A stretch of DNA of 64,000 nt from an uncultured Thermodesulfobacteriota bacterium. Its GTDB lineage: Bacteria > Desulfobacterota > GWC2-55-46 > JADFVP01. Position numbers and translations under genes: made by a program. The stretch covers positions 465-64,464 of the forward strand of contig CAYYUX010000001.1 of assembly GCA_964474975.1 (NCBI GenBank), in the 5' to 3' direction. The notes under the pieces were generated by a model. It was given only the letters and a program-made list of their open reading frames with translations, did no database searches and was not told where the DNA came from. Shown here in pieces: positions 1 through 64,000 of this stretch (within the stretch, counting starts at the first letter, position 1; the number at the start of each line of letters is the position of its first letter).

Positions 1-15
1 CGCGCAAAAAAGGCC

Positions 16-567
16 ATGAAGGCGCTGAGGCACACCCTGCCCCTGCAGATTCTTGTGACCATGGGCTGGTGCGATGCCAATAACATTACGCTCAAGGTGC
101 TTAAGGCCCTCTCAGGGCTGAAAGACATTCAGATTACCGTTGTCCTTGGCCCGGATTACGCCTTTACGAAGACAATGGAGTCCTTTCAAACATTAAAAAA
201 TATTACATTCCGCCATAAGGTTAAGGATATGGCCCCTCTTATGGCCTCATCGCATATCGCCTTCACGGCCCTTGGCACTACGGTCTACGAGCTTGCCTTT
301 ATGGGTGTGCCGCCGATTATCATATCCAATTACAGAGATGATGAGAAGGACCTGGCGGCGCTACGAAAACTCAATGCAGGGGTGTCTCTCGGTTTTTACG
401 GGGGCGTCTCCGATGAGCTGATACGAGGCGCGGCCACGAGGTTTATTGAGGACGCATGGTACTGGCGCGAGGTCTCGTCGAAGGCGTCGAGGCTTACAGA
501 TGGGAGGGGCGCATGGAGAATCGCCTCAATCATCGCGGAACTCTATGGACGGAGGGCACGCTCATGA
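16..567 (+). CDS. Probable C-terminal part of a PseG-like UDP-sugar hydrolase (glycosyltransferase family 28 C-terminal domain); 5' end outside window, the ATG at 16 is probably internal
   Basis: Translation (…IAFTALGTTVYELAFMGVPPIIIS…LAALRKLNAGVSLG…) resembles the nucleotide-sugar-binding C-terminal half of MurG/PseG-type enzymes. Its stop overlaps the next gene's start (ATGA at 564-567). Context is a flagellin glycosylation operon ending in maf. Confidence 0.45.
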   Translation: MKALRHTLPLQILVTMGWCDANNITLKVLKALSGLKDIQITVVLGPDYAFTKTMESFQTLKNITFRHKVKDMAPLMASSHIAFTALGTTVYELAFMGVPPIIISNYRDDEKDLAALRKLNAGVSLGFYGGVSDELIRGAATRFIEDAWYWREVSSKASRLTDGRGAWRIASIIAELYGRRARS

Positions 568-1514
568 GAGGCGGCGATAACACCGCGATGGCCGTAGAGA
601 GGCTTCACAATGGCCCGTCATTGGGAGCCCATAAGGGCTACAGGGTAGTGGATTGTCTGGAGTGCGGTTTTGCGCATATTTTACCACTGCCTCCGCCTGA
701 GGAGCTTGATAGGATCTACAGGGATGAGTACTTCACTCTGGAAAAGCCTGATTTTATCCGATACGCGCGCGAGGACAGAGAGTGGTGGAATGTTGTTTAT
801 GACGAACGCCTCGATGGATTTGAATCAATGCTTTCAGGCGGCAAGAAGAGATTATTGGACGTTGGATGCGGGCCGGGTTTTTTTCTTAAGAGGGCGGCAA
901 AGAGGGGTTGGCGATGCCTCGGCGTGGAACCATCTAAAGAGGCCTCAGCCCATGCGAAAGGCCTCGGTGTAAATGTTATCAACGGGTTTTTCAATGGCAG
1001 GACCATGGGGGAAGAGGGCCTTGCCTATGATGCCGTGCATATCTCCGAGGTCCTTGAACACGTAGCCGACCCGCTGGCCGTCCTTGAGGATGTATATGGA
1101 CTCCTTGACGACGGAGGTCTTGTATGCGCCGTCTCGCCAAATGACTTCAGCCCCGTACAGAAGGTGCTACGCAGAAGGCTCGGTCATAAGCCCTATTGGA
1201 TATCCGTGCCTCATCACATCAATTATTTTTCCTTTGAGAGCATGAAGGCCTTATTGATTAGGGCGGGTTTTTCCATAGCTCGCGTAAGGGCCACCTTTCC
1301 AATGGATTTTTTTCTCCTCATGGGTAAGGACTACGTAGGTGACGATGCCCTCGGCAGGGAGTGTCATAAAATGAGAACAAGGCTCGACATCATGCTGACC
1401 GACCCCGGGCTCAAGGGCTTTAAGGACGAGATGTACGCCCTTATGGCGTCTCATAATATAGGCAGGGAATTCGTGATTTATGGAGTCAAGGGGAGAGTCG
1501 GAATAAAAGGATAA
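564..1514 (+). CDS. Class I SAM-dependent methyltransferase with an N-terminal Cys-x-x-Cys/His segment
   Basis: Motif I LLDVGCGPGFF and post-I acidic residue, plus motif II/III (LAYDAVHISEVLEHVADP, LLDDGGLV). N-terminal 'YRVVDCLECGFAHILP' resembles the small zinc-binding module of sugar C/O-methyltransferases. The start at 564 overlaps the upstream stop by 4 nt; the ORF tool's longer start at 456 lies inside the upstream gene. Confidence 0.7.
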   Translation: MRGGDNTAMAVERLHNGPSLGAHKGYRVVDCLECGFAHILPLPPPEELDRIYRDEYFTLEKPDFIRYAREDREWWNVVYDERLDGFESMLSGGKKRLLDVGCGPGFFLKRAAKRGWRCLGVEPSKEASAHAKGLGVNVINGFFNGRTMGEEGLAYDAVHISEVLEHVADPLAVLEDVYGLLDDGGLVCAVSPNDFSPVQKVLRRRLGHKPYWISVPHHINYFSFESMKALLIRAGFSIARVRATFPMDFFLLMGKDYVGDDALGRECHKMRTRLDIMLTDPGLKGFKDEMYALMASHNIGREFVIYGVKGRVGIKG

Positions 1515-1525
1515 AAGGAGGGGTA

Positions 1526-2791
1526 ATGGGGGAGGTAATAGTAATGCTGCCGGAATCACTTCCCGTGGCAATCCCGCTTGTTGAGTATGTCTTCGGCAGG
1601 GAGGGCGGCAAGGCAGTGGATTTACTGATACTTGAGAAGCAGAGGGAGACCTTTGGAGATCTTATAGGGCAGTATGCGTTCAGAAAGGTATATGTCCTTG
1701 ACGAGGAGTACTACGGCGGCCTGAAAGACCCCGCCTCCCTTGCGTTTATGAGAAATAAGGCGATAAACCCTTACGATACCTCATATTTCCCTGTTAATAC
1801 CTTCAGGGCCAACGCCTTTCTCTTCGGCTCCATCATAGCGGGCGAGGCTCTTGCCGTCAACTCATCGTTATTTAACGTGAGAGAGAGCCTCCCCGAGACA
1901 ACATGCTCCCTTAATGAAGTTAAGATGCCCGATAGCTCTATTCCATGGGCGGCTGAAATCGCTACGATTCGCGCGGTTCTCGCCGAGATTATCCATACCC
2001 TTTCCCCCATGGAGGATACGCTGAAGGTCTCGGGGGAGCGGCCGAACCTCGGCATCCTCAAGGGCTTCGGCCATGACCTTGAGATATTCATGAAGTACGC
2101 ATACGGGATAGGTCCGGCCCGCGGCGCGCGGGTCCTTGATATCGGCGGCGGGCTTGGGTACGGGTCCTATCTACTCTCAAAATTCGCCGAAGAGGTCGTC
2201 TTTCTTGACAGGTCGGCTGAGACCACGGACTTTGTGATGGGAACATGGGCCGCCATCGCGCCGAACCTGAAGGCTGTATGCGGCGAGGCCTCGGATTTAA
2301 AGGGGTCTTACGGGGAGTTTGATACTATTTTTTTAATGGACGTCATAGAGCATGTGGAAGACCCGAAAGGGCTGTTACGGGACGTCAAGTCTCTGCTGAA
2401 GCCCGGCGGCACGCTCGTCCTCAGCACGCCTGAGGAGGATTATTACCCTTACCGGGTATGCCCGGCGGAGCGGCGCGGCGAGGCCGAGGCCGCGCTCATA
2501 GGCGATGCTATCTGGCCGTGGCACATACAGGGCCTCGGAGAGGCGGCTATGATGCCCATGCTCAAGAACTCCGGTTTTGAGGTGATAGAGAAAAGCTATC
2601 TTACCTACGTAAAGGGCCATGAGATAAAGAAAAGGCTTCGTACAGCGAGACAGTGCCAAGACTCTTTCGCCCTTTTCAAGGCGGCTGAGGATATAACAAA
2701 ATGGGATGTCGATGATTTCGGCCTTACAGCCATGCGGGACCCGTGTTTCTCGGCCGCGTCATATAACGTAGTTGCTAAAAAGGAGGCATAG
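1526..2791 (+). CDS. Two-domain protein: about 170-aa N-terminal domain of unknown function fused to a class I SAM-dependent methyltransferase
   Basis: C-terminal half has VLDIGGGLGYGSYLL (motif I), FDTIFLMDVIEHVEDP and LKPGGTLVLSTP. RBS AAGGAGGGG lies 4-5 nt upstream of the ATG at 1526 (alternative ATG at 1544). Confidence 0.65.
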   Translation: MGEVIVMLPESLPVAIPLVEYVFGREGGKAVDLLILEKQRETFGDLIGQYAFRKVYVLDEEYYGGLKDPASLAFMRNKAINPYDTSYFPVNTFRANAFLFGSIIAGEALAVNSSLFNVRESLPETTCSLNEVKMPDSSIPWAAEIATIRAVLAEIIHTLSPMEDTLKVSGERPNLGILKGFGHDLEIFMKYAYGIGPARGARVLDIGGGLGYGSYLLSKFAEEVVFLDRSAETTDFVMGTWAAIAPNLKAVCGEASDLKGSYGEFDTIFLMDVIEHVEDPKGLLRDVKSLLKPGGTLVLSTPEEDYYPYRVCPAERRGEAEAALIGDAIWPWHIQGLGEAAMMPMLKNSGFEVIEKSYLTYVKGHEIKKRLRTARQCQDSFALFKAAEDITKWDVDDFGLTAMRDPCFSAASYNVVAKKEA

Positions 2792-3883
2792 GTGCGGACA
2801 AGGGCGGCCGTGCTGGAAAAAAAGGACGCTCCACTGGTTATAAGGAAGATAGAGGTGGGCCTGCCGGGACCCGATGAGGTCCTTGTGAAGATGGATATGG
2901 CGGGGCTCTGCAGGAGCGACCTTAACGCCATTACAGGGCATACAAGATACAATATGCCCCTTGTCCTCGGTCACGAGGGTGCAGGCACGGTGGTGGATAC
3001 GGGCCGTAATGTCATTGGATTCAAAAGCGGAGACACCGTGGCCCTGAGCTGGGCCGCCTATTGCGGGAGATGCTATTTCTGCGAGCGCGGTGAGTCGCAT
3101 CTCTGTCATACCGTGGCGTGGCCGCGAGGCAGGGGTTTTCTCCCCGATGGGACTACGAGGTTTCGGGGCGGGAAGGCCGAGAAAATATATCACTTTAACG
3201 GCGTATCGTCTTTTAGCGAGTATACCGTTGTACACAAGACGAGTTGTGTGCCCACCCCGAAGGCCCTGCCTCTCTACGTTAGCGCGGCAACGGGGTGTTC
3301 TGTTGTAACGGCCATTGGAGCCGTATTCAGGACTGCCGGGCCATACCTTAAGAGCAACGCCACTGTTATGGTGGTTGGAGGCGGCAGTGTTGGGGCGGCC
3401 CTGTTGCAGGCCCTGAGGCTCAGGGGCGCGGGCAGGATTATCCTCATTGAAAAAGATGAAAAGAAGTGGAAGGCCCTGCCGGCGGATTACTATGCGCCGA
3501 GTATCGTATCTTTTGATATGGAGAGGCATACGTCAGGTATGGGCGTTGATATATGTTTTGACTGCGTGGCCTCAAAGGAGACTATAGAAAGGTCCATGGG
3601 GGCCGTTAGAAGGGGCGGAACGGTTGTAATGGTCGGCGCCCCTCATCCGAACTTGAAGATAGGGCTTAAGGCCGTTGATTTTCATCTTGAGAAGAGGCTC
3701 ATTGGTTCGCTTTACGGCTCATCAAATCCCCAAAGGGATATGCCCATGGTATTTGATTTTTACAAGAGGGGACTGCTTGACCTTAATGCCTCACGCGCGG
3801 AGACATACGGCCTTGGCGATATAAACCTTGCCGTTGAATCTCTTCGGGAGAAGGGCGGTAAATTCATCATAACATTTGATTGA
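2792..3883 (+). CDS. Zn-dependent alcohol dehydrogenase (MDR superfamily), GTG start
   Basis: Catalytic Zn ligands in CRSDL…GHEGAG, structural Zn Cys cluster CGRCYFCERGESHLC, and Rossmann motif VVGGGSVGAALLQA. Start abuts the previous stop (2789-2791 TAG, then GTG). Confidence 0.75.
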   Translation: MRTRAAVLEKKDAPLVIRKIEVGLPGPDEVLVKMDMAGLCRSDLNAITGHTRYNMPLVLGHEGAGTVVDTGRNVIGFKSGDTVALSWAAYCGRCYFCERGESHLCHTVAWPRGRGFLPDGTTRFRGGKAEKIYHFNGVSSFSEYTVVHKTSCVPTPKALPLYVSAATGCSVVTAIGAVFRTAGPYLKSNATVMVVGGGSVGAALLQALRLRGAGRIILIEKDEKKWKALPADYYAPSIVSFDMERHTSGMGVDICFDCVASKETIERSMGAVRRGGTVVMVGAPHPNLKIGLKAVDFHLEKRLIGSLYGSSNPQRDMPMVFDFYKRGLLDLNASRAETYGLGDINLAVESLREKGGKFIITFD

Positions 3884-3943
3884 AAGGCGGAAGCTCCGTC
3901 ATGAGGACGGTTGATGTTTTGTTTAAAAAAAAGGAGGACTCTT

Positions 3944-4636
3944 ATGAGGTTATTTCTCGATACAGCTGATATTAAAGAGATAAAAAAGGCAAAGTCGTGG
4001 GGGGTGTTAAGCGGTATAACGACAAATCCATCTATAATCGCGAGGCAGAAAAGAGATTTTCTCTCCCTTGCGAGAGAGATATGCGAGCTTGTTTATCCCA
4101 ATCCCGTGAGCCTTGAGGTCGTGGAGCGAGAGGCCGGTCCAATGGCGGATCAGGCCAGAAGGCTCGCCGAGATTTCGCGCAACGTCGTGGTTAAGCTTCC
4201 TGCCAATCCCGCCGGCATGGAGGCCTTGAACCTTATCCGCGGAGAGTCCATAAAGACGAACCTTACCCTTATCTTTTCTCCGACGCAGGCCCTGCTTGCC
4301 GCCATGGCCGGGGCTACTTTCATCAGCCCCTTTATAGGCAGGCTTGAGGACAGGGGCTATAACGGGCTCGGACTTATACGTGAGCTTATGGAGGCCTTTT
4401 CGCACCATGATACGGAGACGGAGGTCATCGCCGCGAGCATCCGTGACCCTCATCAGATAGTGGAGATAGCAAGGGCCGGTGTTCAGATAGCCACCGTGCC
4501 CTTTGTAGTGCTTGAGAAGATGCTCCTTAACAATATGACGGATATGGACCTTGAGAAGTTTTTAAAAGACTGGGAGGAGGTGCCGGGTCGTGAGCATGCC
4601 TTTAGAGAAGATATCAGAAAGGCCGCTGGAGCTTAG
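3944..4636 (+). CDS. Transaldolase / fructose-6-phosphate aldolase family (TalC/MipB-like small transaldolase)
   Basis: MRLFLDTADIKEI…SGITTNPSI…VVKLPANPAGMEAL…TLIFSPTQALLAAMAGATFISPFIGRLED are the hallmark blocks of the about 215-aa transaldolase/FSA family. Good RBS (AAGGAGG) upstream of the ATG at 3944. The tool's 3911 start is probably an artefactual extension. Confidence 0.7.
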   Translation: MRLFLDTADIKEIKKAKSWGVLSGITTNPSIIARQKRDFLSLAREICELVYPNPVSLEVVEREAGPMADQARRLAEISRNVVVKLPANPAGMEALNLIRGESIKTNLTLIFSPTQALLAAMAGATFISPFIGRLEDRGYNGLGLIRELMEAFSHHDTETEVIAASIRDPHQIVEIARAGVQIATVPFVVLEKMLLNNMTDMDLEKFLKDWEEVPGREHAFREDIRKAAGA

Positions 4637-5639
4637 GGCGGCCGTATTTAAGGGACCCGGGGAGCTTGGCATAAGGCGATGTAGCTTCGCGGGGATTAAA
4701 AAGAACGAGGTCCTTGTCTCTATAAAGGCATGCGGTATATGCGGGAGCGACCTTAATATTTTTCACAGGGATCCTCCTGTGCCCATGTACTGGGCGGGCC
4801 ATGAGATAAGCGGCGTCGTCGCGGAGCTTGGCCCCGGTGTAAGGGGTCTTAAGCGGGGTGCCCGCGTGTGCCTGTCTCCCCTTGTGCCATGCATGAGGTG
4901 CCGTCCCTGCAGGAGCGGCCGCGATAATCTCTGCGAGAACTCCACTTTTGTTAGTTTTAACCGGCCCGGCGGGTTTGCCGATATGGTGGCCCTGTCTGCC
5001 TCCAATGTCTTTGAGATACCTGAGGGAATGGGTTTTACGGAAGCCGTGCTCGTCGAGCCCTTTGCCGACGCCCTGCACGCCATATCCGTGGCAGGGAGGA
5101 TGGCAGGTAAAAGGGCGCTCGTAATAGGTTGCGGCACCCTGGGGCTGCTTACCGTCAAGGCCCTTTGTCTTGAGGGGGCTTCGTCTGTGAGCGTGCTTGG
5201 CAGATACCCTTACCAGAGAGAACACGCCCTGTCCATGGGGGCGGATAGGGCCATGGACCCGGAAGACGCCGCCTCGGGACTGCGTGACAAGGGACCCTTT
5301 GATGTGGTCTTTGAGACTGCGGGAGGCTTTGGGAGCGACTCCATTACATTGTCCATAGAGGCCCTTGCGGGCAGAGGCATAATGGTCCTATCAGGCGTGC
5401 ACTACAATACGCCGCGCATGAACCTCAAGGACCTTACAGAGAAGGAGATTCAGATAAGGGGCGCTCAGCGTTACAGAAAGAAAGACTTTAATATGGCCCT
5501 TGCCCATTTTGCCTCTGGAAAGGTAGAGGCGCGGGGGCTGATAACCCACAGAGTGAGCCTTGAAGACATTATGGAGGGCTTTGATATCGCCTTCCATAAA
5601 AAGCAGACAAAGGCCGTAAAGGTGGTGGTATGTCCGTGA
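4590..5639 (+). CDS. Zn-dependent alcohol/polyol dehydrogenase (threonine/sorbitol dehydrogenase-like MDR)
   Basis: CGICGSDLNIF…GHEISGVV catalytic Zn site, structural Zn CMRCRPCRSGRDNLC, and nucleotide fold LVIGCGTLGLL. 5' end overlaps the aldolase gene by about 45 nt; exact start is uncertain (ATG 4590 or 4596). Confidence 0.7.
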   Translation: MSMPLEKISERPLELRAAVFKGPGELGIRRCSFAGIKKNEVLVSIKACGICGSDLNIFHRDPPVPMYWAGHEISGVVAELGPGVRGLKRGARVCLSPLVPCMRCRPCRSGRDNLCENSTFVSFNRPGGFADMVALSASNVFEIPEGMGFTEAVLVEPFADALHAISVAGRMAGKRALVIGCGTLGLLTVKALCLEGASSVSVLGRYPYQREHALSMGADRAMDPEDAASGLRDKGPFDVVFETAGGFGSDSITLSIEALAGRGIMVLSGVHYNTPRMNLKDLTEKEIQIRGAQRYRKKDFNMALAHFASGKVEARGLITHRVSLEDIMEGFDIAFHKKQTKAVKVVVCP

Positions 5640-6880
5640 ATGTAGCAGGGAAAAAAATACTTGTAATATCAGGGGGCGTAGAGGCCCTGCCCATCATTGA
5701 GAAGGCAATTGATATGGGCCTTTATGTCCTTGTATCTGACGGCGATATGTCTGCCCCGGGCCTTGCCCTTGCCCATGAGGCAATTATCGCCAGCACATAC
5801 GACGCGGAAAAGACCCTGGAGCTTGCCCGTTCCACGGACCCCAACAGGCGTATAGCGGGCGTTATATCGGCGGCCGCCGATGTGCCCCGAACCGTTGCCC
5901 TCGTGGCCGATGCCCTGGGGCTCCCGGGGCCTTCACCCCGCTCGGCGCTCCTTGCAGGCAACAAGTTTCTTATGAAGATGGCCTTTAAGGATATGGGGCT
6001 GGCCGTGCCGTGGTTTGCCATGATAAACGGCCCTGACGATTTAAAGGCCCTTACACGCGGCTCGGCCAAGGCCTTTGTTGTAAAACCCGTTGACAGCCGG
6101 GGCGCGCGCGGTGTAATTCGGCTTACGAAGGATGTTGACTGCGGATGGGCCTTTTTTGAGGCAAAAAAGAACGCGCCATCAGGCGCTGTAATGGTCGAGG
6201 AATGGATAGACGGGATACAACTCAGCACAGAGTCCGTTGTGGCCGGGGGGACCGTGGCCACACCGGGATTATCTGAGAGAAATTACGAGTATATCGAGAG
6301 GTTCGCCCCATATGTCATAGAAAACGGCGGCGACCTTCCGGCCCGTCTTGAAGAGCAGACACTCAAGGCCCTCAACGAGCTGATACTCGGCGCGGCGCGT
6401 GCCTTTGGCATTGATGACTGGACCATAAAAGGCGATATCGTCTTGAGCGATAAAGGCCCCGTCATCATAGAGGCCGCGCCGAGGCTGAGCGGCGGTTATT
6501 TCTGCACTCACACCATACCCCTCTCATCGGGCGTCGATATTGTCGAGGCGGCCATACTGCTCGCGTTGGGCATAAAAGTATCTGTAGCGGATTACAACCC
6601 CAAATTCACCAAATTCATCTCGCAGAGGTTCTGGTTCCCCGAAGAAGGGCTCGTTAAAGAGGTATGCCGAAAATCGGGCCTTGAGTCCATGGCCGGGCTT
6701 GAGATGATGAGACTGCATGTGAGAGAAGGCGATACCATCTCTCCCATGGTCTCGCATCCGTCCCGGGCCGGGATGGTTATCACATCAGGGCGCTCAAGAG
6801 AGGAGGCCGTGGCCCGGGCAAGCGATGCCATCTCCGCTGTGAAAATAATAACTGAAAAACCCATGAGGATGGCGCGGTGA
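5630..6880 (+). CDS. ATP-grasp domain ligase (carboxylate-amine ligase type)
   Basis: N-terminal pre-ATP-grasp Rossmann-like region (KILVISGG…), central ATP-grasp fold (…AFVVKPVDSRGARGVIRL…MVEEWIDGIQLSTE…) and a C-terminal substrate domain. Start overlaps the upstream stop (ATG…TGA overlap at 5630-5639). Confidence 0.65.
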   Translation: MSVNVAGKKILVISGGVEALPIIEKAIDMGLYVLVSDGDMSAPGLALAHEAIIASTYDAEKTLELARSTDPNRRIAGVISAAADVPRTVALVADALGLPGPSPRSALLAGNKFLMKMAFKDMGLAVPWFAMINGPDDLKALTRGSAKAFVVKPVDSRGARGVIRLTKDVDCGWAFFEAKKNAPSGAVMVEEWIDGIQLSTESVVAGGTVATPGLSERNYEYIERFAPYVIENGGDLPARLEEQTLKALNELILGAARAFGIDDWTIKGDIVLSDKGPVIIEAAPRLSGGYFCTHTIPLSSGVDIVEAAILLALGIKVSVADYNPKFTKFISQRFWFPEEGLVKEVCRKSGLESMAGLEMMRLHVREGDTISPMVSHPSRAGMVITSGRSREEAVARASDAISAVKIITEKPMRMAR

Positions 6881-8478
6881 TGATAAAGAGAATACTCCTT
6901 CTTCAGCCTAATATGAAGATAGCCACCTCGGGCCAGCGCATAGTCTATCCGCCCATGGGTATCCTCTATCTTGCCTCCGTGCTTGAGGTCGAAGGTTACA
7001 CTGTAGCAATACTCGATTGTCAGACAGAGGGCCTCGATAGAGATGCGCCTCTGCGCGGCGGTTATGTGGATGTAGGCATCCCCATGGAAGAGATTGGCGC
7101 GAGGATTTTAAAGTTCAAACCGGACCTTGTCGGCATAAGCTGTAATTTTTCCGTAATGGTCGGCTCCATGAACGAGACGGCAAGACTCGTCAAGGAGCTT
7201 TTGCCGTCTGCCGTAGTGGTGGCGGGAGGCAATCACCCCACTTCCATGGCAGAGGAGGTTATGGAAAACCAGGCCATAGATTTTGTCCTGAAGGGTGAGG
7301 CCGAGCTATCATTTCCCGCCCTTCTTGCCGCCATGGAAGGGGATTGCGGGGGCTGTGAAGACTGCGATTGCGGCAAGGAGAGCAAAAAGAGTAGCGGCAG
7401 TAATGAGGATAATGATAAGGATGTCAGCGAGCCTCTTGCCTATAGTGCCGTGCCGGGCCTTGTCTGGAGAGATGGCGGCGTTGTGGTAAGTAACGCTCAG
7501 GGACCTTTTATTAAAGACCTCGATTCGTTGCCCTTTCCGGCGTGGCATCTTTTTCCATACGAAAAATATTCCAGCTTCTATAAACCCAAAAAAGTCACCT
7601 GGGGTCAGCCGCAGGCCATGCCCACGGTTCTTACAACGCGGGGATGCGCCGGCACATGCGTTTTCTGCTCAGTACACAGGACCATGGGAAGAAAATTCCG
7701 GGCGAGAAAGCTTGACGAGGTCTTTCGTGAGATAAGGTTTCTTGTAGATACATACAAGATAAGAAAACTCATGATAATAGACGACAACTTCACCCATGAC
7801 AGGGCGCGGGCAAAGGAGTTCTGCGATGAGTTCAAGAGGCAGGGCTTTAATATTGAGATACACTTCATGGTTCTTGCCCTCTGGTGCATGGACGAGGAGC
7901 TTATAGATAAACTCGTGGAGATAGGATGCGTCTCAATGGGTTTTGCCATAGAGTCCGGCGTGCAGGACGTGCTTACAAAGGTTGTTAAAAAACCCCTTAA
8001 GCTTACAAGGGCCATGGAGGTCCTTCGCTACGCAAAGAAGCAGGGCGTCTTTCTTACGGGGACCTTTGTCATAGGACTTCCCGGTGAGACTAAAAAAGAC
8101 ATCAGAAGGTCGCTCTACATGGCGAACTACAGCGGTCTCTTTGATAGCAGAGAGATTTATATCGCTACGCCCCTGCCCGGCACGGAGCTCTTCGGCAGGT
8201 GTGAGAGCGAGGGGCTATTCGCCGAGGGCTTCAGCTACGATAGGCTTGAGGTGGTAAAACCCAATATCACGACAGGGGATTTTACCGCAGGTTACATCGA
8301 GACAATAGTCGAAGCCGACAGGACTCATCACCTTATAAAGTCCAACCCTGCACATGCCCCGCATTATATAGCCGACGTTTGGCGGCGAAAGAGGCCCATT
8401 TTCATGAACGTCCTTTTTGAGACATCAGGCATGTTCATAAAATACGATCTACTTAAGATGAAGGAGAGCTATCCGTGA
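6877..8478 (+). CDS. B12 (cobalamin)-binding radical SAM enzyme
   Basis: N-terminal B12-binding domain pattern (ILLLQPN…PPMGILYLASVLEVEGYTVAILDC…GISCNFSV…VVVAGGNHPT), then a radical-SAM cluster motif CAGTCVFC (CxxxCxxC). Contains an unusual Cys/Asp-rich insert GDCGGCEDCDCGKESKKSSGSNEDNDKD. ATGA overlap with the upstream gene. Confidence 0.7.
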   Translation: MMIKRILLLQPNMKIATSGQRIVYPPMGILYLASVLEVEGYTVAILDCQTEGLDRDAPLRGGYVDVGIPMEEIGARILKFKPDLVGISCNFSVMVGSMNETARLVKELLPSAVVVAGGNHPTSMAEEVMENQAIDFVLKGEAELSFPALLAAMEGDCGGCEDCDCGKESKKSSGSNEDNDKDVSEPLAYSAVPGLVWRDGGVVVSNAQGPFIKDLDSLPFPAWHLFPYEKYSSFYKPKKVTWGQPQAMPTVLTTRGCAGTCVFCSVHRTMGRKFRARKLDEVFREIRFLVDTYKIRKLMIIDDNFTHDRARAKEFCDEFKRQGFNIEIHFMVLALWCMDEELIDKLVEIGCVSMGFAIESGVQDVLTKVVKKPLKLTRAMEVLRYAKKQGVFLTGTFVIGLPGETKKDIRRSLYMANYSGLFDSREIYIATPLPGTELFGRCESEGLFAEGFSYDRLEVVKPNITTGDFTAGYIETIVEADRTHHLIKSNPAHAPHYIADVWRRKRPIFMNVLFETSGMFIKYDLLKMKESYP

Positions 8479-8508
8479 TACAGGGCTTTTTATCGGGGGG
8501 ATTATAAG

Positions 8509-10575
8509 ATGGCGGGGTTGTCTCTTTACGCTCTTTTTCACTGCAACCTTGCCTTCTCGCTTATAGGGAGAGAAGAGTTCAGGGCGGTTATCAAGAGGTG
8601 CTATCGTCCGTTGCTTGAGTTAGCCGGGGAGGGGCTTCCCATTGGTATAGAGATGAGCGCATGGACCCTTCGTCAGGTTCATCAACTTGAGCCTGATTTC
8701 ACAAGGAGGCTCAGCGATTTATGGGGGGCGAAGAGGCTGAGTTTCATCGGCTCGGGTTACGCCCAATCCATAATGCCGCTGATACCGGCAGAGGTGAACC
8801 GCTGGAACCTGAGGCTCGGCAATAAGTACTATGAGCAGATACTTGGCAGGGCCCCGAGCATTGCCCTTGTAAACGAGCAGACTTTTTCATCGGGGCTTGT
8901 AGGCCTTTATAAAGAGGCCGGCTACGAGACCATTATCATGGACTGGAATAATTCATGCCGTCATAAGAATTTTTCAAATCAAAGATTGTACTCTCCTCAG
9001 AGGGCCGCGGGAAGGTCGCCCGGTGAGGAGATAGGGCTCCTTTGGTCTCACTCCATCGCCTTTCAGAAGTTCAGTCGGTGCGTTCACGGCGAGTTTTCAC
9101 AAAAAGAATATATGGATTATCTTCTCTCCCATCATGAAGAGGGCGAGGAGAGGGCCTTTGTCGCCTACTCCAACGATGCCGAGGTCTTTGATTTTTGCCC
9201 CGGCAGAGGGGAGTCTCCGCGAGGCGACTTTGAGAGGGTAAGGGAGCTGTTAAAGGGGATAATGGACGAGAAGAGATTCGTCCTCTTAACACCTGAGGAA
9301 ATTTTAAATAAATTCAAGCCAGACCCATCTGCCGGACCCATGAGACTTGAGTCCGTTGAGACCCCCGTGGTCTCCAAGAAGCAGGAGAGGTATAACCCCG
9401 TCAGGTGGTCTGTAACGGGAAGGGACAGCGCCCATATAAACGCGCGGTGTCATACTTTGTATAAAAGGCTTGAGGCAATCTTCAGAGATGGAGGCGTAAA
9501 AGAAAAAGATATATTACGTGAAAAACTCTGCGAGTTCTGGGGCTCTGATTTCAGGACAAATACCTGCGACGACAAGCTCCGGTACTTTAACGAATCCATG
9601 GGGTGGCTGAGTCTTGAGACGGAACGCCTCCTGAGAGAGGCAGGGCTTGATGTGACCGAAGCGCTCCGCCCTTCCGAAGTATTCAGCGTTACAAAAGAGA
9701 GGGCTTCCGCGGGCATGGTCTTATGCGGCGCGGGTCTTTGCAGAGGGCCGTGGCCGGGGCAGTCTGTCAGGGGCTTTAACGCACTTGAGGTGGACGATGA
9801 TAAAAGGCGGGTGACTATCCGCGCACAAGAAGTGGAGCTGACCCTATTAAAAGACAGGGGGCTGGCCCTTTCTTCGGCGTCCTTTCCGGGGATTTCGGAT
9901 AAAGCTCTACTCGGCACCCTCGGCCACGGGTATTTTGATTCCATTGAACTCGGCGCGGATTTTTTTTCCGGCCACCTTATACATACGAGCCGGGACGGGG
10001 TAAAGACTACGGATCTTTGCCCCGCGCCTCACACTATCAGGGAAGATAGCGGCGGGCTGAGTATCTCCTCGGACATCGAGACACCCATAGGCCTCCTTGA
10101 AAAGACTTATCATATTCCGCGCCGCGGGGCGGAATTCTCCCTTACTTACAAGATAAAGGCCCCGGCCCTTCAGGCCTCAAGCCTCCGTCTCGGCATATTT
10201 ACCTTCATGCCCGAGGCATTTGATGTAGATGAGCTTTGGTTTGAAACGGTAAACGGCGGAATGGGGCCTGAGAGGTTTTATCTGAAGGGGCACAGGCTCT
10301 CTCACGACGAGCCCGTGAGCCCGGCCATCTCGGCATCGGGATGCCTCGGAGCCACAGAGGGATGGGTGGCCTTTGGCGATACAGAGAAAAGTCTTATCAT
10401 CAGCTCGGAGAGGCGTTTTGTACACACTGTACCCATGATAAATTACAGGGAATCCGGTGACAAGTTTTTCCTTCGCCTCTATCATTCCGCGGGAGAGCTT
10501 GATGATACCTCGTACTGGCTGTGGCGCGGAAGCAATGAAGTAACATTTATCATAAGGGCCAAGGGTCCGGCGTGA
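8509..10575 (+). CDS. Large (688 aa) protein with an N-terminal glycoside-hydrolase-family-57-like domain; catalytic role uncertain
   Basis: N-terminus 'LYALFHCNLAFSLIGREEFRAVIKRCYRPLLELAGE…IIMDWNN' parallels the GH57 'hNHQPxxNF…FEEAYEKCYxPxLExL…VIVDDYHF' blocks. The His-Gln-Pro signature is replaced by His-Cys-Asn. The remaining about 450 aa are unassigned. Fold similarity was judged by eye only. Confidence 0.4.
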   Translation: MAGLSLYALFHCNLAFSLIGREEFRAVIKRCYRPLLELAGEGLPIGIEMSAWTLRQVHQLEPDFTRRLSDLWGAKRLSFIGSGYAQSIMPLIPAEVNRWNLRLGNKYYEQILGRAPSIALVNEQTFSSGLVGLYKEAGYETIIMDWNNSCRHKNFSNQRLYSPQRAAGRSPGEEIGLLWSHSIAFQKFSRCVHGEFSQKEYMDYLLSHHEEGEERAFVAYSNDAEVFDFCPGRGESPRGDFERVRELLKGIMDEKRFVLLTPEEILNKFKPDPSAGPMRLESVETPVVSKKQERYNPVRWSVTGRDSAHINARCHTLYKRLEAIFRDGGVKEKDILREKLCEFWGSDFRTNTCDDKLRYFNESMGWLSLETERLLREAGLDVTEALRPSEVFSVTKERASAGMVLCGAGLCRGPWPGQSVRGFNALEVDDDKRRVTIRAQEVELTLLKDRGLALSSASFPGISDKALLGTLGHGYFDSIELGADFFSGHLIHTSRDGVKTTDLCPAPHTIREDSGGLSISSDIETPIGLLEKTYHIPRRGAEFSLTYKIKAPALQASSLRLGIFTFMPEAFDVDELWFETVNGGMGPERFYLKGHRLSHDEPVSPAISASGCLGATEGWVAFGDTEKSLIISSERRFVHTVPMINYRESGDKFFLRLYHSAGELDDTSYWLWRGSNEVTFIIRAKGPA

Positions 10576-10599
10576 CCCCCTTAAGAGACGGGAGTTGAG

Positions 10600-12516
10600 A
10601 TGAGTATATTCGAGAAAAACTACGATGTAATCGCGCAAAAAGACAGTATCCTCGCCGATAGGCTCCGTGCCTTTAGCGGCGAGAGGGCCTCTGTCGAGCG
10701 GGCCGCCAATAAAGAGTTTGTACTGCGCTTCAAGGGCCGTCTCTTTAATAGCGCTTACGGGCCATGGAAGGAGGCATCCCTGCAGGCAGAGGAGATAATG
10801 AACAAAAAAGCGGACTGTGTGGCCCTCTTCGGCCTTGGTTGCGGCTACCTGCTTCGCACCCTTTTGAAGTTGGAGACAAAAAAGATATTTATTTTCGAGC
10901 CTTCCATGGAGATACTTACAGGCGTGCTGGAAAAAATAGACCTTAGCTCTGAGCTGAAGGGGCAGAATGTTTTCCTTGCCAATTATATAGGGCCTTTTGT
11001 CTCATGGATTCAGCGCTTTACCGAGGGCTTCGATAATATCATAGGCTACCATACCATGCCTTACAGATTGACCTTTCCCCATGAGCTAAGGGATTTCATG
11101 GTTAAGATAGAGAACGCCCATACCTCGCAGAAGGTCGGCATAAAGACGGAGATAGATTCAAGGGTGGACTGGCTGAAAAATTATTTTTCCAATCTAGAGT
11201 CATTCTTTACTTATCCCTCAGTAGACGTCCTTACGGAGAGGTTAAAGGGAATTCCCATGATCATCGTAGGCGCGGGGCCGTCTCTCAGTAAAAACGCCGC
11301 CCTCCTCGCGGAAATAAAAGACAAGGCCTTTATAGTATCGGCCATTACGGCCTATAAGAGCCTCTTGAAGTTAGGCGTTGTCCCCCATGCCGTGATAGCC
11401 GGGGAAAAGGTAGACCTTGACGAGTATTTTGACGGCGGCGAGCCCGATAGAGAGATTCGTCTCATCTTATCAGAGGTCTCTCACCCGGCAATGTTCCGTA
11501 GAGAGGCCAGCGGTAAATTTATCTTTTACAGCCCCTATATAGCCCTCAGCCTCGAGCAGGCAAGCCTCTGGGGAAGCTCCTCCTTTGTATCAATAGGAGG
11601 GTCTGTAACTACGGCCATTTTTGACATGGGCGTCAAGTTCGGCTGTGACCCCATTGTTTTTATCGGACAGGACCTTGCCTTTGAGAATGGACATAGTCAC
11701 GCGTCGGGAGGTGTTTATGACGGGCAGAGGGTCGTTATTGATAAAGAAAGGGGGGTTGTTGAGGTAAGAGAACACTATATTTCCGGCCATAAGCGCACTA
11801 TGCGCCACAAGCTTCAGTGGCTTAAGGATATTGAGGGCAAACCTGTTGCGAGTAAATATGACTGGGTTACCTTTCACCAGTGGTTTGAGCGTTATATGAT
11901 TCTTCTGAAAGAGGAATACCCCGATATACGTGTCGTTAACGCCACTGAAGGCGGCGCCTTTATAAAGGGCATGGAGCATAAGCCCCTTAAAGAGGTTATC
12001 TCAAAATATATCCTTGATCCCGAGCCCGTGGAGGATATTCTTGCTTCTGCGGCGGCCATGCGTCCCGAGGTGGATACGGCAGGTCTTGTAGAGGCCTTTA
12101 AGAGACTGGAGCTGAATGTAGCCCTTGTCTCAAAACTTTCATCGCAGATTGTAGCAGAGGCGGAAAAGATGCGGACAGCCTTTCAGATGAAAGGCCTTCG
12201 CACAGAACTTGGCGATAACCTTGGGAAGATAAGAAAGAAGGAGAAAAAACTTTTTAATGCCGCCCGCAAGGTAGCTTTTCTATGGGAGGCCCTTGTGGAG
12301 TACACCTACGACCTTAAGAGCTACCTTAAAGAGGCAGTTGACCGCTCCACGGAAGATCAGTTCAGTAAAGACATCGAGCGTACGATACGCACATACACGG
12401 AGGTGAGAAAGAAATGCGATCTCTTCGCCCCCATGGTGCGTGAGGGCCTTTCGTATGTAAGGCTTCTTCATGAGAGGTCAGCTCAGGACCGGCCCGTAGC
12501 CGTTAATCATAGATAA
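10600..12516 (+). CDS. maf: Motility accessory factor (Maf family, DUF115/MptE-like) - flagellin nonulosonic-acid glycosyltransferase
   Basis: Characteristic Maf N-terminus MSIFEKNYDVIAQKDSILADRLRAF. Central MptE-like domain with the IVGAGPSL motif. About 640 aa in length, located immediately upstream of the flagellin locus. Confidence 0.75.
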   Translation: MSIFEKNYDVIAQKDSILADRLRAFSGERASVERAANKEFVLRFKGRLFNSAYGPWKEASLQAEEIMNKKADCVALFGLGCGYLLRTLLKLETKKIFIFEPSMEILTGVLEKIDLSSELKGQNVFLANYIGPFVSWIQRFTEGFDNIIGYHTMPYRLTFPHELRDFMVKIENAHTSQKVGIKTEIDSRVDWLKNYFSNLESFFTYPSVDVLTERLKGIPMIIVGAGPSLSKNAALLAEIKDKAFIVSAITAYKSLLKLGVVPHAVIAGEKVDLDEYFDGGEPDREIRLILSEVSHPAMFRREASGKFIFYSPYIALSLEQASLWGSSSFVSIGGSVTTAIFDMGVKFGCDPIVFIGQDLAFENGHSHASGGVYDGQRVVIDKERGVVEVREHYISGHKRTMRHKLQWLKDIEGKPVASKYDWVTFHQWFERYMILLKEEYPDIRVVNATEGGAFIKGMEHKPLKEVISKYILDPEPVEDILASAAAMRPEVDTAGLVEAFKRLELNVALVSKLSSQIVAEAEKMRTAFQMKGLRTELGDNLGKIRKKEKKLFNAARKVAFLWEALVEYTYDLKSYLKEAVDRSTEDQFSKDIERTIRTYTEVRKKCDLFAPMVREGLSYVRLLHERSAQDRPVAVNHR

Positions 12517-12691
12517 ATGGAAGCGGAGTCCATCAAGCCCTCCCCGCTGTCCATGAATGAGTTTAAAATTACAATGAAGGAAATCCTTGAAAATCCCGGA
12601 AAACTAAAAATCATGTTCTTATTTTTTTGTCTTCGCTAATTAACGTGGGCATTATTATGTGCTTCCATGGCAGATAAAGAAGGAGCCTGTT

Positions 12692-13297
12692 ATGACGGAT
12701 ATATACCTTGACGATACGAGGCTGGAGATAGGTGGCGCTGACGCCGCATCTACTATCGGCGATATTATTGTGGCTGTGGAAGAGGACCTTAAACCCTTCC
12801 GGCGTTTTATTCAGGAGCTATGGCTCGATGGCTTTAATGCGGGTATCGGATGGAAGGATACCGTGGCCGTCAATGAGCCTTTTGAGCTATATGGAGAGCT
12901 AAAGCTCTTTAGCGGCGATGTAGACCCCATAGTCCTGAAAGGGATTTATACGGTGAGTGAGTATATTGATTTTATTTGTACTCTCATTAACGATACCTCT
13001 TCCGCCCTCAGACGCGGTGCTGGAGAAGTAGACAACCTCCTTGGAGCGATTATCGAGAGTACCGGAGAGGTTATCAGAACCATGGATTCACTCTACAGGT
13101 GCGGTCTATCCTATGAGATAGATATATTCAGAGAAAATCCCATATCCTGTTACGAGGCAATTTTAAGGAATATGTCGGAGCTGAAAGACGCCCGTTTGTC
13201 ACGGGACAATATCCTGCTTGCCGATATACTGCAGTATGAGCTCGGTCCGCTACTGATACAGATGGAGGAAAAGGTCTTTTACCGAAAAGATATGTGA
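12692..13297 (+). CDS. Hypothetical acidic protein (about 200 aa) between maf and fliC
   Basis: Intact ORF with a reasonable RBS (AAGGAG at about 12678) before the ATG at 12692; alternative upstream ATG at 12659. No motif recognised. Sits directly upstream of the fliC sigma-28 promoter. Confidence 0.4.
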   Translation: MTDIYLDDTRLEIGGADAASTIGDIIVAVEEDLKPFRRFIQELWLDGFNAGIGWKDTVAVNEPFELYGELKLFSGDVDPIVLKGIYTVSEYIDFICTLINDTSSALRRGAGEVDNLLGAIIESTGEVIRTMDSLYRCGLSYEIDIFRENPISCYEAILRNMSELKDARLSRDNILLADILQYELGPLLIQMEEKVFYRKDM

Positions 13298-13305
13298 GCG
13301 GTAGC

Positions 13306-13332
13306 TAAAGGTTCTTACCCAACTGCCGATAA
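13306..13332 (+). promoter_or_regulatory. sigma-28 (FliA) class-III promoter for flagellin
   Basis: TAAA(13306-13309)-N15-GCCGATAA(13325-13332) is an exact match to the TAAA-N15-GCCGATAA consensus, about 120 nt upstream of the fliC start. fliA is encoded in this window. Confidence 0.6.
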
Positions 13333-13453
13333 GGTTATTAAGGGTCCGGTGGCATATATGGCGGGAAGGGGGGGTCTCATAGAGATGCCTTTTGCCATAC
13401 GGACAAATAATTATCTGGCAGGGATGCCGTAAAACACTAAGGAGGGTAAGAAC

Positions 13454-14296
13454 ATGGCTTTAATTATCAACACCAACATTGCGTCACTACTCGCGCAACA
13501 GAACATCAGTTCATCGAACGCCCAGTTGAAGATAAGCGTTCAGAGGCTATCATCTGGTCACAGGGTCAACAGCTCTGCTGATGACGCCGCGGGGCTTGCC
13601 AGGGCGGATCAGCTTCGTAGCCAGTCCAGGATGATTCAGGCCGCACAGCGGAACGTCAATGACGGCGTCAGCGCCATGGAAATCAGTGACAAGGCCGCTG
13701 AGCAGGTTACGAACATTATCACAAGGATGGGCGAGCTTGCCGCGAGCGCCTCACAGGGTACTCTCGATAGCAATACAAGAACCTTTTTCAGTGATGAGTA
13801 TGACAAACTGATCAACGAAATAGACAGGATAGCGGGTACAACAGAGTTTGGAGGTTTTAAGCTCCTTAACGGCTCCATAACCTCGCTGACCATGTTTATC
13901 GGGTTCAAAAATTCATCGGATAACCAGTTAAGCGTCAGTCTTGTAGCCCTTACAAGCGCCGGCGCTACAGGTAATGTGGGCCTCAGCCTCTCTGCCGGTG
14001 CTCTCTCAGGTGTAACGGGCGCGTTGAACGCCCTTGACGCCGTAAGCGTAGCGCTCAACAGAGTCAATAGCGCAAGGGCCGTATACGGTGCTACAACGAA
14101 CAGGCTTAACGTTGCGCTTAATAACCTTCAGGTTACATTCACTAACTTCCAGGCCGCTGAATCAAGGGTAAGAGACGCTGACTTTGCCTCTGAGACGGCT
14201 ACCTTTACAAAGAACCAGATAATGGTTCAGGCTGGTATTTCTGTTCTCGCGCAGGCTAATACACTGCCGAGAAATGCGCTACAGCTCTTGAGATAG
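13454..14296 (+). CDS. fliC: Flagellin (short, 280 aa)
   Basis: Canonical N-terminus MALIINTNIASLLAQQN…LSSGHRVNSSADDAAGLA and C-terminus …QAGISVLAQANTLPRNALQLLR. Strong RBS AAGGAGGG upstream. Confidence 0.9.
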   Translation: MALIINTNIASLLAQQNISSSNAQLKISVQRLSSGHRVNSSADDAAGLARADQLRSQSRMIQAAQRNVNDGVSAMEISDKAAEQVTNIITRMGELAASASQGTLDSNTRTFFSDEYDKLINEIDRIAGTTEFGGFKLLNGSITSLTMFIGFKNSSDNQLSVSLVALTSAGATGNVGLSLSAGALSGVTGALNALDAVSVALNRVNSARAVYGATTNRLNVALNNLQVTFTNFQAAESRVRDADFASETATFTKNQIMVQAGISVLAQANTLPRNALQLLR

Positions 14297-14320
14297 TCTA
14301 AGGGCATTCTGACCTCTCTA

Positions 14321-14365
14321 CGGGTGAGGGGGCCGCCATGGCTTCCTCACCACCCGCCTTTTATG
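14321..14365 (+). terminator. Possible intrinsic terminator after fliC
   Basis: GGGTGAGG…CCTCACC inverted repeat (about 7-bp stem, 15-nt loop) followed by CCGCCTTTTATG. Weak U-tract. Confidence 0.4.
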
Positions 14366-14440
14366 ATTATGCTGAGCTGTAAACTGTTGGGCCGAGAGGG
14401 GTAAGAGGCGCTTGCCAATTTTTTTTTAATGGAGGACATC

Positions 14441-15766
14441 ATGACAATAACCGCAACTGGCGTAATATCGGGAATTGATTCCAAGGCGATTATTCAGCAA
14501 CTTGTTAGCGTGAGGAGCCTCCCTATAGATCAGCTTGTATCTGACAGGAAAAAACTTGAGAACGTAAACTCCACATACACAACACTCGCCTCCCGTGTCG
14601 AGGACCTTAAGACCGCCGCTGACGCCCTTCGCACTACCTCCGGCTTTGCCAGTTTTACTGCTTCAAGCAGTGATACAACTATAGTTGACGCCACGGCCAG
14701 TACAACGGCCACGGCCAATTCATCTGTTATTGTCGTAAATGCCCTTGCAAAATCACATAAGATAGCCGCCGATGGCGTGGCCGCGGCAACTACAGTCGTA
14801 GCCTCTGCTCCGGGTTCTTTTAATTTTACCGTGGGTTCGGGGACCATGCAGAGCGTGGCCGTTGACGCTACAACAACGGTCACCGGGCTAAGCGATGCCA
14901 TTAACGCCCTTAACGCCGGGGTCTCATCTTCCGTGGTAAACGACGGCACATCCTACCGGCTGGTTCTTACGGCAAAATCAACTGGAACGACTAACGCCGT
15001 AACCATTAACCAAAATGATACTACCCTTGCTTTTAACACTACCCTGCAGGCCGCCCAGGACGCCTCTTTTACCGTAGACGGTCTCGCCGTAACACGATCT
15101 TCCAACACTGTAAGCGATGTGCTGACAGGTGTTACTCTAAACCTTAAGAGCGCCAACGCCTCAGCGCCAGTTACTGTAACCTCTACACGCGATGTGGGGG
15201 AGATAGAAAAAAAGGTAGTGGCTCTTGTAGACAGATACAACGCGGTCATGAGTTATATCAAGAGCAACAACCGTTATAATGTTGATACAAAGTCCGGCGG
15301 CCCCCTATTCGGCGACGCCGTCGCGAGGAGTATATCCGATGAGGTCAGCCGTATTATGACATCTCCCGTAAGCGGCCTACCCTCTACCATGAACAGGCTC
15401 CTGCAGGTAGGAGTTACAAGAGACAGCACAGGAGTCATGTCCCTTGACAGCACAAAGCTCAAGGATGCACTTAATACAAATTACAACGATGTAGTGAATC
15501 TATTCATAGAGGGTACATCGACATCAGGTTTCGGTAAAAGCATATATGACCTTGCCAGCTCCTTAGTCGACAGCGTTGACGGCAGGATTACCAAAAAACA
15601 GGAGGGGCTAACCAGCAACATAGCCTCTATTACAACGCATATAACCGATAAGGAACAGGAAATAGCCGCTTATGAGGCCTCTCTGAGAGTGCGTTTTACT
15701 TTTCTTGAGAGTACTCTCTCCGGGATTAAGGCTCAGGGTAATTTCCTGCATGCCGGCGGCTTTTAA
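14441..15766 (+). CDS. fliD: Flagellar filament cap protein FliD (hook-associated protein 2)
   Basis: N-terminus MTITATGVISGIDSKAIIQQLVSVRSLPIDQL, Thr/Ser/Ala-rich central region and conserved C-terminal block (…LESTLSGIKAQGNFL…). GGAGG RBS 5 nt upstream of the ATG at 14441 (alternative ATG at 14429). Confidence 0.85.
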   Translation: MTITATGVISGIDSKAIIQQLVSVRSLPIDQLVSDRKKLENVNSTYTTLASRVEDLKTAADALRTTSGFASFTASSSDTTIVDATASTTATANSSVIVVNALAKSHKIAADGVAAATTVVASAPGSFNFTVGSGTMQSVAVDATTTVTGLSDAINALNAGVSSSVVNDGTSYRLVLTAKSTGTTNAVTINQNDTTLAFNTTLQAAQDASFTVDGLAVTRSSNTVSDVLTGVTLNLKSANASAPVTVTSTRDVGEIEKKVVALVDRYNAVMSYIKSNNRYNVDTKSGGPLFGDAVARSISDEVSRIMTSPVSGLPSTMNRLLQVGVTRDSTGVMSLDSTKLKDALNTNYNDVVNLFIEGTSTSGFGKSIYDLASSLVDSVDGRITKKQEGLTSNIASITTHITDKEQEIAAYEASLRVRFTFLESTLSGIKAQGNFLHAGGF

Positions 15767-15776
15767 AGGGGGATAA

Positions 15777-16190
15777 ATGAAGGGTATCAAGGCATATCAG
15801 AAGGTTCATGTAATGACATCTGACGGAGTGAGGCTTGTGATAATGCTCTACGAAGGCGTCGTGAAGTTCAACAGGATGGCCGTTCTGGCAATAGAAGATA
15901 ATGATATTGAGAATAGGAGCCGTTATATCAACAGGTCCGTTGCCATTATAAGCGAACTTTGCAGCGCCCTGGATATGGAGAGGGGTAAGGAGATAGCACT
16001 TAATCTCAGGGATCTATATGGCTATTGCCTTGCAAGACTCTCTGAGGCCAATAACAGTAACTCGGCAGAAATTATTGAAGAAGTTACACGTATTTTTATT
16101 GAGGTGAAGGAGGGCTGGGACGCTCTGGCAATATCAGGTGTACAGACAGGTAAACCTCGGCTTGAGGTGGGGGCGCGATATGGGGGCTGA
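15777..16190 (+). CDS. fliS: Flagellin-specific export chaperone FliS
   Basis: About 137 aa; …GIKAYQKV…VRLVIMLYEGVVKFNRMA…YINRSVAIISEL… typical FliS four-helix pattern. Directly follows fliD. Confidence 0.85.
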   Translation: MKGIKAYQKVHVMTSDGVRLVIMLYEGVVKFNRMAVLAIEDNDIENRSRYINRSVAIISELCSALDMERGKEIALNLRDLYGYCLARLSEANNSNSAEIIEEVTRIFIEVKEGWDALAISGVQTGKPRLEVGARYGG

Positions 16191-16530
16191 GAAGACGGCC
16201 CGTATGGGCTTGCTGGAGAGATTGCTTGATATCGCGAGGGCCCAGAAAAAGCTTCTCTCAGAGAACCGTCTTGGCGAGCTTGCAAAGACCATGGCCGAGC
16301 GTGATGATGTTGTATCTCGTCTGAAGTCCGCGGGAGCCCCGGCAGGAAAGGAAGAAGGTAATATTCTTAAAAAAATACTGGATTACGACAGTAATCTCAG
16401 AGTCTCTCTTGAAGTTGAGCTTGAGGAAATCCGTCGTGAACTTGAGAAATTATCAGACTGTAATGTGGTTAATAAGGCCTACCTATCCACTCAGGTAAAG
16501 ACGGTAGAGAGGAGTTTACGAAATGGATAA
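16180..16530 (+). CDS. Small coiled-coil protein, FlgN/FliT-like flagellar export chaperone candidate
   Basis: About 116 aa, helical heptad-rich (LLERLLDIARAQKKLLSENRLGELAKTMAERDDVVSRL…), matching the FlgN pattern (LxxLLxxExxxLxxL…K…L…D…L). Position after fliS is typical for fliT/flgN. Start is ambiguous (GTG 16138 or ATG 16180). Confidence 0.4.
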   Translation: MGAEKTARMGLLERLLDIARAQKKLLSENRLGELAKTMAERDDVVSRLKSAGAPAGKEEGNILKKILDYDSNLRVSLEVELEEIRRELEKLSDCNVVNKAYLSTQVKTVERSLRNG

Positions 16531-17107
16531 TGCTAACGAAAGAGACGAGGTGATGTATATGGTCGGCATGATCTCCAATAGCAGGGAATACGTAAGGATA
16601 GATGACAGTATACCTGTTTATTACGTGCTTAAGGATGGCGCCAATATTACGGATAGCTCCGTGAATATTCGTGAATTAAGGCATTTTTCAAAAAAGGTGG
16701 AGGCCATATCCTCAGACGACCCGGAGATGTATTCCCTGCTCTTTGAGATAAACCAGAGGCTCAAGACGCTTATGACCAATGCCGCTACGGAACAATGCTT
16801 TGAGATACCCGAGGCGCGTATAGAGAACATCAGCGGCGGCGGACTTAAGATACTCTGCAACAAGAACTTCAACGAGGGCGACGAGCTTCTCATTAGGCTC
16901 TTTCTGCCAGATCATGCGCAGGATCTTGAGGTAACGGGAGAGGTCGTATGGATATGTGAGAACATCGATGGCGGATACAAGGTGGGAATAAAGTTTGTTG
17001 ATATTGATGAGAGGGCGAGAGAGAGAATAGTAAGATACATCTTCGCCTGGCAGAGACGGATGCTTAGGGCCGGCAGAGAAGCCGGTGGCGCGCAGGCCGG
17101 AAAGTAA
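16523..17107 (+). CDS. PilZ-domain (c-di-GMP-binding) protein, YcgR-like candidate
   Basis: RxxxR (REYVR) and D/NxSxGG (ENISGGG) PilZ signature motifs. Beta-barrel-like C-terminal half (…LLIRLFLPD…EVTGEVVWICE…YKVGIKFVDI…). Encoded convergently with motAB. Confidence 0.7.
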   Translation: MDNANERDEVMYMVGMISNSREYVRIDDSIPVYYVLKDGANITDSSVNIRELRHFSKKVEAISSDDPEMYSLLFEINQRLKTLMTNAATEQCFEIPEARIENISGGGLKILCNKNFNEGDELLIRLFLPDHAQDLEVTGEVVWICENIDGGYKVGIKFVDIDERARERIVRYIFAWQRRMLRAGREAGGAQAGK

Positions 17108-17136
17108 AGGCGCAGGCCGGATAATAAATACTAAGA

Positions 17137-17173
17137 TCCCCTCCCGTGAGAGCACATGGGAGGGGATCTTTAA
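17137..17173. terminator. Bidirectional intrinsic terminator between pilZ-like gene (+) and motB (-)
   Basis: Perfect 12-bp inverted repeat AGATCCCCTCCC-gtgagagcacat-GGGAGGGGATCT, flanked by A/T runs on both sides. Sits between convergent genes. Confidence 0.7.
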
Positions 17174-17220
17174 TATGGCGATATATCTCTTCAGTACGTT
17201 GATGGCTTTGCCATGTTATC

Positions 17221-18018
17221 CTATTTGAAAAGGCTTTCTTCATTTCCAAGCGAGAATTTTTTCTTTTCCACAAGGATACTCACACGCCTGTTTATGGGAT
17301 CAAAGGTATCCTTGCCGTTCAGGGGCGCTACATCGGCAAAGCTCGAGACTCGGGATATGCGCCGTTCATTAAGGCCGTCACGCACAAGCTCCCTCCTCGC
17401 GGCGTTGGCCCTCTCTGCGGCAAGCTCCCAGTTAGTATGCTCCTTGTTAGCGAACTTGAAGCTGTCCGTGTGTCCCTCTATGGCTATCTGGTTGGGCATA
17501 TCTTTGAGGGTTTCCGCAAGAACTTTTAAGACGTCTTTACCCCTCTTAACGAGCCTGGCTCCGCCGCGTTCAAACATGGGGCTGTCATCAAGGTCCACAA
17601 GCTCAAGCCTTACACCATTGGTAGTGGTAAATATGAGTATCTGTTTTTTCATACTGCTGAGCCTTGTATTAACCGTCTTGGTTATCTGTAAAATGATATC
17701 ATTATTGGATTTCTTTGTGGGTACTGGTTTGGATGAACTCTTGTTTAACATGAGGGGGTTGCCTGACATGACGGATATCCCCTTGCCGCCTCCTGCCTCG
17801 GTACCCTCGAATATGGTGTAGCTTCTGAAGTATTCGGCCATACCCTTCTTGGACTCTATGGACATCATGGCTACAAGCCAGAGAACCATGAAAAAGGCCA
17901 TCATCGCCGTTACAAAGTCGGCGTAAGCAACCTTCCATGCGCCACCGTGATGCCCTCCGCCGTGGCCTTTTTTTATTACCTTTTTTATGATTATGGGTTG
18001 TGTATCGTTGTTGTCCAA
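17221..18018 (-). CDS. motB: Flagellar stator protein MotB
   Basis: N-terminal GGHHGGAWKVAYADFVTAMMAFFMVLWLV plug/TM segment and C-terminal OmpA-like peptidoglycan-binding domain (…IAIEGHTDS…WELAAERANAARREL). Stop-start overlap with motA. Confidence 0.85.
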   Translation of the reverse strand: MDNNDTQPIIIKKVIKKGHGGGHHGGAWKVAYADFVTAMMAFFMVLWLVAMMSIESKKGMAEYFRSYTIFEGTEAGGGKGISVMSGNPLMLNKSSSKPVPTKKSNNDIILQITKTVNTRLSSMKKQILIFTTTNGVRLELVDLDDSPMFERGGARLVKRGKDVLKVLAETLKDMPNQIAIEGHTDSFKFANKEHTNWELAAERANAARRELVRDGLNERRISRVSSFADVAPLNGKDTFDPINRRVSILVEKKKFSLGNEESLFK

Positions 18019-18032
18019 CTCGAATCCTCCTC

Positions 18033-18890
18033 TTATTTTTTCTTCTGCTCCTTGATGGCGTCTTCCAGATCCTTGAAGGATGGCCGAGCGCCGCTGAAGA
18101 CGGTTCTCCTTCCGGCCTCAACGGCCATCTGCGGCGGAAGGTCTTTCGCAAAGGCGAGGAGGGCTATCTTTATGGCCTCGATATACTTCGAATCATCCCT
18201 GTTCTTGTGCTCAAGATGACTGCCGAGGGGGCCTACTACGCCGTAGCTCAGAAGTATGCCGAGAAAGGTGCCCACAAGGGCCGCCGCTACGCTATGACCG
18301 ATGACCTCCGGGCCGTCGCTCATCTTGCCCATTGTGATGACGATGCCGAGTACGGCCGCTACAATGCCGAAACCGGGCAGGGCATCTCCCACCTTGGTAA
18401 TAATCCCCGGGGTTACACCGGCCTCCTCATGGTGGCTGTCCATCTCGATATCCATGAGATCTTCCATCTCCGTTGGCTTGATGCCGATGATAAAGACCCT
18501 CAGGTTGTCGCAGAGAAAATCAAGGGCATGGTGATTCTTCATGATGAATTTATTGGCCTGAAAGATTGCGCTCTCTTTTGGATTTTCAACGTCTTTTTCT
18601 ATAGAGAGGAGCCCCTCCTTCTTTATCTTTGTGAATATGTTGTACAGGAGCGTCAGGAGCGCGATATAGTGACTCTTCTTAAGGGTACTGCCTTTTATGA
18701 TGGCTGGTATGGACTTGAAGACGTCCTTCAGCAGGTTCGATGGGCATGATACGATAAGCGACCCCAGTGCCGCTCCACCGATGGTTATTAGCTCCGCAGG
18801 CTGAATGAGAATGGAAAAGTTGCCTTCCTCCATAGTGTAACCTGCGGCAATGGCGCCGAATACTACGATGAGTCCTATTATTGGCAACAT
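18033..18890 (-). CDS. motA: Flagellar stator protein MotA
   Basis: Four-TM MotA/TolQ/ExbB architecture: MLPIIGLIVVFGAIAAGYTMEEGN…, cytoplasmic loop, and C-terminal …PEVIGHSVAAALVGTFLGILLSYGVVGPL…. Confidence 0.85.
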   Translation of the reverse strand: MLPIIGLIVVFGAIAAGYTMEEGNFSILIQPAELITIGGAALGSLIVSCPSNLLKDVFKSIPAIIKGSTLKKSHYIALLTLLYNIFTKIKKEGLLSIEKDVENPKESAIFQANKFIMKNHHALDFLCDNLRVFIIGIKPTEMEDLMDIEMDSHHEEAGVTPGIITKVGDALPGFGIVAAVLGIVITMGKMSDGPEVIGHSVAAALVGTFLGILLSYGVVGPLGSHLEHKNRDDSKYIEAIKIALLAFAKDLPPQMAVEAGRRTVFSGARPSFKDLEDAIKEQKKK

Positions 18891-19167
18891 GGCAATCCTT
18901 TTAACTTAAGATAAATTTTTATAGTTATTACGGCAGTTATCCGCGTCTGAAAGGGGCCTGTCTCTATTCACTCCCCTTCTTTTACACATCGGATGGGTAT
19001 AGCAAAACTTTATGGTAAATACCTCTCATCCATAGAAGGTAAGTAGGCACTCTTCCCTTGCCGTGTCACTAAACCGACTATTTAACCTCTCATCACATTC
19101 TATATTGACACCCACCCTCCTTTAACGTATAATTCAAACTCACCTCGAATAAATCTTCCCGTCCCAA

Positions 19168-19385
19168 GGGGCATATATTTCTTCCTGAGATTCATTTCGA
19201 TATTATTGGGGGCCTTTTTACTATTTCCGATATTCACCTCGGGCTATATTGGGGCCACGTTTTTCTTCCTGAGATTCATCTCAGCCCTTATGAGGGCTAC
19301 TTTCTTCATCCTGACATCCCCCTCGGCCTTTGTGGGGCCTCTTTACTTCCATCTTGAGATCCATACAGGAGTTGCAGGGCGGTTT
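19168..19385. repeat. Array of about 5 degenerate tandem repeats with an about 41-45 bp period in the motA / sigma-54-activator divergent intergenic region
   Basis: Units share TTTYTTCCWGAGATYCAY…(A/T)TTGGGGCC. For example, 19176-19196 'tttcttcctgagattcatttc' recurs as 19262-19282 'tttcttcctgagattcatctc'; compare 19301 'tttcttcatcctgacatcc' and 19342 'tttacttccatcttgagatccat', each followed by a GGGGCC/GGGGCCT block. The tool ORFs 19206-19541 and 19330-19566 are low-complexity artefacts of this array. Confidence 0.6.
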
Positions 19386-19537
19386 TGTCTCAACGCATCC
19401 CCCTATACTCCATGGCGGTTTTCACAGCTCAGGCTTTACAGATCTCGAAGTACATATTGCATACTCAGTTTATTGTCGAGACATACTCATCTTGATATAC
19501 ATCCTCGATATCATCTTTTATACAAAAGGAGAGATAC

Positions 19538-20938
19538 ATGAGGAAAAAAAATGTTATTTTAGTTGAGGAAGAAGGCCAGCTCACTCAATTCCTCAAAGAA
19601 AAATTTCGTGCCGAGGATTATTCCATAAACACCATTAAAAAGCCTGATGCCGCCATAAGCTACATTCGTCGAAATACTCCAAACGTAGTCATAGCGGATC
19701 TCAACATCACCGGTCTCGATGATATTGAGTTTGTGCGTTCCATCGCAGGCGCGAGTCCGAGCTCAAGCATCATAGTCATACCCCGTGACGGATCCGTAAA
19801 AAAGGCCATGGATGCCCTTAACGCGGGTGCCTTTTCCTACATAAAGAAGCCTTTTAATAAAGTAGAGGTCCTTGTGACCATTGAGAAGGCCTTTGAGGTT
19901 AGCGATCTTACGGCGGAAAATCTCAGGCTGAAACGTAACATCGGCCACAAATTGAAGGACCGTCTCCTCGGCACGAGCGACAAGATAGAGCATGTGCGGA
20001 GTATTATAGACAAGGTGGCCGATACGGACTCCACTGTGCTTATACTCGGCGAGAGCGGAACGGGCAAGGAGATAGTGGCAAAATCCCTCCACTTCGGCAG
20101 TAACAGGGCGAGCGCGCCCTTTGTCCCCATAAACTGCGGCGCCATCCCCGAAGACCTCCTTGAGAGCGAGCTCTTTGGACACGAAAAGGGAGCCTTCACA
20201 GGGGCCATAGCCACAAAGATAGGAAGGTTCGAGGCCGCGAACGGCGGAACCGTTTTTCTTGATGAGGTAGGCGATATGAGCCCCGGTCTTCAGGTTAAGA
20301 TATTGAGGGTCCTGCAGGAAAAGGAGTTCGAGAGAGTTGGCGGAAGGAAGACCATCAAGGTGGACATCAGAGTCATCGCGGCTACGAATCAGGACCTTGC
20401 CAGAGGCATAAAAGATAAAACTTTCAGGGAAGACCTCTATTACAGACTTAATGTAATACCAATAGACATGCCTCCTTTACGGGAAAGGAAAGAAGATATA
20501 CCCGTATTTATTAAACATTTTCTCAAAACCATCTCAAAGAAGAAACATAAGAATGTGACAACCATCTCCCCTGATGCCATGAGTCTTTTTGAAGAGTACG
20601 AATGGCCGGGCAATGTTCGTGAGATGGAAAATGTCATAGAGCGTATAGTGGTATTGAAGGAAAGGGGCATGGTGACGGAAAAGGACCTGCCAGACAACAT
20701 AAAAAAAGCCACTGTCCTGCTCTCAAGAAAACGCGTCAAGGGCTTTGATTATCGCGTTTACATCTCCCCCGAGGGTGTTGATTTTAATTCCGTAGTGGAT
20801 AAGTTCGAGACTGACCTCATTGTTAATGCCCTTGATATGGTTAATGGCGTAAAAAAGAACGCCGCAAAGTTCCTTAAGCTCAACAGGACAACCCTCATCG
20901 AGAAGATGAAGAGAAAGGGACTCCGCCTTGATGCCTAA
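19538..20938 (+). CDS. NtrC-family sigma-54-dependent transcriptional activator (receiver - AAA+ - HTH); FleQ/FlrA-like flagellar master regulator candidate
   Basis: N-terminal receiver-like domain, then AAA+ sigma-54 interaction domain (GESGTGKE Walker A, GAFTGA loop in '…EKGAFTGAIA…', ESELFGHEKGAF), and a C-terminal Fis-type HTH (…NGVKKNAAKFLKLNRTTLIEKMKR). RBS AAAGGAG upstream. Not adjacent to a kinase, unlike the second activator at 24438. Confidence 0.8.
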   Translation: MRKKNVILVEEEGQLTQFLKEKFRAEDYSINTIKKPDAAISYIRRNTPNVVIADLNITGLDDIEFVRSIAGASPSSSIIVIPRDGSVKKAMDALNAGAFSYIKKPFNKVEVLVTIEKAFEVSDLTAENLRLKRNIGHKLKDRLLGTSDKIEHVRSIIDKVADTDSTVLILGESGTGKEIVAKSLHFGSNRASAPFVPINCGAIPEDLLESELFGHEKGAFTGAIATKIGRFEAANGGTVFLDEVGDMSPGLQVKILRVLQEKEFERVGGRKTIKVDIRVIAATNQDLARGIKDKTFREDLYYRLNVIPIDMPPLRERKEDIPVFIKHFLKTISKKKHKNVTTISPDAMSLFEEYEWPGNVREMENVIERIVVLKERGMVTEKDLPDNIKKATVLLSRKRVKGFDYRVYISPEGVDFNSVVDKFETDLIVNALDMVNGVKKNAAKFLKLNRTTLIEKMKRKGLRLDA

Positions 20939-21093
20939 AGGTCAAGCTTTCGACACCCTTAAGATGACTATCTTATGAGGCAATCCATACTCCACACCCA
21001 TGATTCTGCCAAGGCCTTAAAAAAAGCGCATTAAAGGCTCTGACTCCCCTTTAAACAGGTTTTTTAAACACTCGTGACGCAGGGCTTGCCCTG

Positions 21094-21109
21094 TGGCACG
21101 AGTGTTGCT
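21094..21109 (+). promoter_or_regulatory. sigma-54 (-24/-12) promoter upstream of the TPR protein gene
   Basis: TGGCACGagtgTTGCT (GG 21095-21096, GC 21107-21108, spacing N10) matches TGGCAC-N5-TTGCW. It is 30 bp upstream of the ATG at 21140 and embedded in a 17-bp imperfect palindrome (21071-21104). Confidence 0.6.
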
Positions 21110-21139
21110 TCTCTTTATTACAAGGAGAGGGATCTGTCT

Positions 21140-23569
21140 ATGGTTAAGTACTTTCTATATCCCGTAATATTTGTGCTTGCCTGGGGTTTTGCCGTACCCG
21201 GTGACTGCACAGCGAGGCGGGCCGGAGTAGATATAAGGGCCGTAAGGGCGGGAAGGCATAGGGATTTTTACCGCCTTGTCATAGTGCTTCGCCGTAAGGC
21301 TATGTACAGGATTATAAAGACGAAAAAGGCCCTTGATATATATATTGTCGATGTGGACTCTCGAGGTTTGAAGGGCGGCTTTGCGGGTACTAGGCTTTTC
21401 AGGGTTAAGAATATCTCAACTTCATTAAAAAACGGCATGCCCTTTACCACAATGAATGTCGCTCTCCGTAGTCCCGTGGTTATACGCGACAAAGTGGTGT
21501 TGAGACCTTACAGGATTGTTATTGATATGTATCCTCTTAAAAAGCCGAAGCGGCCTGGCGGGAGAAGAACAGAGACCGCGGCAGGGCGTAAAAAAAAGAC
21601 TGCAGTGTTGAAGACGACTTCTGTGAAGAGACTTCGAAATAAGTCGGTACATAAAAAATCTTCGAAAAAGTCTTATCGCGGCGCAGGTCATCTTAAGGCC
21701 TTTGCCTTTAATGAAGGTTGGAGGTGGATATTCAGAAAAGAGGCTGTAAGACACCTTAAAGAGGCCTTTTACGGAAATATTCCCGACAAGGGGCTTGAGA
21801 TACTCCTCGAGTATGTGCCGATAAAGGGCGGTTCTGCATGGGACGACGGGGCCGAGGCCGACGCCTACGTGAAAGCCCTTGCAAAGCACGGTTATAAGGC
21901 AAGGGCCGCTACCCTCAAGACGATAATCGCACTTATTAAAAAAGACGGCGGCCTCCTAGTGGCGGAGCGTGTGATTATAAAGACGGCATATAACAACTAT
22001 ACGCCGATAGCGTATTTTCTTCTGGCCTCTGCCTACGAGAGAGAGGGGCTTTATCCTGAGGCAGTTGCTTACTACGGTATGGCCTATGAGGCGAAGGCAA
22101 GTAAAAAGCTCAAGGCGCGCGCCGCCCTTGGCAGGGGCAGGGTGCTGTTTTTTTCCGGGCATCTGGAGAAGTCTTTAAAGTGGTTTGAGAGGGCAAGGCA
22201 GGAGGGCTCTGCAGAGGCAGATGGTTGGCTTGCCGGGAGCCTGCTCCTGAAAGGAGAGTTCAGGTCGGCATGGGCAAGATACGGCAGACTCGGTCTCACA
22301 AAAGACCCGCTAAGCCTTATGGGCCTCGGTGATATGAAGATGATGCGAGGTGATTACAAGGGGGCGCATCTGATATTCAAAGGCCTTAAATCAAGGTTCG
22401 TGGATGAGCCTTTCCTGAGGTCTTTCTTTGCCATAAGGTCAGCTGATTCTCTGCTGGCCGCAGGCTCGGTAAAGGCGGGCCTCGCGGCCTACAAAGCAGT
22501 CAAAAAAAAATCAAAGGGTGAGGGGCTTGCCCTCTCGGAGATGGCGCTTGCCGATTATTATTCCGGAGACGGCGGCAAACTTCCAGAGGCGAAGGCACTA
22601 TACAGAGAGGTTGCCGAAAGCGGAAGCAGAGGCGCTGGTGAGGCATACATAAGGCTTGCCATAGTCCTTGAGAAGTTAAAAGAATACGGCGAGGCGATGA
22701 AAACGCTTGACGAGATATCACCTGAAAAAAAACTCTTTTCAAGAACAGATATGGCGGGCTTTCTTCGCTCCAGGATAGCCTTTAATTGGATTAAAGACCT
22801 CTATTTCAAAAAAAAGTGGCTCGATACTGCAAGGATTAATTTTCGATACGGAGATTGGATTACCTTTGGCAAGAGGGCGGGAAATTCTCTTAGGGCAGGC
22901 GAGGCGCTTATGCGTTTAGGCCTTACGCCCGACGCCGTCAAGGCCCTTAATAATGCAGTGCATATAGGAACCCCTGAGATAAAGGCGAAGGCTCTTATGC
23001 TCCTAACCCGTTTATACCTTGATCAGAGAGACGGCATTGCCGCCGCCGCTGTTCTTGAAGACCTGCGGTCTTCTTCTCCTGTGGCGGCGCGCTCGCCAAA
23101 ATGGTCTGCCTATTATATAGAGGCGCAGTACCTCAAGGGTAACTTCAAGGATGTGATACGGCTGAGCCGTAGTAAAAAATCAGGATCTGTAATGCTCCTG
23201 AGGGCCAAGGCATATCGCGGCCTCGGGATGTGGCCTGAGGCCGGAAAGTCCTACGCAAAGGCAAGGGATTTATTCAGGAAACATAAGGACAAAAAAAGAC
23301 TTCTCGAGGCCGAGACAGGATACGCCGACAGTCAATTTATCGCCCGCGGATTTACAGAGGCCATAAATGCCTACAACAGGGCTGAGGCAATGGCCGCAAA
23401 TGGCAACACAGTTACAGAGAGTTGGCTGAGATATCGCCTATCGCTTAGTTATGCCGGTGCAGGCATGAGAGGAAAGGCCGTAAAGGCCCTGAAAAACTTG
23501 AAGCACAGCGAGAGGTCTTACGGAGACTGGGCAGAGGCCCTGCAGATGGCAGAGAGAGGAGGGTCGTAG
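21140..23569 (+). CDS. Large secreted TPR-repeat protein (about 810 aa) with a lysine-rich segment; flagellum-associated scaffold candidate
   Basis: Signal-peptide-like N-terminus MVKYFLYPVIFVLAWGFAVPG. Basic low-complexity stretch (KKPKRPGGRRTETAAGRKKKTAVLK…KKSSKKSYRG). Multiple TPR-like Ala/Tyr/Leu-rich helical pairs through the rest (e.g. AYFLLASAYEREGLYPEAVAYYGMAYEA…, AKAYRGLGMWPEAGKSYAKA). The tool start at 21074 precedes the sigma-54 promoter, so 21140 is preferred. Confidence 0.7.
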   Translation: MVKYFLYPVIFVLAWGFAVPGDCTARRAGVDIRAVRAGRHRDFYRLVIVLRRKAMYRIIKTKKALDIYIVDVDSRGLKGGFAGTRLFRVKNISTSLKNGMPFTTMNVALRSPVVIRDKVVLRPYRIVIDMYPLKKPKRPGGRRTETAAGRKKKTAVLKTTSVKRLRNKSVHKKSSKKSYRGAGHLKAFAFNEGWRWIFRKEAVRHLKEAFYGNIPDKGLEILLEYVPIKGGSAWDDGAEADAYVKALAKHGYKARAATLKTIIALIKKDGGLLVAERVIIKTAYNNYTPIAYFLLASAYEREGLYPEAVAYYGMAYEAKASKKLKARAALGRGRVLFFSGHLEKSLKWFERARQEGSAEADGWLAGSLLLKGEFRSAWARYGRLGLTKDPLSLMGLGDMKMMRGDYKGAHLIFKGLKSRFVDEPFLRSFFAIRSADSLLAAGSVKAGLAAYKAVKKKSKGEGLALSEMALADYYSGDGGKLPEAKALYREVAESGSRGAGEAYIRLAIVLEKLKEYGEAMKTLDEISPEKKLFSRTDMAGFLRSRIAFNWIKDLYFKKKWLDTARINFRYGDWITFGKRAGNSLRAGEALMRLGLTPDAVKALNNAVHIGTPEIKAKALMLLTRLYLDQRDGIAAAAVLEDLRSSSPVAARSPKWSAYYIEAQYLKGNFKDVIRLSRSKKSGSVMLLRAKAYRGLGMWPEAGKSYAKARDLFRKHKDKKRLLEAETGYADSQFIARGFTEAINAYNRAEAMAANGNTVTESWLRYRLSLSYAGAGMRGKAVKALKNLKHSERSYGDWAEALQMAERGGS

Positions 23570-23576
23570 AGTCATT

Positions 23577-24407
23577 ATGGACGTTAAGGTTGATAAGGCA
23601 TTTCTCAAGAGCGCCTTCATGGACTTTGAAGCATCGTCACGAAAGCTCGAGATGCAGTACGCAAGGCTCGGCGATAAGCTCGGAGACCTTGAGAGAGAGT
23701 TCTCTGGAAAAAACCGCGCCGCCGAGAGGACGGCAAGGCTTGCCGCCATGGGTGAGATGGCCGCGAAGATAGCACATGAGATAAGAAATCCCCTTGGCTC
23801 CATGCTTATATTTTCCACCATACTCTGCCGTGAACTCGATGGGCAGAGCAGGGCTCAGACCCTTGCCGGGCATATTGTAGAGGGTATAGGAAATCTTGAC
23901 CGTATACTCTCCGACATGCTCGTATTCTCCAATCAGCCCGAGCCTTCTCTTATTCCCCTTACCATAAGAAAGGTTATAGAAGATGCCCTGAGAACCTGTT
24001 CCGGCAGTAAAGCCGTGAATATTACCATAGAAAATTTTTCAGATGAGAACGCCATGGTCATGGGAGACGAGCGGCTCCTTAAACAGCTTTTTGTCAATCT
24101 TATCTTCAACGCTTTTGACGCCATCGGCGATAAGAGCGGCGCCATAAACATATCAACTTCTCTGCGAGAGGGTCAGAACCTTGAGGTGGTTATACGGGAC
24201 AACGGATGCGGGATGGACGAGGAGACTCAGGACAGGATATTCGAGCCCTTTTACACTACGAGGCATAGCGGGACGGGCCTTGGCCTTGCAATTGTGTCCT
24301 CGATAGTCAAGGCGCATGGAGGTGACATCGAGTGCCTCTCAAGCGATGGATGCGGCACGAGCTTTATTCTTCATCTGCCATATTATGACAGGGGGTGTGA
24401 GGCATGA
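23577..24407 (+). CDS. Cytoplasmic sensor histidine kinase (HisKA + HATPase_c, no TM segments); FlrB/FleS/FlgS-like
   Basis: H-box [12 protein letters not shown]-box ([13 protein letters not shown]), G1/G2 boxes (DNGCGMD…GTGLGLAIV). No hydrophobic TM stretch. Immediately upstream of a sigma-54 response regulator. Confidence 0.8.
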
Positions 24408-24437
24408 TGGAGAGAATAATCTTAATGGAGGTTATAT

Positions 24438-25799
24438 ATGCAGGACATACTCGTTGTTGACGATGACCTTGGCATGCGGACGGCCCTTAATGAGGCGCTT
24501 TGCCGGAAGGGTTACAGAGTGGATATCGCAAGCTCCGGACGCGAGGCCCTTGATATGTTTCATGATATGAGCTACAGGCTTGTAATAAGTGATATGAAGA
24601 TGCCCGGCATGGACGGCGTGGAGCTGATGAAGGGGCTTAAGAAGATAGAGCCCACTACTCCGGTGCTTTTGATAACGGCCTTTGGAACAGTAAAAAAGGC
24701 AGTGGAGGCAGTAAAAGAAGGTGCCGTTGATTTTATCCAGAAACCCTTTGCCCTTGAGAGGCTTGAGGTGCTTGTAGATAAGACCCTCAAGGGCGCCTAC
24801 TGTCATGATGTCCCTGAAGAGGGCATAAAGGGGGTTTTTATGCCCACAAGGTCTTGCGCGATGAGCAAGACCTTGGCCTTTGCGAGGATAGCGGCTGGCA
24901 GTACTGCCACTGTGCTTATAGGCGGCGAGAGCGGCACGGGTAAAGAGCTGGTCTCAAGGTTTATTCACGAGCAGAGCGTCAGGCGTATGAGGCCTTTTGT
25001 GGCGGTTAACTGCGCATCCATACCCGATGGCCTCCTTGAGAGCGAACTCTTCGGCTTTGAAAAAGGCGCCTTTACTGGCGCGGCCACGGGAAGGGCTGGC
25101 AAATTCGAGCAGGCCCATAAAGGCACGATACTACTCGACGAGGTAAGTGAGATGGACGTAAAGCTTCAGGCAAAGCTCCTCAGGGTAATACAGGAACGAG
25201 AGGTGGAGCGCCTCGGCGGCAAAAAGGTCACTGCCCTTGATATAAGGATAATCGCCACGACAAACAGAGACATCAGACGCGAGGTATCTGAGGGGCGTTT
25301 CAGAGAAGACCTCTTCTATCGGCTGAATATCTTCCCAATCATTATACCGCCGTTACGCGATAGAAAAGAAGACATATCTCTCTTGTCAAGACACTTTATG
25401 GCAAGGTTCAGCAGAAAGTACAATCGGCACCTTCTTGATATATCCGATGAGGCCATGGCCTGCCTTGAGGCCCGTCGATGGCCGGGAAACGTCCGTGAGC
25501 TTGAAAATACCATTGAGCGTTCCGTGCTTCTCAGTAATGGCACGGTACTTTCAAAAGAACACATCCTCTTATGCAATGACGATGGCGATAAAGAGGAACC
25601 CATGACACCGGTGCCTCAGGGTTTTTCCTTTGACGGAATAACCATTAAGGACGTTGAGAGGGACCTTATATATAAGACGCTTGACGATACAGGGGGCAAC
25701 AGGACAAGGGCGGCGAGAAGGCTTGGAATATCCATAAGAACACTCCGAAACAAACTTAACGAGTATGACGCCGCCGCAACTCATCGGGCCGTTTCTTAG
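24438..25799 (+). CDS. NtrC-family sigma-54-dependent response regulator (FlrC/FleR/FlgR-like)
   Basis: Canonical receiver (ILVVDDDLGMR…VISDMKMPGMDG…LLITAFG…KP), AAA+ domain (GESGTGKE, GAFTGA, ESELFGFEKGAF), C-terminal HTH (GGNRTRAARRLGISIRTLRNKL). Confidence 0.85.
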   Translation: MQDILVVDDDLGMRTALNEALCRKGYRVDIASSGREALDMFHDMSYRLVISDMKMPGMDGVELMKGLKKIEPTTPVLLITAFGTVKKAVEAVKEGAVDFIQKPFALERLEVLVDKTLKGAYCHDVPEEGIKGVFMPTRSCAMSKTLAFARIAAGSTATVLIGGESGTGKELVSRFIHEQSVRRMRPFVAVNCASIPDGLLESELFGFEKGAFTGAATGRAGKFEQAHKGTILLDEVSEMDVKLQAKLLRVIQEREVERLGGKKVTALDIRIIATTNRDIRREVSEGRFREDLFYRLNIFPIIIPPLRDRKEDISLLSRHFMARFSRKYNRHLLDISDEAMACLEARRWPGNVRELENTIERSVLLSNGTVLSKEHILLCNDDGDKEEPMTPVPQGFSFDGITIKDVERDLIYKTLDDTGGNRTRAARRLGISIRTLRNKLNEYDAAATHRAVS

Positions 25800-25872
25800 A
25801 CGCTATGAGGCAGTTTTTTCCTTTTTAATCACGCGCTCTACAGAATACTTAAGCAAAACATGCCTGCTCCGA

Positions 25873-25889
25873 CGGTATGAATCTTGCAA
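25873..25889 (+). promoter_or_regulatory. Possible sigma-54 promoter upstream of flgBC-fliE…
   Basis: cGGTATgaatcTTGCAa: GG(25874-25875)-N10-GC(25886-25887) with a perfect -12 TTGCA but a weak -24 (CGGTAT vs TGGCAC). About 160-nt GA-rich leader to flgB. Confidence 0.35.
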
Positions 25890-26047
25890 TTATATTTCTC
25901 GGCAAAGCAATACCCGGGCAGGAGCGATAATGTGGAAGGAGGCTAAGAGGACCGGGAGGTATGAGAACTTGGGAGCAGGGGGATTAGAATCGGGCAGGGG
26001 AGTTATGGGTGTAGTAATCTTACATCCTCCCCTTCAAAGAGGTGAGT

Positions 26048-26452
26048 ATGGATTTTATATTTGACAGGACCATAGATATCCTTGCGAGGACGCTTGATCT
26101 TCGCGCCGCGGAGCATCGGGCCATAGCCTCGAATATAGCGAATAGCGAGACGCCGGGTTATCGTGCAAGGGATGTGGACTTTAGAGACGCCCTCAGCAAG
26201 GCCATGGGGGACTCTGCCTCGGAGGTAAGGCTTGCGGGTACAAATCCCGTACACTTCAGCAGTACGGCTGAGTCCGGGGAGATAAAGATGATGGAGAGGC
26301 CTGTCTCTGACCCTGGTTTTGATGCCAATACCGTGGATATCGAGGACGAGATGGGAAGATTATCAGGTAACTACATGGCCTACAATCTATCGGCAAGGAT
26401 GCTGAGAAAAAAGTTCTCCATATTGATGACAGCCATAAAAGAAGGGAGGTAG
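26048..26452 (+). CDS. flgB: Flagellar basal-body rod protein FlgB
   Basis: MDFIFDRTIDILARTLDLRAAEHRAIASNIANSETPGYRARDVDF is the conserved FlgB N-terminal rod motif (…ANxxTPGY…). RBS AAGAGG 6 nt upstream of the ATG at 26048. Confidence 0.85.
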   Translation: MDFIFDRTIDILARTLDLRAAEHRAIASNIANSETPGYRARDVDFRDALSKAMGDSASEVRLAGTNPVHFSSTAESGEIKMMERPVSDPGFDANTVDIEDEMGRLSGNYMAYNLSARMLRKKFSILMTAIKEGR

Positions 26453-26456
26453 ATAG

Positions 26457-26888
26457 ATGTTTGATGTCTTTTCGGTTATCGCCTCGGGCATGAAGGCACA
26501 GCGTGTCAGGATGAACGTTATATCAAGTAACCTTGCCAACGCCAATAGCACGGGCGGGGTCTCAGGCGGCCCATACAGGAGGAGAGACGTTGTTTTCAGC
26601 ACGGTACGTAATGCCCCGAGTTTCAAAGATGTACTCGATTCTTCAGGCGAGGGAGACTTGCAGGCCGTGCGTGTCTCTTCGATAGTGGAGGATGCAAGAC
26701 CCTTTAAGAGCGTCTATGAGCCGGGGCATCCGGGGGCGGATTCAAACGGTTATGTGCAGTACCCTAATGTGAATACAGCTGAGGAGATGGTCAATATGAT
26801 TAGCGCCTCACGTAGTTATGAGGCGAATGTAAATGCCTTCAGGGCCACAAGAGAGATGATGATGAGAGCCCTGGAGCTTATTCAATAG
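26457..26888 (+). CDS. flgC: Flagellar basal-body rod protein FlgC
   Basis: MFDVFSVIASGMKAQRVRMNVISSNLANANST… and C-terminal …VNTAEEMVNMISASRSYEANVNAFRATREMMMRALELI are FlgC signatures. Confidence 0.9.
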   Translation: MFDVFSVIASGMKAQRVRMNVISSNLANANSTGGVSGGPYRRRDVVFSTVRNAPSFKDVLDSSGEGDLQAVRVSSIVEDARPFKSVYEPGHPGADSNGYVQYPNVNTAEEMVNMISASRSYEANVNAFRATREMMMRALELIQ

Positions 26889-26919
26889 CGCTTGAATTTA
26901 TAACTTAAGACGGAGGGGA

Positions 26920-27222
26920 GTGATGGTTAATTCTATCAAGGGGGCCGCTAACATCATAACCGAGGCCAATGCCCTGAAGGCACGCGGGAGCGTCCCCGGC
27001 AAGGGCGGCTTCGAGGATATGCTCAAGGAAAGTCTTGAGAAGGTAAACGCCCTTCAGGGCGAGGCCGACAAAAACATAGAAGGCCTTGCCGCGGGCAAGG
27101 GCGGAGACCTTCATAATACGATGATAGCCATAGAAAAGGCGGACCTCTCATTTAACCTCATGGTGCAGGTGCGCAACAAACTCCTCGCCGCCTATGAAGA
27201 GATAATGCGGATGCAGGTATAG
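26920..27222 (+). CDS. fliE: Flagellar hook-basal body protein FliE
   Basis: About 100 aa; C-terminal …DLHNTMIAIEKADLSFNLMVQVRNKLLAAYEEIMRMQV is the FliE consensus. Gene order flgB-flgC-fliE. Confidence 0.85.
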   Translation: MMVNSIKGAANIITEANALKARGSVPGKGGFEDMLKESLEKVNALQGEADKNIEGLAAGKGGDLHNTMIAIEKADLSFNLMVQVRNKLLAAYEEIMRMQV

Positions 27223-27231
27223 GTGCGATAG

Positions 27232-28812
27232 ATGGCCTCAGTTGGAAAACATGTAGGCGGTATGGGCTCCATGAAGCTCACTGCCCTTGCGCTACTTGCC
27301 ATTATTACGGGAGGGGCCATAATATTTCTTGTCACGTGGAGTCAGCGCCCTGATTACGGCGTGCTCTTTGCGGGACTCGCCCCCGAGGACGCCGGGGCAA
27401 TTATCGCAAAACTCGGCGACAAGAATATCCCCTACAAGATAGACGGAGGCATTATCTCCGTACCCGTGAGCAAGGTCCATGAGACAAGGATGCTCCTTGC
27501 CGAAGACGGCCTGCCCGGAGGCGGTGGCGTAGGTTTTGAGTTATTTGATAAAAATAACTTCGGGCTTACGGATTTTGTCCAGAAGATAAATTTCAGAAGG
27601 GCAATGCAGGGTGAACTCTCAAGGAGTATAACGGAGATTGTCAGCGTAAGCTCCGCTCGTGTTCACCTTGTTATTCCAGAGAAGGGCGTTTTTCTCGATG
27701 AGAAAAAAAAGGCCCGCGCCTCAATAGTCTTGAAGCTCCGTCCCGGCGCCTCCCTTAGCGGCGATGAGGTAAGGGCAATCGTCCACCTTGTGGCAGGAAG
27801 CATCGCTGACCTCGAACCGGCGGATGTGACAATAGTGGATACCTCGGGCAAGCTCTGGACATCAAAGGGTAATGACGATAGCGCAGAGGGGCTTATGACC
27901 TCGCAGATGGATTACAAAAAACGCCTTGAGGCAAGCCTTGCCCGACGTGTGCAGTCCATGATTGAGAAGGCCCTTGGCAACGGCAAGGTCGTGGCGCGTA
28001 TCTCCGTAGACCTTGAGAGGCGCCGTGTTGACAGGACAGAAGAGATATATGACCCCGATAGTCAGGTTATAAGGAGCGAACACAGGACAAAAGAGAGCTC
28101 CGGCTCAGGTGCCGGAGCAGGCGGCGTACCAGGCGTTGTATCCAATCTTCCCGGCGGCGCCGGGAAGGCGGCCTCCAATGGCGCGAGGGCCTCTCAAAAA
28201 GACGACGAGGTAATAAATTACGAGATAAACAAGGTCGTTAAACGTATCGTAGAGCCCTTTGGACAGATTAAAAAACTCTCCGTGGCCGTCCTTGTAGATG
28301 GTGTATACACTACTGCCGAGTCAGGCGCCGATGGCGGGAGGGGCAAAAGAACTTATACCCCGAGAACCGCCGAGGAGCTGGCGAAGATATCATCCATAGT
28401 CAAAGCCACCGTGGGATTTGATGAAAAACGGGGAGATACCGTAAGTGTGGTAAATATCCCCTTTGAAGAGACTCTTCCCGTGGATAACCTTGCGCCTATC
28501 GAGCCATCTGTCTCCATGACGGATAAGATAATGCCCCTTGCGGCAAAGTATGGAAGTGTGGGGCTTAGCGTTCTTTTTCTCATATTTTTCGTAATAAGAC
28601 CCATTATCAAAAGATTGACAATCGAAAGAGTAGCCCTTGAGGCTATTGATAATAACCTTCCCGCGGCCCTGAATAGGGGCGACGACGAGCTTGCCCTCTC
28701 GTCGGGGAGCAAGAAGAGCAATGCGGATACCACGGAACGACTGAAACAGCTGGTCAGGGAGAATCCGAGGCAGGCGGCCATGGTATTAAAGGGCTGGATG
28801 CAGGAAAGATAA
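27232..28812 (+). CDS. fliF: Flagellar MS-ring protein FliF
   Basis: N-terminal TM (LTALALLAIITGGAIIFLVTW), periplasmic ring-building motifs (…NIPYKIDGGIISVPVSKVHETRMLLAEDGLP…), second TM near the C-terminus (LSVLFLIFFVIRPII) and a C-terminal FliG-binding tail. Confidence 0.9.
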   Translation: MASVGKHVGGMGSMKLTALALLAIITGGAIIFLVTWSQRPDYGVLFAGLAPEDAGAIIAKLGDKNIPYKIDGGIISVPVSKVHETRMLLAEDGLPGGGGVGFELFDKNNFGLTDFVQKINFRRAMQGELSRSITEIVSVSSARVHLVIPEKGVFLDEKKKARASIVLKLRPGASLSGDEVRAIVHLVAGSIADLEPADVTIVDTSGKLWTSKGNDDSAEGLMTSQMDYKKRLEASLARRVQSMIEKALGNGKVVARISVDLERRRVDRTEEIYDPDSQVIRSEHRTKESSGSGAGAGGVPGVVSNLPGGAGKAASNGARASQKDDEVINYEINKVVKRIVEPFGQIKKLSVAVLVDGVYTTAESGADGGRGKRTYTPRTAEELAKISSIVKATVGFDEKRGDTVSVVNIPFEETLPVDNLAPIEPSVSMTDKIMPLAAKYGSVGLSVLFLIFFVIRPIIKRLTIERVALEAIDNNLPAALNRGDDELALSSGSKKSNADTTERLKQLVRENPRQAAMVLKGWMQER

Positions 28813-28853
28813 GACAAAGAGGTGTTGATATCAAAGGCATAGACAAGGCGGCA

Positions 28854-29816
28854 GTGCTTCTAATTAACGTTGGCGAAAACCTCGCATCCGAGGTGATGCA
28901 GTTTCTGACCCATAGAGAGGCTCAGGAGGTCAGCGAGAGTATCGCGCGTATGGACTCTATACCCTCTGATGTGGGACAAGAAGTGGCGAAAGAATTTTTG
29001 TCCAGTTCAGAGACATCGGGACTCGCAGTGCAGGGCCTTGAGTTTGCCAGAAGCGTCATCGAGAGTACCTTTAGCCCGGAAAAGGCAAAGAGGGTCCTTG
29101 ACCAGATAGCCAAAGAGTCTGAGGGAGACGGAATAAAGGCCCTTGCCTATATGGACCCAAAGGTTGTCGCAAATATGGTAAGGGGTGAGCATCCGCAGAT
29201 AATTGCCCTTATCCTCGCCCTCATGCCGCCTGAGCGCGCCTCGCTCGTCCTTAAGCTCCTGCCTGAGATCCTCATGGGCGATGTCATGCAACGCGTCGCT
29301 GTTATTGACACCATCCCGCAGGCGGCCGTTAAGGAAATAGAGGCGGTCATCAGGGAGCAGGTCCTTGAATCCGAAGATTCCGCAGGAGATGTAGTCGAGG
29401 GCATCAAGGTTGCCGCAGAGATACTTAATCAGATGGAGTCGGCGACTGAGACTTCCATAATAGAGTTCATTGACAAGTCGAGTTCCGATCTCGCCACAAA
29501 GATACAGGAGAAAATGTTCGTCTTTACAGACCTCCTTGAGATGGAAGACCGCGCCATGCAGGCTATCTTGAAAGAGGTGGATACGGAGAACCTCAGCGTA
29601 GCCCTGAAGGGCGCCGATGAGACGCTCAGCGAAAAGTTCTTCAAGAATATGTCGGAGAGGGCCGCCACTATGCTGAAAGAAGACATAGAGAGCAGGGGGC
29701 CGACAAAGGTAAGCGATGTTGAGAAAGCGCAGATAGCCGTTGTGAGCGTTGCGAGAAGGCTTGAGCAGGAGGGCAAAATCATGAGGGCAGGCAAGCAGGG
29801 AGATGTTATTGCCTGA
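28854..29816 (+). CDS. fliG: Flagellar motor switch protein FliG (annotated from GTG 28854; true start probably further upstream, see findings)
   Basis: Conserved FliG features: N-terminal …KAAVLLINVGENLASEVMQFL…, middle EHPQIIALILALMPPERASLVL, and C-terminal torque helix region …MFVFTDLLEMEDRAMQAILKEVDTENLSVALKGADETL…. In-frame upstream codons (…GVDIKGIDKAA) continue the conserved N-terminus. Confidence 0.85.
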   Translation: MLLINVGENLASEVMQFLTHREAQEVSESIARMDSIPSDVGQEVAKEFLSSSETSGLAVQGLEFARSVIESTFSPEKAKRVLDQIAKESEGDGIKALAYMDPKVVANMVRGEHPQIIALILALMPPERASLVLKLLPEILMGDVMQRVAVIDTIPQAAVKEIEAVIREQVLESEDSAGDVVEGIKVAAEILNQMESATETSIIEFIDKSSSDLATKIQEKMFVFTDLLEMEDRAMQAILKEVDTENLSVALKGADETLSEKFFKNMSERAATMLKEDIESRGPTKVSDVEKAQIAVVSVARRLEQEGKIMRAGKQGDVIA

Positions 29817-29879
29817 TGGGTTTATTTTGCCAATGCTATGGCAATCCATTTGTCATAAAAAACAGGAGAAGTGTCCGGA

Positions 29880-30506
29880 ATGACATCACATATATACAAG
29901 TCCGGCGAGAAAAAAGACGGAGATGTTTCTCCCCTTATTTTCGAGAAGATAAGAGACAGGAGGGTCTCGCAGAGAAGGGCAGGCGATAAGCTCTCTGCCT
30001 CCGGGGCTGAGGGCATTTATAAAGACGCCTACATGGCGGGCTTTGAAGATGGGAAAAAGACTGCCGGAGAGGTTGTGAAAAAAGAAACGGCCATACGCTG
30101 TAGAAGGCTTGAGGAACTTATCTCCGAGATAAGAGACTTTAAGAAAGTACTTTTCAGTGAATGCGAGGCTGAGGCCGTGGAGCTATGCCTGAGCATAGCC
30201 CGAAAAGTCATTCTGCGCGAGTTTTCAATACGCGAGGATAGCGTGGTCTATGTTGTCAAAGAGGCATTAAAGGCCGCTGTAACCAATGGCAGGATTAGGA
30301 TAAGGCTTAACCCCGGAGACATGGCAATGATTAAGGAGCATGGCAAAGAACTGAAGCGCTACACACAGGGCTTTGCGGCTGTGGCACTTGATGGCGACGA
30401 GTCCCTGAAGAGCGGCGGATGTATCATCGAGACAGGCACCGGAGAGGTGGACGCCACTATTGAAGGGCTCCTTGACGAGGTGCAGGGGATCCTAAAGGAC
30501 GGCTGA
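29880..30506 (+). CDS. fliH: Flagellar export/assembly protein FliH
   Basis: About 209 aa; coiled-coil N-half, C-terminal block …AVELCLSIARKVILREFSIREDSVVYVVKEALKAA…IRIRLNPGDMAMIKEHG… typical of FliH (FliI-binding/regulatory). RBS AGGAGA before the ATG at 29880 (alternative GTG at 29871). Confidence 0.7.
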   Translation: MTSHIYKSGEKKDGDVSPLIFEKIRDRRVSQRRAGDKLSASGAEGIYKDAYMAGFEDGKKTAGEVVKKETAIRCRRLEELISEIRDFKKVLFSECEAEAVELCLSIARKVILREFSIREDSVVYVVKEALKAAVTNGRIRIRLNPGDMAMIKEHGKELKRYTQGFAAVALDGDESLKSGGCIIETGTGEVDATIEGLLDEVQGILKDG

Positions 30507-30790
30507 GAAGGGGGGGGAGGTAGCTGGGCATTGAAGTAAGTGGTAAGGGGCGGGTATGAGGAAGAAGGGCTTAAGAATATCGATTTAAGAACGGCGCGAA
30601 TGGTAAAGAGGGCAGGTGTGAAGAAGGCGGGTGTAAAGAGTGTAAACGATGGTAGAGACGGATGGGGCGAAGGCTACAAGACGGCAGAGCGGGATGAGGG
30701 GATAATGGCAAGATGGAATGATGTGAGGACGGCGAGACGGGAGAATGTGAGGATGGGGCCAAGGGGTTGCGTGGCCTTATTTTATAAATG
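30507..30790 (+). other. About 280-bp strongly purine-rich (G+A on + strand) noncoding spacer separating fliH from fliI; candidate regulatory RNA/leader
   Basis: Starts right after the fliH stop. Almost devoid of T/C for about 260 nt (gaaggggggggagg…gaggatggggccaagggg). Contains multiple GGATG/GGGATG/GGAATG motifs (about 30659, 30690, 30711, 30749). The tool ORF 30540-30812 has no RBS and a protein-unlike composition. Ends with an AT-rich stretch and RBS GAGAGAGG before the fliI ATG at 30837. Confidence 0.5.
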
Positions 30791-30836
30791 TTTTTTATAT
30801 TTCATGGTTTGAGATAGAGAGAGGTATACAGTAGGC

Positions 30837-32207
30837 ATGAAGTATTCCACGGCGCTCAAAAGTCGGCTCAAGGGTCACATAGAGGCCGTTGAGGAGATGA
30901 GGCCCGTAAGGGTTAACGGCAGGATAACGCGCGTCGTCGGACTCGTCATGGAAGGTATAGGCTTTGGCGCATCAGTGGGGGAGATATGCAAAGTCTATCC
31001 CGGCCACGGCATGAGCAATCTTGACTGCGAGGTAGTGGGCTTTGCCGGAGAGAGAATCCTCCTCATGCCCCTTGGAGAGGTCTTTGGAATAGGGCCGGGT
31101 AGCAAGATAGTGACGAAGAGAAATAGCGCCCGTGTGCGTGTGAGCGAGCGGCTCCTCGGCAGGACCCTTGATGGACTCGGCATGCCCATAGACGGCCTTG
31201 GCCCCGTAGAGGCCGATATGGAGTATCCGCTTTACTGTGCCCCTGAGAACCCCCTTAAGAGGAGGCGTATCGAAAAACCCCTTGACGTTGGCATTAAGGC
31301 TTTGAACGGACTCCTTACCGTGGGCCGCGGTCAAAGAATCGGTATATTCGCGGGGAGCGGAGTGGGAAAGAGCGTGCTGATGGGCATGATGGCAAGAAAC
31401 ACCTCCGCTGACGTCAATGTCATAGCCCTTGTCGGCGAGAGAGGCAGGGAGGTAAAGGAGTTTATCGAAAAAGACCTTGGCCCCGAGGGACTCGCGCGCT
31501 CCGTAGTGGTGGTGGCCACTTCTGACCAGCCGCCGCTTATCAGGATGAGGGCCGCTTTTATGGCCACAGCCATAGCCGAGTACTTCAGGGACAAGGGCTC
31601 TGATGTGCTTCTTATGATGGATTCCGTGACGCGTTTTGCCATGGCCCAGCGCGAGGTCGGCCTTGCCGCCGGTGAGCCTCCCGCCACACGGGGTTATCCG
31701 CCATCTGTCTTTACCATGTTGCCGAAACTTCTCGAGAGGGTAGGCACATCAAGCACGTGCGGCACTATTACCGGTTTTTATACCATCCTTGTAGAGGGTG
31801 ACGACATAAACGATCCCATCGGAGATACTACGAGGAGCATCCTCGACGGCCATGTGGTCTTGTCAAGGGCTCTTGCCTCAAGCGGGCATTATCCCGCCAT
31901 AGATGTCCTTGAGAGCATCAGCCGTGTGATGATTGATGTCGTCTCCGATGAGCATATAAGGGCGGCGGTAAAGGTTCGCGCCCTTATGGCGGCATACAGA
32001 AAGGCTTACGACCTTATAAGCATAGGAGCCTATAAAGACGGTAGTGACCCCCTGGTGGACAGGGCGGTAAGGGCGATTGCCGCGATAAATGAATTCTTGC
32101 GGCAGGGCATGGGAGAGCGTGTAGTATTTGAAAAAAGCGCAGATATCCTGATGGCCCTCGCCGATGAGTATAGCCCCGATGAGGCGCCGTCATGCGAGAG
32201 CGTATAG
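30837..32207 (+). CDS. fliI: Flagellum-specific ATP synthase FliI
   Basis: Walker A GSGVGKS(V), Walker B …LLMMDSVTR…, F1/T3SS ATPase blocks (…VGERGREV…, …GSITGFYTILVEGDD…). Confidence 0.9.
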   Translation: MKYSTALKSRLKGHIEAVEEMRPVRVNGRITRVVGLVMEGIGFGASVGEICKVYPGHGMSNLDCEVVGFAGERILLMPLGEVFGIGPGSKIVTKRNSARVRVSERLLGRTLDGLGMPIDGLGPVEADMEYPLYCAPENPLKRRRIEKPLDVGIKALNGLLTVGRGQRIGIFAGSGVGKSVLMGMMARNTSADVNVIALVGERGREVKEFIEKDLGPEGLARSVVVVATSDQPPLIRMRAAFMATAIAEYFRDKGSDVLLMMDSVTRFAMAQREVGLAAGEPPATRGYPPSVFTMLPKLLERVGTSSTCGTITGFYTILVEGDDINDPIGDTTRSILDGHVVLSRALASSGHYPAIDVLESISRVMIDVVSDEHIRAAVKVRALMAAYRKAYDLISIGAYKDGSDPLVDRAVRAIAAINEFLRQGMGERVVFEKSADILMALADEYSPDEAPSCESV

Positions 32208-32215
32208 GTGGAGGG

Positions 32216-32674
32216 ATGAAAAAATTCAGCTTTAATCTTGATTCACTACATAGGTACAGAGAGAGCCTTGAGGACATCAGCATGAGAGAGTTTTCCGCCG
32301 GGCTCAAGGCATACATGGATAAGGAGGCTGCACTGATTTCTCTTCGGGAGGAGAGGCGCCGCCTCTCCGAGGAGATAGACAAATTACGGGAGAGTGGCGA
32401 CAAAAGGCTTGAACTCGCACTGTACGTCACTTATATCAAGGATCTCAAAGAGCTTGTAACAGAGATGGAGGAGGAGCTGAAGACCCTTAAAAGAGAGCTT
32501 GAAGAGAGACGCATGGACCTTATCCGCGTAATGAAGGACCGCAAGGTCCTTGACGCGATGAAGGAAAAATCACTTGAAAAATACAGGGCAGACTCAACGC
32601 GGACAGAACAGAAGGTAATGGATGACATTGCCGGCACTATGTTCTCTTTCGGAGGGAATAAAAATGAAAAATAA
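32216..32674 (+). CDS. fliJ: Flagellar export protein FliJ (coiled-coil)
   Basis: About 150-aa all-helical protein (MKKFSFNLDSLHRYRESLEDISMREFSAGLKAYMDKEAAL…ELEERRMDLIRVMKDRKVLDAMKEK…) directly after fliI, with an overlapping stop/start region. FliJ consensus F.L..LL..R...E. Confidence 0.6.
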   Translation: MKKFSFNLDSLHRYRESLEDISMREFSAGLKAYMDKEAALISLREERRRLSEEIDKLRESGDKRLELALYVTYIKDLKELVTEMEEELKTLKRELEERRMDLIRVMKDRKVLDAMKEKSLEKYRADSTRTEQKVMDDIAGTMFSFGGNKNEK

Positions 32675-33221
32675 GGTCCTTGCCGCCCTTGTAATCCTTA
32701 AGGTATTCATCCTCGCAATATGGCTCTTTACAAACGTTATCCCCTATTCTGCCAATGATGCAGTGGCCGGAATACCGCCTCGCTCTGAGACAAGACCTGC
32801 TGATGTGGTAAAAAAAGATAATTCCTCGACGGACGATAAGGGGCTCCTTATGGCCGTCAGACGAAAGGAAGACGAACTCCGCAGGCGGGAAGAAGAACTT
32901 GTGGAGAGAAAACGTCACCTTTCCGACATACGTGGTGATATTGATACAAGAGTTAAGAAACTCAAATCCTTGCTGAAAAAGCTGAACTCGCTGAGAGGAG
33001 AGATAAATACCTTTAATGACGCGAGGATAAAGCACCTTGTCAAGATCTACGAAAACATGGCGCCCGGCGATGCCGCTACGAGGATTGAGCATCTTGATGA
33101 CGAGATGGCCGCCTCGATACTCGGGGGTATGAAGGAGAAAGTGGCAGGTAAAATTCTCGGCCTTGTTAATGTAGATAAATCCGTAAGGATAAGCCGCGTG
33201 CTTAAGAAGGAACTACGGTGA
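32664..33221 (+). CDS. Membrane-anchored MgtE_N-domain flagellar protein (YlxF/FlbB-like)
   Basis: N-terminal TM (VLAALVILKVFILAIWLF), coiled-coil Lys/Arg/Glu segment, and C-terminal MgtE-N-like block (…IKHLVKIYENMAPGDAATRIEHLDDEMAASILGGMKEKVAGKILGLV…). Sits between fliJ and fliK as ylxF does in Firmicutes/spirochete operons. Confidence 0.5.
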   Translation: MKNKVLAALVILKVFILAIWLFTNVIPYSANDAVAGIPPRSETRPADVVKKDNSSTDDKGLLMAVRRKEDELRRREEELVERKRHLSDIRGDIDTRVKKLKSLLKKLNSLRGEINTFNDARIKHLVKIYENMAPGDAATRIEHLDDEMAASILGGMKEKVAGKILGLVNVDKSVRISRVLKKELR

Positions 33222-33444
33222 CTTAAGGCCACATATGTTTTCTCTCTCCCTGCGGAACTAAGGTCATCTCTACCTGATTATACTATGCGCCCTTCGTGCT
33301 TTTCGACCCGCCTTTTATGGCCGGTAAAGATTGCCGAAGGGGTTTTTTTTGCCCGTCAAGGGCTATTTGATTACATGCTATTGGGTGGTATGTGATTAGC
33401 GTAACTATTTGTTGTCAAAGCATTTTATCTAACCTGTAAATTCA

Positions 33445-33460
33445 TGGCACGGCCGTTGCT
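33445..33460 (+). promoter_or_regulatory. sigma-54 promoter upstream of fliK-flgD-flgE
   Basis: TGGCACggccgTTGCT (33445-33460) is a perfect GG-N10-GC with TGGCAC and TTGC, about 95 bp upstream of the fliK ATG. A T8 run with flanking GC-rich dyad (about 33290-33352) upstream may terminate the preceding transcript. Confidence 0.6.
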
Positions 33461-33555
33461 TAGTATAGTTGCAAGGTCTTTGCCCACAAACTCAAGTCTG
33501 GTGGGTAGATATGTCAATCCGCGTAAAGTCACTTTTTTCCAAGGAGCCTTAGTCC

Positions 33556-34965
33556 ATGGAGAGTAGCGTTTTCACCGCAGGTAAGGTCCGCGGCGGTAAT
33601 GCCCATAAGACCTCAAATACGTCCCGCCTATCCCGCGGAGACAGCGGTTTCAAGGGCAAGCTCAAGGCCGCCGAAAAGGCAGAGGCAGGGAGAAGAAAGA
33701 TTAAAAAAACATCGCAAAAAGGCCCTGCCATGACGACAGGAGACTATGTTCAGACCATATTGGTTCCACTTGTAAGCGCCTCGGGGCATAGGCATAAAAA
33801 GTCCCTTATAGATAGTGGCGGTAAGGTAAAAGGCCTTAAAAATTCTGTTGCTCACAAAAAGACTGCCGGGAAGAGAAAGAAGGTCTTAGAGAAGATTCAT
33901 AAAGGCAATTTTCCTTTGAAAAAGGTTTCCTTCGGGGCAGTGAAGAAGATAAAAGGAGCGGCGGCGGACAAAGGCGCAAGGAGTATGGTGAAGGACGATT
34001 TTGACGGACAGATGGTCATGGGGAAAAAAATATCTCTTAGAGGCATAAGCCGCCTCAAGACCGCCGGGACTTCTACAATAAAGGGAATACCGAAAATTTC
34101 CGCAGGCGTCACCCCGAACAATATCTTAAGCCCCCTTAAGACTGCGAATATAAAGGGCGCTCTTAAAAAGGGGCAAAAGGCGGCAAAGGAGCGCAAAAGG
34201 GTAAAAAAGGGACTCCGCGCGGCCTCTGCATCTAAGCCCCGGTCTCTTATGGGCGCTAATATTTCAGAAGGAAGTGGAGCGAAGGAGGGCCGGACATTTC
34301 AGGACAAGATGAAGTCCGGTAGCGGTGACGGGGCCGTGAAAGTTGTCAGCGGTCTCCGCATTGTCTCTTCTGTTTCCGCCGGTCGCCCCCATGGTCAGCG
34401 CTCGGGGCAGGGCCGTAAAGCAGTCTTCAGTGACTCGGTCGCTCTTTTGAATGTGAGCGCGCCGGCAGAGCCTACGCAGTCTCGAAGCAGGGTTTCTCCT
34501 GCGAATTTGAAGGGAGCCGCAGAGGTCAGTGGGGGGGAGATTATTAAGCAGGCAGGGGATGGCCTTGTTATGAGCCTCAGAAAAGGAGAGAGAGAAATTG
34601 TTTTAAATCTCGAACCTGCGGAACTCGGTCATTTGGAGATAAAGGTGATGCTTCATCACGGCCTCGTAGATGCTTCCATACTTGTCGAGAACGCTGATGT
34701 CATGACCATGCTTAAGGCAAATACCGTAGTCCTTGAGGAACAATTGGCAGGTCAGGGATTTATGCTCGGTGGTCTTGATGTAGCGCTTAAGGGTTCGGAT
34801 ACGCCTCCGCGTCAAAAAGGGGAGCAATTCGGAGACAATGGAAGTCGTTACGGAAGAGGCGGCAGGGGGCTCACAAAAGCGGCCCATGCAGTCGAAGAGA
34901 TGCCTCTTGCCGTAAAGACCCTTAAGAGGCCAATGCCGAGAGGAGTCCTCGACCTTTTTATATAA
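33556..34965 (+). CDS. fliK: Flagellar hook-length control protein FliK with atypical Lys/Gly-rich N-terminal region
   Basis: C-terminal Flg_hook/FliK_C domain (…EREIVLNLEPAELGHLEIKVMLHHGLVDASILVENADVMTMLKANTVVLEEQLAGQGFMLGGLDVAL…). Positioned before flgD-flgE. N-terminal about 230 aa extremely basic and low-complexity. Confidence 0.7.
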   Translation: MESSVFTAGKVRGGNAHKTSNTSRLSRGDSGFKGKLKAAEKAEAGRRKIKKTSQKGPAMTTGDYVQTILVPLVSASGHRHKKSLIDSGGKVKGLKNSVAHKKTAGKRKKVLEKIHKGNFPLKKVSFGAVKKIKGAAADKGARSMVKDDFDGQMVMGKKISLRGISRLKTAGTSTIKGIPKISAGVTPNNILSPLKTANIKGALKKGQKAAKERKRVKKGLRAASASKPRSLMGANISEGSGAKEGRTFQDKMKSGSGDGAVKVVSGLRIVSSVSAGRPHGQRSGQGRKAVFSDSVALLNVSAPAEPTQSRSRVSPANLKGAAEVSGGEIIKQAGDGLVMSLRKGEREIVLNLEPAELGHLEIKVMLHHGLVDASILVENADVMTMLKANTVVLEEQLAGQGFMLGGLDVALKGSDTPPRQKGEQFGDNGSRYGRGGRGLTKAAHAVEEMPLAVKTLKRPMPRGVLDLFI

Positions 34966-35019
34966 GGATATAGTGTAAGGCAGTATTCAAGTGTCAATAA
35001 ATATAAGGGAGGCTCTAAG

Positions 35020-35673
35020 ATGCAGACAAATCCGGTAGGACTTAATGCCTTGGCCACAGGAGGCGGGGCCGCGGCAAAGAACACAACGGTATCATCAGAT
35101 ATGTTTCTTAATCTTCTTGTGACGCAGTTAAAGAATCAGGACCCCCTCTCTCCGACGGATAATACGGCCTTTGTCGCTCAGCTTGCACAGTTCAGCTCAC
35201 TTGAGGGCATAAATAACCTAAACGATAATTTTACCAATGTCTCAGGCTCCATGACCCAGCTCAATAACTACGGCGCTTCCGGGCTTATAGGAAAGAATGT
35301 AACTGTAAGCGGCAGTGCCTTCGGTTTTCAGGGCTCTCCCGTGCCTCTCGGCTACGAGCTTAACAACCCCGCTGATACTGTGACCTTAACGGTCTTTAAC
35401 AGTGAGGGTAAGGTCGTGGACAGCTTAAAAACGAGGAACGTGCCGGCTGGTACGCATGAGTTTATCTGGGACGGCCTTGATAGCGGCGGCTCAGCTTTGC
35501 CTGCGGGAGAGTATGGTTTCAGCGTTACTGCAGGAGACGGCTCCGGTAATGATACACCCCTTGATACCAACATAAGCGGCAGGGTTCAGGGAGTTAATTT
35601 CTTCGGCGATACGGCAAAAATCGTCATAGGAGGGACAATGTTTCCATCTGGCAACATTAAAGAGGTCTTTTAA
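35020..35673 (+). CDS. flgD: Flagellar hook capping/assembly protein FlgD
   Basis: N-terminal FlgD motif …DMFLNLLVTQLKNQDPLSPTDNTAFVAQLAQFSSLEG…; C-terminal Ig-like/FLgD_ig domain (…TVFNSEGKVVDSL…HEFIWDGLDSGG…PAGEYGFSV…). Confidence 0.85.
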   Translation: MQTNPVGLNALATGGGAAAKNTTVSSDMFLNLLVTQLKNQDPLSPTDNTAFVAQLAQFSSLEGINNLNDNFTNVSGSMTQLNNYGASGLIGKNVTVSGSAFGFQGSPVPLGYELNNPADTVTLTVFNSEGKVVDSLKTRNVPAGTHEFIWDGLDSGGSALPAGEYGFSVTAGDGSGNDTPLDTNISGRVQGVNFFGDTAKIVIGGTMFPSGNIKEVF

Positions 35674-35764
35674 TCGAATCTCCTGATAAGAGGAGGAATA
35701 GTCTTAAGAAGGCCATAATCCGAGCAGAGGGCAGATTGATTTAAAAATTTAAAGGAGGTTCACT

Positions 35765-37414
35765 GTGCAGACATCACTATTTACGGGTATAAGCGGCCTT
35801 AACGCAAACCTCGCAGAGTTATCCGTGGTTGGCAACAACATAGCCAACGTCAACACCGTTGGGTTTAAGGCGAGCAGGGCCATATTTTCGGATCTACTCA
35901 GTCAGACCCTTAACGCCGGAGGCAATCCCAAGCAGATAGGGCTCGGCGTGGATATGACGGGCGTGGAGCATCTCTTCAATCAGGGCGCCATGGAGACTAC
36001 GGGCAACGCCTTTGACCTTGCAATAAGCGGCGGTGGGTTCTTTGTCCTTCAGAACCCCTCGCTCAGTAAGCCGTCATACTCAAGGGCAGGCCAGTTTCAT
36101 ACGGATAAGGATAACTATCTCGTAAATCCCGACAACTTGAGGCTACAGGGTTTTATGGCAAACCCATCGGGGATACTCGGCAACACCGTAAAGGACATAC
36201 AACTTACGACTAATAACGTTTCTCCCAACGCTACATCAAAGATTGATCTCTCCGTAAACCTCGATTCCAACGCCCCTGTGACGGGTTATGTCTTCACCTC
36301 CGGCGTGAATGATTCATTTGTCTTTGATGTCGGGGGCGCGCCCATTACGGCGAGCCTTGTCACAGACGGCGGGCTTGCCACGGGCACGGCAAACGATGGA
36401 GGCGCCGTGGCGGCGGCGATAAAGTCGGCCCTTGAGGCCAAGAACGGCACAACTGATACCTATACAGTTGTTTATGACGGAAAGACGGGAAAGTTTACCG
36501 TAACCAATGATACGGGTAACGCCACTACCCTTGCCATTGACTGGTCAACAAGCACATCAGCGGCCCTGCTAGGTTTTAATGCCGTGGCATCAGGCCCTAT
36601 TACAGCAGGTTCATTTGATGTGAGTGATCTGGCCGGCGGCGCCTTTAGCCTTGCAAAGGCCGGCGAGACCTCAAATTTTTCCGCCCCTGTTACCATCTAT
36701 GATTCTCTGGGGAATTCCCATGTAATCACCACTTATTTCAGGAAGAATAGCATCGGCACCTCTGGCAATACATGGGACTGGTTCTCTGTCACCGACGCCG
36801 CTGACAGCACGACAGGCAACACCGAGATACAGGCCCGCGGGAGCATGGTCTTTGATACGAGCGGCGCCCTGTTTTCCGAGTCTGCCGTAACATATCCGAC
36901 AGGCGGTTTTGATTTTGCCGGCGGCGTCAATCAGAATCAGATTATTTCTTTTGATTTTGGAACAGGCACTACCGCCGGCGGCACGGGTACGGACGGCACT
37001 ACGCAGTACGGCGTTGGTTCTTCGCTATTGAGACTAAAGCAGGACGGCTTTGCCCCCGGCACCCTGCAGAGGCTTGATGTCGGCACGGACGGCATTATTA
37101 CAGGCGTATTTTCCAACGGGACAAACAGGACCATAGCGCGGCTCATGCTCGCTGATTTTCCAAATATCACGGGGCTTACCTCAGACGGCAGTGGCCTGTT
37201 TTCCGAGACTTCTGCATCGGGGCAGAGGCTTCTTAACGCCCCGGGAAGCGGCGGTGTAGGCGTGCTTAGGGCCTCTACGCTGGAGCTCTCAACAGTGGAC
37301 ATAGCACAGGAGTTTGTAAAGATGATTACGGCGCAGAGGGGTTTTCAGGCCAACTCCCGTATCATCACCACGACGGACGCTCTGCTTGCCGAACTCGTTA
37401 ACCTGAAGCGTTAA
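35765..37414 (+). CDS. flgE: Flagellar hook protein FlgE (GTG start)
   Basis: N-terminal rod/hook motif MQTSLFTGISGLNANLAELSVVGNNIANVNTVGFK and C-terminal …GFQANSRIITTTDALLAELVNLKR. Large Thr/Gly-rich variable central domain. RBS AAGGAGG upstream. Confidence 0.9.
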   Translation: MQTSLFTGISGLNANLAELSVVGNNIANVNTVGFKASRAIFSDLLSQTLNAGGNPKQIGLGVDMTGVEHLFNQGAMETTGNAFDLAISGGGFFVLQNPSLSKPSYSRAGQFHTDKDNYLVNPDNLRLQGFMANPSGILGNTVKDIQLTTNNVSPNATSKIDLSVNLDSNAPVTGYVFTSGVNDSFVFDVGGAPITASLVTDGGLATGTANDGGAVAAAIKSALEAKNGTTDTYTVVYDGKTGKFTVTNDTGNATTLAIDWSTSTSAALLGFNAVASGPITAGSFDVSDLAGGAFSLAKAGETSNFSAPVTIYDSLGNSHVITTYFRKNSIGTSGNTWDWFSVTDAADSTTGNTEIQARGSMVFDTSGALFSESAVTYPTGGFDFAGGVNQNQIISFDFGTGTTAGGTGTDGTTQYGVGSSLLRLKQDGFAPGTLQRLDVGTDGIITGVFSNGTNRTIARLMLADFPNITGLTSDGSGLFSETSASGQRLLNAPGSGGVGVLRASTLELSTVDIAQEFVKMITAQRGFQANSRIITTTDALLAELVNLKR

Positions 37415-37486
37415 TGAAATATTTTTCAGTGAAGCGATGAAAATAAATAGATGAAGACCGGGCGGTCCATTTTGCGCCCATTTCTC

Positions 37487-37529
37487 AAGAGGAGGTATGC
37501 CGGCCGAGGCATACCTCCTCTTTTTTTGC
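37487..37529 (+). terminator. Rho-independent terminator after flgE
   Basis: AGAGGAGGTATGC-cggccgag-GCATACCTCCTCT 13-bp perfect stem followed by TTTTTTT (37521-37528). Confidence 0.8.
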
Positions 37530-37652
37530 ATGGACAAGACAATGCGATGGAGGTGGCAATATTCTGACTTGCCGATAGACAGGGCTGGAGAGAGAAAGAG
37601 TTATGTCCCGCATATTGTCACGGAGGCGGGCGATGATTCATTGCCGCTTTAG

Positions 37653-37668
37653 TGGCACGGAGCTTGCA
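37653..37668 (+). promoter_or_regulatory. sigma-54 promoter for the fliL-fliM-fliN-fliOPQR-flhBA… operon
   Basis: TGGCACggagcTTGCA (37653-37668), exact consensus, about 45 bp upstream of the fliL ATG at 37715. It lies inside the tool's longer ORF 37652, arguing against that start. Confidence 0.65.
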
Positions 37669-37714
37669 CTTATTCCATGCGGAAGCTGAATCAAAAACCA
37701 ATAAGGAGACTACC

Positions 37715-38278
37715 ATGGCCGACGCGGCGGAAGAGAGTAAAGACGGACAGGGTGAGGTTAAAAAGAAAAAGAGCAAACTCATCCTTATTATCATCCCCCT
37801 TGTTATCATCCTCCTCGGCGGTGGCGGTTTTTTTGCCTATAAGACTTTTTTGGCCCCTTCAGGAGATGATGCGAATAATGCTGGTGAAGATGGCGCCAAA
37901 CACGTCAAAAATTCAAAGCACTCCAAACACGGCGAAAAATCCGGCCACGGTAAATCAGAGGGAGAGCAGGGTGACGGCCCGGCCTTTTTCAACCTCACGC
38001 CCTTTGTCGTGAATCTACAGGATAATATCGGCACACGTTACCTGAAGCTTACACTGAAGCTCGAGCTTGCAGACTCAGGCGCCGAGGAGGAGATAAAGGC
38101 TCAGCTCCCAAAGATAAAAGACGCACTTATAATCCTTCTCAGCAGTAAAAACTACGCCGAGATAGGCAGTGTCGAGGGGAAATACCGTCTGCGGGACGAG
38201 ATTCTAAAGAGGGTGAATAGATTTTTAGAGGATGAGCCTGTACTGGGCGTATATTTTACGGATTTTGTAATTCAGTAA
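37715..38278 (+). CDS. fliL: Flagellar basal body-associated protein FliL
   Basis: Lys-rich N-terminus, single TM (LILIIIPLVIILLGGGGFFAY), and periplasmic FliL domain (…FFNLTPFVVNLQD…RYLKLTLKLELADSGAEEEIKAQLPKIKDALIILLSSK…). RBS AAGGAG upstream. Confidence 0.8.
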   Translation: MADAAEESKDGQGEVKKKKSKLILIIIPLVIILLGGGGFFAYKTFLAPSGDDANNAGEDGAKHVKNSKHSKHGEKSGHGKSEGEQGDGPAFFNLTPFVVNLQDNIGTRYLKLTLKLELADSGAEEEIKAQLPKIKDALIILLSSKNYAEIGSVEGKYRLRDEILKRVNRFLEDEPVLGVYFTDFVIQ

Positions 38279-38286
38279 GAGGGAAG

Positions 38287-39288
38287 ATGGCGCAGGACCA
38301 GATACTTGATCAGGAAGAGGTAGACGCCCTTCTTCAGGGGCTCTCAGAGGGCAATATAGAGTCGGGCAAGAACTCTGCAGAGGCCGTTGACGGTGTTATC
38401 CCCTATGACTTCGTTGCCCAGAACAAGACCATAAGAGGGCGGATGCCCACCCTTGAGATGGTAAACGAGAAGTTCTGCAATCGTGTGCGCGGGCCGCTTC
38501 TGAGCATTATGAGAAAGGGTATTGAGATTGAGGCAAAGGGCATTGAGAGTGTGAAGTATGAGGAGTTTCTAAGAAACCTCACGCTCCCTTCGAGTATAAA
38601 TATCTTTACCCTGAGCCCCCTCAGGGGCCACGGCATACTGGTCATGGACCCGGCCCTTGTTTATCTCATAGTAGATAATTACTTCGGCGGCACCGGGAGG
38701 TTCTATACGCGTATTGAGGGCAGGGAATTTACCGTTGTTGAGCAGTCCGTAATAAAGAAGATTGTGGATGTGATATTAAAAACCCTCTCCGCCTCATGGA
38801 AGAGTATCTGCACTGTTGACTTCGAGTATGTGAAAAGCGAGATGAATCCGCACTTTGTAAATGTAATAGAGGCCGTTGAGATAATGATGGTCTCTACCTT
38901 TCATATGGAGATAGAGTCGTCTACGAATGACAATAAAAAGAACACCTTCTTTTTCTGCATACCCTATCTGAGTCTGGAGCCAATAAAGGAAAGTCTTTAC
39001 GGCAAATCGGGTAATGTTTCGGCAGACGCTGACAAGGGCTGGACTACGCGGCTGAGACAGCATGTCGAACACGTCCCCCTTTCAGTTGGCTCTGAGGTGG
39101 GCGTTACGAGCATAAAGCTCTCTGAGCTACAGAAGCTCAAGCTCGGCGATGTAATAGTCCTGGATAAGAAGACCGATGAACCCTTTGAGTTCAAGATAGA
39201 AGGGAACGCGATGTTTTTTGGCCGCCCCGGTCTCTCTTGCAACAACTATGCGCTGGAGATTCAATCTGTAATCAATAAAGGGGAGTGA
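38287..39288 (+). CDS. fliM: Flagellar motor switch protein FliM
   Basis: N-terminal CheY-P-binding motif (MAQDQILDQEEVDALLQG), middle CheC-like domain and C-terminal SpoA/FliN-like domain (…VGSEVGVTSIKLSELQKLKLGDVIVLDK…). Confidence 0.9.
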   Translation: MAQDQILDQEEVDALLQGLSEGNIESGKNSAEAVDGVIPYDFVAQNKTIRGRMPTLEMVNEKFCNRVRGPLLSIMRKGIEIEAKGIESVKYEEFLRNLTLPSSINIFTLSPLRGHGILVMDPALVYLIVDNYFGGTGRFYTRIEGREFTVVEQSVIKKIVDVILKTLSASWKSICTVDFEYVKSEMNPHFVNVIEAVEIMMVSTFHMEIESSTNDNKKNTFFFCIPYLSLEPIKESLYGKSGNVSADADKGWTTRLRQHVEHVPLSVGSEVGVTSIKLSELQKLKLGDVIVLDKKTDEPFEFKIEGNAMFFGRPGLSCNNYALEIQSVINKGE

Positions 39289-39289
39289 G

Positions 39290-39913
39290 ATGTCAGAGAG
39301 TAATGATAAAAATTCTGCGGAAGAGGAACAGGCCGCCATGGACGAGACTTCGGAAGATATTCCGGGGGAGGAGAGTAAAGCTGGAGGCGAAGATGGGGCT
39401 GAAGAGGCTCGGCCGGCCTCTGCTGAAGGGGCTGATGACGAGGCCACTGCAGGCGATGAAAAGGTAACAGAGGATGTATGGGCCGAGGCCATGAAAGAGG
39501 CCGAGGGCGGTAGTGATAGCGATGAGACGGTTACGGAAGATGCCTGGGCAGAGGCCATGGCCGAGGCGGCCCCTGCCGAGCAGGCGCAGGCCCCGCCCAT
39601 TGAGACTCAGCCCGCTGATTTCGCAGAGCTAAAGGGCTCTGTTACTGACTCGCTTGCAAGCATGGACATGATACTGGATATCCCCGTCACAGTATCCGTG
39701 GAGCTTGGCCGCTCCGTCATGCTTATAAAGGATATCCTGCAACTCGGTCAGGGCTCCGTAGTGGAGCTTGAGAAGATGGCCGGAGAGCCCATGGAAATAC
39801 TTGTAAACGGAAGGCTCGTGGCAAGGGGAGAGGTTGTCATGGTTAACGAGAAGTTCGGAGTTCGCCTTACGGATATCATAAGCCCTGCGGAGAGGGTAAA
39901 GAGGCTCGGCTGA
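39290..39913 (+). CDS. fliN: Flagellar motor switch protein FliN with acidic N-terminal extension
   Basis: C-terminal SpoA domain …MILDIPVTVSVELGRSVMLIKDILQLGQGSVVELEKMAGEPMEILVNGRLVARGEVVMVNEKFGVRLTDII…; N-terminal about 110 aa Glu/Asp/Ala-rich. Confidence 0.85.
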   Translation: MSESNDKNSAEEEQAAMDETSEDIPGEESKAGGEDGAEEARPASAEGADDEATAGDEKVTEDVWAEAMKEAEGGSDSDETVTEDAWAEAMAEAAPAEQAQAPPIETQPADFAELKGSVTDSLASMDMILDIPVTVSVELGRSVMLIKDILQLGQGSVVELEKMAGEPMEILVNGRLVARGEVVMVNEKFGVRLTDIISPAERVKRLG

Positions 39914-40284
39914 TGGAAGGATATTCATACATGCTTTTAAGGTCTATTTTGGCCCTTGGCCTTGTGGCGGTGCTTGTCGCAGGGGCTGTCTATGTACTTC
40001 GAGTGCTCTCGGGGCGGAGTGGCTCTGCCATGGGGTCTGCTCCCGTGAGCGTCACATCAAGGGCCTTTATTGGGCAGAAGAGCAGTATCGCAATAGTCGA
40101 TGTGGCAGGAGAGGTCCTTGTGCTCGGCGTCTCTCCCAACGCCATAAACCTCCTCCTTCGTATCGATGACCCTGAGACCCTTAAAACCCTTAGGCTCAGC
40201 CCCGCCAGAGGAGGGCTGAAGGGGCTTGGAAGGCTTATCAAGAGGACTCCTGTGAAAGTGATAAAGATGGAAAAGGGCAGTTGA
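39913..40284 (+). CDS. fliO: Flagellar biosynthesis protein FliO
   Basis: About 120 aa, single N-terminal TM (LLRSILALGLVAVLVAGAVYVL), position between fliN and fliP, start overlapping the fliN stop. Confidence 0.6.
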   Translation: MEGYSYMLLRSILALGLVAVLVAGAVYVLRVLSGRSGSAMGSAPVSVTSRAFIGQKSSIAIVDVAGEVLVLGVSPNAINLLLRIDDPETLKTLRLSPARGGLKGLGRLIKRTPVKVIKMEKGS

Positions 40285-40285
40285 C

Positions 40286-41074
40286 ATGGGCCGGCTAAAG
40301 AGTCTTGACAGTAGAAAAACTGCAAATATTACAGCCCTTTTAGGGGGAATAGTGATACTGCTTCTCGTTGTGCCTTCTATCTCTGCGGCCTCGTCGTTGA
40401 ATATGCCGTCAGTGAATCTATCCATAAAAGGTGGCACTGGCCCCGGAGGTCTCAGCGCCGCCGTAAGGATAATAATACTCCTTACGACCCTTGCCTTCGC
40501 CCCGGCAGTGCTGATTACCATGACCTCTTTTACTCGAATTGTCATCGTCTTGTCCCTTCTCCGTCAGGCACTTGGCGTTCAGCAGGTGCCGCCCAATCAG
40601 GTCATCATAGGCATGGCCTTATTTCTCACCTTTTTTGTCATGCGCCCGACCATTATGGATATAAACAAGGAGGCCGTAATCCCCTATAACAACGGAGAGA
40701 TATCCGAGACCGGCGCCATTACGCTGGCCGTGACTCCGCTACGCGCTTTCATGCTCCGCAACATCCGGTCTCATGACCTCGGGCTTTTTGTGAAGCTCGC
40801 GAAGGTATCCCCTGATGTTAAAAAGGCTGATATCCCCATATACGCCGTAATACCCGCTTTTATAACAAGCGAGCTGAAAACGGCCTTTCAGATAGGTTTT
40901 CTTATATACCTGCCATTTCTCGTTATAGACATGGTGGTGGCGAGTATTCTGATGAGCATGGGCATGATGATGCTCCCTCCGGTGATGATTTCCCTGCCCT
41001 TTAAGCTCATACTCTTTGTCCTTGTGGACGGCTGGTATCTGCTTATAGGGTCCCTTGTCCGGAGTTTTTCCTGA
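40286..41074 (+). CDS. fliP: Flagellar export apparatus protein FliP
   Basis: Signal-like N-terminus, conserved FliP core …MTSFTRIVIVLSLLRQALGVQQVPPNQVIIGMALFLTFFVM…GFLIYLPFLVIDMVVASILMSMGMMMLPP…. Confidence 0.9.
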   Translation: MGRLKSLDSRKTANITALLGGIVILLLVVPSISAASSLNMPSVNLSIKGGTGPGGLSAAVRIIILLTTLAFAPAVLITMTSFTRIVIVLSLLRQALGVQQVPPNQVIIGMALFLTFFVMRPTIMDINKEAVIPYNNGEISETGAITLAVTPLRAFMLRNIRSHDLGLFVKLAKVSPDVKKADIPIYAVIPAFITSELKTAFQIGFLIYLPFLVIDMVVASILMSMGMMMLPPVMISLPFKLILFVLVDGWYLLIGSLVRSFS

Positions 41075-41101
41075 ACTTAAGCGCGCCATTAAGGAGGCAT
41101 T

Positions 41102-41374
41102 ATGATAACCACGGAGTTTGTAGCCACAATGGGCATGGAGGCCATAAAGACGGTAATGTTTCTCTCCGCGCCCGTCTTTGTGGCCGGGCTTGTGGTGGGG
41201 CTTGTGGTAAGCATTTTTCAGGCCCTCACACAGATTCAGGAGATGACCCTTACCTTTGTGCCTAAGATTGTAGCTGTTTTTCTTGCCCTGCTCTTTTTCA
41301 TGCCCTGGATGATGAGGATTATGCTCGACTTTACAGGTAATATCCTTACAAATATTCCAACGTATATAAGGTAG
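41102..41374 (+). CDS. fliQ: Flagellar export apparatus protein FliQ
   Basis: About 90 aa two-TM protein, …AIKTVMFLSAPVFVAGLVVGLVVSIFQALTQIQEMTLTFVPKIVAVFLALLF… FliQ consensus. Confidence 0.9.
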   Translation: MITTEFVATMGMEAIKTVMFLSAPVFVAGLVVGLVVSIFQALTQIQEMTLTFVPKIVAVFLALLFFMPWMMRIMLDFTGNILTNIPTYIR

Positions 41375-41378
41375 CCCC

Positions 41379-42149
41379 ATGGACTTTATGGATATGCTCT
41401 TAAAATCAGCCCCTGCCTTTCTCTTCGTACTCGTGCGTACGGGCTCCATCATCTTCCTCTTTCCCTTTTACAGGTTTGTCTTCTTCCCCATGACCGTAAA
41501 GATAGCCCTTGTCGCCATGCTCTCCATTATCCTCGTGCCTCTTGTCGGGGCCGTACCACTGCCGACTGGGGTTTTGCCCCTTGCCCTTGGGCTTGGCAGA
41601 GAACTGCTCATAGGTTTTACCATAGGCCTTGCGACGAATTTTATCTTTACGGGCGTTGAGTTTGCAGGCCATATCATGGGGTATCAGATGGGCCTCGCCA
41701 TGGCCAATGTCTACGACCCCTCTCAGTCTGCTCAGGTCTCCATAATAGGACGGCTTCTCGGTCTCATGGCCATGCTTGCCTTTCTATCGGCAAACGGCCA
41801 TCTCCTTATAATAATGACCATAAAAAAGAGCTTTGATATTATCCCGCCTTACGGCTTTCATTTTTCTGAGGCCCTTGGAGAGGGAGTATTTGGTCTATCA
41901 CGGGAGATATTTGCCATCGGGCTTCGCCTCGCCGCTCCGGTTATGGCGGTAGTCTTTTTTCTTAATCTAACGTTGGGCATACTCTCAAAGGCGGTGCCGG
42001 AGCTTAATATGTTCGTCGTGGGCTTCGCCATAGTTATCGCCGCGGGGTTTTTTGTCCTCTTCCTGACACTGCCTATTCTTGAGGGCGGCATGGAGAAGGC
42101 CCTGGAAGTGATGTGGCAGAGCGTTTATGGACTGCTGAGGGTGATGTGA
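41379..42149 (+). CDS. fliR: Flagellar export apparatus protein FliR
   Basis: About 256 aa polytopic membrane protein with FliR blocks (…LLIGFTIGLATNFIFTGVEFAGHIMGYQMGLAMANVYDP…), following fliQ. Confidence 0.85.
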   Translation: MDFMDMLLKSAPAFLFVLVRTGSIIFLFPFYRFVFFPMTVKIALVAMLSIILVPLVGAVPLPTGVLPLALGLGRELLIGFTIGLATNFIFTGVEFAGHIMGYQMGLAMANVYDPSQSAQVSIIGRLLGLMAMLAFLSANGHLLIIMTIKKSFDIIPPYGFHFSEALGEGVFGLSREIFAIGLRLAAPVMAVVFFLNLTLGILSKAVPELNMFVVGFAIVIAAGFFVLFLTLPILEGGMEKALEVMWQSVYGLLRVM

Positions 42150-42150
42150 T

Positions 42151-43218
42151 ATGGCAGAAGACGGAGGGGAACGCACTGAACAGCCTACTTCGCGGCGGCG
42201 CGAGGAGGCGAAAAAAGACGGCAATGTCCTTGCGAGTAAAGAGGTTGCAACATTCTCTGTAATACTCGGTGGGTTTGTCATGCTTAGCCTCTTCGGCCTC
42301 TACATAACAAAGGGGCTCGCGGCCTTCATGGCAGAGTCTTTCCGTATGTCGTCATCGGCTGGAAAGGGTATGAACATCAGTGAGTTAATGATGATATTTA
42401 AGAAAAGTGCTTATGTTATATCACGCTCATTTCTACCGGTGCTTATATTGCCTGTTTTTATAGCCGCGGCCAATATACTCCTCCACGGCGTCGTCTTTTC
42501 CACTAAGCCCATGAGCCCGGACCTCGGCAAACTCAACCCCGGAAAGGGCCTTAAAAAGATGTTCTCCGTTGATTCCGTCTCTGAGCTTGTTAAGTCCTTC
42601 CTTAAGATAGGGATACTCTCATACGCCGCTATCTCTGTTCTCAGGGGCAGATGGAATGAGATAGCGGCTTTTTCAGATATGGGCATAGCTGGGCTCGCGG
42701 CGCAATCCTGGTCCATTACGCTCATTATCATCTCAAGGACGCTCTGGGTATTTGCCCTCCTCGCAGTAGCGGATTACATCTACCAGAAATGGCATTTTGA
42801 AAAGGGGCTGAGGATGACTAAAGAAGAGGTGAAAGAGGAGACAAAGACCACAGAGGGCGACCCCCTTATCAAATCGAGGCTCAGGAACGCGCAGAGGGAG
42901 ATGGCAAGGCGCAGGATGATGGAGGCAGTACCAGAGGCCGATGTCGTAGTGACAAACCCGACGCATATTGCCGTTGCCCTTAAATACGATAAGGATAAGG
43001 GCAACGCCCCTTATGTGGTGGCCAAGGGCATGGATCTTGTGGCCAGGAGGATAAAAGAGATAGCCATAAAACACGGCGTACCGGTAGTAGAGGATAAACC
43101 CCTTGCGAGAAGTATCTTCAGCGGTGTTGAGATTGGCCGCGAGATACCCGTGGAGCTTTACAGGGCCGTTGCAGGTCTGCTGGCATACGTATACAGGCTG
43201 AAAAACAAAGGGGCCTGA
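42151..43218 (+). CDS. flhB: Flagellar export switch protein FlhB
   Basis: MAEDGGERTEQPTSRRREEAKKDG N-terminus, four TM helices, and C-terminal autocleavage site NPTH (…VVVTNPTHIAVALKYD…). Confidence 0.9.
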   Translation: MAEDGGERTEQPTSRRREEAKKDGNVLASKEVATFSVILGGFVMLSLFGLYITKGLAAFMAESFRMSSSAGKGMNISELMMIFKKSAYVISRSFLPVLILPVFIAAANILLHGVVFSTKPMSPDLGKLNPGKGLKKMFSVDSVSELVKSFLKIGILSYAAISVLRGRWNEIAAFSDMGIAGLAAQSWSITLIIISRTLWVFALLAVADYIYQKWHFEKGLRMTKEEVKEETKTTEGDPLIKSRLRNAQREMARRRMMEAVPEADVVVTNPTHIAVALKYDKDKGNAPYVVAKGMDLVARRIKEIAIKHGVPVVEDKPLARSIFSGVEIGREIPVELYRAVAGLLAYVYRLKNKGA

Positions 43219-43250
43219 AAGGGGCCGGGAAAAAAGTTGAAGATGAGACA

Positions 43251-43353
43251 GGGGGATGGCAAGAGGGGGAATTACGGGGACGGGGAAAAGGATCTTGCAT
43301 CGGGTTTTCCGGTATAGAAACAAAAGACGGGGCAGGGGATGGCAAGAGGGGGA
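43251..43353 (+). repeat. Two direct copies of a purine-rich 19-20 bp element GGGGATGGCAAGAGGGGGA (43251-43270 and about 43335-43353) in the flhB-flhA intergenic region
   Basis: Direct sequence identity of the two copies, 85 bp apart. A third partial copy GGCAAGAGGGGGA occurs at 56526-56538 downstream of motB2; a related GGCAAGATGG occurs in the fliH-fliI GA-rich spacer. Confidence 0.5.
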
Positions 43354-43406
43354 CGCTCAATGTGCTGTAGCGGTGAAGTTATAAAACAAAGGGGTACATA
43401 CAGATA

Positions 43407-45494
43407 ATGGCCATATCCATTGAAAATATAGCGCGGTTCAGAAGGGGGGGAGATTACCTCCTGCCCCTTGGAGTCCTCGGCATCCTCGCCATGATGATAC
43501 TGCCCATGCCGCCTCTGCTCCTCGACATCATGCTCTCTTTTAATATTACGGCGGCCATCGTAATCCTCCTTGTGGGCATATATGTTACGAGGCCCCTGGA
43601 TTTTTCCACCTTTCCCGTAATCCTCCTTATGACGACGCTCGCGAGGCTCTCAATGAACATCGCCTCGACGAGGCTTATACTCCTCCATGGCAGTGAAGGC
43701 CCGGGGGCCGCGGGGAATGTCATCAGGAGTTTCGGCCAATTTGTCGTAGGCGGCAACTATGCCGTCGGTTTTATTATCTTTGTAATCCTCGTGATTATCA
43801 ACTTCGTTGTTATCACAAAGGGCGCGGGACGCATAGCCGAGGTATCGGCGAGGTTTACCCTTGACGCCATGCCCGGAAAGCAGATGAGCATCGACGCCGA
43901 CCTTAACGCCGGGATAATTGACAACGAGGAGGCGAGGCGCAGGAGGACGGATATCGCCCTTGAGGCGGATTTTTACGGCAGTATGGACGGCGCGAGTAAA
44001 TTCGTACGCGGAGACGCCGTTGCCGGAATCATGATTACCGTCATAAATATCTTCGGCGGCCTTGTAATAGGCGTTTTTCAAAACGGAATGCCCGTTGCCG
44101 AGGCCGCGAAAAATTACACTATACTGACTGTGGGCGACGGGCTTGTGGCGCAGGTGCCGGCCCTGATTATCTCGACGGCCGCAGGCATTATCGTCTCGCA
44201 CGTGGCCTCAAGCGGCGACCTCGGCAAGAGCATCGGCAGGCAGTTTACCTCGGATATGAGGCCCGCCATGATGGCCTCTATTATCCTATTTCTATTTGCC
44301 CTTATACCGGGACTGCCCCATCTGGCTTTTTTGACGCTATCGGCCCTTGCCGGGGGTCTTGCCTATGCAATTAAGCGTTTCGGCGGCGCAGTAGCCGGGG
44401 CAGGGGATGACGCCGGCGAATCTGACGTGCTTGAGGCCGAGGAGGTCGGTCCCTCGGAGTCTCTTGAGTATGTGCCGAGTCTTGACAGGCTTTCCCTTGA
44501 GGTGGGATACCGCCTCATACCCCTTGTAGATACCTCAGAGGGCGGAGAGCTTCTTGAGAGGATAAAGGCCATTCGCAGGCAGCTTGCCGAGGACCTCGGC
44601 ATTGTTGTCCCTCCCGTGCATATCAAGGACAATCTCGATGTCAGGCCATCTGAGTATGTCTTTCTCATAAAGGGAGTAGAGGTTGCAAGGGCTGAGCTAA
44701 TGCCCGGCAACTCTCTTGCCATAGACCCCGGTAATGCGAGGCCCGGCCTCCAGGGTGCTCCGGCAAAGGATCCGACCTTCGGGCTTCCCGCCGTATGGGT
44801 CCCCGATGAGACCGCTGAAAAGGCCCAGGTCATGGGCTATACAGTTGTGCCTCACGCGGCCATTATTGCCACTCATATAACGGAACTTCTGAAGACGCAT
44901 ACCTCTGAGATTCTTGGCAGACAGGACGTGCAGGCCCTGCTTGACAGGTTCAGCGAGACCTCGCCCAAGGTAGTCGAAGAGCTTGTCCCCGGGCTTCTAA
45001 CCCTTGGCGGGGTGCAGAAGGTCCTGCAGAACCTTCTCGGAGAGCAGATATCCATCAGGGACCTGCAGACCATACTGGAGACCCTTGCCGATTACGCCGC
45101 ATCTGTAAAGGATACGGATCTGCTTACAGAGTATGTGCGTATGAGGCTCGCGAGACAGATCACAAGGGATTGTCAGGCCGATGACGGCACACTTCGAGCC
45201 GTAGTAATAGGGCAGCAGGTAGAGGATGTGATCCTAAAGTCCCTGCGGGAGACGAATCAGGGCCTGTATCTGGCCATTGAACCGGGTTTGGCGCGCAGTG
45301 TAATGGAGAAAATTCAGGTGGCAATACAGTCTGTTACAGCCATGGGGTATAGGCCGGTCATACTTACCTCAAGGGACGTAAGGAGGTTTTTGAGAAAGCT
45401 GACAGAGAGGACCCTGCCCTCTATTCCCGTGCTTTCTCATAACGAGGTATCAACAGAGGCAAAGGTTCAGACATTGAAGGTAGTGAGGCTTTAG
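43407..45494 (+). CDS. flhA: Flagellar export gate protein FlhA
   Basis: About 695 aa; N-terminal 8-TM domain with the FHIPEP motif region (…VVGGNYAVGFIIFVILVIINFVVITKGAGRIAEVSARFTLDAMPGKQMSIDADLNAG…) and a large cytoplasmic C-terminal domain. Confidence 0.9.
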   Translation: MAISIENIARFRRGGDYLLPLGVLGILAMMILPMPPLLLDIMLSFNITAAIVILLVGIYVTRPLDFSTFPVILLMTTLARLSMNIASTRLILLHGSEGPGAAGNVIRSFGQFVVGGNYAVGFIIFVILVIINFVVITKGAGRIAEVSARFTLDAMPGKQMSIDADLNAGIIDNEEARRRRTDIALEADFYGSMDGASKFVRGDAVAGIMITVINIFGGLVIGVFQNGMPVAEAAKNYTILTVGDGLVAQVPALIISTAAGIIVSHVASSGDLGKSIGRQFTSDMRPAMMASIILFLFALIPGLPHLAFLTLSALAGGLAYAIKRFGGAVAGAGDDAGESDVLEAEEVGPSESLEYVPSLDRLSLEVGYRLIPLVDTSEGGELLERIKAIRRQLAEDLGIVVPPVHIKDNLDVRPSEYVFLIKGVEVARAELMPGNSLAIDPGNARPGLQGAPAKDPTFGLPAVWVPDETAEKAQVMGYTVVPHAAIIATHITELLKTHTSEILGRQDVQALLDRFSETSPKVVEELVPGLLTLGGVQKVLQNLLGEQISIRDLQTILETLADYAASVKDTDLLTEYVRMRLARQITRDCQADDGTLRAVVIGQQVEDVILKSLRETNQGLYLAIEPGLARSVMEKIQVAIQSVTAMGYRPVILTSRDVRRFLRKLTERTLPSIPVLSHNEVSTEAKVQTLKVVRL

Positions 45495-45495
45495 C

Positions 45496-46530
45496 ATGCA
45501 TATTAAAAAGTTCAGGGCCCGCTCATCACATGAGGCCCTGACAAAGGTAAAAAAAGAGTTTGGATCCGATGCCCTCATTGTAGAGACGAGAAGGCTTGAC
45601 GATGGCCTCTGCGAGGTTACGGCCGCACTTGACCGCGAGATAACTGCGGCCCCGCTTCTTTCTGCAGGCTCCGAGGCGCCGCGTATTATCGATGAGATGA
45701 GGGAGATAAAAGAACTGCTCTTCTCCATTACGGGCAAGAGGGAAGATGAAGGAGAGGCCTTTCGGGCTCTTAAGAGGCAGATGACGGCCAACGGCCTTGA
45801 TGCCGCCCTTACGCTAAAGCTCCTCGCAAGGGCCTCTGCAAAGGCGCAGAGAAAAGGCGGGGAAGGTGAGATTGACATTGTCTCCTTAAGGAATATGGTC
45901 AGGGCGGAGCTGAGGGAGAGTATAGCAGTGAGGGACCCTATGCAGGATGCGAGGCTAATCTCCTTTATCGGGCCTACGGGCGCAGGCAAGACTACTACTA
46001 TCGCAAAACTTGCGGCAATAACCGTACTTAAAAAAACAAAGCATGTGGCCCTTCTTACCATGGATACGCGGCGCGTCGGCGCGGCGGAACAGCTCATTAG
46101 ATACGGCAGGATAATAGGGGTCCCCGCTGGCTCTGCCTCTACAAAAGCAGAGGTCTCCGCCTTTGTAGCAAAATATAACCGCTGTAGATTCATCTTCATT
46201 GATACGCCGGGGAGCGATATGAAAAACAGGGATTATATGCGCTCTCTCCTGCGGCTTGGGTCTGTAAACCCGAAGCTGAAGTTTAATCTGGTCTTAAGCG
46301 TACGCGAGCGCGACGAGTCTCTGTATGAGTGCCTGAGAGGTTTTTCCGCTCTTGCCATAGATGCCATTACCTTCACGAAACTTGACGAGTCAAGCTCCTT
46401 CGGGCAGATGCTCAACCTATCCAATCGAGCCGGCAGGCCCATCAGTTATCTCGGCACAGGACAGAGGGTGCCCCGCGACCTTATGCCGGCTACTGTCAAA
46501 AGGGTTTTAAACTATCTTATGCCTTCATGA
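45496..46530 (+). CDS. flhF: Flagellar biosynthesis GTPase FlhF (SRP-family)
   Basis: N-terminal B-domain, SRP-GTPase G-domain with GPTGAGKTTTIAKLAA (G1) and DTPG (G3, in '…IFIDTPGSD…'). Directly downstream of flhA with a 1-nt gap. Confidence 0.85.
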   Translation: MHIKKFRARSSHEALTKVKKEFGSDALIVETRRLDDGLCEVTAALDREITAAPLLSAGSEAPRIIDEMREIKELLFSITGKREDEGEAFRALKRQMTANGLDAALTLKLLARASAKAQRKGGEGEIDIVSLRNMVRAELRESIAVRDPMQDARLISFIGPTGAGKTTTIAKLAAITVLKKTKHVALLTMDTRRVGAAEQLIRYGRIIGVPAGSASTKAEVSAFVAKYNRCRFIFIDTPGSDMKNRDYMRSLLRLGSVNPKLKFNLVLSVRERDESLYECLRGFSALAIDAITFTKLDESSSFGQMLNLSNRAGRPISYLGTGQRVPRDLMPATVKRVLNYLMPS

Positions 46531-46714
46531 TGATGAACATTAATATGAACTAAATAAGACAACTTGGTAATATTAAAAAGCTTTTTACGTACTATGGAAT
46601 ATCGAGGCAGGGGATGAATGGATGATGAGGCTAAGGATGGTGCGAAGAGAACGCATTGAAAATAACCGCATAGCGCGCCCTGAAGGGCTGGCTATGCGGA
46701 CAAAGGGGTTGGAA

Positions 46715-47602
46715 ATGAATGAGAAAATAGAGGAGAAGGAGGCCCTTTTCACAGAGGTGCGCGAAGACAAGTCCGGCTCCGGGGATTCAGTTGTGAGGGT
46801 TATATCCGTAACGAGCGGCAAGGGAGGGGTAGGAAAGACCAACTGTGTTGTTAACCTTGCTATATCACTTGCAAGGCAGGGTAAGAGGGTCTTGATACTC
46901 GATGCCGACCTCGGGCTCTGCAACCTTGATGTAATGCTTGGGCTCTCGCCTAAATACAATATCAACCATGTGCTTAGCGGGGAGAAGAAGTTACGGGACA
47001 TTATTGTCACAGGCCCGGCGGGCATAATGGTAATACCGGCGGCATCGGGGATTCAGGAGCTTACGAACCTGACGGTGGAGCAGAGGCTTGCCCTTACATC
47101 AAGCATTGAGAGCCTCGACAAGGATGTAGACATAATGATTATAGACACGGGCGCAGGGATATCGAGTAACGTCATGTTTTTTAATGCGGCGGCTCACGAG
47201 ATAATTGTAGTTGTAACGCCAGAGCCTACTTCTCTTACAGATGCCTACGCTCTGATGAAGGTGCTTATGAAAAATCATGGTGAGAGGAGCTTCAAGCTTC
47301 TTGTCAATACGGCTCGCGGTGATAAGGAAGGAAAAAACATATACAGCATTATCAGCCTTGTGGCAGGGAGATTCCTGAACATATCCCTTGAGTATCTCGG
47401 TTATGTGGCCCGTGATGAGAAGGTTCAGCGGGCCGTGCTTAACCAGCGGGCCGTGGCGGATATGTTTCCAGAGACTTCGGCGAGCCTCTGTTTTAAGGCC
47501 CTGGCCGGGAGAATTGCTGACATGCCTGTAGAGGCCCTGCCAAGCGGGGGAATACAGTTATTTTGGAAGAACATGATTAATATGCAGGATAAGACATTAT
47601 GA
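46715..47602 (+). CDS. flhG: MinD/ParA-type ATPase FlhG (FleN/YlxH)
   Basis: Deviant Walker A (VISVTSGKGGVGKTN), MinD-like body, and C-terminal amphipathic region. Between flhF and fliA as in polar/peritrichous number-control loci. RBS AAAGGGG before the ATG at 46715; tool start 46622 gives an N-terminal extension judged unlikely. Confidence 0.85.
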   Translation: MNEKIEEKEALFTEVREDKSGSGDSVVRVISVTSGKGGVGKTNCVVNLAISLARQGKRVLILDADLGLCNLDVMLGLSPKYNINHVLSGEKKLRDIIVTGPAGIMVIPAASGIQELTNLTVEQRLALTSSIESLDKDVDIMIIDTGAGISSNVMFFNAAAHEIIVVVTPEPTSLTDAYALMKVLMKNHGERSFKLLVNTARGDKEGKNIYSIISLVAGRFLNISLEYLGYVARDEKVQRAVLNQRAVADMFPETSASLCFKALAGRIADMPVEALPSGGIQLFWKNMINMQDKTL

Positions 47603-48423
47603 AAGGACAATTTAATAAAAAAAGGGTGCCTGTAGCAGGGTCTCCGAGGTCAGGGACAATGAAAAGAGCGGTCAGAAAAAAGAAGACAGTTGTGAGACAG
47701 AGCGCGGACCGTGATGCTCTCATGCTTGAGAATGTCAGGCTTGTGAAGATAATCGCCCATCATATAGCGGTTCATCTGCCGTCTCATATAGACGTTAATG
47801 ACCTTATGAGTGCCGGTTCCATAGGGCTCCTTGAGGCCATTGACAAGTTTGACGCCTCAAGGGGTATAAAGTTTAAGACTTATGCGTCGATAAGGATACG
47901 AGGGGCCATTATGGATGAACTTAGGGGCATGGATTGGATGACAAGGTCTATGCGTGAAAGGTCCAATATGCTCAAGAGGGCCTATGGGGAGATAGAGAGA
48001 CGAAAGGGCGGTACTGCCAATGAGGCCGATGTGGCCGCCTTCCTCGGTATTACCGTAGAGGCGTTGAGGGCGCTTCTTAGCAAGGTAAGCGCCTGTAGCC
48101 TTGTGAGTATCGAGGACCTCGTATACGACAAGGAACACAAGCTCGACCTCCTTGAATGTATAGAAGACCCGAAGGGGGCCGACCCCATGGCCTTTGCCAG
48201 ATTCGGCGAGCTGCAATCGACCCTTGCCAATATGATAGACGGCCTTCCCGATAAAGAGAAACTCATAGTATCGCTTTATTATTTTGATGAGCTTACGATG
48301 AAGGAGATAGGTCGCGTCATGGAGATTACGGAGTCAAGGGTCTGCCAGCTACACAGTCAGGCCATGCACAGGCTGAAGGCCCGTATGATGAGGCAGGTAC
48401 ACGAAGAAATGCGGTTGATATGA
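47599..48423 (+). CDS. fliA: Flagellar sigma factor FliA (sigma-28)
   Basis: Sigma-70 region 2 (…LVKIIAHHIA…VNDLMSAGSIGLLEAIDKFD…YASIRIRGAIMDELR…), region 3 and region 4 HTH (…LTMKEIGRVMEITESRVCQLHSQAMHRLK…). Start overlaps flhG stop (ATGA). Confidence 0.85.
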   Translation: MKGQFNKKRVPVAGSPRSGTMKRAVRKKKTVVRQSADRDALMLENVRLVKIIAHHIAVHLPSHIDVNDLMSAGSIGLLEAIDKFDASRGIKFKTYASIRIRGAIMDELRGMDWMTRSMRERSNMLKRAYGEIERRKGGTANEADVAAFLGITVEALRALLSKVSACSLVSIEDLVYDKEHKLDLLECIEDPKGADPMAFARFGELQSTLANMIDGLPDKEKLIVSLYYFDELTMKEIGRVMEITESRVCQLHSQAMHRLKARMMRQVHEEMRLI

Positions 48424-48468
48424 GCGCTATCCGCCCGCGGCGTATAGTTATTGCGAGGGAGGTAAGGT

Positions 48469-50391
48469 ATGGCAAATACAGCTCGTTTGATTGAGACATT
48501 AGGCGGCTCCGATCCCTCGGAGCGGCGGATGGCCTGTGAGGAGATAGCGGGACTTAGCCAATCCGATGAGTTTGTTTCGGCCCTCCTTACCGCGCTTGGA
48601 GACAGTGACCACGGAGTTTCCGAGGCGGCCATGAACGCACTTATGGAGATAGGCGGCAGGGCTGTAGCAGAAGCGGTAGCGCCGCTCCTGCGTGACAAAG
48701 AGGCACGGCTCAGGAATCGCGCCATAGAGATATTGATATGCACAGGGAGCGAGGCCGCGCCCCTTATGACAGAGATGCTGAACGACCCTGATGATGACGT
48801 TGTGAAGTTTGCCGTTGATATACTCGGCGGGATTAAAGACGCCTCTCCGGCGCCCGCCGTGGCAAGTCTGCTGGCGCATCCAAATGCCAATGTGAGAGGC
48901 GCGGTAGTCTTGTATATGGGGCGGGTGAGGCCTTATGGAGCCGCCGCATATATTACAGAGGCCCTTGGCGACACTGAAGAGTGGGTGCGATTCTCCGCTG
49001 TTGAGGCCCTTGGCCTACTTGGAGATATTCGATACCTTGAACCCCTTTTGAAGATAGTGCGCGCGGAAAGCGGTGTTGTGAGAGAGGCCGCCGTTGACGC
49101 CCTTGCCGGGATGGCTACTACCGCCAACTCCTATGAGATACTTATGACCCTCAATGAATTTTTAGGTAAGGAGAGAGTCCTTCCAGCGGCCCCGATAGTC
49201 AAGATACTGGAGAAGGCGGCTGTAGCGCCATGGAACCTTAATGACTTTGAAACCCTGAGGAAAGCGCTTTGCAATATCTTTGAGAGGGCCTCGGAAGAGG
49301 CGGATATTGAGACGCGGAAGATAGCTTTAAGGGGTTTTGTGCTTATCAGGGATGGGCGTGGCATTGGCCGTGCTATTGAGTTAATGGATTCAATGGAGGA
49401 GCTTGACGAGGAGACGGAGGAGTATGTGATAAAGACGCTTACAGAACTCTGCGGCGATAGGCCTCTGCCCTCTCATGTCCTTGAATACATTGAAGAGAAT
49501 AGATGCTACTCTGTTGTCCTTATAAAGGTTGCAGGGCTTCTTCGGTCCGTGGAAGCCCTGCCTGCCCTTGAGAAATCTCTTGAATGGGCCACAAAGGAAA
49601 AGGCCCGGGCCATACTTACTGCCGTTGACAATATTGGCTCTGCCGACTCAAAGGGCCTTCTCCATAAATCCCTTTACTCACATGACGGCCATGTAAGAAA
49701 AATGGCCGCAAAGACCTTTGCCAGGATTGCAGGCGAGGAAGTCATAGACGACCTTTTTGCCATGATGCTCCGCGAAAGATACCGCGATGTTATCGAGGGT
49801 ATAACAGAGACCCTTGCCGGGCTTGGCACAGAGAAGGTCCGCCTTGGTTTTGTAAACCTTATCTCAAGCAACAGGGGAGATATGAGAGAGATGGCCTGCA
49901 TGGGTCTCGGCATAATAGGCTCTCCGCTATCGGCAAAACGGCTTGTGGAGGCCACGGACGATCAAGAGTTTTCTGTAAGAAAGATGGCCTATGTCTCTCT
50001 TGCCATGATCGACGCGCCAGAGGCGGCGGAGACCGTTGTAAAGGGACTCGGCCTCGGTGATGAGGATATAAGCATAGCCATACTTGATTCTATCAGCTCC
50101 ATAGCCGCAGACGGGGTTAGAGATGCCGTGAGAGAGCGCCTTGGAGACAGCAGTCTATGGGTCCGGCATCACGCGGCGGCGCTTCTTGGAGAGATAATGG
50201 ACATGGAATCCGAGGGCGCACTCATAAATATATTAGAGAACGACGCCCCTCCGGTAAAGGCGGCGGCGGCAAAGGCCCTTGCCGGATTTGCCTCAAAAAA
50301 CGCCCTCCCGGTGCTGAAGGGCATATATGAGGGGGCGGACCCCTCGCTACGAGCTGTCATCACCAGGGCCATAGAGGAGATCCAATGTTAA
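48469..50391 (+). CDS. HEAT/PBS-lyase-type repeat protein (640 aa) leading the che operon
   Basis: About 12 or more tandem about 30-aa repeats of the pattern D…VR..A..ALG.IG (e.g. DSDHGVSEAAMNALMEIGG, ARLRNRAIEILICTG, DDVVKFAVDILGGI, NANVRGAVVLYMGRV, EEWVRFSAVEALGLLG, GVVREAAVDALAGM). No enzymatic motif. Stop overlaps the cheR start by 7 nt. Confidence 0.7.
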   Translation: MANTARLIETLGGSDPSERRMACEEIAGLSQSDEFVSALLTALGDSDHGVSEAAMNALMEIGGRAVAEAVAPLLRDKEARLRNRAIEILICTGSEAAPLMTEMLNDPDDDVVKFAVDILGGIKDASPAPAVASLLAHPNANVRGAVVLYMGRVRPYGAAAYITEALGDTEEWVRFSAVEALGLLGDIRYLEPLLKIVRAESGVVREAAVDALAGMATTANSYEILMTLNEFLGKERVLPAAPIVKILEKAAVAPWNLNDFETLRKALCNIFERASEEADIETRKIALRGFVLIRDGRGIGRAIELMDSMEELDEETEEYVIKTLTELCGDRPLPSHVLEYIEENRCYSVVLIKVAGLLRSVEALPALEKSLEWATKEKARAILTAVDNIGSADSKGLLHKSLYSHDGHVRKMAAKTFARIAGEEVIDDLFAMMLRERYRDVIEGITETLAGLGTEKVRLGFVNLISSNRGDMREMACMGLGIIGSPLSAKRLVEATDDQEFSVRKMAYVSLAMIDAPEAAETVVKGLGLGDEDISIAILDSISSIAADGVRDAVRERLGDSSLWVRHHAAALLGEIMDMESEGALINILENDAPPVKAAAAKALAGFASKNALPVLKGIYEGADPSLRAVITRAIEEIQC

Positions 50392-51242
50392 GAGCCGCCG
50401 TTAAAAGCCGTCCGCAGGTCTCCATGGAGACCTTCTACCTGCTTCGGGACCTTATCTATAAGAGGTGCGGCATCTTTTTTGCCGAGAATAAACGCTATCT
50501 CATAGAGACAAGGCTTGGCGGAAGGCTGGAGGCCCTGAACCTCAAGAACTTCGAGGACTATTATTATTACCTTGTCTACGATGGCCGTAAAGAAGATGAG
50601 GTTAACAGGCTCATCGGCTGTATCGTCACCAATGAGACGAGTTTTTACAGGGACCGTCCTCAACTTAAGAGTTTTATAGATGACGTAATCCCCGATGTCA
50701 TAAAGCGGAAAGAGAGCGATATTTTAAAAGAGATACGTATATGGAGCTCGGCCTCAAGCACGGGAGAGGAGCCTTACACGCTTGCCATAATGCTTATGGA
50801 GAAGGGTCTCCATCTGAAGGGATGGCGTATCAGCGTGACGGGTTCCGATATCAGCGATGACGTCCTGCGCTCTGCGAGGCGCGGTGTATATGACGGGTAC
50901 ACACTGCGCAATACTCCTGAGAAAATCAGGGATAAGTATTTTTGCAAATCCGGCGACACCTTCTCTGTCGTAAAGAGTGTAAAGGATCTGGTTACCTTTA
51001 AAAAGATAAATATGATGGATCGTAGGGCCATGTCTTCCTTAAGGAACGTTGATGTGGTCTTTTGCAGAAATGTCCTTATATATTTTGATGATGCCTCTAA
51101 AAAGACAGTTTTTACGCATATATACGATAGCTTAAGACCCGGCGGATTTCTTCTGCTCGGTTTCTCGGAGTCCCTGCACAATCTTACCAGATTATTCACG
51201 CCTGTTAAGGTGGGGCGCTCTCTTGTATATAAAAGATCATGA
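50385..51242 (+). CDS. cheR: Chemotaxis protein methyltransferase CheR
   Basis: N-terminal CheR helical domain, SAM-MT domain with …ETSFYRDRPQLKSF…IRIWSSASSTGEEPYTLAIML…DISDDVLRSARRGVY…VFCRNVLIYFD…. Confidence 0.85.
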   Translation: MLRAAVKSRPQVSMETFYLLRDLIYKRCGIFFAENKRYLIETRLGGRLEALNLKNFEDYYYYLVYDGRKEDEVNRLIGCIVTNETSFYRDRPQLKSFIDDVIPDVIKRKESDILKEIRIWSSASSTGEEPYTLAIMLMEKGLHLKGWRISVTGSDISDDVLRSARRGVYDGYTLRNTPEKIRDKYFCKSGDTFSVVKSVKDLVTFKKINMMDRRAMSSLRNVDVVFCRNVLIYFDDASKKTVFTHIYDSLRPGGFLLLGFSESLHNLTRLFTPVKVGRSLVYKRS

Positions 51243-51616
51243 CGGGGGGGATTATGGAACAGATTCTTGTTGTCGATGATTGCGGAGTAACAAGAAAATT
51301 ACTCTCATTCATGATTAAAGGCGGAGGGTTCAGGACTACGCAGGCAGGCAACGGAGTGGAGGGCCTTGAAAAACTTGCGACAATGGATGTTGATCTTATA
51401 GTAACGGATCTGAACATGCCGCTTATGGATGGCCTTGAGTTTTCCATGAATGTGCGCTCTATCGATGCCTATAGACATATACCGATAATCATGCTCACCA
51501 CGGAAGCGGGCGAGGAGGACAGGAAAAAGGGAGAGGAAGCGGGTGTGAGCGTTTACCTTGTAAAACCCGTTCTGTCTGCAACGCTTTTAGAAGAGATTAA
51601 AAAACTTATTCAATAA
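51239..51616 (+). CDS. CheY-like single-domain response regulator
   Basis: Receiver residues: DD (VVDDCG), phospho-Asp (IVTDLNMP), Thr (MLTTEAG), Lys (YLVKP). ATG 51239 overlaps cheR stop; alternative ATG 51254 behind a G-rich RBS. Confidence 0.8.
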   Translation: MTGGIMEQILVVDDCGVTRKLLSFMIKGGGFRTTQAGNGVEGLEKLATMDVDLIVTDLNMPLMDGLEFSMNVRSIDAYRHIPIIMLTTEAGEEDRKKGEEAGVSVYLVKPVLSATLLEEIKKLIQ

Positions 51617-51630
51617 CTTGCCCTTCGGTC

Positions 51631-51655
51631 TCAAGGAGGCATTGATGTTTTTCTG
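51631..51655 (+). terminator. Small hairpin + T-tract between the two cheY genes (possible attenuator/partial terminator)
   Basis: GATGTTTTT-ctg-AAAACATC 8-9 bp stem followed by TTTTAAAAA. Intra-operonic position suggests at most partial termination. Confidence 0.3.
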
Positions 51656-51683
51656 AAAACATCTTTTAAAAAGGAGAATGAAG

Positions 51684-52067
51684 ATGGCTGACGGGAATAT
51701 GAAGATACTTGTAGTAGACGATTTTGGAACCATGAGGAAGATAATAAAAAATCTACTGAAGGAGCTTGGCTACACCAATGTAGATGAGGCAGAGGACGGG
51801 GCGATGGCGCTGGCAAAGCTGAAGGAAGGCGGTTTCAACTTTGTCATAACTGATTGGAATATGCCGAATATGCCAGGTATTGAACTACTGAAGGCTATAA
51901 GGGTTACTGAGGGCATAAAGGATATGCCCATACTTATGGTTACGGCAGAGGCGGAGAAGGAGAAGGTAGTGGCCGCGGTTCAGGCCAAGGTAAATAATTA
52001 TGTGGTCAAGCCCTTTACTGCCGCCGTGCTGAAAGAGAAGATAGACGCTATATTCGATAAGTTATAA
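51684..52067 (+). CDS. cheY: Chemotaxis response regulator CheY
   Basis: Near-canonical CheY: [20 protein letters not shown]…[23 protein letters not shown]…[15 protein letters not shown]…[25 protein letters not shown] 7 nt before the ATG at 51684. Confidence 0.9.
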
Positions 52068-52112
52068 TTTTTAAGAGAGACCGTGGCCGAGGGCCGCGGA
52101 AAGGATGGTGAG

Positions 52113-53885
52113 ATGGATCTCCCCTCAAATGAGATGGATGAGATAATAGACGAGTTTGTAGTCGAGTCCGAGGAATCGCTTGAGTCCCTTGATCAGATGT
52201 TCGTTGCCCTTGAGAAGGACCCCGGCAACAAGGATCTGCTTAACGAGATATTCCGTTGCGCCCATACGATAAAGGGGGCCGCCGGGTTTCTCGGCTTTCA
52301 GCGGCTCGTGGAGATTGCCCATGTAAGCGAGGACGTGCTTAACAAGCTCAGAAAGGGAGAGCTTATAGCCACCCCCGAAGTAATGGATGCCGTCCTTAAG
52401 GCCATGGATATAATTAAAGAAATGCTCGCAAATATCAAGACTGAGCGCAAGGAGGGGATAGACCCCTCCATTGAGTTCATGCAGAGTATCCTTGATGGGC
52501 AGGCAGGTGCGGCCGGCAAGGGCGAAGAAGAAAAAAATGCTCCCGCTGAGAAGGATGGCCCGGCAGATACAGAGGAGGAAAAAAAATCCGAGCCTGAGAC
52601 AAAAGCGGTAAACAGGGAAGATGCGGCAGTAAAGAATTCTGTCGGGAAAAAAACGGTTCCATCTGTACACAGGGATAGGGAGCATAATATCAGGGTGGAT
52701 ATCGCAAAGCTAGATGACGTCCTTAACCTTGTCGGCGAGCTTGTATTGTCACGCAACAGGCTAATGCGCCTCGGTACTCAGCTTAACGATACGAGACTCG
52801 ATGATGAGATATTTGCGCATACCGACGAGGCCATAAGCCAACTCGACCTTGTAACATCAGACCTTCAGCTCGCCGTGATGAAGATGAGGATGCAGCCTAT
52901 TGCCAAGGTCTTTAACAAGTTCCCGCGCATGGTGAGGGACCTTGCGCGTCAAAGCGAGAAGGAGATAGACCTCAAGCTCATCGGAGAAGATACAGAACTT
53001 GACAAGACGGTCATAGAGGAGATAGGCGACCCGCTAATTCACCTTATAAGGAATTCAGTAGACCACGGCATTGAGAGCCCCGCAGACCGTAAGGCCGCGG
53101 GGAAATCCTCATGCGGCGTAATATCGCTATCGGCCTCTCAGGAAGGTCAGAATATAGTCGTCTGCGTCGAGGATGACGGAAAGGGTATGGACCCGGAAGC
53201 CATCAAGGCCTCTGCTGTAAAAAAAGGTGTGATCACCGCTGAAGACGCCAACAAGCTTTCTCGTAAAGAAGCCCTTGACCTTATCTTCAGGCCCGGTTTT
53301 TCCACTGTCAAGAAGGTAAGCGATATATCGGGACGCGGTGTGGGAATGGACGTGGTAAAGACGGGTATCGCCAACATTAACGGCCATATTGCCATTGATT
53401 CAAAGGTGGGTGAGGGTACGAGGATAATCCTTCGCCTTCCCCTTACGCTGGCTATCATACAGGTGCTTATCGTAAAGTCCGGTGAAGAGATATACGGTAT
53501 ACCCCTTGCCAATGTTATTGAGAATGTAAGGGTAAAAAAAGAAGACGTCAAGTCCATTGAGGGTAGGGATGTTATCCGCATAAGAGAGAGAGTCCTGCCT
53601 GTTGCAAGGCTTGATGTCATGGTGAGGGACTCTTCGGCCGCGGATTCCGGGACGAGTGAGAATATCTTCATCGTTGTAATAGGAGTAGGAGAAAAACATT
53701 ACGGCCTCCTTGTTGACGAGCTATGCGGTCAGGAGGAGATAGTCATGAAGTCCATGGGAGAGTTTTTGAAAGGCACTGTGGGCGTTGCCGGGGCAAGTAT
53801 TACGGGAGACGGCAAGGTGGTGCTTATACTGGACGCGGCCTCGGTTATTGCAACACAAAACATGAGGCGCGCCATAGCCTGCTGA
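52113..53885 (+). CDS. cheA: Chemotaxis histidine kinase CheA
   Basis: P1/HPt domain with phospho-His (…FRCAHTIKGAAGFLGF…), acidic linker, P3 dimerisation, P4 HATPase (…DDGKGMD…GRGVGMDVV…), P5 CheW-like C-terminus. Start ambiguous (GTG 52083 vs ATG 52113 with RBS AAGGATGG). Confidence 0.85.
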   Translation: MDLPSNEMDEIIDEFVVESEESLESLDQMFVALEKDPGNKDLLNEIFRCAHTIKGAAGFLGFQRLVEIAHVSEDVLNKLRKGELIATPEVMDAVLKAMDIIKEMLANIKTERKEGIDPSIEFMQSILDGQAGAAGKGEEEKNAPAEKDGPADTEEEKKSEPETKAVNREDAAVKNSVGKKTVPSVHRDREHNIRVDIAKLDDVLNLVGELVLSRNRLMRLGTQLNDTRLDDEIFAHTDEAISQLDLVTSDLQLAVMKMRMQPIAKVFNKFPRMVRDLARQSEKEIDLKLIGEDTELDKTVIEEIGDPLIHLIRNSVDHGIESPADRKAAGKSSCGVISLSASQEGQNIVVCVEDDGKGMDPEAIKASAVKKGVITAEDANKLSRKEALDLIFRPGFSTVKKVSDISGRGVGMDVVKTGIANINGHIAIDSKVGEGTRIILRLPLTLAIIQVLIVKSGEEIYGIPLANVIENVRVKKEDVKSIEGRDVIRIRERVLPVARLDVMVRDSSAADSGTSENIFIVVIGVGEKHYGLLVDELCGQEEIVMKSMGEFLKGTVGVAGASITGDGKVVLILDAASVIATQNMRRAIAC

Positions 53886-53942
53886 TGATCTCGGCTACAT
53901 TGCGCTCTGATACATAGATACGACAAAAGGAGAGATATTCAT

Positions 53943-55001
53943 ATGCGTAAGATCAGGCTCCTGATAGTAGATGATTCCTCTTTTATGAGGAGTATTATAA
54001 AGCGGATGTTGAAAAGTCATGAGGATATCGAGGTAATAGGCACGGCAAGAGACGGCGTAGATGGCATTGAAAAAGTTTTGGAGCTTAAGCCTGATATAGT
54101 GACCATGGATATAGAGATGCCGAGGATGAACGGCATAGAGGCGACAGGGCATATTATGTCTCAGCACCCTGTGCCTATCATTATGGTTAGTTCCATCTCC
54201 CTTGACGGGGCAAAAGCAACCCTGGACGCCCTTGAGATGGGCGCTGTCGATTATATATCCAAAAATATCGATAATTCGGCCCTCGACGTCATGGAGATAG
54301 AGAAGGACCTTGTGCAGAAGATACGGACCTTCGCGCGGTCCGGGAAAAAAGTCCTGCCTTCGAGAAGGGCCTCCGCAAGGACGGTAAAACCACTCGAAAT
54401 ATCCAAGACCCACCGTATCTTTACTACGCAGAACATAAAGACTGTGGTAATAGGCGCATCAACAGGCGGGCCGAGCGCCGTTCAGAAGGTACTTGCCGGT
54501 CTCCCCGCAGGGCTTAAGGTATCTTTTTTAGTTGTCGTGCATATGCCGGCTCAATTCACTACCGCCTTCGCGGAGCGCCTCAATGGTATATGTCAGCTCT
54601 CCGTAAGAGAGGCGAAAGATAAAGATGAGGTCTTACCCGGGCGCGTACTCATCTGTCCCGGCGGTCTCCAGACAAGATACGTAAGAGAGGGCGTAGCCAG
54701 GGTCCATGTGCAGATAAACAATGAGCCCGCCCGCTCTCTTTACAAGCCCGCCATTAACGAGTCCATTAAATCCGTGGCGTCTTGTTTTAATGGCAGGACT
54801 ATGGGCGTGATACTTACGGGCATGGGCGATGACGGCATGCTCGGCATGCGCGAGATAAAACGCTGTGGAGGTAAAACCCTTGTGCAGAACGAGTCGTCAT
54901 GCACTGTCTACGGTATGCCAAAGGCCGTTATCGGCGAGGGCCTCGCCGATAAGGTCGTGCCTCTTGATATGATAGCCGCCGAGATAGTTAACATGATATG
55001 A
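53943..55001 (+). CDS. cheB: Chemotaxis methylesterase CheB (receiver + esterase)
   Basis: Receiver (RLLIVDDSSFMR…IVTMDIEMPRMNG…), catalytic domain with Ser-His-Asp context (…VIGASTGGPSAV…, …ILTGMGDDG…, …VQNESSCTVYGMP…). Confidence 0.85.
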   Translation: MRKIRLLIVDDSSFMRSIIKRMLKSHEDIEVIGTARDGVDGIEKVLELKPDIVTMDIEMPRMNGIEATGHIMSQHPVPIIMVSSISLDGAKATLDALEMGAVDYISKNIDNSALDVMEIEKDLVQKIRTFARSGKKVLPSRRASARTVKPLEISKTHRIFTTQNIKTVVIGASTGGPSAVQKVLAGLPAGLKVSFLVVVHMPAQFTTAFAERLNGICQLSVREAKDKDEVLPGRVLICPGGLQTRYVREGVARVHVQINNEPARSLYKPAINESIKSVASCFNGRTMGVILTGMGDDGMLGMREIKRCGGKTLVQNESSCTVYGMPKAVIGEGLADKVVPLDMIAAEIVNMI

Positions 55002-55041
55002 CCTCCCCGCCCTGGAGATAAAAAGGAGTTTCCATTATCTC

Positions 55042-55818
55042 ATGGATATTCTCACAATAGCAGGCATATTCATTGGAATCGCGGCATTGCTCTCAGGTCA
55101 GATACTTGAGGGAGGCTCCATATATTCCATCCTTCAGCCCACGGCGGCCATAATAGTCTTTGGGGGTACCCTTGGGGCTGTCTTAATCAGTCATCCCTTC
55201 GGAACCTTTGTGCAGGCCGTGAAAGACCTTAGAAAGGCCTTTTTTAATAGCGGGCCGAGAGCCGCATCGATGATAAGTTATATCTCCGTCCTTTCAGTTC
55301 AGTCCAAGGCCCATGGCCTGCTCTCCCTTGAGAATAAGCTGAAGGATATCCATATCCCCTTTTTTGTCAAGGGGCTTCAGCTCGTTATAGACGGCGAGGA
55401 GCCTGATAGGATAAGGGAGGTTCTGGAGATAGAGCTGATGTACTCGGAAGAATACTCCGAGGCATCGGCGGGCCTCTTTGAGAGCGCCGGAGGATTTTCC
55501 CCTACCATAGGTATACTTGGCGCCGTCCTCGGCCTTATTCAGGTCATGGAGAATCTCGCCGAGCCCGATAAGCTCGGCGCCGGTATTGCTGTGGCATTTG
55601 TCGCCACTGTCTATGGCGTCGGCGCGGCAAACCTCCTATGGCTTCCCCTCGCGGAAAAGATAAAAAAGAGGGTGCGCGAGGAGAGTATTATGAAAGAGCT
55701 TATGATAGAGGGTTTTATCGGGCTCTCGGCAGGCGAAAACCCGAGAAGGCTGAGAGAGAAACTCGATGGTTTTGCCAGGCGTCCCGCATTGGCCGCGAGA
55801 GATGCAGAGGCCTCATGA
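55042..55818 (+). CDS. Second stator A subunit (MotA/PomA-like, MotA/TolQ/ExbB family)
   Basis: Four-TM topology (MDILTIAGIFIGIAALLSG…, …AIIVFGGTLGAVLISHP…, C-terminal …PTIGILGAVLGLIQVM…GAGIAVAFVATVYGVGAANLLWLP…). Co-operonic with cheB; stop overlaps the next start. Confidence 0.75.
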   Translation: MDILTIAGIFIGIAALLSGQILEGGSIYSILQPTAAIIVFGGTLGAVLISHPFGTFVQAVKDLRKAFFNSGPRAASMISYISVLSVQSKAHGLLSLENKLKDIHIPFFVKGLQLVIDGEEPDRIREVLEIELMYSEEYSEASAGLFESAGGFSPTIGILGAVLGLIQVMENLAEPDKLGAGIAVAFVATVYGVGAANLLWLPLAEKIKKRVREESIMKELMIEGFIGLSAGENPRRLREKLDGFARRPALAARDAEAS

Positions 55819-56522
55819 GGGGCCGCAGAAGGAGGAAGAAAAAGTCGGAAACAAACCGCGAGAGATGGCTTGTCTCTTACGCGGACTTCATAACCCTGCT
55901 CTTTGCCTTTTTTACAAGCATGTACGCCATCTCTTCTATTAACGAGGGAAAGTTCAATTCCCTCAGCGGAGCGCTCTCCGATGCCTTCAGCACTTCGTCG
56001 AATAATTCCGTTATAAACCTCATAGAGCCCTTGGCAAGGCCCGGCAGGAGCCGATCCAGATCCATAGAGTTCATAAAAAAGTTTTCCCAGAGATATCAGA
56101 GAATAATGCTCTCCATAAAGAAGTCCCCGGTCATGAAGGGCATAGGTCTTCATATGGAAAAAGACCGTATCGTCATTAGAATCCCGGGCGGAACGCTATT
56201 TACCTCAGGCGGCGCCGCGCTTGTGCCGGGCGCCGAGGCAGTTCTTGATGAGCTTGCGCGCACCCTCAAGGGTATTGATGGGAGTATGAAGATTGAGGGC
56301 CACACGGATAACGTACCCACAAGGAATAGCAACTTCAGCTCAAATTGGGATCTCTCAAGCGCACGGGCGATTACTGTTCTGAAGTTCTTTGTGAATCGTC
56401 ATGGATTTGACCCCGCCATGATTTCGGCTACGGGGTATGGCGAGTACCGGCCTATTGATTCAAATGACACACCTTACAGCAGAAGGATTAATAGGCGTCT
56501 TGATATAGTCCTGAAGCGTTAG
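55815..56522 (+). CDS. Second stator B subunit (MotB/PomB-like, OmpA C-terminal domain)
   Basis: Arg/Lys-rich N-terminus, plug/TM (WLVSYADFITLLFAFFTSMYAI), OmpA-like domain (…IEGHTDNVP…NWDLSSARAITVLKF…). ATGA overlap with the preceding gene. Confidence 0.75.
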   Translation: MRGRRRRKKKSETNRERWLVSYADFITLLFAFFTSMYAISSINEGKFNSLSGALSDAFSTSSNNSVINLIEPLARPGRSRSRSIEFIKKFSQRYQRIMLSIKKSPVMKGIGLHMEKDRIVIRIPGGTLFTSGGAALVPGAEAVLDELARTLKGIDGSMKIEGHTDNVPTRNSNFSSNWDLSSARAITVLKFFVNRHGFDPAMISATGYGEYRPIDSNDTPYSRRINRRLDIVLKR

Positions 56523-56694
56523 GCCGGCAAGAGGGGGAGGAGGGGAAGAGGACGATGTATGTTGCAACTTATGATGCTTGGTATTATGATTATCCTGCAA
56601 CATAATGATTTATATTGATATTAAAGATGAACTACGTTTGGCGTAATGGGTCCCGTAAACTGGATTTACCGAGACCATCAAGATGTGTCGAGCC

Positions 56695-57570
56695 TCAGGA
56701 ACACTCTTTTAACTTCATCTCTTCGACACGTTCTTTTACCTCTTCGAGTATATCGAATATCTTATTTCCCATTCCTATTGACTTCAGTACCCAGGCGTGA
56801 TTCTGCGAGGCCTCGCAGTCGCTGTCAATGCCGTCGCTTACATCGGAGACAATAAAATCAGCGAGATACACGACATGAGGCAGGTACTCCATGGCCGGGT
56901 CTGTCTTGTCCACGGGACACTCAGTAGGGTTGTGATGATAGGTTATGGACCTTACGCATGCCTCTGGGAGGTTTATCCTCTCGGCCAGCCAGCCGCCCAC
57001 CTCGGGGTGTGTGGCGCCGTAGGTTTTTTTCTCTCGCATAAGCAGTCCGTCACGGCTCTTGCCTGATACCTTAAGGTATTCACTGCCAAAGAGCTGGAAG
57101 AGAACGACACGGCCTATATCGTGAAGAAGCCCTGTAATAAAGGCCGGTTCATTATCTACTACCATACTCTCCTTGGCGATTAGCCCCGAGGCCATGCCCA
57201 CAATAAAAGAGTGATCCCAGAGTGCGTTGACGGAACGTGCGTTCTCCGAGGAAAGACCTGAAAAGATGGATGTGGAGACAGCAAGTGTCTTTACCATGTT
57301 GAAGCCGAGGACGAGTATGGCCTGGCTTACGCTGTTTATTTGCCTCGGGAACCAGAAGTATGCGCCGTTGGCCATGCCGAGAACCTTTGATACTATGACT
57401 GGGTCCCGCTCTATAACGGCCTTGAGGTCGCTTACAGAGGCATGCTCGTTCTCGGCTACGGACATGATCTTTCTGAAAATATCAGGGCTTGTAGAGCCTT
57501 GCATCATCTTGTCTACCCTATTTTTAAGTGCTGTTTTTTTATCCTCGTTCATGATATCTCCGTCTTCCAA
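56695..57570 (-). CDS. HDOD-domain signalling protein
   Basis: HDOD signature blocks (…LKAVIERDPVIVSKVLGMANGAYFWFPRQINSVSQAILVLGFNMVKTLAVSTSIF…GLLHDIGRVVLFQLF…). Downstream of the HD-GYP gene on the same strand. Confidence 0.7.
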   Translation of the reverse strand: MEDGDIMNEDKKTALKNRVDKMMQGSTSPDIFRKIMSVAENEHASVSDLKAVIERDPVIVSKVLGMANGAYFWFPRQINSVSQAILVLGFNMVKTLAVSTSIFSGLSSENARSVNALWDHSFIVGMASGLIAKESMVVDNEPAFITGLLHDIGRVVLFQLFGSEYLKVSGKSRDGLLMREKKTYGATHPEVGGWLAERINLPEACVRSITYHHNPTECPVDKTDPAMEYLPHVVYLADFIVSDVSDGIDSDCEASQNHAWVLKSIGMGNKIFDILEEVKERVEEMKLKECS

Positions 57571-57711
57571 TGTTTATTGCTCGCAAGGCCCTTGACGCTG
57601 TTATAACGCCGTTTAAGTGTCCTTTATGCCCGATAAGAGCGGTGCTTCTTATTCGTTGAGGCCCTATATCTATAACGGCAAAAGAGTCCTTTTAGTTAAG
57701 AGCTTAAACAA

Positions 57712-60700
57712 TTATCTGATGGTAGATAGAAATGCGCTCACCACATCGGGGTCAAACTGCGTCCCCGAGCACCGTTTCAGCTCCGCTACAACTTCTTCTA
57801 TGGACTTGCCTTTTCTGTAGGGACGGTCTGCGCTCATTGCGTCAATGGTATCTGCCACGGCGAGTATGCGGGCGAAGGCCGGAAGGGCCTTGCCGCTAAT
57901 TCCTTCATTCGGGTAGCCCCCTCCGTCGTACCAGACGTGGTGGTATTTTACGCCGGGGATGATATCCTTGAGTTCTTTTAGCGGAGACAGTATATCGGCG
58001 CCCTTTACGGGATGCTCCTGTATCTGTTTATACTCTGAGGAGGTAAGTCTGCCTGCCTTGTCCAATATCCCTTCGTAGGTGGCTATCTTACCGATGTCAT
58101 GGAGAAGCCCGGCCAGCTCAAGGTCCCGTAACTCCTCATTCGAAAAGCCTATTACCCTCGCTATTCTTATTGATATCTCTGTAACCCTCTCGGAGTGACC
58201 GCGCGTCCAGGGGCTTTTCGCGTCAATGGTCTTTGAGAGGGTGCGCACGGTGCCGAGGAAAAGCCCCTCAAGGTCGCTTATGAGTCGCGCGTTCTCAAGG
58301 GCGACGCCTATGTGGGCGGAGAAGTGCTCCAGCGTGGAAAGATCCTCGGAGCTGAAGGCCGATACACGGCGCGAAGATACGTTGAGCATGCCCTTTATTT
58401 CGTCTTTCACCATAAGCGGTATTATTATGACGGAGTTAAGGCCCTTTGACTTAAAGTTTTTTTCAATGCCTTCGGGGATGGTTATCTCCCTTGTATCACT
58501 GCTTGTAAAGGGCATGGAATCATTGATTACCCTGGAAAAAATGGTTTTTCCGATATCAAAACTCTCTCCCCTCACGGCGAGTGTACGGCCATAGCCTGTC
58601 GTGTATACGATGCGCTCGTCTTTTAATACCCAGACATCCGCGCCGTCGCATTGCACGAGGTGCGATATCATCCTCGCCGAGGTCTCCAGTATCTCGTCTG
58701 TGCTTACAGATGATAGTATGGAGCGGTCTATCTCGTTGAGCATCTTTATGGTCAATATCTTTCTTGAGAGATCCATGGTCCTGTTAATAGACTCTTTGTA
58801 TAGACGGGCCTCGTCTATGGCCACGGAGGCCTGACTGGCAAAGCCGCGCATGAGGTCAAGGTCGCGTTTCTTCAGCTTACGGGCCTTTATGTTGCTCTCT
58901 CTGTACGCGGCTATGATAATACCGAGATACATGCCTCTGTATGTAATGGGGATAAGGGCTATGGACGCCAGGCCTTCAAGAGACTCGATAAATCTGTTGC
59001 CGTGAAAGACCTGGTGCAGTTCACTGCGGTTATCTGCCGGTATGAGAGTTACCTCTCCCCTCTCAAGAGCTCTTATGATGATGTGGCTCTTGCCGTCTAT
59101 GTGCGAGTTTTTGAAGATTGCCTGCGAGATACGGTCTATGCCCGCGCCCTGAGAGGGTATAAAGCTCTTTGTCTCCTCATCGCCGAGGTAGGCCGCCACT
59201 ATATCGGCGGAGAGTATCTCCTTTACGCAGGAAACTATCTCTTTGAGGAGTATATCTATATTGGTGGTCTTGGAGGTGGCCTCGGCTATTTTCAGCAGTT
59301 GGCGGTTAACGGACACCTCCTGCTCTATGCGCATGAGATTTTTTTTCTCTTCGCTGATATCCTCCATGAGGTGTAGCGAGTATGTAAAGGCCCCGCTATT
59401 GTCCCTGAGGGGAATGTACCTCAGTCTGAAGGTGCTGTCTTCCCCGAGGGTTATCTCTTCTTCCTCAACCCTGCAGTAGCCCTCCTTTTCCTTGGCGCAT
59501 ATCGCAAAGGGGCCTTTCATCAGAGGGTAGACCTCATAGTAAGGTCTTCTTATAATATCCTGAAATGGACGCCCCGAGAGCTTCTGGTAGGCCCTGTTGC
59601 ATTTGATAACCCTGAACCCATCGTCATGGATAAAGATGGGATCCGGTATGCTGTCGAAGGTATCTTCCCATTCTTTTTTGCTTATCTCCACGTCGTCCAA
59701 CAGCTCTAAAACAGCTTTTTTAGAGTTCTCAAGGTCGATTATCGAGAGTTCGAGGGCGGATGTGCGTTCTTTTACCTTTTGTTCGAGTTCAACGGTATAT
59801 TCCTCACGGACCTTTTCAAGGGCCGCGCGCTCCGAGATGTCCCTCATGAAGCAGAGTACAAACTCGCCGTCATTAGTCTCTACACGTGAGGCGGTGATAT
59901 CCACGGGAACCAATTCTCCGCCCTTTTTCTTTATGAAGGCATTTTGACGTTCCTCTCTGTCTCCGCATGTCAGGAGGGAGAATACAGCGCCGCAGTCTCC
60001 CTCAAAGCACGTGGGGTGAATGCTGTCAATGGACAGTCTTAAGAGAGCTTCGCGTGAATAACCTGTCAGAAAAGCCGCGGCGTCATTGGCCTCTACTATG
60101 GAGCGAGCCGGCGGGGCAAGAAGAAAGACGGCATCAGGGGCCGTGTAGATAAGACGCCGGTACCTGTCGGCCGACCTTTCGAGTTTATCGCAGGTCTCGC
60201 CGAGGGAGCGTCTCATGGCGTTGAAGGCCTTTGCGAGCCCCTCAAGTTCATCTCCCTGTCTTACCTCGATGGGACCTGAGAGTCTGCATCTTGTAATGTC
60301 CTCTACCTGCCGTTTCATTGATCTTATCGGGGCGGTAATAAACCCTGCGAGGAGGTGGCTGAGATATAAACCGAGAGATACAAAAAGCAGAACCGCTATG
60401 GCCATAATCTTCCAGGCATTTTGCCACGCGCCTTTTGCGGAGACGGCGTTTCTGTCGAGTTCATCCATCTCTATATTGTGCCACTTCTTGATGGCGCCCG
60501 TTACGGCCTCTTTCCATATTTTGCCCATTTCCTCAGCTACTGCGGCCGCTTCCATGTTTACCGCAGGTCTCTCAAACTCGAATATTTTTGCTGAGAGGCC
60601 TCTTATCTCTGCCCATGCACGTGATATCGTGGCTAAAAGTATCTCCTCTGCCACGGCCTTTTTCTTCTCGGGCTCATTGACAGTGGGGTAGCGGGCGGCG

Positions 60701-60981
60701 GCCATATCATTAATAAGGCCCTGCACGGCATCTGATTTCTTGATGAAATCATCGTGATACACGGGTTTTCCTGTCCTCACATATTTTTTTATTGTTATCA
60801 GTGCGCCGTAGCCGAGCGTCGAGAGTTTTGTGACGGACTTTAATTCCTTACGTATGGTCTCGCCCCTGTCAATGCTTTTGTAAATAATGCTCTGGTTGTA
60901 AGTGGCCATGACAACGGAAAAGGCGAGTAGAATGGCGAGGATAGAGGAAAAGGCCAGAAATATTTTTGTTTGAATCTTCAT
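57712..60981 (-). CDS. Multi-domain membrane sensor with C-terminal HD-GYP c-di-GMP phosphodiesterase (TM - HAMP - PAS - coiled-coil - PAS - GAF - GAF - HD-GYP)
   Basis: N-terminal TM (IFLAFSSILAILLAFSVVMA), second TM plus HAMP (…ITAPIRSMKRQVEDI…), PAS-like segments, two GAF-like segments, and C-terminal …LLHDIGKIATYEG…HHVWYDGGGYPNEG…AVADTIDAMSADRPYRKG = HD…GYP catalytic signature. Confidence 0.75.
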   Translation of the reverse strand: MKIQTKIFLAFSSILAILLAFSVVMATYNQSIIYKSIDRGETIRKELKSVTKLSTLGYGALITIKKYVRTGKPVYHDDFIKKSDAVQGLINDMAAARYPTVNEPEKKKAVAEEILLATISRAWAEIRGLSAKIFEFERPAVNMEAAAVAEEMGKIWKEAVTGAIKKWHNIEMDELDRNAVSAKGAWQNAWKIMAIAVLLFVSLGLYLSHLLAGFITAPIRSMKRQVEDITRCRLSGPIEVRQGDELEGLAKAFNAMRRSLGETCDKLERSADRYRRLIYTAPDAVFLLAPPARSIVEANDAAAFLTGYSREALLRLSIDSIHPTCFEGDCGAVFSLLTCGDREERQNAFIKKKGGELVPVDITASRVETNDGEFVLCFMRDISERAALEKVREEYTVELEQKVKERTSALELSIIDLENSKKAVLELLDDVEISKKEWEDTFDSIPDPIFIHDDGFRVIKCNRAYQKLSGRPFQDIIRRPYYEVYPLMKGPFAICAKEKEGYCRVEEEEITLGEDSTFRLRYIPLRDNSGAFTYSLHLMEDISEEKKNLMRIEQEVSVNRQLLKIAEATSKTTNIDILLKEIVSCVKEILSADIVAAYLGDEETKSFIPSQGAGIDRISQAIFKNSHIDGKSHIIIRALERGEVTLIPADNRSELHQVFHGNRFIESLEGLASIALIPITYRGMYLGIIIAAYRESNIKARKLKKRDLDLMRGFASQASVAIDEARLYKESINRTMDLSRKILTIKMLNEIDRSILSSVSTDEILETSARMISHLVQCDGADVWVLKDERIVYTTGYGRTLAVRGESFDIGKTIFSRVINDSMPFTSSDTREITIPEGIEKNFKSKGLNSVIIIPLMVKDEIKGMLNVSSRRVSAFSSEDLSTLEHFSAHIGVALENARLISDLEGLFLGTVRTLSKTIDAKSPWTRGHSERVTEISIRIARVIGFSNEELRDLELAGLLHDIGKIATYEGILDKAGRLTSSEYKQIQEHPVKGADILSPLKELKDIIPGVKYHHVWYDGGGYPNEGISGKALPAFARILAVADTIDAMSADRPYRKGKSIEEVVAELKRCSGTQFDPDVVSAFLSTIR

Positions 60982-61339
60982 CTCTTATGAAAACCCCTGC
61001 AATGGTTTTGCGCCTTCACTGTTTTTTGTCAAGTTCTGAGATGGTGCATCTTAATTCACCGCGTAATCGTACCCACTTACACGGATTGGTGCCGGTCTAT
61101 TGTGATTCGGCGTAAACAGGGCAAAACTTTAAGCCCCTTGAGGCTCACTACGGGATATTATCCTCTTTTTCCGCAAGATTACCGCAGGGCGGAACTCCTT
61201 GGAAAATAAAATGTTTACGTAAATTAAAGTTTTGTCGTTGCCTCTCCGAATAAGGTGTAACAGCGCTCATTGTGTAAGAGCGATGCACGGTATAGCCATA
61301 GCAATACGAATATTCAGGACATTTAAAAGGAGGGGGGGT

Positions 61340-61834
61340 ATGACTCAAAAGAGAGAGGGTGATGCAAGTGATGTGCTACAGCTTGTAACATTCAGGCTTG
61401 GAAATGAGGAGTTCTCCGTGGATATTCTGAAGGTTCAGGAGATTATCAGGGACATGGAGCTTACGAGGGTGCCGAGGGCGCCGGATTTTGTGGAAGGTGT
61501 CATAAACCTTCGAGGCCGGGTAATACCGGTAATAGACCTTCGAAAAAGGTTCGGCTTAGAGTCCTCTGAGAAGACTGCGGAGACGCGTATAATAGTTATT
61601 GACGTAAACGACAGAACCGTTGGCCTCAGGGTAGACGGCGTATCAGAGGTTCTGAGGCTTCCTGTCGATACAGTTGAGCCCGCGCCCTCGCTTGTAACTG
61701 GTTCGGGTTCGGATTACATAAGCGGTGTCGGCAAGGTTGAAGAGAGGCTGATAATACTCCTTGATGTAGGTAAACTCCTCTCAGATAGTGAGCGTGACGC
61801 CCTTGGCGATGTATTGAACTCCACTGCCGCATAA
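61340..61834 (+). CDS. cheW: Chemotaxis coupling protein CheW
   Basis: About 165 aa; …LQLVTFRLGNEEFSVDILKVQEIIRDMELTRVPRAPDFVEGVINLRGRVIPVIDLRKRFG… is the canonical CheW core. RBS GGAGGGGGGG before the ATG at 61340. Confidence 0.85.
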   Translation: MTQKREGDASDVLQLVTFRLGNEEFSVDILKVQEIIRDMELTRVPRAPDFVEGVINLRGRVIPVIDLRKRFGLESSEKTAETRIIVIDVNDRTVGLRVDGVSEVLRLPVDTVEPAPSLVTGSGSDYISGVGKVEERLIILLDVGKLLSDSERDALGDVLNSTAA

Positions 61835-61891
61835 TCCACCTCTTTTTATAGGGGTGTGAATTTAAAACATATCTTTTTCAGGGAGGTAATT

Positions 61892-63988
61892 ATGAATTTC
61901 AGCTCTTTAAAGGCAAGATTTTCAATCAGTTTTCTCGTACTGCTGGTGTTTTTCCTTGTGCAGATACCCATAGTCTACACCCTTGTTACTTCCATGGGGA
62001 CAGGGCTAAAGACAGTTGATATCTCTGGAGGGCTAAGGAAGAGGGTAGTTGAGATAAGTTTTCTGCTTACTCGCCACATACTCACCAACGACGAGTCCCT
62101 GGAGCCAATCTTTCAGGCCAGGAAGCAGGACTTTGAGAAGGTTCTAAGAGGACTTAAAGAGGGCTCCGCAGAGATACCTGCCTTGACAGGAGCCGAACAG
62201 CTGGCACAGCTGAAGGAAGTGGAGCAGAAGTGGAAGACTACGAACAAGGCCTTTAACTGGGCCATGGACTACGGAGACGGCCTTACCGAGGGCATGACAG
62301 CACTCGACGCACAGATACCTGTAATGATAGGCAGGCTCAACAAGGCGATAAAGGCCTTTGTAAAGCTGAACAATCCCTTGTATGGCCGTAGTATCAACCT
62401 CGCCGGCCTTCAGCGCATGAGGACAGTAAAGCTCGGCTACCTTACCCATCGGTACTTCTCTGCCTTTGACAATAAGACCAAGGTCAAGCTTGAAGGGGCT
62501 ATAGAACAGACTATCTCCAATTTTGAGGAGACACTCATGGGGCTTGAGTTCGGCTCAAAGGAGCTGGGGCTTAGAAAACCTGTTCCCGGAGAGGTCGTAG
62601 CCGCCATGGGGCCCGTTAAAGAGCTATGGAAGACCAGAAAGGCCACTATCCTCAATGTAGTAGAGCTTAAGGATAAGTTTGATAAGCAGATGAGCTCTAT
62701 CGCAAACGAACATACTGCCGCTATAGTGACAGCCGCTACTGCCCTTAATCAAGGTATCGCCTCTGCGGCCAACGCGCAGGCAAGGCACGTACTTACATTA
62801 ATGATAGTCATGGTATGCCTTTCCGCAGTCCTTGTCATCTTTTTCCTCTTCAGGACCACACGCCTCGTAATAGCTCCCATAGAGCAGGTGGAGAGGATGG
62901 TGAAGAAATTCGCAGATGGCGATCTTACTGGCAGGGTGCAGGTAAATCACAAGTCCTTTGGCAAGGTGATTAAGGACGAGGTATACAGCCTCGGCACAAG
63001 CGTAAACGCCATGGCCGACTCTATGAGCGACATAGTCGGTAAGATAGGCAACTCTTCAGTAAGCCTTGGTTCCTCATCAAGCCAGCTTGCATCGTCATCA
63101 TCGAATATGAACGAGGGTGTAAACAGGCAGTCCGCCCAGACCGCTCAGGTGGCAACTGCCATGGAAGAGATGAATGCCGCTGTCATCGAGGTTGCGCGTA
63201 ACTCTCACAGCGCTACGGAGACGGCGAGAACGGCACGCGATATCGCGACAAAGGGCGGAGACGTCGTAGGCCAGGCCATTAATGCCATGAAAGACGTGGC
63301 AGAGTCCACAGACGTAACGGGTACGACCATAAAGAGCCTCGGCAAGAGTTCCGAGGAGATAGGCACTATCATCTCTGTTATTAACGACATAGCCGACCAG
63401 ACAAACCTCCTTGCCCTTAACGCGGCCATTGAGGCGGCCCGCGCCGGTGAGCAGGGCAGGGGTTTTGCCGTTGTGGCCGACGAGGTGAGAAAACTCGCCG
63501 AGAGGACTACTAAGGCCACAAAAGAGATAAGCGAGATGATAAATACCATTCAGGATGAGACGGCTCAGGCCGTCAACGCCATGGAAGAGGGCACTCATAA
63601 GGTGGAGAACGGAGTAAAGCTTGCCAATGAGGCCGGAGAGGCCCTCTCGCAGATAGTCACGGGCGTCGAGGACGTCAACGATATGATAGGGCAGATAGCC
63701 ACCGCCGCCGAGGAGCAGAGCGCCACGGCAGAGGAGATAGCCCGAAACATGGAGAATATCTCCGAGGCCGCTCAATCCAATGTAGACGCCATAAACGACG
63801 TATCAAGCGCCTCGGGCAGTGTCGCCGATATTGCTACGGAGCTTAAAAGCCTTGTAGGCAGGTTCGTCATTACGAGCCGCGGGATCGAGGAAACCCCTGA
63901 GCTGAAACTCATTCATGGCAGCGGCGGACAGGCCCCGGAGAGCGCCGGATCTGATAACCCCTTCGACAAGGCTGTGCAGGGCTTATGA
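61892..63988 (+). CDS. Methyl-accepting chemotaxis protein (TM - periplasmic ligand-binding domain - TM - HAMP - MA signalling domain)
   Basis: TM1 ([18 protein letters not shown]), about 270-aa periplasmic helical domain, TM2 ([20 protein letters not shown]), HAMP (…[23 protein letters not shown]…), and highly conserved MA hairpin core (…[40 protein letters not shown]…). RBS GGAGG before the ATG at 61892. Confidence 0.85.
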
Positions 63989-64000
63989 TGGTATGCCGCG

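Follow-up and report, generated by a model that had tools for sequence, protein, structure and literature searches.

Shewanella oneidensis MR-1 (sfmABCDE, Maf-1, Maf-2, and GlfM) has a Maf-dependent, pseudaminic acid (Pse)-type flagellin locus like the one described here (PMC3765264; bioRxiv 10.1101/2023.12.03.569772). The sfmABCDE genes, encoding a NeuB-like protein, an acetolactate-synthase (ALS)-like TPP enzyme, a FabG-like reductase, a methyltransferase, and an ATP-grasp protein, are required for normal motility and flagellin modification, and the glycan consists of mono-N-acetyl Pse (274 Da) and an O-methylated moiety that contains no nitrogen (C9H16O7 to C11H20O7) (PMC3765264). GlfM is a Maf specificity factor (bioRxiv 10.1101/2023.12.03.569772). 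Treponema denticola FlaB is modified with a nonulosonate of L-glycero-L-manno configuration that bears a 2-methoxy-4,5,6-trihydroxy-hexanoyl group (Kurniyati et al. 2017, as cited and modelled in PMC13439194).

Gene content and genomic setting

The window (the whole stretch of DNA analyzed, 64,000 nucleotides), from an uncultured bacterium related to Thermodesulfobacteriota, includes the last ten of the 17 genes of a flagellin-glycosylation island, which most likely yields a flagellar sugar with an unusual side chain. The preliminary description of a ten-gene flagellin nonulosonate-glycosylation operon ending in maf is confirmed: positions 1 to 12516 contain ten tightly packed plus-strand genes, each matching in profile searches the family first named for it, and downstream of them lie a sigma-28-type promoter and then a flagellin gene. 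The features are as follows.

1..567, + strand: PseG-like gene, 3' part; TIGR03590 (PseG) 66.6 bits on the fragment; GT28 C-terminal domain
564..1514, + strand: MT1, class I SAM methyltransferase, 316 aa; Methyltransf_23 81 bits
1526..2791, + strand: MT2, class I SAM methyltransferase, 421 aa; Methyltransf_23 61.6 bits, residues 198-355
2792..3883, + strand: ADH1, zinc-type medium-chain dehydrogenase, class I/III ADH group; ADH_N 92 bits, ADH_zinc_N 65 bits
3944..4636, + strand: TAL, short (type 3B) transaldolase, 230 aa; PF00923 (TAL_FSA) 168 bits
4596..5639, + strand: ADH2, zinc-type polyol/ketose-reductase-like dehydrogenase; ADH_N 94.8 bits, Glu_dehyd_C 48.7 bits
5630..6880, + strand: ATP-grasp carboxylate-amine ligase, 416 aa, L-amino-acid-ligase (LAL)-like; LAL_C2 54.3 bits, ATP-grasp_3 37 bits
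6880..8478, + strand: class B (B12-binding domain) radical SAM enzyme, 532 aa; B12-binding 78.6 bits, Radical_SAM 73.7 bits
8509..10575, + strand: GH57-like protein, 688 aa; PF03065 (Glyco_hydro_57) 62.5 bits against a cut-off of 21.2
10600..12516, + strand: Maf-type flagellin nonulosonic-acid glycosyltransferase, 638 aa; MptE-like 113.6 bits, Maf_flag10_N 26.9 bits
12517..12639, + strand: 40-aa ORF directly after maf, putative gene; called as a gene in the JGI contig
12692..13297, + strand: conserved 201-aa protein between maf and fliC; family in 22 loci
13306..13332, + strand: sigma-28 (FliA)-type promoter motif TAAAG-N14-GCCGATAA; sole match in 64 kb, 0.01 expected by chance
13454..14296, + strand: flagellin, 280 aa; Flagellin_N 125.8 bits, Flagellin_C 81.2 bits

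The gaps between successive genes from the PseG-like gene to maf are -4, +11, 0, +60, -41, -10, -1, +30, and +24 nt. Several ATGA overlaps had been claimed; four junctions do overlap, but the literal ATGA is found only at that between the PseG-like gene and MT1. The operon had also been placed directly upstream of flagellin, and the sigma-28 motif and the flagellin gene are indeed present, but the 40-aa and 201-aa ORFs intervene.

As first supposed, the PseG-like gene is truncated by the window edge, which cuts the operon. The complete gene encodes 331 aa, its start lying 429 nt before the first base of the window. In the source contig (L125, 99.6% identical), the full unit comprises 17 genes lying between fliW and fliC and extends past the window edge through seven further genes; it opens with PseB, PseC, NeuB-like synthase, cytidylyltransferase, class-III aminotransferase, GFO oxidoreductase, and PseG-like, in that order. 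The preliminary description had advised looking there for pse genes, and both PseB (488.9; cut-off, 407.75) and PseC (459.4; cut-off, 423.5) are found just upstream. The remaining window content is flagellar (FliF, FliG, FliI, FliK, FlgE, FlhA), the island sitting inside a 60-kb main flagellar gene cluster. Five full-length relatives (L004, L005, L007, L008, and L011) have the identical ten-gene order, and in three more (L015, L010, and L093) an ORF-calling artefact or a contig end leaves only part of it. Since the order recurs in relatives whose proteins are 50 to 84% identical to those of the window, the arrangement is not due to chance.

Comparison with the canonical Pse pathway

Set against the canonical PseB-C-H-G-I-F pathway of Campylobacter and Helicobacter, the PseB and PseC of the island pass the equivalog cut-offs, while the PseG-like, NeuB/PseI-like, and cytidylyltransferase (CTP_transf_3) genes are in the expected roles but score below them (full-length PseG-like protein of L002/L125, TIGR03590 114.9 bits; cut-off, 153.55). 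These scores suggest that the end product may be a sugar other than pseudaminic acid in the strict sense. Unlike the canonical pathway, the 17-gene island has no PseH, and no acetyltransferase was found between fliW and fliC in L125 or in the relatives L085 and L086; a pseH gene could still lie in another part of the genome, outside the island and the window. The island has instead four extra core genes (class-III aminotransferase, GFO or AKR oxidoreductase, MT1, and GH57-like) and adds the ATP-grasp gene and a variable cassette, in keeping with the initial view that its extra enzymes are foreign to canonical Pse/Leg pathways. MT1, which has an N-terminal CxxC motif and whose start overlaps the PseG-like gene, belongs to the conserved core and not to the variable cassette: a member of its family is found in 45 of 82 GH57-like loci, usually directly after the PseG-like gene.

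A conserved gene pair and exchangeable cassettes

Two points go beyond the preliminary description. First, the GH57-like protein and the ATP-grasp ligase form a conserved pair across many phyla. The ATP-grasp gene lies at most four genes upstream of the GH57-like gene, inside Pse-type loci, in 55 of 68 evaluable loci, and all eight ATP-grasp loci of an independent sample, fetched with the GFO protein, also carry a GH57-like gene. Among the phyla represented by these loci are Thermodesulfobacteriota, Acidobacteriota, Nitrospirota, Actinomycetota, Chloroflexota, Patescibacteria, and others. Second, the slot between the MT1 and GH57-like genes holds one of several alternative, exchangeable cassettes, with a split transketolase (17 to 18 loci), KduI/IolB (16 loci), a transaldolase (9 loci), or an ALS-like TPP enzyme (8 loci), and an SDR or ADH reductase is present in each type. 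The cassette of the window (MT2, ADH1, TAL, ADH2, ATP-grasp, and B12-radical-SAM) is of a rare type.

The ATP-grasp clades track the cassette class. Identity is 52 to 66% among transaldolase-type loci, including the window, and 27 to 32% between these and KduI-type loci, while the flanking proteins are equally similar within and between the two groups (GH57-like, 57 to 63%; FliC, 81 to 88%). On these comparisons, we propose that the ATP-grasp protein is both the putative acyl-attaching enzyme and the specificity element. A different reading would make the transaldolase and the dehydrogenases ordinary central-metabolism genes sitting in the operon by chance. This is barely credible: the transaldolase does exceed the TIGR00875 cut-off and resembles housekeeping type-3B transaldolases, but the gene order is kept across genomes at only 50 to 67% protein identity, reading frames overlap, and other lineages have transketolase or TPP-enzyme cassettes in the same slot.

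The S. oneidensis locus resembles the island in that clear PseH, PseG, PseI, and PseF orthologues are absent and a small conserved gene adjoins maf. Matched by enzyme class, its accessory operon has, like the window, a C-C-bond-forming enzyme, a reductase, a SAM methyltransferase of about 400 aa, and an ATP-grasp protein of about 412 aa. However, where S. oneidensis has the ALS-like TPP enzyme and FabG, the window has a transaldolase, two Zn-ADHs, and a B12-radical-SAM enzyme. An sfm-like composition (TPP enzyme, SDR, 411-aa methyltransferase, and ATP-grasp) is found beside the GH57-like gene in eight fetched loci.

A cultured carrier of the same module is Solidesulfovibrio carbinolicus DSM 3852, where pDCAR1 (NZ_CP026539.1, 87-99 kb) is annotated in the order pseF, PseG-like, MT1, FabG, split transketolase, 415-aa methyltransferase, ATP-grasp, GH57-like, pseB, and pseC. 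Its GH57-like protein is 34% identical to that of the window, and the ATP-grasp protein encoded next to it is 42% identical. This module differs in being plasmid-borne and in having a transketolase-type cassette, and maf or fliC was not seen in the 32 kb inspected.

Enzymes of the cassette

MT2 is cassette-specific, its family being confined to seven loci, all with a transaldolase-type cassette. It has an N-terminal region of about 195 aa, and only its methyltransferase core resembles the 415-aa methyltransferase of S. carbinolicus. ADH1 matches best, always below the cut-off, the NCBIfam models for NDMA-dependent ADH and thiol-dependent formaldehyde dehydrogenases, and its closest solved structure is an S-(hydroxymethyl)glutathione dehydrogenase (168.6 bits). 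For ADH2, the best models, L-threonine 3-dehydrogenase (163.8) and L-idonate 5-dehydrogenase (158.7), are likewise below cut-off, and solved relatives include ketose reductase, sorbitol dehydrogenase, and galactitol-1-P 5-dehydrogenase.

The aldolase had been called transaldolase/FSA-like. It does belong to the TAL_FSA family, but it is of the transaldolase and not of the FSA type, with 254.8 for TIGR00875 (cut-off, 245.95) and 227 bits to the Thermotoga maritima transaldolase 1VPX versus 116 bits to Escherichia coli FSA. It has Glu in 'VSLEV' and Phe in 'ISPFIGR', which we take from the FSA/TalB literature to be the transaldolase-type catalytic residues, Gln and Tyr being those of FSA.

The closest solved proteins to the ATP-grasp ligase are 4DIM and the L-amino-acid ligase 3VOT (48 bits). 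LAL-type ATP-grasps usually join amino acids, which counts against reading it as an acyl ligase. The B12-radical-SAM enzyme has the motif C256xxxC260xxC263 (CxxxCxxC, residues 256-263). Its best matches point to different reactions: the top NCBIfam family, Sden_1168, comprises P-methyltransferases and reaches 237 bits, well short of its cut-off of 575, whereas the nearest solved structure is the diol dehydratase AprD4 (6FD2, 80.7 bits).

The initial suggestion of a di-O-methylglyceroyl (C3) group can be weighed against these enzymes. The cassette would make a 2,3-di-O-methylglyceroyl N-acyl group, MT1 and MT2 supplying both O-methylations; two SAM methyltransferases are indeed present, and Pse so modified is known from Campylobacter jejuni flagellin. 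We found no specific pointer to this group, however, and regard it as very unlikely. MT1 is a core gene, seen with every cassette type and in non-flagellar loci, and is therefore not paired with MT2. The transaldolase gives its acceptor three carbons, so that the chain would exceed C3 and C4 to C6 or longer is more likely; a glyceroyl group needs neither two dehydrogenases nor a B12-radical-SAM enzyme; and the characterized precedents with such gene logic bear C6 and roughly C9 moieties.

A proposed route to the flagellar sugar

From the genes, we propose that the ATP-grasp ligase stands in for PseH and joins a methylated polyhydroxy acid, made by the cassette, to pseudaminic acid, a reading to which we assign a probability of roughly 0.55. 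Judged by family membership, PseB and PseC would convert UDP-GlcNAc to UDP-4-amino-4,6-dideoxy-beta-L-AltNAc. Since the island has no PseH and does have an ATP-grasp carboxylate-amine ligase, we infer that the latter would acylate the free amine, which is to become N7 of pseudaminic acid, acting either on the UDP-sugar or at a later stage; the methylated, acyl-linked side chain first suggested thus appears to be the most economical reading. The acid would be made by the cassette adjoining the ATP-grasp gene. The transaldolase would shift a dihydroxyacetone (C3) unit from a ketose phosphate to an aldehyde acceptor, the polyol-type ADH2 would reduce the resulting ketone, ADH1 and the B12-radical-SAM enzyme would tailor the chain by oxidation or reduction, C-methylation, or deoxygenation, and MT2 would O-methylate it. 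The PseG-like, NeuB-like, and CTP_transf_3 enzymes would then complete and CMP-activate the nonulosonate, which Maf, possibly with the help of the 201-aa protein, would move onto flagellin Ser/Thr. To our knowledge, Zn-ADHs do not make carboxylates, which counts against ADH1 and ADH2 as the source of the acid group, and this best reading leaves four conserved core genes without a role, those for MT1, the GH57-like protein, the GFO oxidoreductase, and the class-III aminotransferase.

The expected product is pseudaminic acid with an O- and possibly C-methylated polyhydroxy-alkanoyl group, which by analogy should belong in one chemical class with the flagellin glycans of T. denticola and S. oneidensis. 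At the level of glycan structure, the T. denticola FlaB glycan is a Pse-configured nonulosonate on Ser/Thr with an O-methylated, partly deoxygenated polyhydroxy-acyl group; for its 3-deoxy-hexonoyl skeleton, the transaldolase cassette of the window would be a poorer fit than the KduI/SDR cassette found in the sister loci. The chemistry had been presented as uncharacterized. Enzymatically it is, but there are partial precedents in S. oneidensis sfmABCDE (PMC3765264), which follows the same logic, and in the T. denticola glycan (PMC13439194).

The GH57-like protein

The GH57-like protein consists of a (beta/alpha)7 barrel, a helical region, and a C-terminal beta-sandwich (AF2 model, pLDDT 87), a three-part architecture common to the GH57 Thermococcus litoralis 4-alpha-glucanotransferase (1K1W), and its top Foldseek matches are the GH57 4-alpha-glucanotransferase 1K1X and GH38 mannosidases. 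It had been described as diverged. Its identity to 1K1W is about 13%, but the Pfam match is above threshold and the GH57 catalytic Glu and Asp are retained: in the profile alignment, E123 is matched with the 1K1W nucleophile, also E123, and D223/E225 with D214/E216, and the residues aligned with the nucleophile Glu and acid/base Asp are invariant across 34 homologues. In contrast to 1K1W, a distinct set of polar residues is invariant in the C-terminal domain (H473, D484, D502, K532, R656, E663, and D665), and unlike GH57 enzymes, the gene is never in a glycogen/starch context but always in nonulosonate loci beside ATP-grasp. Since it accompanies ATP-grasp whatever the cassette, the protein probably serves a step that every variant shares.

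The invariant catalytic pair and the entirely glycosidase-like fold speak for another explanation, in which no N-acyl chain is built and the cassette, together with the GH57-like protein, modifies the sugar skeleton or contributes a second sugar-like unit. A sugar (phosphate) would be lengthened or remodelled by the transaldolase or transketolase and then coupled or released by the GH57-like protein, working as a retaining transglycosylase or hydrolase, and ATP-grasp would have another role, e.g., amidating a carboxylate. Transaldolase, transketolase, and KduI/IolB are all sugar or sugar-acid enzymes, the conserved aminotransferase and oxidoreductase could put an extra amine on a sugar, and the S. 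oneidensis C9H16O7 moiety is as compatible with a methylated octose-type glycosyl residue as with an acyl group and was lost like a glycosidic unit in CID. We nevertheless consider this unlikely. Without PseH, an amine remains to be dealt with; the ATP-grasp clades follow the cassette type, as expected if the ligase handles the product of the cassette; the cassette has no nucleotide-sugar activating enzyme for a second sugar; and the T. denticola glycan is described with a hexanoyl (acyl) substituent.

Maf, the small ORFs, and flagellin

Maf scores 129.9 bits, below cut-off, with the NCBIfam PseD domain model, and maf follows the GH57-like gene in 30 loci. A role for the island in modifying a different surface glycan (LPS, EPS, or S-layer), and not flagellin, is highly improbable. 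Acidobacteriota loci without maf or fliC do have the core and the ATP-grasp/GH57-like pair followed by GT4 glycosyltransferases and AsnB-like and Wzx-like proteins, but the island of the window ends in maf, lies between fliW and fliC inside the 60-kb flagellar cluster, and has a maf, 201-aa ORF, fliC order that is kept in nearly all of the 22 relatives with this protein family.

The 201-aa protein had no Pfam match at E<=0.01 and no similarity to FliS/FliT in hhalign, and its single-sequence AF2 model (pLDDT 42.8) was unusable. Its gene occupies a position equivalent to that of the gene for GlfM, although the S. oneidensis protein has only 89 aa. The central stretch of the flagellin, the presumed glycan acceptor, is Ser/Thr-rich.

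An island of 17 genes between fliW and fliC

The 5' end of the window (positions 1-12516) harbors ten co-directional genes, tightly packed with gaps of -41 to +60 nt. This arrangement had been proposed in a preliminary description, and it was borne out by the ORF list and by profile-HMM searches of each ORF with Pfam and NCBIfam, which confirmed all ten genes.

Island genes in the window (coordinates, strand, product, source of the assignment)
1-567, +: PseG-like, 3' part only; ORF list, Pfam, NCBIfam
564-1514, +: first SAM methyltransferase (MT1); ORF list, Pfam, NCBIfam
1526-2791, +: second SAM methyltransferase (MT2); ORF list, Pfam, NCBIfam
2792-3883, +: Zn-dependent alcohol dehydrogenase, class I/III type (ADH1); Pfam, NCBIfam
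3944-4636, +: TAL_FSA protein; Pfam, NCBIfam
4596-5639, +: Zn-dependent alcohol dehydrogenase, polyol type (ADH2); Pfam, NCBIfam
5630-6880, +: ATP-grasp protein with L-amino-acid-ligase C-terminal domain; Pfam, NCBIfam
6880-8478, +: B12-binding radical SAM enzyme; Pfam, CxxxCxxC at residues 256-263
8509-10575, +: Glyco_hydro_57 protein (GH57-like); Pfam
10600-12516, +: Maf; Pfam

From the PseG-like gene through maf, the intergenic distances are -4, +11, 0, +60, -41, -10, -1, +30, and +24 nt, and a literal ATGA is found at only one of the nine junctions, not at several as first thought. Maf scored 113.6 with PF01973 (MptE-like/DUF115 core; cut-off, 34.6) and 26.9 with PF20157 (Maf N-terminal domain; cut-off, 23.5). 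The GC content of the island, 0.51 to 0.57 against about 0.51 for the window, gave no clear signal of recent transfer.

We read the upstream genes of the source-strain locus (L125) from JGI metagenome contig Ga0256727_1000002 (181.6 kb), which matches the window at 99.6% identity across 20.5 kb. This contig has exact matches for the GH57-like protein and MT2 of the window; the MT1 protein differs between contig and window. The gene order is FlgL-like (cut), CsrA, FliW, PseB, PseC, NeuB+SAF, CTP_transf_3 cytidylyltransferase, class-III (GSA-aminomutase-like) aminotransferase, GFO/IDH/MocA oxidoreductase, and PseG-like, followed by the genes of the window. The island thus comprises 17 genes, from pseB to maf, rather than the ten initially counted, and is inserted between fliW and fliC. 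Because csrA and fliW (L125 693-1402, upstream of the window) lie directly 5' of pseB, the island separates the gene pair for translational control of flagellin from the flagellin gene itself.

The search upstream for pse genes was therefore positive, yielding PseB, PseC, a NeuB-like protein, and a cytidylyltransferase. PseB (TIGR03589, 488.9; cut-off, 407.75) and PseC (L125:2617-3822, full ORF; TIGR03588, 459.4; cut-off, 423.5) exceeded their cut-offs. The PseG-like protein reached 114.9 with TIGR03590 (cut-off, 153.55), the NeuB+SAF protein 356.9 with the NeuB model (cut-off, 399.65) and 305.7 with the PseI model (cut-off, 340.25), and the CTP_transf_3 protein had weak KdsB-type matches only. 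The JGI call of PseC starts at an internal methionine and gives 321 aa; the open frame is 401 aa long and shares about 77 nt with the end of pseB. No acetyltransferase-family gene that could represent PseH was found between fliW and fliC of L125, and none was present in the equivalent islands of the relatives L085 and L086 (order FlgK, FlgL, hemerythrin-like gene, FliW, PseB, PseC, and so on).

With a Maf protein and a flagellin gene linked to it within the flagellar regulon, the island belongs to a kind already known, the nonulosonate flagellin glycosylation island of the Maf type. Family membership and synteny identify it as Pse-type, Maf dependent, and devoid of PseH.

The interval between maf and fliC

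Features downstream of maf (coordinates, strand, description)
12517-12639, +: 40-aa ORF beginning at the maf stop codon; gene call in the JGI contig
12692-13297, +: 201-aa ORF without family match, between maf and fliC
13306-13332, +: sigma-28 motif TAAAG-N14-GCCGATAA; sole match in the window, 0.01 expected by chance
13454-14296, +: flagellin gene (fliC), followed by FliD, FliS, FliT, and a PilZ protein

The operon had been placed directly upstream of the flagellin gene. It is indeed upstream, with fliC 0.9 kb downstream of maf, but the 40-aa and 201-aa ORFs intervene. The 201-aa ORF keeps the same position between maf and fliC in 22 related loci, a gene place matching that of GlfM, a Maf specificity factor of Shewanella and Gram-positive bacteria (89 aa, four-helix bundle; bioRxiv 10.1101/2023.12.03.569772). 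When this ORF was tested as FliS-, FliT-, or GlfM-like, hhalign probabilities were at most 0.3%, and its single-sequence AF2 model had a pLDDT of 42.8. Four helices in the C-terminal half are suggested by this low-confidence model. The 40-aa ORF has a hydrophobic C terminus.

The main flagellar cluster (FliF, FliG, FliI, FliK, FlgE, and FlhA) takes up the remainder of the window. Its regulatory genes include that for the PilZ-domain protein after fliT (16523-17107), those for a histidine kinase and two sigma-54 response-regulator activators (19538-20938 and 24438-25799), and, on the minus strand, that for a 1,089-aa HAMP-PAS-GAF-HD(GYP-type) protein (57712-60981).

Conservation of the ATP-grasp/GH57-like pair

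We scanned GTDB genomes with an alignment of the GH57-like protein, which confirmed 498 relatives, and kept the best 80 of the 498 as loci. ORFs were called crudely and clustered, family representatives were annotated, and families were counted over 82 loci.

Families in the surveyed loci (number of 82 loci)
ATP-grasp: 61
MT1: 45
PseG-like: 44
SDR: 39
Maf: 30
NeuB-like: 27
Class-III aminotransferase: 24
CTP_transf_3: 21
Split transketolase: 18
B12-radical SAM: 17
KduI/IolB, main cluster: 14 (besides a second, smaller KduI-like cluster)
ALS-like TPP enzyme: 8
Transaldolase: 7
MT2: 7

Upstream sequence was sufficient in 68 loci. In 28 of these the ATP-grasp gene lies directly 5' of the GH57-like gene, and in 27 more it is at most four genes upstream on the same strand. 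Some of the loci without the pair are ORF-calling artefacts; in the Solidesulfovibrio carbinolicus pDCAR1 locus (L001), for instance, the crude calls missed the pair, and RefSeq has both genes adjacent. An independent sample, obtained by a metagenome scan with the GFO protein (relatives at ≤53% identity), showed ATP-grasp followed by GH57-like in 8/8 of the loci that carry ATP-grasp. The loci span Thermodesulfobacteriota/"Deltaproteobacteria," Acidobacteriota, Nitrospirota, Actinomycetota, Chloroflexota, Planctomycetota, Patescibacteria, and other MAGs. As judged from family membership and synteny, the pair is conserved. None of the best 120 of 1,369 ATP-grasp homologues came from Shewanella or bore more than a generic name.

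Just 3' of the GH57-like gene, three loci (L013, L016, and L018) have Maf as two ORFs, an N-terminal catalytic one of about 371 aa and a C-terminal one of about 257 aa. Either a frameshift or a true division of the gene may account for the two ORFs; the pattern is reminiscent of the interconversion that has been proposed for Maf systems of one and of two proteins.

An exchangeable cassette between MT1 and the GH57-like gene

The content of this slot varies: it holds a transketolase in 17 to 18 loci, KduI/IolB in 16, an ALS-like TPP enzyme in 8, and a transaldolase in 9, the last count being that after tblastn correction of ORF-caller artefacts. Nearly all cassettes include an SDR or ADH, and often a further methyltransferase. 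The full set of the window (MT2, ADH, transaldolase, ADH, ATP-grasp, radical SAM) is carried by the source strain (L002/L125) and by five relatives of full length (L004, L005, L007, L008, and L011); L015, L010, and L093 show part of it, owing to an ORF-calling artefact or a contig end. In closely related groundwater MAGs (L009, L012, L014, L033, and L084-L091), the same slot reads MT1, MT1, SDR, ATP-grasp, KduI, GH57-like. By the same measures of family membership and gene order, the slot is exchangeable.

Flanking proteins are about equally similar between and within the transaldolase-type and KduI-type groups (GH57-like, 57 to 63%; GFO, 59 to 65%; FliC, 81 to 88%). The ATP-grasp proteins share 52 to 66% identity among transaldolase-type loci, including the window, versus 27 to 32% between types, and clustering of all GH57-adjacent ATP-grasps separated a KduI-associated clade from one common to the transaldolase, transketolase, and TPP types. 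This divergence by cassette, with flanks alike, suggests that the ATP-grasp protein may be the element that reads the product of the cassette, while the GH57-like protein would serve a step common to all variants.

Predicted activities of the window's cassette

The TAL_FSA protein had been described as transaldolase/FSA-like. It scored 227 bits against the Thermotoga maritima transaldolase 1VPX and 116 bits against the Escherichia coli FSA 1L6W, and its active site has a Glu (VSLEV) and a Phe (SPFIGR), as in transaldolases, in place of the Gln and Tyr typical of FSA. On these sequence features it is classed as a transaldolase, a dihydroxyacetone-unit transferase. ADH2 groups with ketose reductase, sorbitol dehydrogenase, L-idonate 5-dehydrogenase, and threonine dehydrogenase, which is consistent with reduction of the keto group borne by the transaldolase product. 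ADH1 groups with class I/III alcohol dehydrogenases and thiol-dependent formaldehyde dehydrogenases, and the ATP-grasp protein is a distant relative of solved L-amino-acid ligases.

The radical SAM enzyme has the class B (cobalamin-dependent) architecture, with an N-terminal B12-binding domain (PF02310, 78.6 bits), a PF04055 match (73.7 bits), and a CxxxCxxC core. It reached no cut-off among the NCBIfam equivalogs (best, Sden_1168, 237 versus 575). Among solved structures it comes closest to the diol dehydratase AprD4; TokK matches the B12 domain only. Methylation and dehydration are both possible activities.

A GH57 fold with conserved catalytic residues

In the AlphaFold model of the GH57-like protein (pLDDT, 87; 34-sequence alignment), a (beta/alpha) barrel is accompanied by a helical region and by a beta-sandwich at the C terminus. 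A Foldseek search of the PDB ranked the Thermococcus litoralis GH57 4-alpha-glucanotransferase first, with GH38 alpha-mannosidases next, and the sole match of the profile to PDB sequences was 1K1W (E = 1.9e-11). The family-invariant E123 aligns with the nucleophile of 1K1W, E123, and D223/E225 align with D214/E216, D214 being the acid/base. Despite only about 13% identity to solved GH57 enzymes, the protein looks catalytically competent, since the catalytic Glu and Asp are kept. A CE4-type N-deacetylase was rejected as the primary reading because the GH57 nucleophile and acid/base are retained and the three-domain fold is that of GH57/GH38. The loci examined are nonulosonate type and never carry glycogen genes, which argues for a substrate of the GH57-like enzyme other than alpha-glucans or alpha-galactosides.

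Within the C-terminal beta-sandwich (residues 440-688, window ~9826-10575), H473, D484, D502, K532, R656, E663, and D665 are invariant; these polar residues hint at a second functional site beside the barrel. A search for informative fusions in GH57-like homologues of 763 to 773 aa found PF03065 alone.

A candidate route to N-acylated pseudaminic acid

Flagellin nonulosonate glycans are required for filament assembly in many bacteria and shape phage and immune recognition; to our knowledge, the enzymes that make their non-acetyl substituents are largely unknown. The locus and its relatives provide a concrete gene set, in which an ATP-grasp ligase and a GH57-like protein are combined with a carbon-chain cassette that can be swapped. 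In the route that we envisage, the amine left free without PseH would be acylated by the ATP-grasp ligase with an acid supplied by the cassette through transaldolase chain assembly, ketone reduction, redox or radical tailoring, and O-methylation. The product would be a methylated polyhydroxy-acyl pseudaminic acid, to be transferred by Maf. The preliminary description had identified the correct kind of system, but not the specific chemistry, for which it had suggested a di-O-methyl-glyceroyl-type N-acyl group.

More generally, and with a probability that we put at roughly one in three, the ATP-grasp and GH57-like proteins may be the constant part of a variant pseudaminic acid pathway that spans phyla and is as yet undescribed. 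PseH acetylation would be replaced by ATP-dependent N-acylation, the transaldolase, transketolase, ALS-like TPP enzyme, and KduI/IolB cassettes would give differing polyhydroxy acids, and the GH57-like protein would act on a nucleotide-sugar or acyl-sugar intermediate by a reaction not known for GH57. The pairing and the modular cassette organization appear to be undescribed in the literature searched: no paper there brought GH57 and pseudaminic acid together, and the comparative papers on Geobacillus and Clostridium glycosylation islands mention no transketolase, ATP-grasp, radical SAM, aldolase, or glycoside hydrolase.

A precedent is sfmABCDE of Shewanella oneidensis. Besides a NeuB-like protein, its products are an ALS-like TPP enzyme and a FabG-like reductase, together with a methyltransferase (395 aa) and an ATP-grasp protein (412 aa); the cluster adjoins maf-2 and glfM and is needed for normal motility and flagellin modification (PMC3765264). 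This bacterium has no clear PseH, PseG, PseI, or PseF, and its glycan combines a mono-N-acetyl Pse (C11H18N2O6 residue, 274 Da) with a nitrogen-free O-methylated moiety (C9H16O7, C10H18O7, or C11H20O7) (PMC3765264). In 2023 this glycan was still described as a substantially modified Pse, built by proteins of unknown function (bioRxiv 10.1101/2023.12.03.569772). The window resembles sfmABCDE in composition only, having a putative C-C-forming enzyme (the transaldolase), reductases (two ADHs), a methyltransferase (MT2), and an ATP-grasp protein near maf and pse genes. SfmB, a TPP enzyme, and SfmC, a FabG protein, are not of the same families as the transaldolase and Zn-ADHs of the window. We found no description of side-chain biosynthesis for the S. 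oneidensis and Treponema denticola flagellin glycans in the literature searched.

KduI and KduD chemistry leads to a 2-keto-3-deoxy-hexonate. A 3-deoxy-2-O-methyl-hexonoyl group like that of T. denticola, as cited in PMC13439194, would hence be a natural product of the KduI/SDR cassette of the sister loci, and this predicts the content of the T. denticola locus. If the N-acylation variant exists, it would be a modular system diversifying surface nonulosonates and would explain the Shewanella (+236-264 Da) and Treponema (methoxy-trihydroxyhexanoyl) flagellin glycans. The gene logic fits both glycans and makes two structural puzzles approachable genetically and biochemically. Confirmation would extend nonulosonate biosynthesis by a route of acylation, give the GH57 fold a function that is new for it, and supply parts for designer sialic acid-like sugars.

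The module outside flagellar loci and in a cultured sulfate reducer

The module recurs in presumed polysaccharide loci of Acidobacteriota and other phyla. Seven Acidobacteriota loci (L040, L045, L059, L066, L067, L069, and L082) share a core of DegT, NeuB-like, CTP_transf_3, class-III aminotransferase, aldo/keto reductase, PseG-like, ATP-grasp, and GH57-like genes. Downstream of this core are genes for a putative glycosyltransferase of 584 aa and for GT4 enzymes, as well as for an AsnB-like amidotransferase and a Wzx-like flippase. Flagellar genes are absent from these loci, as is maf, and the module there presumably feeds a polysaccharide.

The S. carbinolicus locus (NZ_CP026539.1, 79.8-111.7 kb) places a transketolase-type module on a 133-kb plasmid, pDCAR1, of a cultured sulfate reducer, which could serve as an experimental model. 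Several more radical SAM genes lie in the same region, together with another split transketolase and a glycosyltransferase of the TIGR04372 family.

Follow-up and report, generated by a model that had tools for sequence, protein, structure and literature searches.

A transaldolase with a possible dedicated role in a conserved flagellin-glycan gene cassette of uncultured Thermodesulfobacteriota

Flagellin nonulosonic acids carry odd acyl side chains, and the enzymes which build them are largely unassigned. The locus described here, from an uncultured Thermodesulfobacteriota bacterium, raises the question of what a transaldolase, whose chemistry belongs to central metabolism, is doing within a flagellin-glycosylation island. 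The window under analysis is a stretch of 64,000 nucleotides (GenBank assembly GCA_964474975.1, contig CAYYUX010000001.1, positions 465 to 64,464), to which all coordinates below refer. In the literature searched, a role of transaldolase in flagellin glycan tailoring is not described: no paper was found linking the enzyme to flagellin or nonulosonate glycosylation, nor any relevant one joining flagellin glycans with ATP-grasp, methyltransferase and radical SAM enzymes.

The gene is part of one tightly packed operon on the + strand, which encodes, in order, PseG, two methyltransferases (MT-a and MT-b), a first dehydrogenase (ADH1), the transaldolase (Tal), a second dehydrogenase (ADH2), an ATP-grasp ligase, a B12-radical-SAM enzyme, a GH57-like protein, Maf, flagellin and FliD, all on that strand. 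Consecutive frames overlap by 41–47 nt (tal/ADH2), 10 nt (ADH2/ATP-grasp) and 4 nt (ATP-grasp/radical SAM). A hairpin at 3896–3910, between ADH1 and tal, was rejected as an element since it shows no conservation, and terminator-like matches are no commoner than in shuffled sequence (13 found vs 14.1 expected).

Both ends of the operon point to flagellin glycosylation. At the 5′ end, positions 16–567 encode the C-terminal part of a PseG-like UDP-sugar hydrolase (TIGR03590, E = 4.9e-18, below cutoff); the gene is truncated by the start of the window, whereas loci L001–L005 have a full-length orthologue in this place. At the other end, a Maf/PseD-like flagellin glycosyltransferase (10600–12516) is identified by MptE-like (E = 1e-32) and Maf_flag10_N matches, along with a match to NF050051 FlagModPseD (E = 1e-37, below cutoff). 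It is followed by the flagellin gene (13454–14296), the translation of which has the N- and C-terminal regions of flagellin and whose orthologues are annotated Flagellin_N/C, with 73–96% identity across Thermodesulfobacteriota loci; this flagellin is the presumed glycosylation target. Next comes the filament cap protein FliD (14429–15766; orthologues annotated FliD_N/FliD_C). Between maf and the flagellin gene, a small protein (12659–13297) has DUF8042 in its orthologues; the window copy gave no match in a Pfam search, and by analogy with the gene position of GlfM it is possibly a Maf accessory factor. In homologous loci, PseB/C/I/F/G relatives are found upstream and Maf, flagellin and FliD downstream. 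The setting is thus a flagellin-glycosylation island, in line with the sequence-only reading of this DNA, which had pointed to flagellin modification. That reading had also placed the module outside known nonulosonate pathways, and this holds: no NCBIfam Pse model matches Tal, ADH1 or ADH2, none of the three corresponds to a PseB/C/H/G/I/F step, and the PseC-, PseI/NeuB-, PseF- and PseG-like genes are distinct neighbors.

The genes in between are those of a putative tailoring cassette, and the two methyltransferases upstream of tal and the ATP-grasp protein downstream lie where they had been reported, now with family matches. MT-a (456–1514) is a class I SAM methyltransferase (Methyltransf_23, E = 1e-22) that weakly resembles UbiG and the sugar C-methyltransferase TcaB9, and is kept in cassette loci; the overlap of its open reading frame with PseG makes a true start downstream of 456 probable. 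MT-b (1526–2791) belongs to the same class (Methyltransf_23, E = 1e-16, residues 198–355), has an N-terminal domain of ~190 aa which received no family assignment, and occurs in every cassette locus, even the minimal one (L015). Its PDB matches, phosphoethanolamine N-methyltransferases and UbiG, are weak, and PDB searches with both methyltransferases and the GH57-like protein gave weak, non-diagnostic matches at most. Positions 5630–6880 encode an ATP-grasp carboxylate–amine ligase of the L-amino-acid-ligase type (ATP-grasp_3 and LAL_C2; PDB matches to the L-amino-acid ligase BL00235 and to 4dim). The B12-binding radical SAM enzyme which follows (6877–8478; B12-binding and Radical_SAM) is probably a methyltransferase; its best NCBIfam match is NF038361, at 237 bits against a cutoff of 575, and it is kept in cassette loci. 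The GH57-like protein (8509–10575; Glyco_hydro_57, E = 5e-17, residues 21–271) has 1k1w as its single, weak PDB match. The pair formed by the ATP-grasp and GH57-like genes also recurs in a polysaccharide locus (L018).

Tal itself is a protein of 230 residues (3944–4636), whose ATG start codon lies 7 nt after AAGGAGG. It matches Pfam TAL_FSA (E = 2.4e-49, 168.6 bits against a cutoff of 27) and TIGR00875 fsa_talC_mipB (255.1 bits, cutoff 245.95), a model which takes in both transaldolase and FSA members. The best solved relative is the transaldolase from Thermotoga maritima (1vpx, 227 bits), and the AlphaFold model (pLDDT 94.2) is a (β/α)8 barrel, the fold of decameric transaldolases, which superimposes on it with a Foldseek TM-score of 0.95 and an rmsd of 1.1 Å. 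An exact-sequence lookup of Tal gave no match; the closest relative found is 99% identical. The catalytic set is present, with D6, N28, E58, K84 (the Schiff-base lysine, on β4), T108 and F130, and the phosphate-site residues R133/S165/R167 are intact. In the transaldolase from Thermoplasma acidophilum (TacTal), E58/K84/F130/R133/S165/R167 align with E60/K86/F132/R135/S167/R169, and D6, N28 and T108 with D6, N28 and T110. All of these residues are without variation across an alignment of 38 sequences, and E58, K84, F130, R133, S165 and R167 are kept in every cassette locus, the divergent L020 included.

These residues bear on a suggestion of the sequence-only reading, that the enzyme may be an aldolase and not a transaldolase. 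An FSA-type aldolase would release free dihydroxyacetone or condense it with small aldehydes, and Tal does share its Pfam and TIGR families with FSA, its relatives even bearing NCBI-style names such as "fructose-6-phosphate aldolase". The check which that reading had proposed, on the active-site signature distinguishing the two enzymes, returned the transaldolase pair: Gln59/Tyr131 of FSA (Escherichia coli numbering, 1l6w) are absent, and Glu58/Phe130 stand in their place in the window Tal and in all its cassette homologues, as they do in the T. maritima and Bacillus subtilis transaldolases. Identity is 31% to FSA against 48% to the T. maritima transaldolase. In TacTal, the paired exchange E60Q/F132Y is reported to give aldolase activity, which further counts against the FSA-type reading. 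This double mutant was captured with a dihydroxyacetone Schiff base and glyceraldehyde 3-phosphate (PDB 4xz9). An FSA-type aldolase is therefore extremely unlikely here, the Glu58/Phe130 pair together with intact Lys84 and Arg133/Ser165/Arg167 giving the earlier suggestion no support. As judged from its sequence, the product of 3944–4636 is a true transaldolase, with a predicted Schiff-base Lys84 and Glu58/Phe130 chemistry. Since the phosphate-binding triad is intact, Tal could use ordinary phosphorylated acceptors and its product could stay phosphorylated.

Beyond this canonical core, Tal belongs to a discrete clade, with 62–99% identity within it and at most 55% to all other sequences. The clade carries invariant replacements (L31I, D135E, I/V137R, H/N168D, H171Q, H196N and G202D) at positions which show little or no variation in 102 other short transaldolases, and a C-terminal extension of ~15 residues with a conserved Phe, an extension which the L020-type Tal also has. 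According to the secondary structure of the model, most clade-specific sites are at the C-terminal ends of β strands or in loops after β6–β8, which puts the clade-specific remodelling on the catalytic side of the barrel. Two Pelagibacteraceae proteins (L013/L014), at 28% identity, were judged to be unrelated transaldolases.

The remodelled loops surround the distal binding site, and would suit an enzyme which adds dihydroxyacetone to a non-phosphorylated aldose, such as the PseG product 2,4-diacetamido-2,4,6-trideoxy-L-altrose or another deoxy-sugar, to give a C8–C9 ketose which is then reduced or oxidized into a second sugar-like glycan unit. PseG frees an aldose in the same operon, and the extra moiety of Shewanella flagellin, C9H16O7, has nine carbons. 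Against this, the island has no additional glycosyltransferase and its only sugar-activating enzyme is a single CMP-type cytidylyltransferase; moreover, an ATP-grasp enzyme works on a carboxylate and an amine and has no use for a glycosyl donor. We consider this higher-carbon ketose very unlikely.

The two dehydrogenases give the module its redox capacity, and the placement of a TalC/FSA-family protein between two zinc MDR enzymes, as first described, is borne out by Pfam, TIGR and PDB matches and by the zinc ligands. The interval originally singled out, 3944–5639, covers tal and ADH2; ADH1 falls just outside it, upstream. ADH1 (2792–3883; ADH_N and ADH_zinc_N) is class-III/NDMA-ADH-like: it scores 219 bits against TIGR03989 and 196 bits against TIGR02818, both below cutoff, and its best PDB match is S-(hydroxymethyl)glutathione dehydrogenase (7aas). 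All its zinc ligands (a catalytic Cys/His/Cys set and four structural Cys) are retained across 12 aligned cassette homologues, except in L006, which departs from the pattern at the third catalytic Cys (column SCS). ADH2 (4590–5639; same two Pfam domains), starting at GTG 4590 or ATG 4596, is of the polyol/ketose-reductase/threonine-dehydrogenase type. Among solved structures it comes closest to polyol, ketose-reductase and threonine dehydrogenases, L-idonate 5-dehydrogenase also being among the best matches, and its zinc ligands (Cys/His/Glu with a second Glu, and four structural Cys) are conserved in 10 aligned cassette homologues. The ADH2 subfamily is confined to the cassette: scores drop from 300 to 197 bits, and no relative above 39% identity was found outside it.

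Both proteins have the glycine-rich loop of the Rossmann motif (GxGxxG). In ADH1, an acidic residue ends Rossmann β2, aligned to the Asp of IIAVDID, and the enzyme is predicted to be NAD-dependent; in ADH2, a Gly/Ala-Arg/Lys pair occurs where the NAD-specifying Asp would be, and NADP(H) dependence is predicted, each prediction resting on a single motif position. The conserved loop WPRG[RK]G of ADH1 was considered as the carboxylate-binding Arg115 site of class III alcohol dehydrogenases and rejected: what we take to be the Arg115 position in the 7aas alignment is occupied by Ala, and the PRG motif occurs in class I enzymes too.

Wherever the contig is long enough, the MT–ADH1–Tal–ADH2 core keeps the same gene order in 17 independently fetched loci from metagenome-assembled genomes of uncultured Thermodesulfobacteriota/Deltaproteobacteria, with Tal identity down to 40–62%. 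The ATP-grasp and radical SAM genes come next in 16 of the 16 loci which extend that far, and where enough flanking sequence is available, the cassette adjoins flagellin or Maf genes. Conversely, all members of the Tal clade on long enough contigs are in this same cassette. This recurrence is far beyond chance. In L020/L021 the cassette carries another Tal lineage, which shares 40% identity with the Tal of the window and 53–58% with generic transaldolases; that the arrangement persists with a different Tal lineage implies that the Tal slot itself is under selection.

These data weigh on another explanation, namely that Tal is an ordinary pentose-phosphate enzyme which raises fructose-6-phosphate, hence UDP-GlcNAc and pseudaminic acid (Pse), or is the only tal gene of the genome, located in a flagellar region by chance. 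The full canonical set of catalytic and phosphate-binding residues, a score above the TIGR00875 cutoff and an L020 Tal which looks near generic transaldolases are all compatible with such a housekeeping function. Against it, the gene has a fixed slot with overlapping frames between cassette-specific dehydrogenases across lineages, residues otherwise invariant are exchanged throughout the clade, the C-terminal extension is common even to the L020 type, and L015 retains the cassette with no Pse genes nearby. A supply or housekeeping function thus seems quite unlikely, and tal is probably not a stray housekeeping copy. We instead regard Tal as a putative paralogue dedicated to, and recruited into, a conserved flagellin-glycan-tailoring cassette, a reading which we put forward tentatively, with confidence just short of even.

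Within this recruited-paralogue reading, the cassette may operate as a module which oxidizes, extends by three carbons and reduces, to yield a polyhydroxy (amino) acid. ADH1, class-III-like and of the NAD type, would convert a primary alcohol, possibly that of an ω-hydroxy acid, to an aldehyde. Tal would then move the dihydroxyacetone unit of fructose-6-phosphate or sedoheptulose-7-phosphate onto this aldehyde, lengthening the chain by three carbons and leaving a 2-keto group. The resulting ketone would be reduced by ADH2, an NADPH-type enzyme like ketose reductase and L-idonate 5-dehydrogenase. Amination of the polyhydroxy acid might be performed by the Gfo/Idh/MocA protein and the class-III aminotransferase just upstream in full-length loci, a placement which is tentative. 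O- or N-methylation would fall to the two SAM methyltransferases and C-methylation to the B12-radical-SAM enzyme, after which the ATP-grasp ligase could join the methylated acid by an amide bond to a free amine of pseudaminic acid and Maf would transfer the decorated sugar onto flagellin. Which aldehyde serves as acceptor, in which order the three enzymes act and where the carboxylate comes from are our inferences. The cassette lacks genes for a phosphatase, a kinase, a second nucleotidyltransferase and an ALDH. Most likely, Tal contributes to a methylated sugar-acid side chain on flagellar pseudaminic acid. A methylated polyol or acid attached by ATP-grasp, as the sequence-only reading had envisaged, is plausible by analogy with Campylobacter jejuni, Treponema denticola and Shewanella oneidensis. 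Bolder, and rather doubtful in its full extent, is the proposal that Tal has been neofunctionalized, keeping its fructose-6-phosphate or sedoheptulose-7-phosphate donor and accepting a non-canonical, non-phosphorylated aldehyde made by ADH1, such as a carboxylate-bearing or amino-acid semialdehyde. This would constitute a previously unknown Tal-dependent route to higher-carbon sugar (amino) acids which, once methylated, become N-acyl decorations of flagellin Pse, with a parallel transketolase version in polysaccharide loci such as L018.

The aminotransferase and its neighbor allow the polarity of the final linkage to be reversed. Genes for an Aminotran_3 protein (NF004856, 432 bits) and for a Gfo/Idh/MocA protein are kept beside the cassette, the latter staying even with the minimal cassette of L015. 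Tal and ADH2 might accordingly build a polyol whose terminal alcohol is oxidized by ADH1 to an aldehyde, from which the class-III aminotransferase, which is GSA-aminomutase-like, makes a primary amine for ATP-grasp to join to a carboxylate, either C1 of Pse or that of an amino acid; Gfo/Idh/MocA may supply another carbonyl. The side chain would then be the amine and not the acyl partner, which fits a cassette with no obvious carboxylate-forming enzyme such as an ALDH. The KdnB/KdnA pathway to Kdo8N, which converts an alcohol to an aldehyde and then an amine on an ulosonic acid, is a precedent for this route. On the other side, the Aminotran_3 gene is absent within 10 kb in L015 and L018, and known flagellin examples bear acyl groups on sugar amines. 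Furthermore, no PseH N-acetyltransferase was seen in the island, which would leave a free Pse amine in need of an acyl donor. Hence, we consider the amino-polyol route unlikely.

The cassette offers a concrete gene set for flagellin side chains, namely Tal, two dehydrogenases, methyltransferases, a radical SAM enzyme and ATP-grasp. If the proposed function is true, transaldolase chemistry reaches from central metabolism into glycan tailoring, Tal would be a natural transaldolase with altered acceptor specificity, of interest for biocatalytic C–C bond formation, and the pathway would aid in reading unexplained flagellin glycan masses such as the 236 Da unit of Shewanella. As the organisms are uncultured, the first gain is for annotation and enzyme discovery and not for physiology.

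Among known enzymes, Tal is closest to the short transaldolases of subfamily 4 (TalC/MipB), represented by T. maritima TM0295 (1vpx), B. subtilis YwjH (3r8r) and TacTal (3s0c), with which it shares length class, TIM-barrel fold (TM-scores of 0.92–0.97), 40–48% identity and the catalytic and phosphate-site residues. It departs from them by its clade-invariant replacements, its C-terminal extension and a genomic context which is a flagellin-glycan cassette and not central metabolism. With E. coli FSA it has in common the families, the fold and the Schiff-base Lys, but FSA carries Gln59/Tyr131/Lys168 where Tal has Glu58/Phe130/Arg167. The sulfofructose transaldolase BmSF-TAL of the sulfo-TAL pathway (8bc2-4/8c4i), similar in fold, is a short transaldolase neofunctionalized for a non-phosphate anionic substrate; its identity to Tal is 33–34%, ranking below canonical transaldolases, and neither a sulfoquinovose isomerase, a sulfolactaldehyde dehydrogenase nor a matching transporter context was found within the window, so that Tal does not belong to that pathway. 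In pentitol and polyol catabolic operons, for instance in Listeria, a short transaldolase also lies beside MDR polyol(-phosphate) dehydrogenases. There, the accompanying genes are those for PTS or kinase, Rpi, Rpe and Tkt, and the operons supply the pentose-phosphate pathway, whereas the partners here are methyltransferases, ATP-grasp, radical SAM, Maf and flagellin.

The nearest functional parallels come from flagellin glycans themselves. The sfmABCDE genes of S. oneidensis, which encode a NeuB-like protein, a TPP carboligase-like protein, an SDR reductase, a SAM methyltransferase and an ATP-grasp protein, add a methylated polyhydroxy moiety of formula C9H16O7 to mono-N-acetyl-Pse (PMC3765264). 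Like the present cassette, sfm adjoins maf and flagellin and combines a C–C-forming enzyme, a ketoreductase, a SAM methyltransferase and an ATP-grasp protein (~412 aa in sfm), a match at the level of functional categories and gene neighborhood. The two differ in that the C–C-forming enzyme of sfm is TPP-dependent (IlvB-like) and accompanied by the NeuB-like protein and SDR reductase, in contrast to Tal and two zinc MDR enzymes here, and that the window cassette also has the B12-radical-SAM and GH57-like proteins. The flagellin nonulosonate of T. denticola bears a 2-methoxy-4,5,6-trihydroxyhexanoyl group, and flagellin of C. jejuni 11168 contains di-O-methylglyceric-acid Pse. Both are O-methylated polyhydroxy acids attached to flagellin nonulosonic acids, the kind of structure which the Tal cassette is proposed to build.

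The 5' part of the window (1-15766) is a single + strand array in which genes are closely spaced or overlapping. A PseG-like fragment (16-567) is followed by two class I SAM methyltransferases, MT-a (456-1514) and MT-b (1526-2791), a zinc MDR dehydrogenase (ADH1, 2792-3883), a 230-residue TalC/FSA-family protein (Tal, 3944-4636) with AAGGAGG just 5' of its ATG, a second zinc MDR dehydrogenase (ADH2, 4590/4596-5639), an ATP-grasp ligase with a C-terminal domain of L-amino-acid-ligase type (5630-6880) and a B12-binding radical SAM enzyme (6877-8478). Downstream are encoded a GH57-like protein (8509-10575), a Maf/PseD-like flagellin glycosyltransferase (10600-12516), a small protein of 212 residues (12659-13297), flagellin (13454-14296) and FliD (14429-15766). 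These family assignments confirmed the gene description of the sequence-only reading, which had placed a transaldolase/FSA-type aldolase between two dehydrogenases at 3944-5639; the gene identities stood, while the upstream dehydrogenase, ADH1, falls just outside that interval. The tal gene overlaps the ADH2 gene by 41-47 nt, the latter overlaps the ATP-grasp gene by 10 nt, and the ATP-grasp and radical SAM genes share 4 nt. Within the 60-nt spacer between ADH1 and tal, no conserved signal was found other than the ribosome-binding site.

The longest MT-a reading frame shares its first 112 nt (456-567) with the 3' end of the PseG-like gene, and its real start is probably further downstream, since orthologues are 299-330 residues long. 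The best curated match of the radical SAM enzyme is the Sden_1168 P-methyltransferase family (237 bits, far below the cutoff of 575). The reading frame at 12659-13297, between maf and the flagellin gene, has no Pfam match, while its orthologues carry DUF8042; in Shewanella, GlfM, a specificity factor for Maf-2, is reported to occupy this position. In the ~25 kb examined past the glycosylation island (16523-39913), functions are mainly flagellar, including PilZ, MotA, FliF/G/H/I/J/K, FlgD, FlgE and FliL/M/N, along with two sigma-54 response-regulator activators and a histidine kinase. The interpretation first proposed is supported in part, for its context and general purpose but not for an aldolase.

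Tal scored 255 bits against TIGR00875 (cutoff 246), a model which does not separate transaldolase from aldolase activity, and it was therefore aligned with solved enzymes. Its best sequence and fold matches are the transaldolases of T. maritima, T. thermophilus, B. subtilis and T. acidophilum, with 48% identity to the T. maritima enzyme versus 31% to E. coli fructose-6-phosphate aldolase (FSA), and its AlphaFold model (pLDDT 94.2) superimposes on the T. maritima structure 1vpx with a TM-score of 0.95. The protein keeps Asp6, Asn28, Lys84 and Thr108 as well as the phosphate-site residues Arg133, Ser165 and Arg167, all invariant in a 38-sequence alignment. It had been suggested that the enzyme may be an aldolase rather than a transaldolase. 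Inspection of the active-site signature contradicts this FSA-type assignment: in a four-way alignment including the exact 1l6w FSA sequence, Tal has Glu58 and Phe130 at the places of FSA Gln59 and Tyr131, the residues found in T. maritima transaldolase and in that of T. acidophilum (E60/F132). The double change E60Q/F132Y reportedly confers aldolase activity on the T. acidophilum enzyme. A structure of this variant shows it captured with a dihydroxyacetone Schiff base and G3P (PDB 4xz9). By every sequence criterion, Tal is a transaldolase.

A search of 5.8 billion proteins delineated a distinct Tal clade comprising 8 clusters that are 83-99% identical and 10 clusters at 62-67%. Outside this clade identity is at most 55%, and the matches, which number in the thousands, are generic short transaldolases of unrelated phyla. 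In every clade member with a long enough contig, the gene order is MT, MT, ADH1, Tal, ADH2, ATP-grasp and radical SAM. Upstream of this cassette there are usually genes for PseB-, PseC-, NeuB/PseI- and PseF-like proteins, a class-III aminotransferase, a Gfo/Idh/MocA oxidoreductase and PseG, and downstream of it GH57-like, Maf, DUF8042, flagellin and FliD genes. The cassette is rare, the 5.8 billion proteins yielding about 18-28 clusters at 90% identity, and all loci come from uncultured Thermodesulfobacteriota/Deltaproteobacteria MAGs. A minimal version (L015) consists of Gfo, MT, ADH1, Tal, ADH2, ATP-grasp, MT and radical SAM genes and lies next to flagellin and FlaG genes, while within 10 kb none for Pse, GH57 or Maf proteins were found; upstream, an amino-acid dehydrogenase of the Glu/Leu/Phe/Val type is split into three adjoining partial gene calls (L015 3745-5171 and 6409-15302 for dehydrogenase and cassette together). 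In two other loci, ADH1, ADH2, ATP-grasp and radical SAM orthologues (49-65% identity) accompany a Tal (L020 8314-8997; L021 51-734) only 40% identical to that of the window versus 53-58% to generic Tals, which keeps the Glu/Lys/Phe residues and a similar C-terminal Pro...Phe extension and could represent an independent recruitment or a replacement. What is conserved is the Tal slot, beyond any single Tal lineage. ADH2 is specific to the cassette: no match scores between 300 bits (44% identity) and 197 bits (at most 39%).

When 19 sequences of the clade were compared with 102 short Tals from outside it, positions (near-)invariant in the latter proved to hold different, clade-invariant residues in the former. 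The replacements are Leu31Ile; Ala57Leu, adjoining the catalytic Glu; Thr88Asn; Asp135Glu, Ile/Val137Arg and His/Gln139Tyr in the stretch after Arg133; His/Asn168Asp and His171Gln, adjoining Ser165/Arg167; His196Asn; and Gly202Asp. The clade also has a C-terminal extension of ~15 residues with an invariant Phe220. By the secondary structure of the model, most substitutions map to the loops after strands beta2-beta8 or to the C-terminal ends of these strands; from barrel topology, this would be the catalytic face and notably the surroundings of the distal anion-binding site. Such clade-invariant replacements can be read as signs of an altered specificity. Precursor supply or a housekeeping role, with a tal gene present there by chance, is less likely, being hard to reconcile with these substitutions, the synteny and the gene overlaps.

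Regarding the dehydrogenases, ADH1 is nearest to class III/S-(hydroxymethyl)glutathione dehydrogenases and other primary-alcohol MDRs. All its zinc ligands are present, and Glu or Asp occupies the NAD-specifying Asp position (IIAVDID in 7aas and class I ADH) across 12 aligned cassette homologues. ADH2 belongs to the polyol-dehydrogenase branch, its matches including whitefly ketose reductase and sorbitol, threonine, galactitol-1-P and L-idonate-5 dehydrogenases, and has Cys/His/Glu plus a second Glu as zinc ligands. It contains Gly/Ala followed by Arg/Lys in place of the Asp of NAD-dependent relatives, a replacement which in MDRs points to NADP(H) and suggests this cofactor for ADH2. The NAD-linked enzyme would turn a primary alcohol into an aldehyde, to which the transaldolase would join a dihydroxyacetone unit, the new 2-keto group then being reduced by the NADPH-linked ketose reductase. 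The dehydrogenase features lend support, short of proof, to this oxidise/add-C3/reduce scheme.

ATP-grasp ligation requires a carboxylate and an amine. Within 10 kb of the cassette, no locus shows a PseH-type N-acetyltransferase (GNAT), and one Pse amino group may therefore be free for acylation. Between their PseF- and PseG-like genes, L001 (3136-5477) and also L004, L005 and L020 encode a class-III aminotransferase resembling GSA aminomutase (NF004856, 432 bits) together with a Gfo/Idh/MocA oxidoreductase; the equivalent place lies upstream of the window start. The favoured product is a methylated polyhydroxy acid, possibly aminated by this pair and amide-linked to Pse, because the cassette logic matches that of the sfm operon and published flagellin glycans. 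Alternatively, ADH1 and the transaminase could form a terminal amine on a polyol, which the ATP-grasp enzyme would couple to a carboxylate; this rival uses more of the conserved genes but is at odds with the known acyl-type decorations. In a further rival, a free aldose, for instance the PseG product, would accept the dihydroxyacetone unit, which is chemically attractive but would leave the ATP-grasp enzyme without a substrate. For the polyhydroxy acid, the absence from the cassette of a phosphatase, kinase, extra nucleotidyltransferase and aldehyde dehydrogenase mildly favours a non-phosphorylated acceptor aldehyde, which may already bear a carboxylate, and an L-idonate-5-dehydrogenase-like ADH2 would fit reduction of a keto-aldonic acid. 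Phosphorylated substrates of the canonical kind would be equally compatible with the intact phosphate site of Tal.

A Wzx/Wzy polysaccharide locus (L018) with a split transketolase, a Gfo/Idh/MocA oxidoreductase and a methyltransferase contains an adjacent ATP-grasp (~47% identity) and GH57-like (37%) pair at 10001-13380, as in the window (5630-6880 and 8509-10575). C2 or C3 ketol-transfer enzymes together with this pair may thus represent a broader glycan-tailoring theme. The gene families are ordinary and ATP-grasp-bearing flagellin-glycan tailoring cassettes are already known; in the literature searched, no transaldolase with two dedicated MDR dehydrogenases was found as the carbon-chain-building core of such a cassette.

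Among known flagellin glycans, C. jejuni 11168 carries a di-O-methylglyceric-acid Pse (PMC3958885), and T. denticola a 2-methoxy-4,5,6-trihydroxyhexanoyl nonulosonate (PMC13439194). In S. oneidensis, flagellin bears mono-N-acetyl-Pse (274 Da) with a C9H16O7 unit and up to two extra methyl groups; this decoration requires sfm, an operon for a NeuB-like protein, a TPP-dependent IlvB-like enzyme, an SDR reductase, a SAM methyltransferase and an ATP-grasp enzyme (PMC3765264; bioRxiv 10.1101/2023.12.03.569772). While the enzyme families differ, the cassette of the window and sfm both combine an enzyme that forms C–C bonds with a ketoreductase, a methyltransferase and an ATP-grasp enzyme, adjoining maf and flagellin.

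Follow-up and report, generated by a model that had tools for sequence, protein, structure and literature searches.

A class-B radical-SAM gene with a four-cysteine insert in a predicted flagellin-glycosylation island of uncultured Thermodesulfobacteriota

The radical-SAM gene and its island

The window, a stretch of 64,000 nucleotides from an uncultured Thermodesulfobacteriota bacterium of the sulfate-reducer type, begins inside a predicted flagellin-glycan operon. A radical-SAM gene is flanked there by genes for an ATP-grasp ligase and a GH57-like protein, and Maf, flagellin, FliD, and FliS are encoded downstream. The relevant features are the following:

to 567, + strand: PseG-like gene, cut by the window start (Pfam/NCBIfam)
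564-1514 and 1526-2791, + strand: two class-I SAM methyltransferases (Pfam/NCBIfam)
2792-3883, + strand: Zn-ADH (Pfam/NCBIfam)
3944-4636, + strand: FSA/transaldolase-family aldolase (Pfam/NCBIfam)
4590-5639, + strand: second Zn-ADH (Pfam/NCBIfam)
5630-6880, + strand: ATP-grasp ligase of the L-amino-acid-ligase type; its gene and that of the radical-SAM protein are translationally coupled (PF02655 and PF18603 LAL_C2)
6880-8478, + strand: class-B (B12-binding domain) radical-SAM gene, 532 aa, alternative GTG start at 6877, stop at 8478
6946-7326, + strand: N-terminal Rossmann-type B12-binding domain with a conserved GGNHPT loop (PF02310)
7345-7371, + strand: four-cysteine knot C156-x2-C159-x2-C162-x-C164, the conserved insert core (by Cys conservation)
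7372-7434, + strand: insert tail G165-P185, acidic/lysine-rich and of low complexity, varying in length and sequence among relatives
7645-7668, + strand: CxxxCxxC (C256/C260/C263 in 532-aa numbering), the radical-SAM [4Fe-4S] motif, inside the PF04055 match
8227-8475, + strand: C-terminal helical region, about aa 450-532 (alignment and model)
8509-10575, + strand: GH57-like protein, 688 aa (PF03065, 62.5 bits; PDB 1k1w, E 1.8e-6)
10600-12516, + strand: Maf-type flagellin glycosyltransferase (PF01973, 113.6 bits; PF20157 Maf_flag10_N, 26.9 bits)
13454-14296, + strand: flagellin, the presumed glycan acceptor (PF00669 and PF00700)
14429-15766, + strand: FliD (Pfam match)
15777-16190, + strand: FliS (Pfam match)

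Further upstream, the source contig (locus L004) encodes PseB, PseC, a NeuB/PseI-like synthase, a CMP-transferase, a class-III aminotransferase, and a GFO/IDH/MocA oxidoreductase. PseB (489 bits) exceeds its family cutoff of 408; for PseC (360 bits), NeuB/PseI (357/306 bits), and PseG (115 bits), the best matches each lie under the respective cutoff. CTP_transf_3 is present, and the Maf-type gene scores 129.9 bits against the PseD domain (NF050051), under the cutoff of 670. From the clustering of Pse genes with Maf and flagellin, the region classifies as a predicted Maf-dependent pseudaminic-acid-type flagellin glycosylation island. No GNAT or PseH match was found among the island genes of the source contig, and the PseH N-acetyltransferase may be encoded elsewhere in the genome. 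Genes for cobalamin synthesis or uptake were likewise not found within the window, which speaks against a cobalamin-dependent step.

Translation of the radical-SAM gene likely starts at the ATG at 6880, since this codon shares one base with the ATP-grasp stop codon (TGATG), the N-termini of the homologues all read MIKR/MIKK, and the JGI gene call also comprises 532 aa. The Pfam B12-binding domain is matched at aa 24-150 (78.6 bits vs a cutoff of 32.1) and Radical_SAM (PF04055) at aa 252-411 (73.7 bits vs a cutoff of 29.5), the CxxxCxxC motif is invariant in 111/111 homologues, and the predicted structure is a confident class-B fold with the two-domain layout of solved members. The first-pass annotation had called the protein a class-B radical-SAM enzyme; domains, motif, and fold model confirm this membership, and the protein is predicted to bind cobalamin and a [4Fe-4S] cluster. 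The SPASM/Twitch auxiliary-cluster type was rejected, as the protein has no SPASM Pfam match, its extra cysteines lie at the B12/linker boundary and not C-terminally, and most orthologs do not have them. At the C-terminus, the model places helices at 470-524. The part past about aa 490 (..VWRRKRPIF..ETSxMFxKYDxLKxKExYP) is kept within the ortholog group, and in the alignment paralogs are divergent here, with an 11-residue gap. This part is a candidate substrate-specificity element.

Conservation of the operon

Orthologs of the protein share 57-100% identity and are set apart from the next relatives (at most 37%) by a break in bit score from 686 to 330; all members stem from MAGs of uncultured Thermodesulfobacteriota. 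At every ortholog locus examined (9 distinct loci and the source contig), operon synteny is complete and flagellin lies at most 6 kb from the radical-SAM gene, in agreement with the original assignment of the gene to a Maf-associated flagellin-glycan operon. The radical-SAM protein is the best conserved of the glycan-operon enzymes at locus L001, with 69% identity compared with 45-56% for most others.

A flagellar context common to the paralogs (at most 37% identity) was rejected, as Maf or flagellin is present at 0/70 paralog loci, where no other gene of the operon occurs except occasional methyltransferases. Neighbours of the paralogs are other B12-radical-SAM genes, SAM methyltransferases, glycosyltransferases, and CobD; the nearest paralog (L013, 37% identity) resides within a GT2/GT4/Wzy polysaccharide cluster.

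Homologues of the ATP-grasp ligase, with identities of 44-53%, occur widely across NulO clusters, and the GH57-like gene directly follows the ATP-grasp gene on its 3' side in 40 of the 52 loci with room for it. The ATP-grasp/GH57 pair (+ transketolase or aldolase) is an uncharacterised module that is widespread in pseudaminic-acid-type clusters. A B12-radical-SAM gene occurs in only 5/83 loci, and the present one is a lineage-specific insertion between the ATP-grasp and GH57-like genes. Such enzymes were recruited more than once: at L124, a second, independently acquired B12-radical-SAM gene (32% identity) adjoins an FSA gene, and on the L124 and L157 contigs the cassette contains a B12-radical-SAM gene with no flagellin detected. 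As a lineage-specific addition to a widespread ATP-grasp/GH57 core, the B12 enzyme would place one extra decoration on the sugar and not carry out a core step.

The four-cysteine insert

Between the B12 domain and CxxxCxxC, a Cys/Asp-rich insert had been noted at about nt 7333-7420. It is present as the peptide GDCGGCEDCDCGKESKKSSGSNEDNDKD, G154-D181 (nt 7339-7422), right after the last B12-domain helix and ahead of the hairpin that leads into the radical-SAM core. The corresponding linker segment is 14 residues long in 85/111 homologues and 13-16 residues in 98/111, compared with 44 residues here; long linkers (34-87 residues) are confined to the 12 closest orthologs, which speaks against a linker shared throughout some well-characterised subfamily. 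These 12 cluster representatives, 73-100% identical overall, carry exactly four cysteines each (12/12) with the spacing C-x(2,3,5)-C-x2-C-x-C, and no other of the 111 homologues has two or more cysteines in the segment. Outside the insert, the Cys frequency is 1.7%, which gives a probability of about 1e-5 for at least four Cys in a given 9-mer and of about 5e-3 over the whole protein. The cysteine cluster is not explained by chance.

Most orthologs, including ones with an identical operon, are devoid of the insert. Since these same-operon orthologs manage without it, the insert should not be required for catalysis, and from the alignments it appears dispensable for the core chemistry. The comparison of homologues marks it as a genuine insertion, an accessory that one clade acquired late, where B12 domain and linker meet. 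It sits where the last Rossmann helix ends, a position that fold topology sets apart from the cobalamin face, and it is modelled with a pLDDT of 43-68 and no secondary structure, the tail being disordered.

The insert had been suggested as a possible site for an auxiliary metal or cluster. One half of this proposal is retained: the knot is a probable site for a single metal ion (Zn or Fe), for which the strict conservation of the four cysteines is the sole argument. The other half fares worse, as a catalytic auxiliary cluster is unlikely given the orthologs without insert, the disordered model, and the site away from the cobalamin face. A comparison with solved metal-binding proteins revealed no likeness; BUD13 (E 0.84) was the sole match, a spurious one of low complexity.

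The insert might also be a functionless low-complexity expansion in a surface loop that binds no metal and whose cysteines are kept by shared ancestry. This reading, unlikely although a serious contender, is consistent with the same-operon orthologs without insert, the low pLDDT, the missing resemblance to any solved metal site, and the fast change of the tail in length and sequence; the tails of the 12 insert-bearing proteins are not alignable. However, across all 12 representatives the four cysteines persist amid changes in the intervening and following residues, the first Cys spacing shifts by indels with the Cys still in place, and the Cys codons show synonymous TGC/TGT differences between loci. 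Moreover, an origin by slippage or tandem repetition was rejected, as TRF detects no tandem DNA repeat in 7250-7500 that could have created the insert.

Proposed reaction and comparison with known systems

Curated-family membership was rejected: the radical-SAM protein reaches no NCBIfam cutoff, and every score falls far short. Its best match is the Sden_1168 family (NF038361; 237.3 bits vs a cutoff of 575), against which glycan-cluster paralogs score higher (L013, 345 bits; L124, 273 bits). The AprD4 family (NF033070) is matched by the core only (aa 190-446; 89.1 bits vs a cutoff of 500). Scores for BchE (142), HpnJ (136), ApyD (150), HpnR (78.5), MgmA (79), PhpK (85.5), and TsrM (44.6 bits) compare with cutoffs of 360-750, and the rSAM_ocin_1 family match (109 bits) is far under its cutoff. 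The closest solved structures share at most 24% identity with the protein; AprD4 (PDB 6FD2) is the closest by four methods, MgmA is the second-best structural match, and the B12 domain shows similarity to the cobalamin binders TokK, MgmA, OxsB, and CysS. In full-text literature searches, no paper was found that joins radical SAM/cobalamin with flagellin glycosylation, Pse, or nonulosonic acid, and a 2026 review of B12-radical-SAM enzymes mentions none of flagell-, glycan, and nonulosonic. No characterised counterpart of the enzyme was thus found, in line with the earlier statement.

The scheme considered here assigns the synthesis of a pseudaminic-acid-type nonulosonic acid to PseB, PseC, the NeuB/PseI-like synthase, the CMP-transferase, and the PseG-like protein. 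Judging by domain names only, a side chain would be made by the FSA-type aldolase and the two Zn-dehydrogenases and ligated by the ATP-grasp enzyme. The two class-I methyltransferases may catalyze O/N-methylation, and Maf would move the finished sugar onto flagellin. For its extra decoration, the B12 radical-SAM enzyme would reductively cleave SAM at the CxxxCxxC [4Fe-4S] cluster, yielding a 5'-deoxyadenosyl radical that may take a hydrogen from the sugar or its acyl side chain at an unactivated carbon. Methylcobalamin would then give the methyl group, a C-methylation as in GenK/Fom3, with two SAM converted to 5'-dAdo and SAH. In one clade, the Cys4 insert would add a short knot that holds Zn or Fe, with an acidic, disordered tail behind it. 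We consider the chances about even that the protein is such a class-B tailoring C-methyltransferase of the flagellin-glycan pathway with a dispensable insert that is a probable metal knot.

Characterised class-B enzymes are mostly methyltransferases (PMC9204698, PMC12931638). C-methylation, already put forward in the first-pass annotation, is still the most likely chemistry; it is weakened by the closest solved structure, AprD4, being a non-methylating sugar diol-dehydratase. No sequence feature tested discriminates a methylase from a non-methylating class-B enzyme. Ranked next is a non-methylating radical reaction on a sugar or polyol side chain, which is doubtful but of appreciable weight and draws on the same AprD4 likeness. 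In its lead version, a 1,2-diol would be dehydrated as by AprD4 and the product then reduced by an adjacent dehydrogenase, which amounts to a net deoxygenation; other versions would involve epimerisation or the formation of a C-C bond.

Modification of a protein is improbable. The enzyme would here act on flagellin or some other protein of the filament, C-methylating or otherwise altering one of its residues, cf. Mmp10/MgmA and the RiPP class-B methylases. The weak to moderate ApyD, rSAM_ocin_1, and MgmA matches, the structural rank of MgmA, and the constant vicinity of flagellin point in this direction, yet those three scores are all far under their cutoffs. In addition, the gene sits upstream of Maf, translationally coupled, between ATP-grasp and GH57-like small-molecule enzymes, and related B12-radical-SAMs are found in the cassettes without detected flagellin (L124, L157) and in the polysaccharide cluster (L013). 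There is a similarly small chance for an extended form of the C-methyltransferase reading, in which a C-C modification (e.g. a C-methyl branch) of a CMP-/UDP-linked pseudaminic-acid derivative is combined, in the insert-bearing clade, with a Cys4 knot whose redox-active centre, Fe(Cys)4 or a small Fe-S cluster, would let electrons enter the [4Fe-4S]/cobalamin pair. P-methylation for a phosphonate/phosphinate decoration, a reaction demonstrated in vitro with SD_1168 and PhpK and suggested here by the top-ranking Sden_1168 'P-methyltransferase' family and the PhpK match, is most improbable and was rejected, as the former score is well under its cutoff, PEP mutase and other phosphonate genes are not among the island Pfam matches (window, L004, L001, L002), and SD_1168 itself has no known physiological substrate (PMC9204698).

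The nonulosonic-acid glycans of flagellin vary widely in their chemistry, and they control how the filament assembles, motility, and recognition. To our knowledge, their enzymology has so far been entirely polar (two-electron); tailoring of sugars by B12-radical-SAM enzymes is familiar from antibiotic pathways. If the proposed function is true, radical C-H functionalisation joins protein-glycan biosynthesis, and an undescribed C-methyl or deoxy glycan feature is predicted. A C-C modification, if true, would be the first known B12/radical-SAM step in protein-glycan or nonulosonic-acid biosynthesis. The Cys4 knot offers a natural with/without experiment on an extra metal site in a class-B enzyme.

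Among known systems, AprD4, the radical-SAM 1,2-diol dehydratase of apramycin C3'-deoxygenation, shows sequence and profile likeness to the present protein in the radical-SAM core, to which it is confined. Its N-terminal domain is not alignable by sequence with the present one, which matches PF02310. AprD4 is not known to use cobalamin, whereas the B12-binding domain is matched strongly by the present protein; the AprD4 pathway concerns an aminoglycoside, the present one a flagellin nonulosonate. In a similarity network, SD_1168 shares a broad cluster with Fom3, MoeK5, HpnJ, and GenK (PMC9204698); it is known for P-methylation in vitro only, and the island here is without phosphonate genes. 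The class-B C-methyltransferases GenK, GenD1, and Fom3, compared by analogy and not by sequence, resemble the proposed chemistry in that they methylate sugars or CMP-linked intermediates at an unactivated carbon, and the present operon likewise has a CMP-transferase. Their pathways lead to antibiotics, in contrast to protein glycosylation here. MgmA (9CCB), CysS (9N1B), TsrM (6WTE), and TokK (7KDX) are 18-24% identical to the present protein and act on unrelated substrates (protein Gln, pantetheinyl intermediates, Trp, and carbapenem); none of their sequence alignments reaches into the insert region.

Radical-SAM genes reported close to flagellin-region loci of Campylobacter fetus are of the MoaA/SPASM type and not of the B12 type (PMC6321876). 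The Maf-dependent Pse islands of Campylobacter, Helicobacter, Aeromonas, and Shewanella show the same clustering of PseB, PseC, PseI-like, CMP-transferase, PseG-like, Maf, and flagellin genes; the present island differs from them in having no visible PseH and in its extra aldolase, ADH, ATP-grasp, GH57-like, and class-B radical-SAM genes. The acylated nonulosonate of Treponema denticola is reportedly a precedent for a Pse-type sugar that bears an elaborate N-acyl side chain.

The radical-SAM gene and its flagellin-glycan operon

The plus-strand open reading frame running from GTG 6877 or ATG 6880 to the stop codon at 8478 is real. Translation likely begins at ATG 6880: this codon shares one base with the stop of the upstream ATP-grasp gene (TGATG), all homologues begin with MIKR or MIKK, and the corresponding JGI gene call for this contig gives a protein of 532 aa. 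According to Pfam, residues 24-150 form a B12-binding domain (78.6 bits) and residues 252-411 a Radical_SAM domain (73.7 bits). None of the 111 aligned homologues departs from the CxxxCxxC motif (C256, C260, and C263, counted in the 532-aa protein; nt 7645-7668). Together with the class-B fold of the structure model, these features bear out the cobalamin-type radical-SAM enzyme proposed in the first-pass annotation. The operon genes in the window are tightly packed and all located on the plus strand:

Window start (cut), +, PseG-like gene, first in order
After the PseG-like gene, +, two class-I methyltransferases
After the methyltransferases, +, Zn-ADH
Between the two Zn-ADH genes, +, FSA/transaldolase-family aldolase (TIGR00875, 254.8 bits, above cutoff)
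After the aldolase, +, second Zn-ADH
5630-6880, +, ATP-grasp ligase with LAL_C2 domain
6880-8478, +, radical-SAM gene
8509-10575, +, GH57-like protein
After the GH57-like gene, +, Maf
12659-13297 (JGI call from ~12692), +, DUF8042 protein of ~200 aa between Maf and flagellin, weak TP0873_N match
After the DUF8042 gene, +, flagellin, FliD, FliS

On the source contig (JGI 3300023548 Ga0256727_1000002), genes for another flagellin, CsrA, and FliW lie upstream of the operon, followed by a pseudaminic-acid (Pse) island at 1644-9042 of the source-contig locus L004, upstream of window position 1. The island encodes PseB (489 bits, above cutoff), then PseC, a NeuB/PseI-like synthase and a CMP-transferase. 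Next come a class-III aminotransferase similar to glutamate-1-semialdehyde aminomutase (PRK06209, 424 bits) and a GFO/IDH/MocA oxidoreductase, and last the PseG-like gene that the window start cuts. A PseH-type acetyltransferase was not seen among these island genes. The Pse-island trio seen in L004 recurs in distant loci, e.g. L085. Window positions 16523-64000 form one large motility supercluster with a complete flagellar and chemotaxis gene set:

19538-20938 and 24438-25799, two sigma-54 response-regulator activators
21074-23569, TPR protein, 831 aa
Within 16523-64000, PilZ protein; histidine kinase
Within 16523-64000, FliF-FliG-FliH-FliI-FliJ-FliK-FlgD-FlgE-FliL-FliM-FliN-FliP-FliR-FlhB-FlhA-FlhF-FlhG-FliA run
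Within 16523-64000, HEAT-repeat protein, CheR, CheA, CheB, MotA, MotB, CheW, MCP
Within 16523-64000, minus strand, HDOD protein; PAS/GAF/HD-GYP-type protein, 1089 aa

This region contains no cobalamin genes, and three ORFs of ~200-250 aa in the flagellar cluster (17213-17821, 18000-18749, 32622-33221) match no Pfam family at the thresholds applied.

The operon is kept whole from the methyltransferases to FliS in every ortholog locus examined (L001, identical to L035; L002; L006-L012; L086; and the source contig), in line with the earlier placement of the gene in a Maf-associated flagellin-sugar operon. None of 70 paralog loci harbors its other genes, bar occasional methyltransferases. Among the enzymes of the glycan operon, the radical-SAM protein is the best conserved in the comparison with L001 (69% identity vs 45-56% for most of the others; FSA 67%), with flagellin slightly above it (71%). 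The intact operon, its absence from paralog loci, and this top conservation show the link to a Maf-dependent flagellin glycan pathway to be conserved and under selection. The DUF8042 gene, which lacks a Pfam match in the direct window scan, separates Maf from flagellin in every ortholog locus. The corresponding position in Shewanella is occupied by the gene for GlfM, a Maf specificity factor of 89 aa (bioRxiv 10.1101/2023.12.03.569772); by analogy, the DUF8042 protein may be an adaptor.

Family placement and predicted fold

No curated NCBIfam model reaches its cutoff for the radical-SAM protein. The top score is obtained with the Sden_1168 family (237 bits vs a cutoff of 575), followed by ApyD (150), BchE (142), HpnJ (136), a RiPP C-methylase model (109), and AprD4 (89 bits); no physiological role is established for SD_1168 (PMC9204698). 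The protein belongs to no defined family. A homologue search of 5.8 billion proteins returned ~24 cluster representatives at 57-100% identity, the full-length ones with at least 686 bits, and below them a sharp break, with nothing above 37% identity and scores of 330 bits or less. In a GTDB scan with one genome per species, all eight loci at ≥67% identity stem from MAGs of uncultured Thermodesulfobacteriota or 'Deltaproteobacteria'. By these comparisons, the protein defines a small, lineage-restricted orthologous group.

The closest paralog overall (37% identity) is encoded in Candidatus Omnitrophota (L013 1516-13049), in a GT2/GT4/Wzy polysaccharide cluster with three B12-radical-SAM genes, and reaches 345 bits with the Sden_1168 model; this setting and score suggest that its whole unannotated clade acts on glycans. 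Around the 70 paralog genes, additional B12-radical-SAMs, SAM methyltransferases, and glycosyltransferases are overrepresented. Conservation of the C-terminal segment at window 8350-8475 (~aa 490-532; ..VWRRKRPIF..ETSxMFxKYDxLKxKExYP), which includes 11 residues absent from paralogs, is confined to the ortholog group, making it a possible substrate-specificity element.

The AlphaFold2 model, computed from the alignment of 111 sequences, has high confidence (mean pLDDT 89.8, pTM 0.88) outside residues ~155-185. The best Foldseek matches in the PDB are AprD4 (E 1e-24), TsrM, MgmA, TokK, and CysS, and PDB sequence and profile searches recovered the same matches. In the latter, likeness to AprD4 is confined to the radical-SAM core, whereas similarity to MgmA, TokK, OxsB, and CysS reaches into the B12 domain. 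On the basis of these matches, the protein is a class-B enzyme whose N-terminal domain is predicted to be a genuine corrinoid binder.

The four-cysteine insert

The cysteine-rich peptide quoted in the first-pass annotation is present at G154-D181 (nt 7339-7422). The surrounding segment 150-193 comprises 14 residues in 85 of the 111 homologues and 13-16 in 98, with a single sequence at 20; lengths of 34-87 residues are confined to the 12 closest orthologs (≥73% identity). Each of these 12 carries exactly four cysteines in the segment, spaced C-x2-C-x2-C-x-C (8/12), C-x3-C-x2-C-x-C (2/12), or C-x5-C-x2-C-x-C (2/12), and the rest of the aligned homologues have at most one. The sequence between the cysteines is variable, the Gly/Lys/Asp/Glu/Ser-rich tail behind them changes in length and is unalignable between relatives, and the cysteine codons show synonymous TGC/TGT differences between loci. 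The DNA of this region shows no tandem repeat. Retention of the four cysteines amid these changes indicates selection on them in one sub-clade, compatible with a small putative metal site. Orthologs at 57-69% identity in an identical operon possess a plain 14-residue linker instead, so the insert is dispensable for the enzyme reaction.

In the model, residues ~155-185 lack secondary structure (block-mean pLDDT 43-68). The insert begins directly behind helix 141-154, the last one in the Rossmann-type domain, and ends ahead of a short helix and hairpin (187-204) leading into the radical-SAM barrel; no solved structure was detectably similar to it. In flavodoxin-like B12 domains, cobalamin is located at the C-terminal ends of the strands, and the last helix points away from the cobalamin face. 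From this topology, the insert would lie at the far end of the B12 domain from cobalamin. An auxiliary cluster with a direct catalytic role is therefore unlikely, and a putative structural Zn/Fe knuckle or docking element is more plausible.

The ATP-grasp/GH57 cassette and the proposed chemistry

The ATP-grasp ligase differs from the radical-SAM protein in that its homologues form a continuum at 44-53% identity across many phyla. Among 83 loci with such homologues (L083-L165), a GH57-like gene follows directly 3' in 40 of the 52 with room. A split transketolase is found in 35 of the 83, FSA/transaldolase in 6, a nonulosonate synthase in 28, a CMP-transferase and a PseG-like gene in 24 each, and a class-III aminotransferase in 22. 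As a rule, the pair is accompanied by the split transketolase or, less often, by FSA/transaldolase, plus dehydrogenases and methyltransferases. The pair is a widespread, apparently uncharacterised module of Pse-type pathways; a literature search returned no paper that brings pseudaminic acid together with ATP-grasp and transketolase.

B12-radical-SAM relatives occur in only five of the 83 loci: L086 (a true ortholog), L122, L129, L124 2588-6821 (order FSA, a 32% identical B12-radical-SAM without the insert, SDR, ATP-grasp, GH57), and L157 2266-5649 (two in tandem between methyltransferases). Given this rarity beside the widespread pair, we conclude that the B12 enzyme gene was inserted between the ATP-grasp and GH57 genes in this lineage, as a tailoring step, that the cassette predates it, and that similar B12 enzymes were recruited independently to glycan clusters several times. 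The related contig L111 702-9380+ (flagellin 74% identical), with transketolase, ATP-grasp, GH57, Maf, DUF8042, and flagellin genes and devoid of radical-SAM, FSA, and Zn-ADH genes, represents a natural 'minus' variant.

The pathway product would be a Pse-type nonulosonate, in which the ATP-grasp ligase would acylate the amino group that PseH usually acetylates. The aldolase/dehydrogenase branch would supply the acyl unit, and the two class-I methyltransferases would methylate it. As a precedent for such elaborate sugar-acid decoration, the flagellin nonulosonate of Treponema denticola bears a 2-methoxy-4,5,6-trihydroxy-hexanoyl side chain (PMC13439194). For the radical-SAM enzyme, a 5'-dAdo radical would abstract a hydrogen and methylcobalamin would donate the methyl group, C-methylating an unactivated carbon of the side chain or sugar. 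This reaction, to which we give an even chance, is favored because most characterised class-B enzymes are methylases (PMC9204698, PMC12931638) and the B12 domain is well conserved. The main rival, though rather unlikely, is a diol dehydration of the AprD4 type, after which a neighboring dehydrogenase would reduce the product and leave a deoxy position; in its favor, AprD4 is the closest solved structure, and dehydrogenases flank the gene here and in L124. Modification of the flagellin protein rather than the sugar is improbable, and P-methylation more improbable still.

The earlier view that the enzyme has no characterised counterpart agrees with the missed NCBIfam cutoffs and with the literature: the class-B reviews of 2022 and 2026 include no enzyme from flagellin, protein-glycan, or nonulosonic-acid pathways, and a full-text search found no link between B12-radical-SAM enzymes and flagellin glycans. 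Radical-SAM genes near flagellin-modification loci of Campylobacter fetus are of the MoaA/SPASM type (PMC6321876). The fold and the general idea of radical-SAM tailoring are already familiar, and the organisms are uncultured; new are the orthologous group, its pathway context, and the clade-specific Cys4 accessory. In its proposed action, the enzyme would resemble a class-B tailoring enzyme of sugar pathways such as GenK, GenD1, Fom3, or AprD4.
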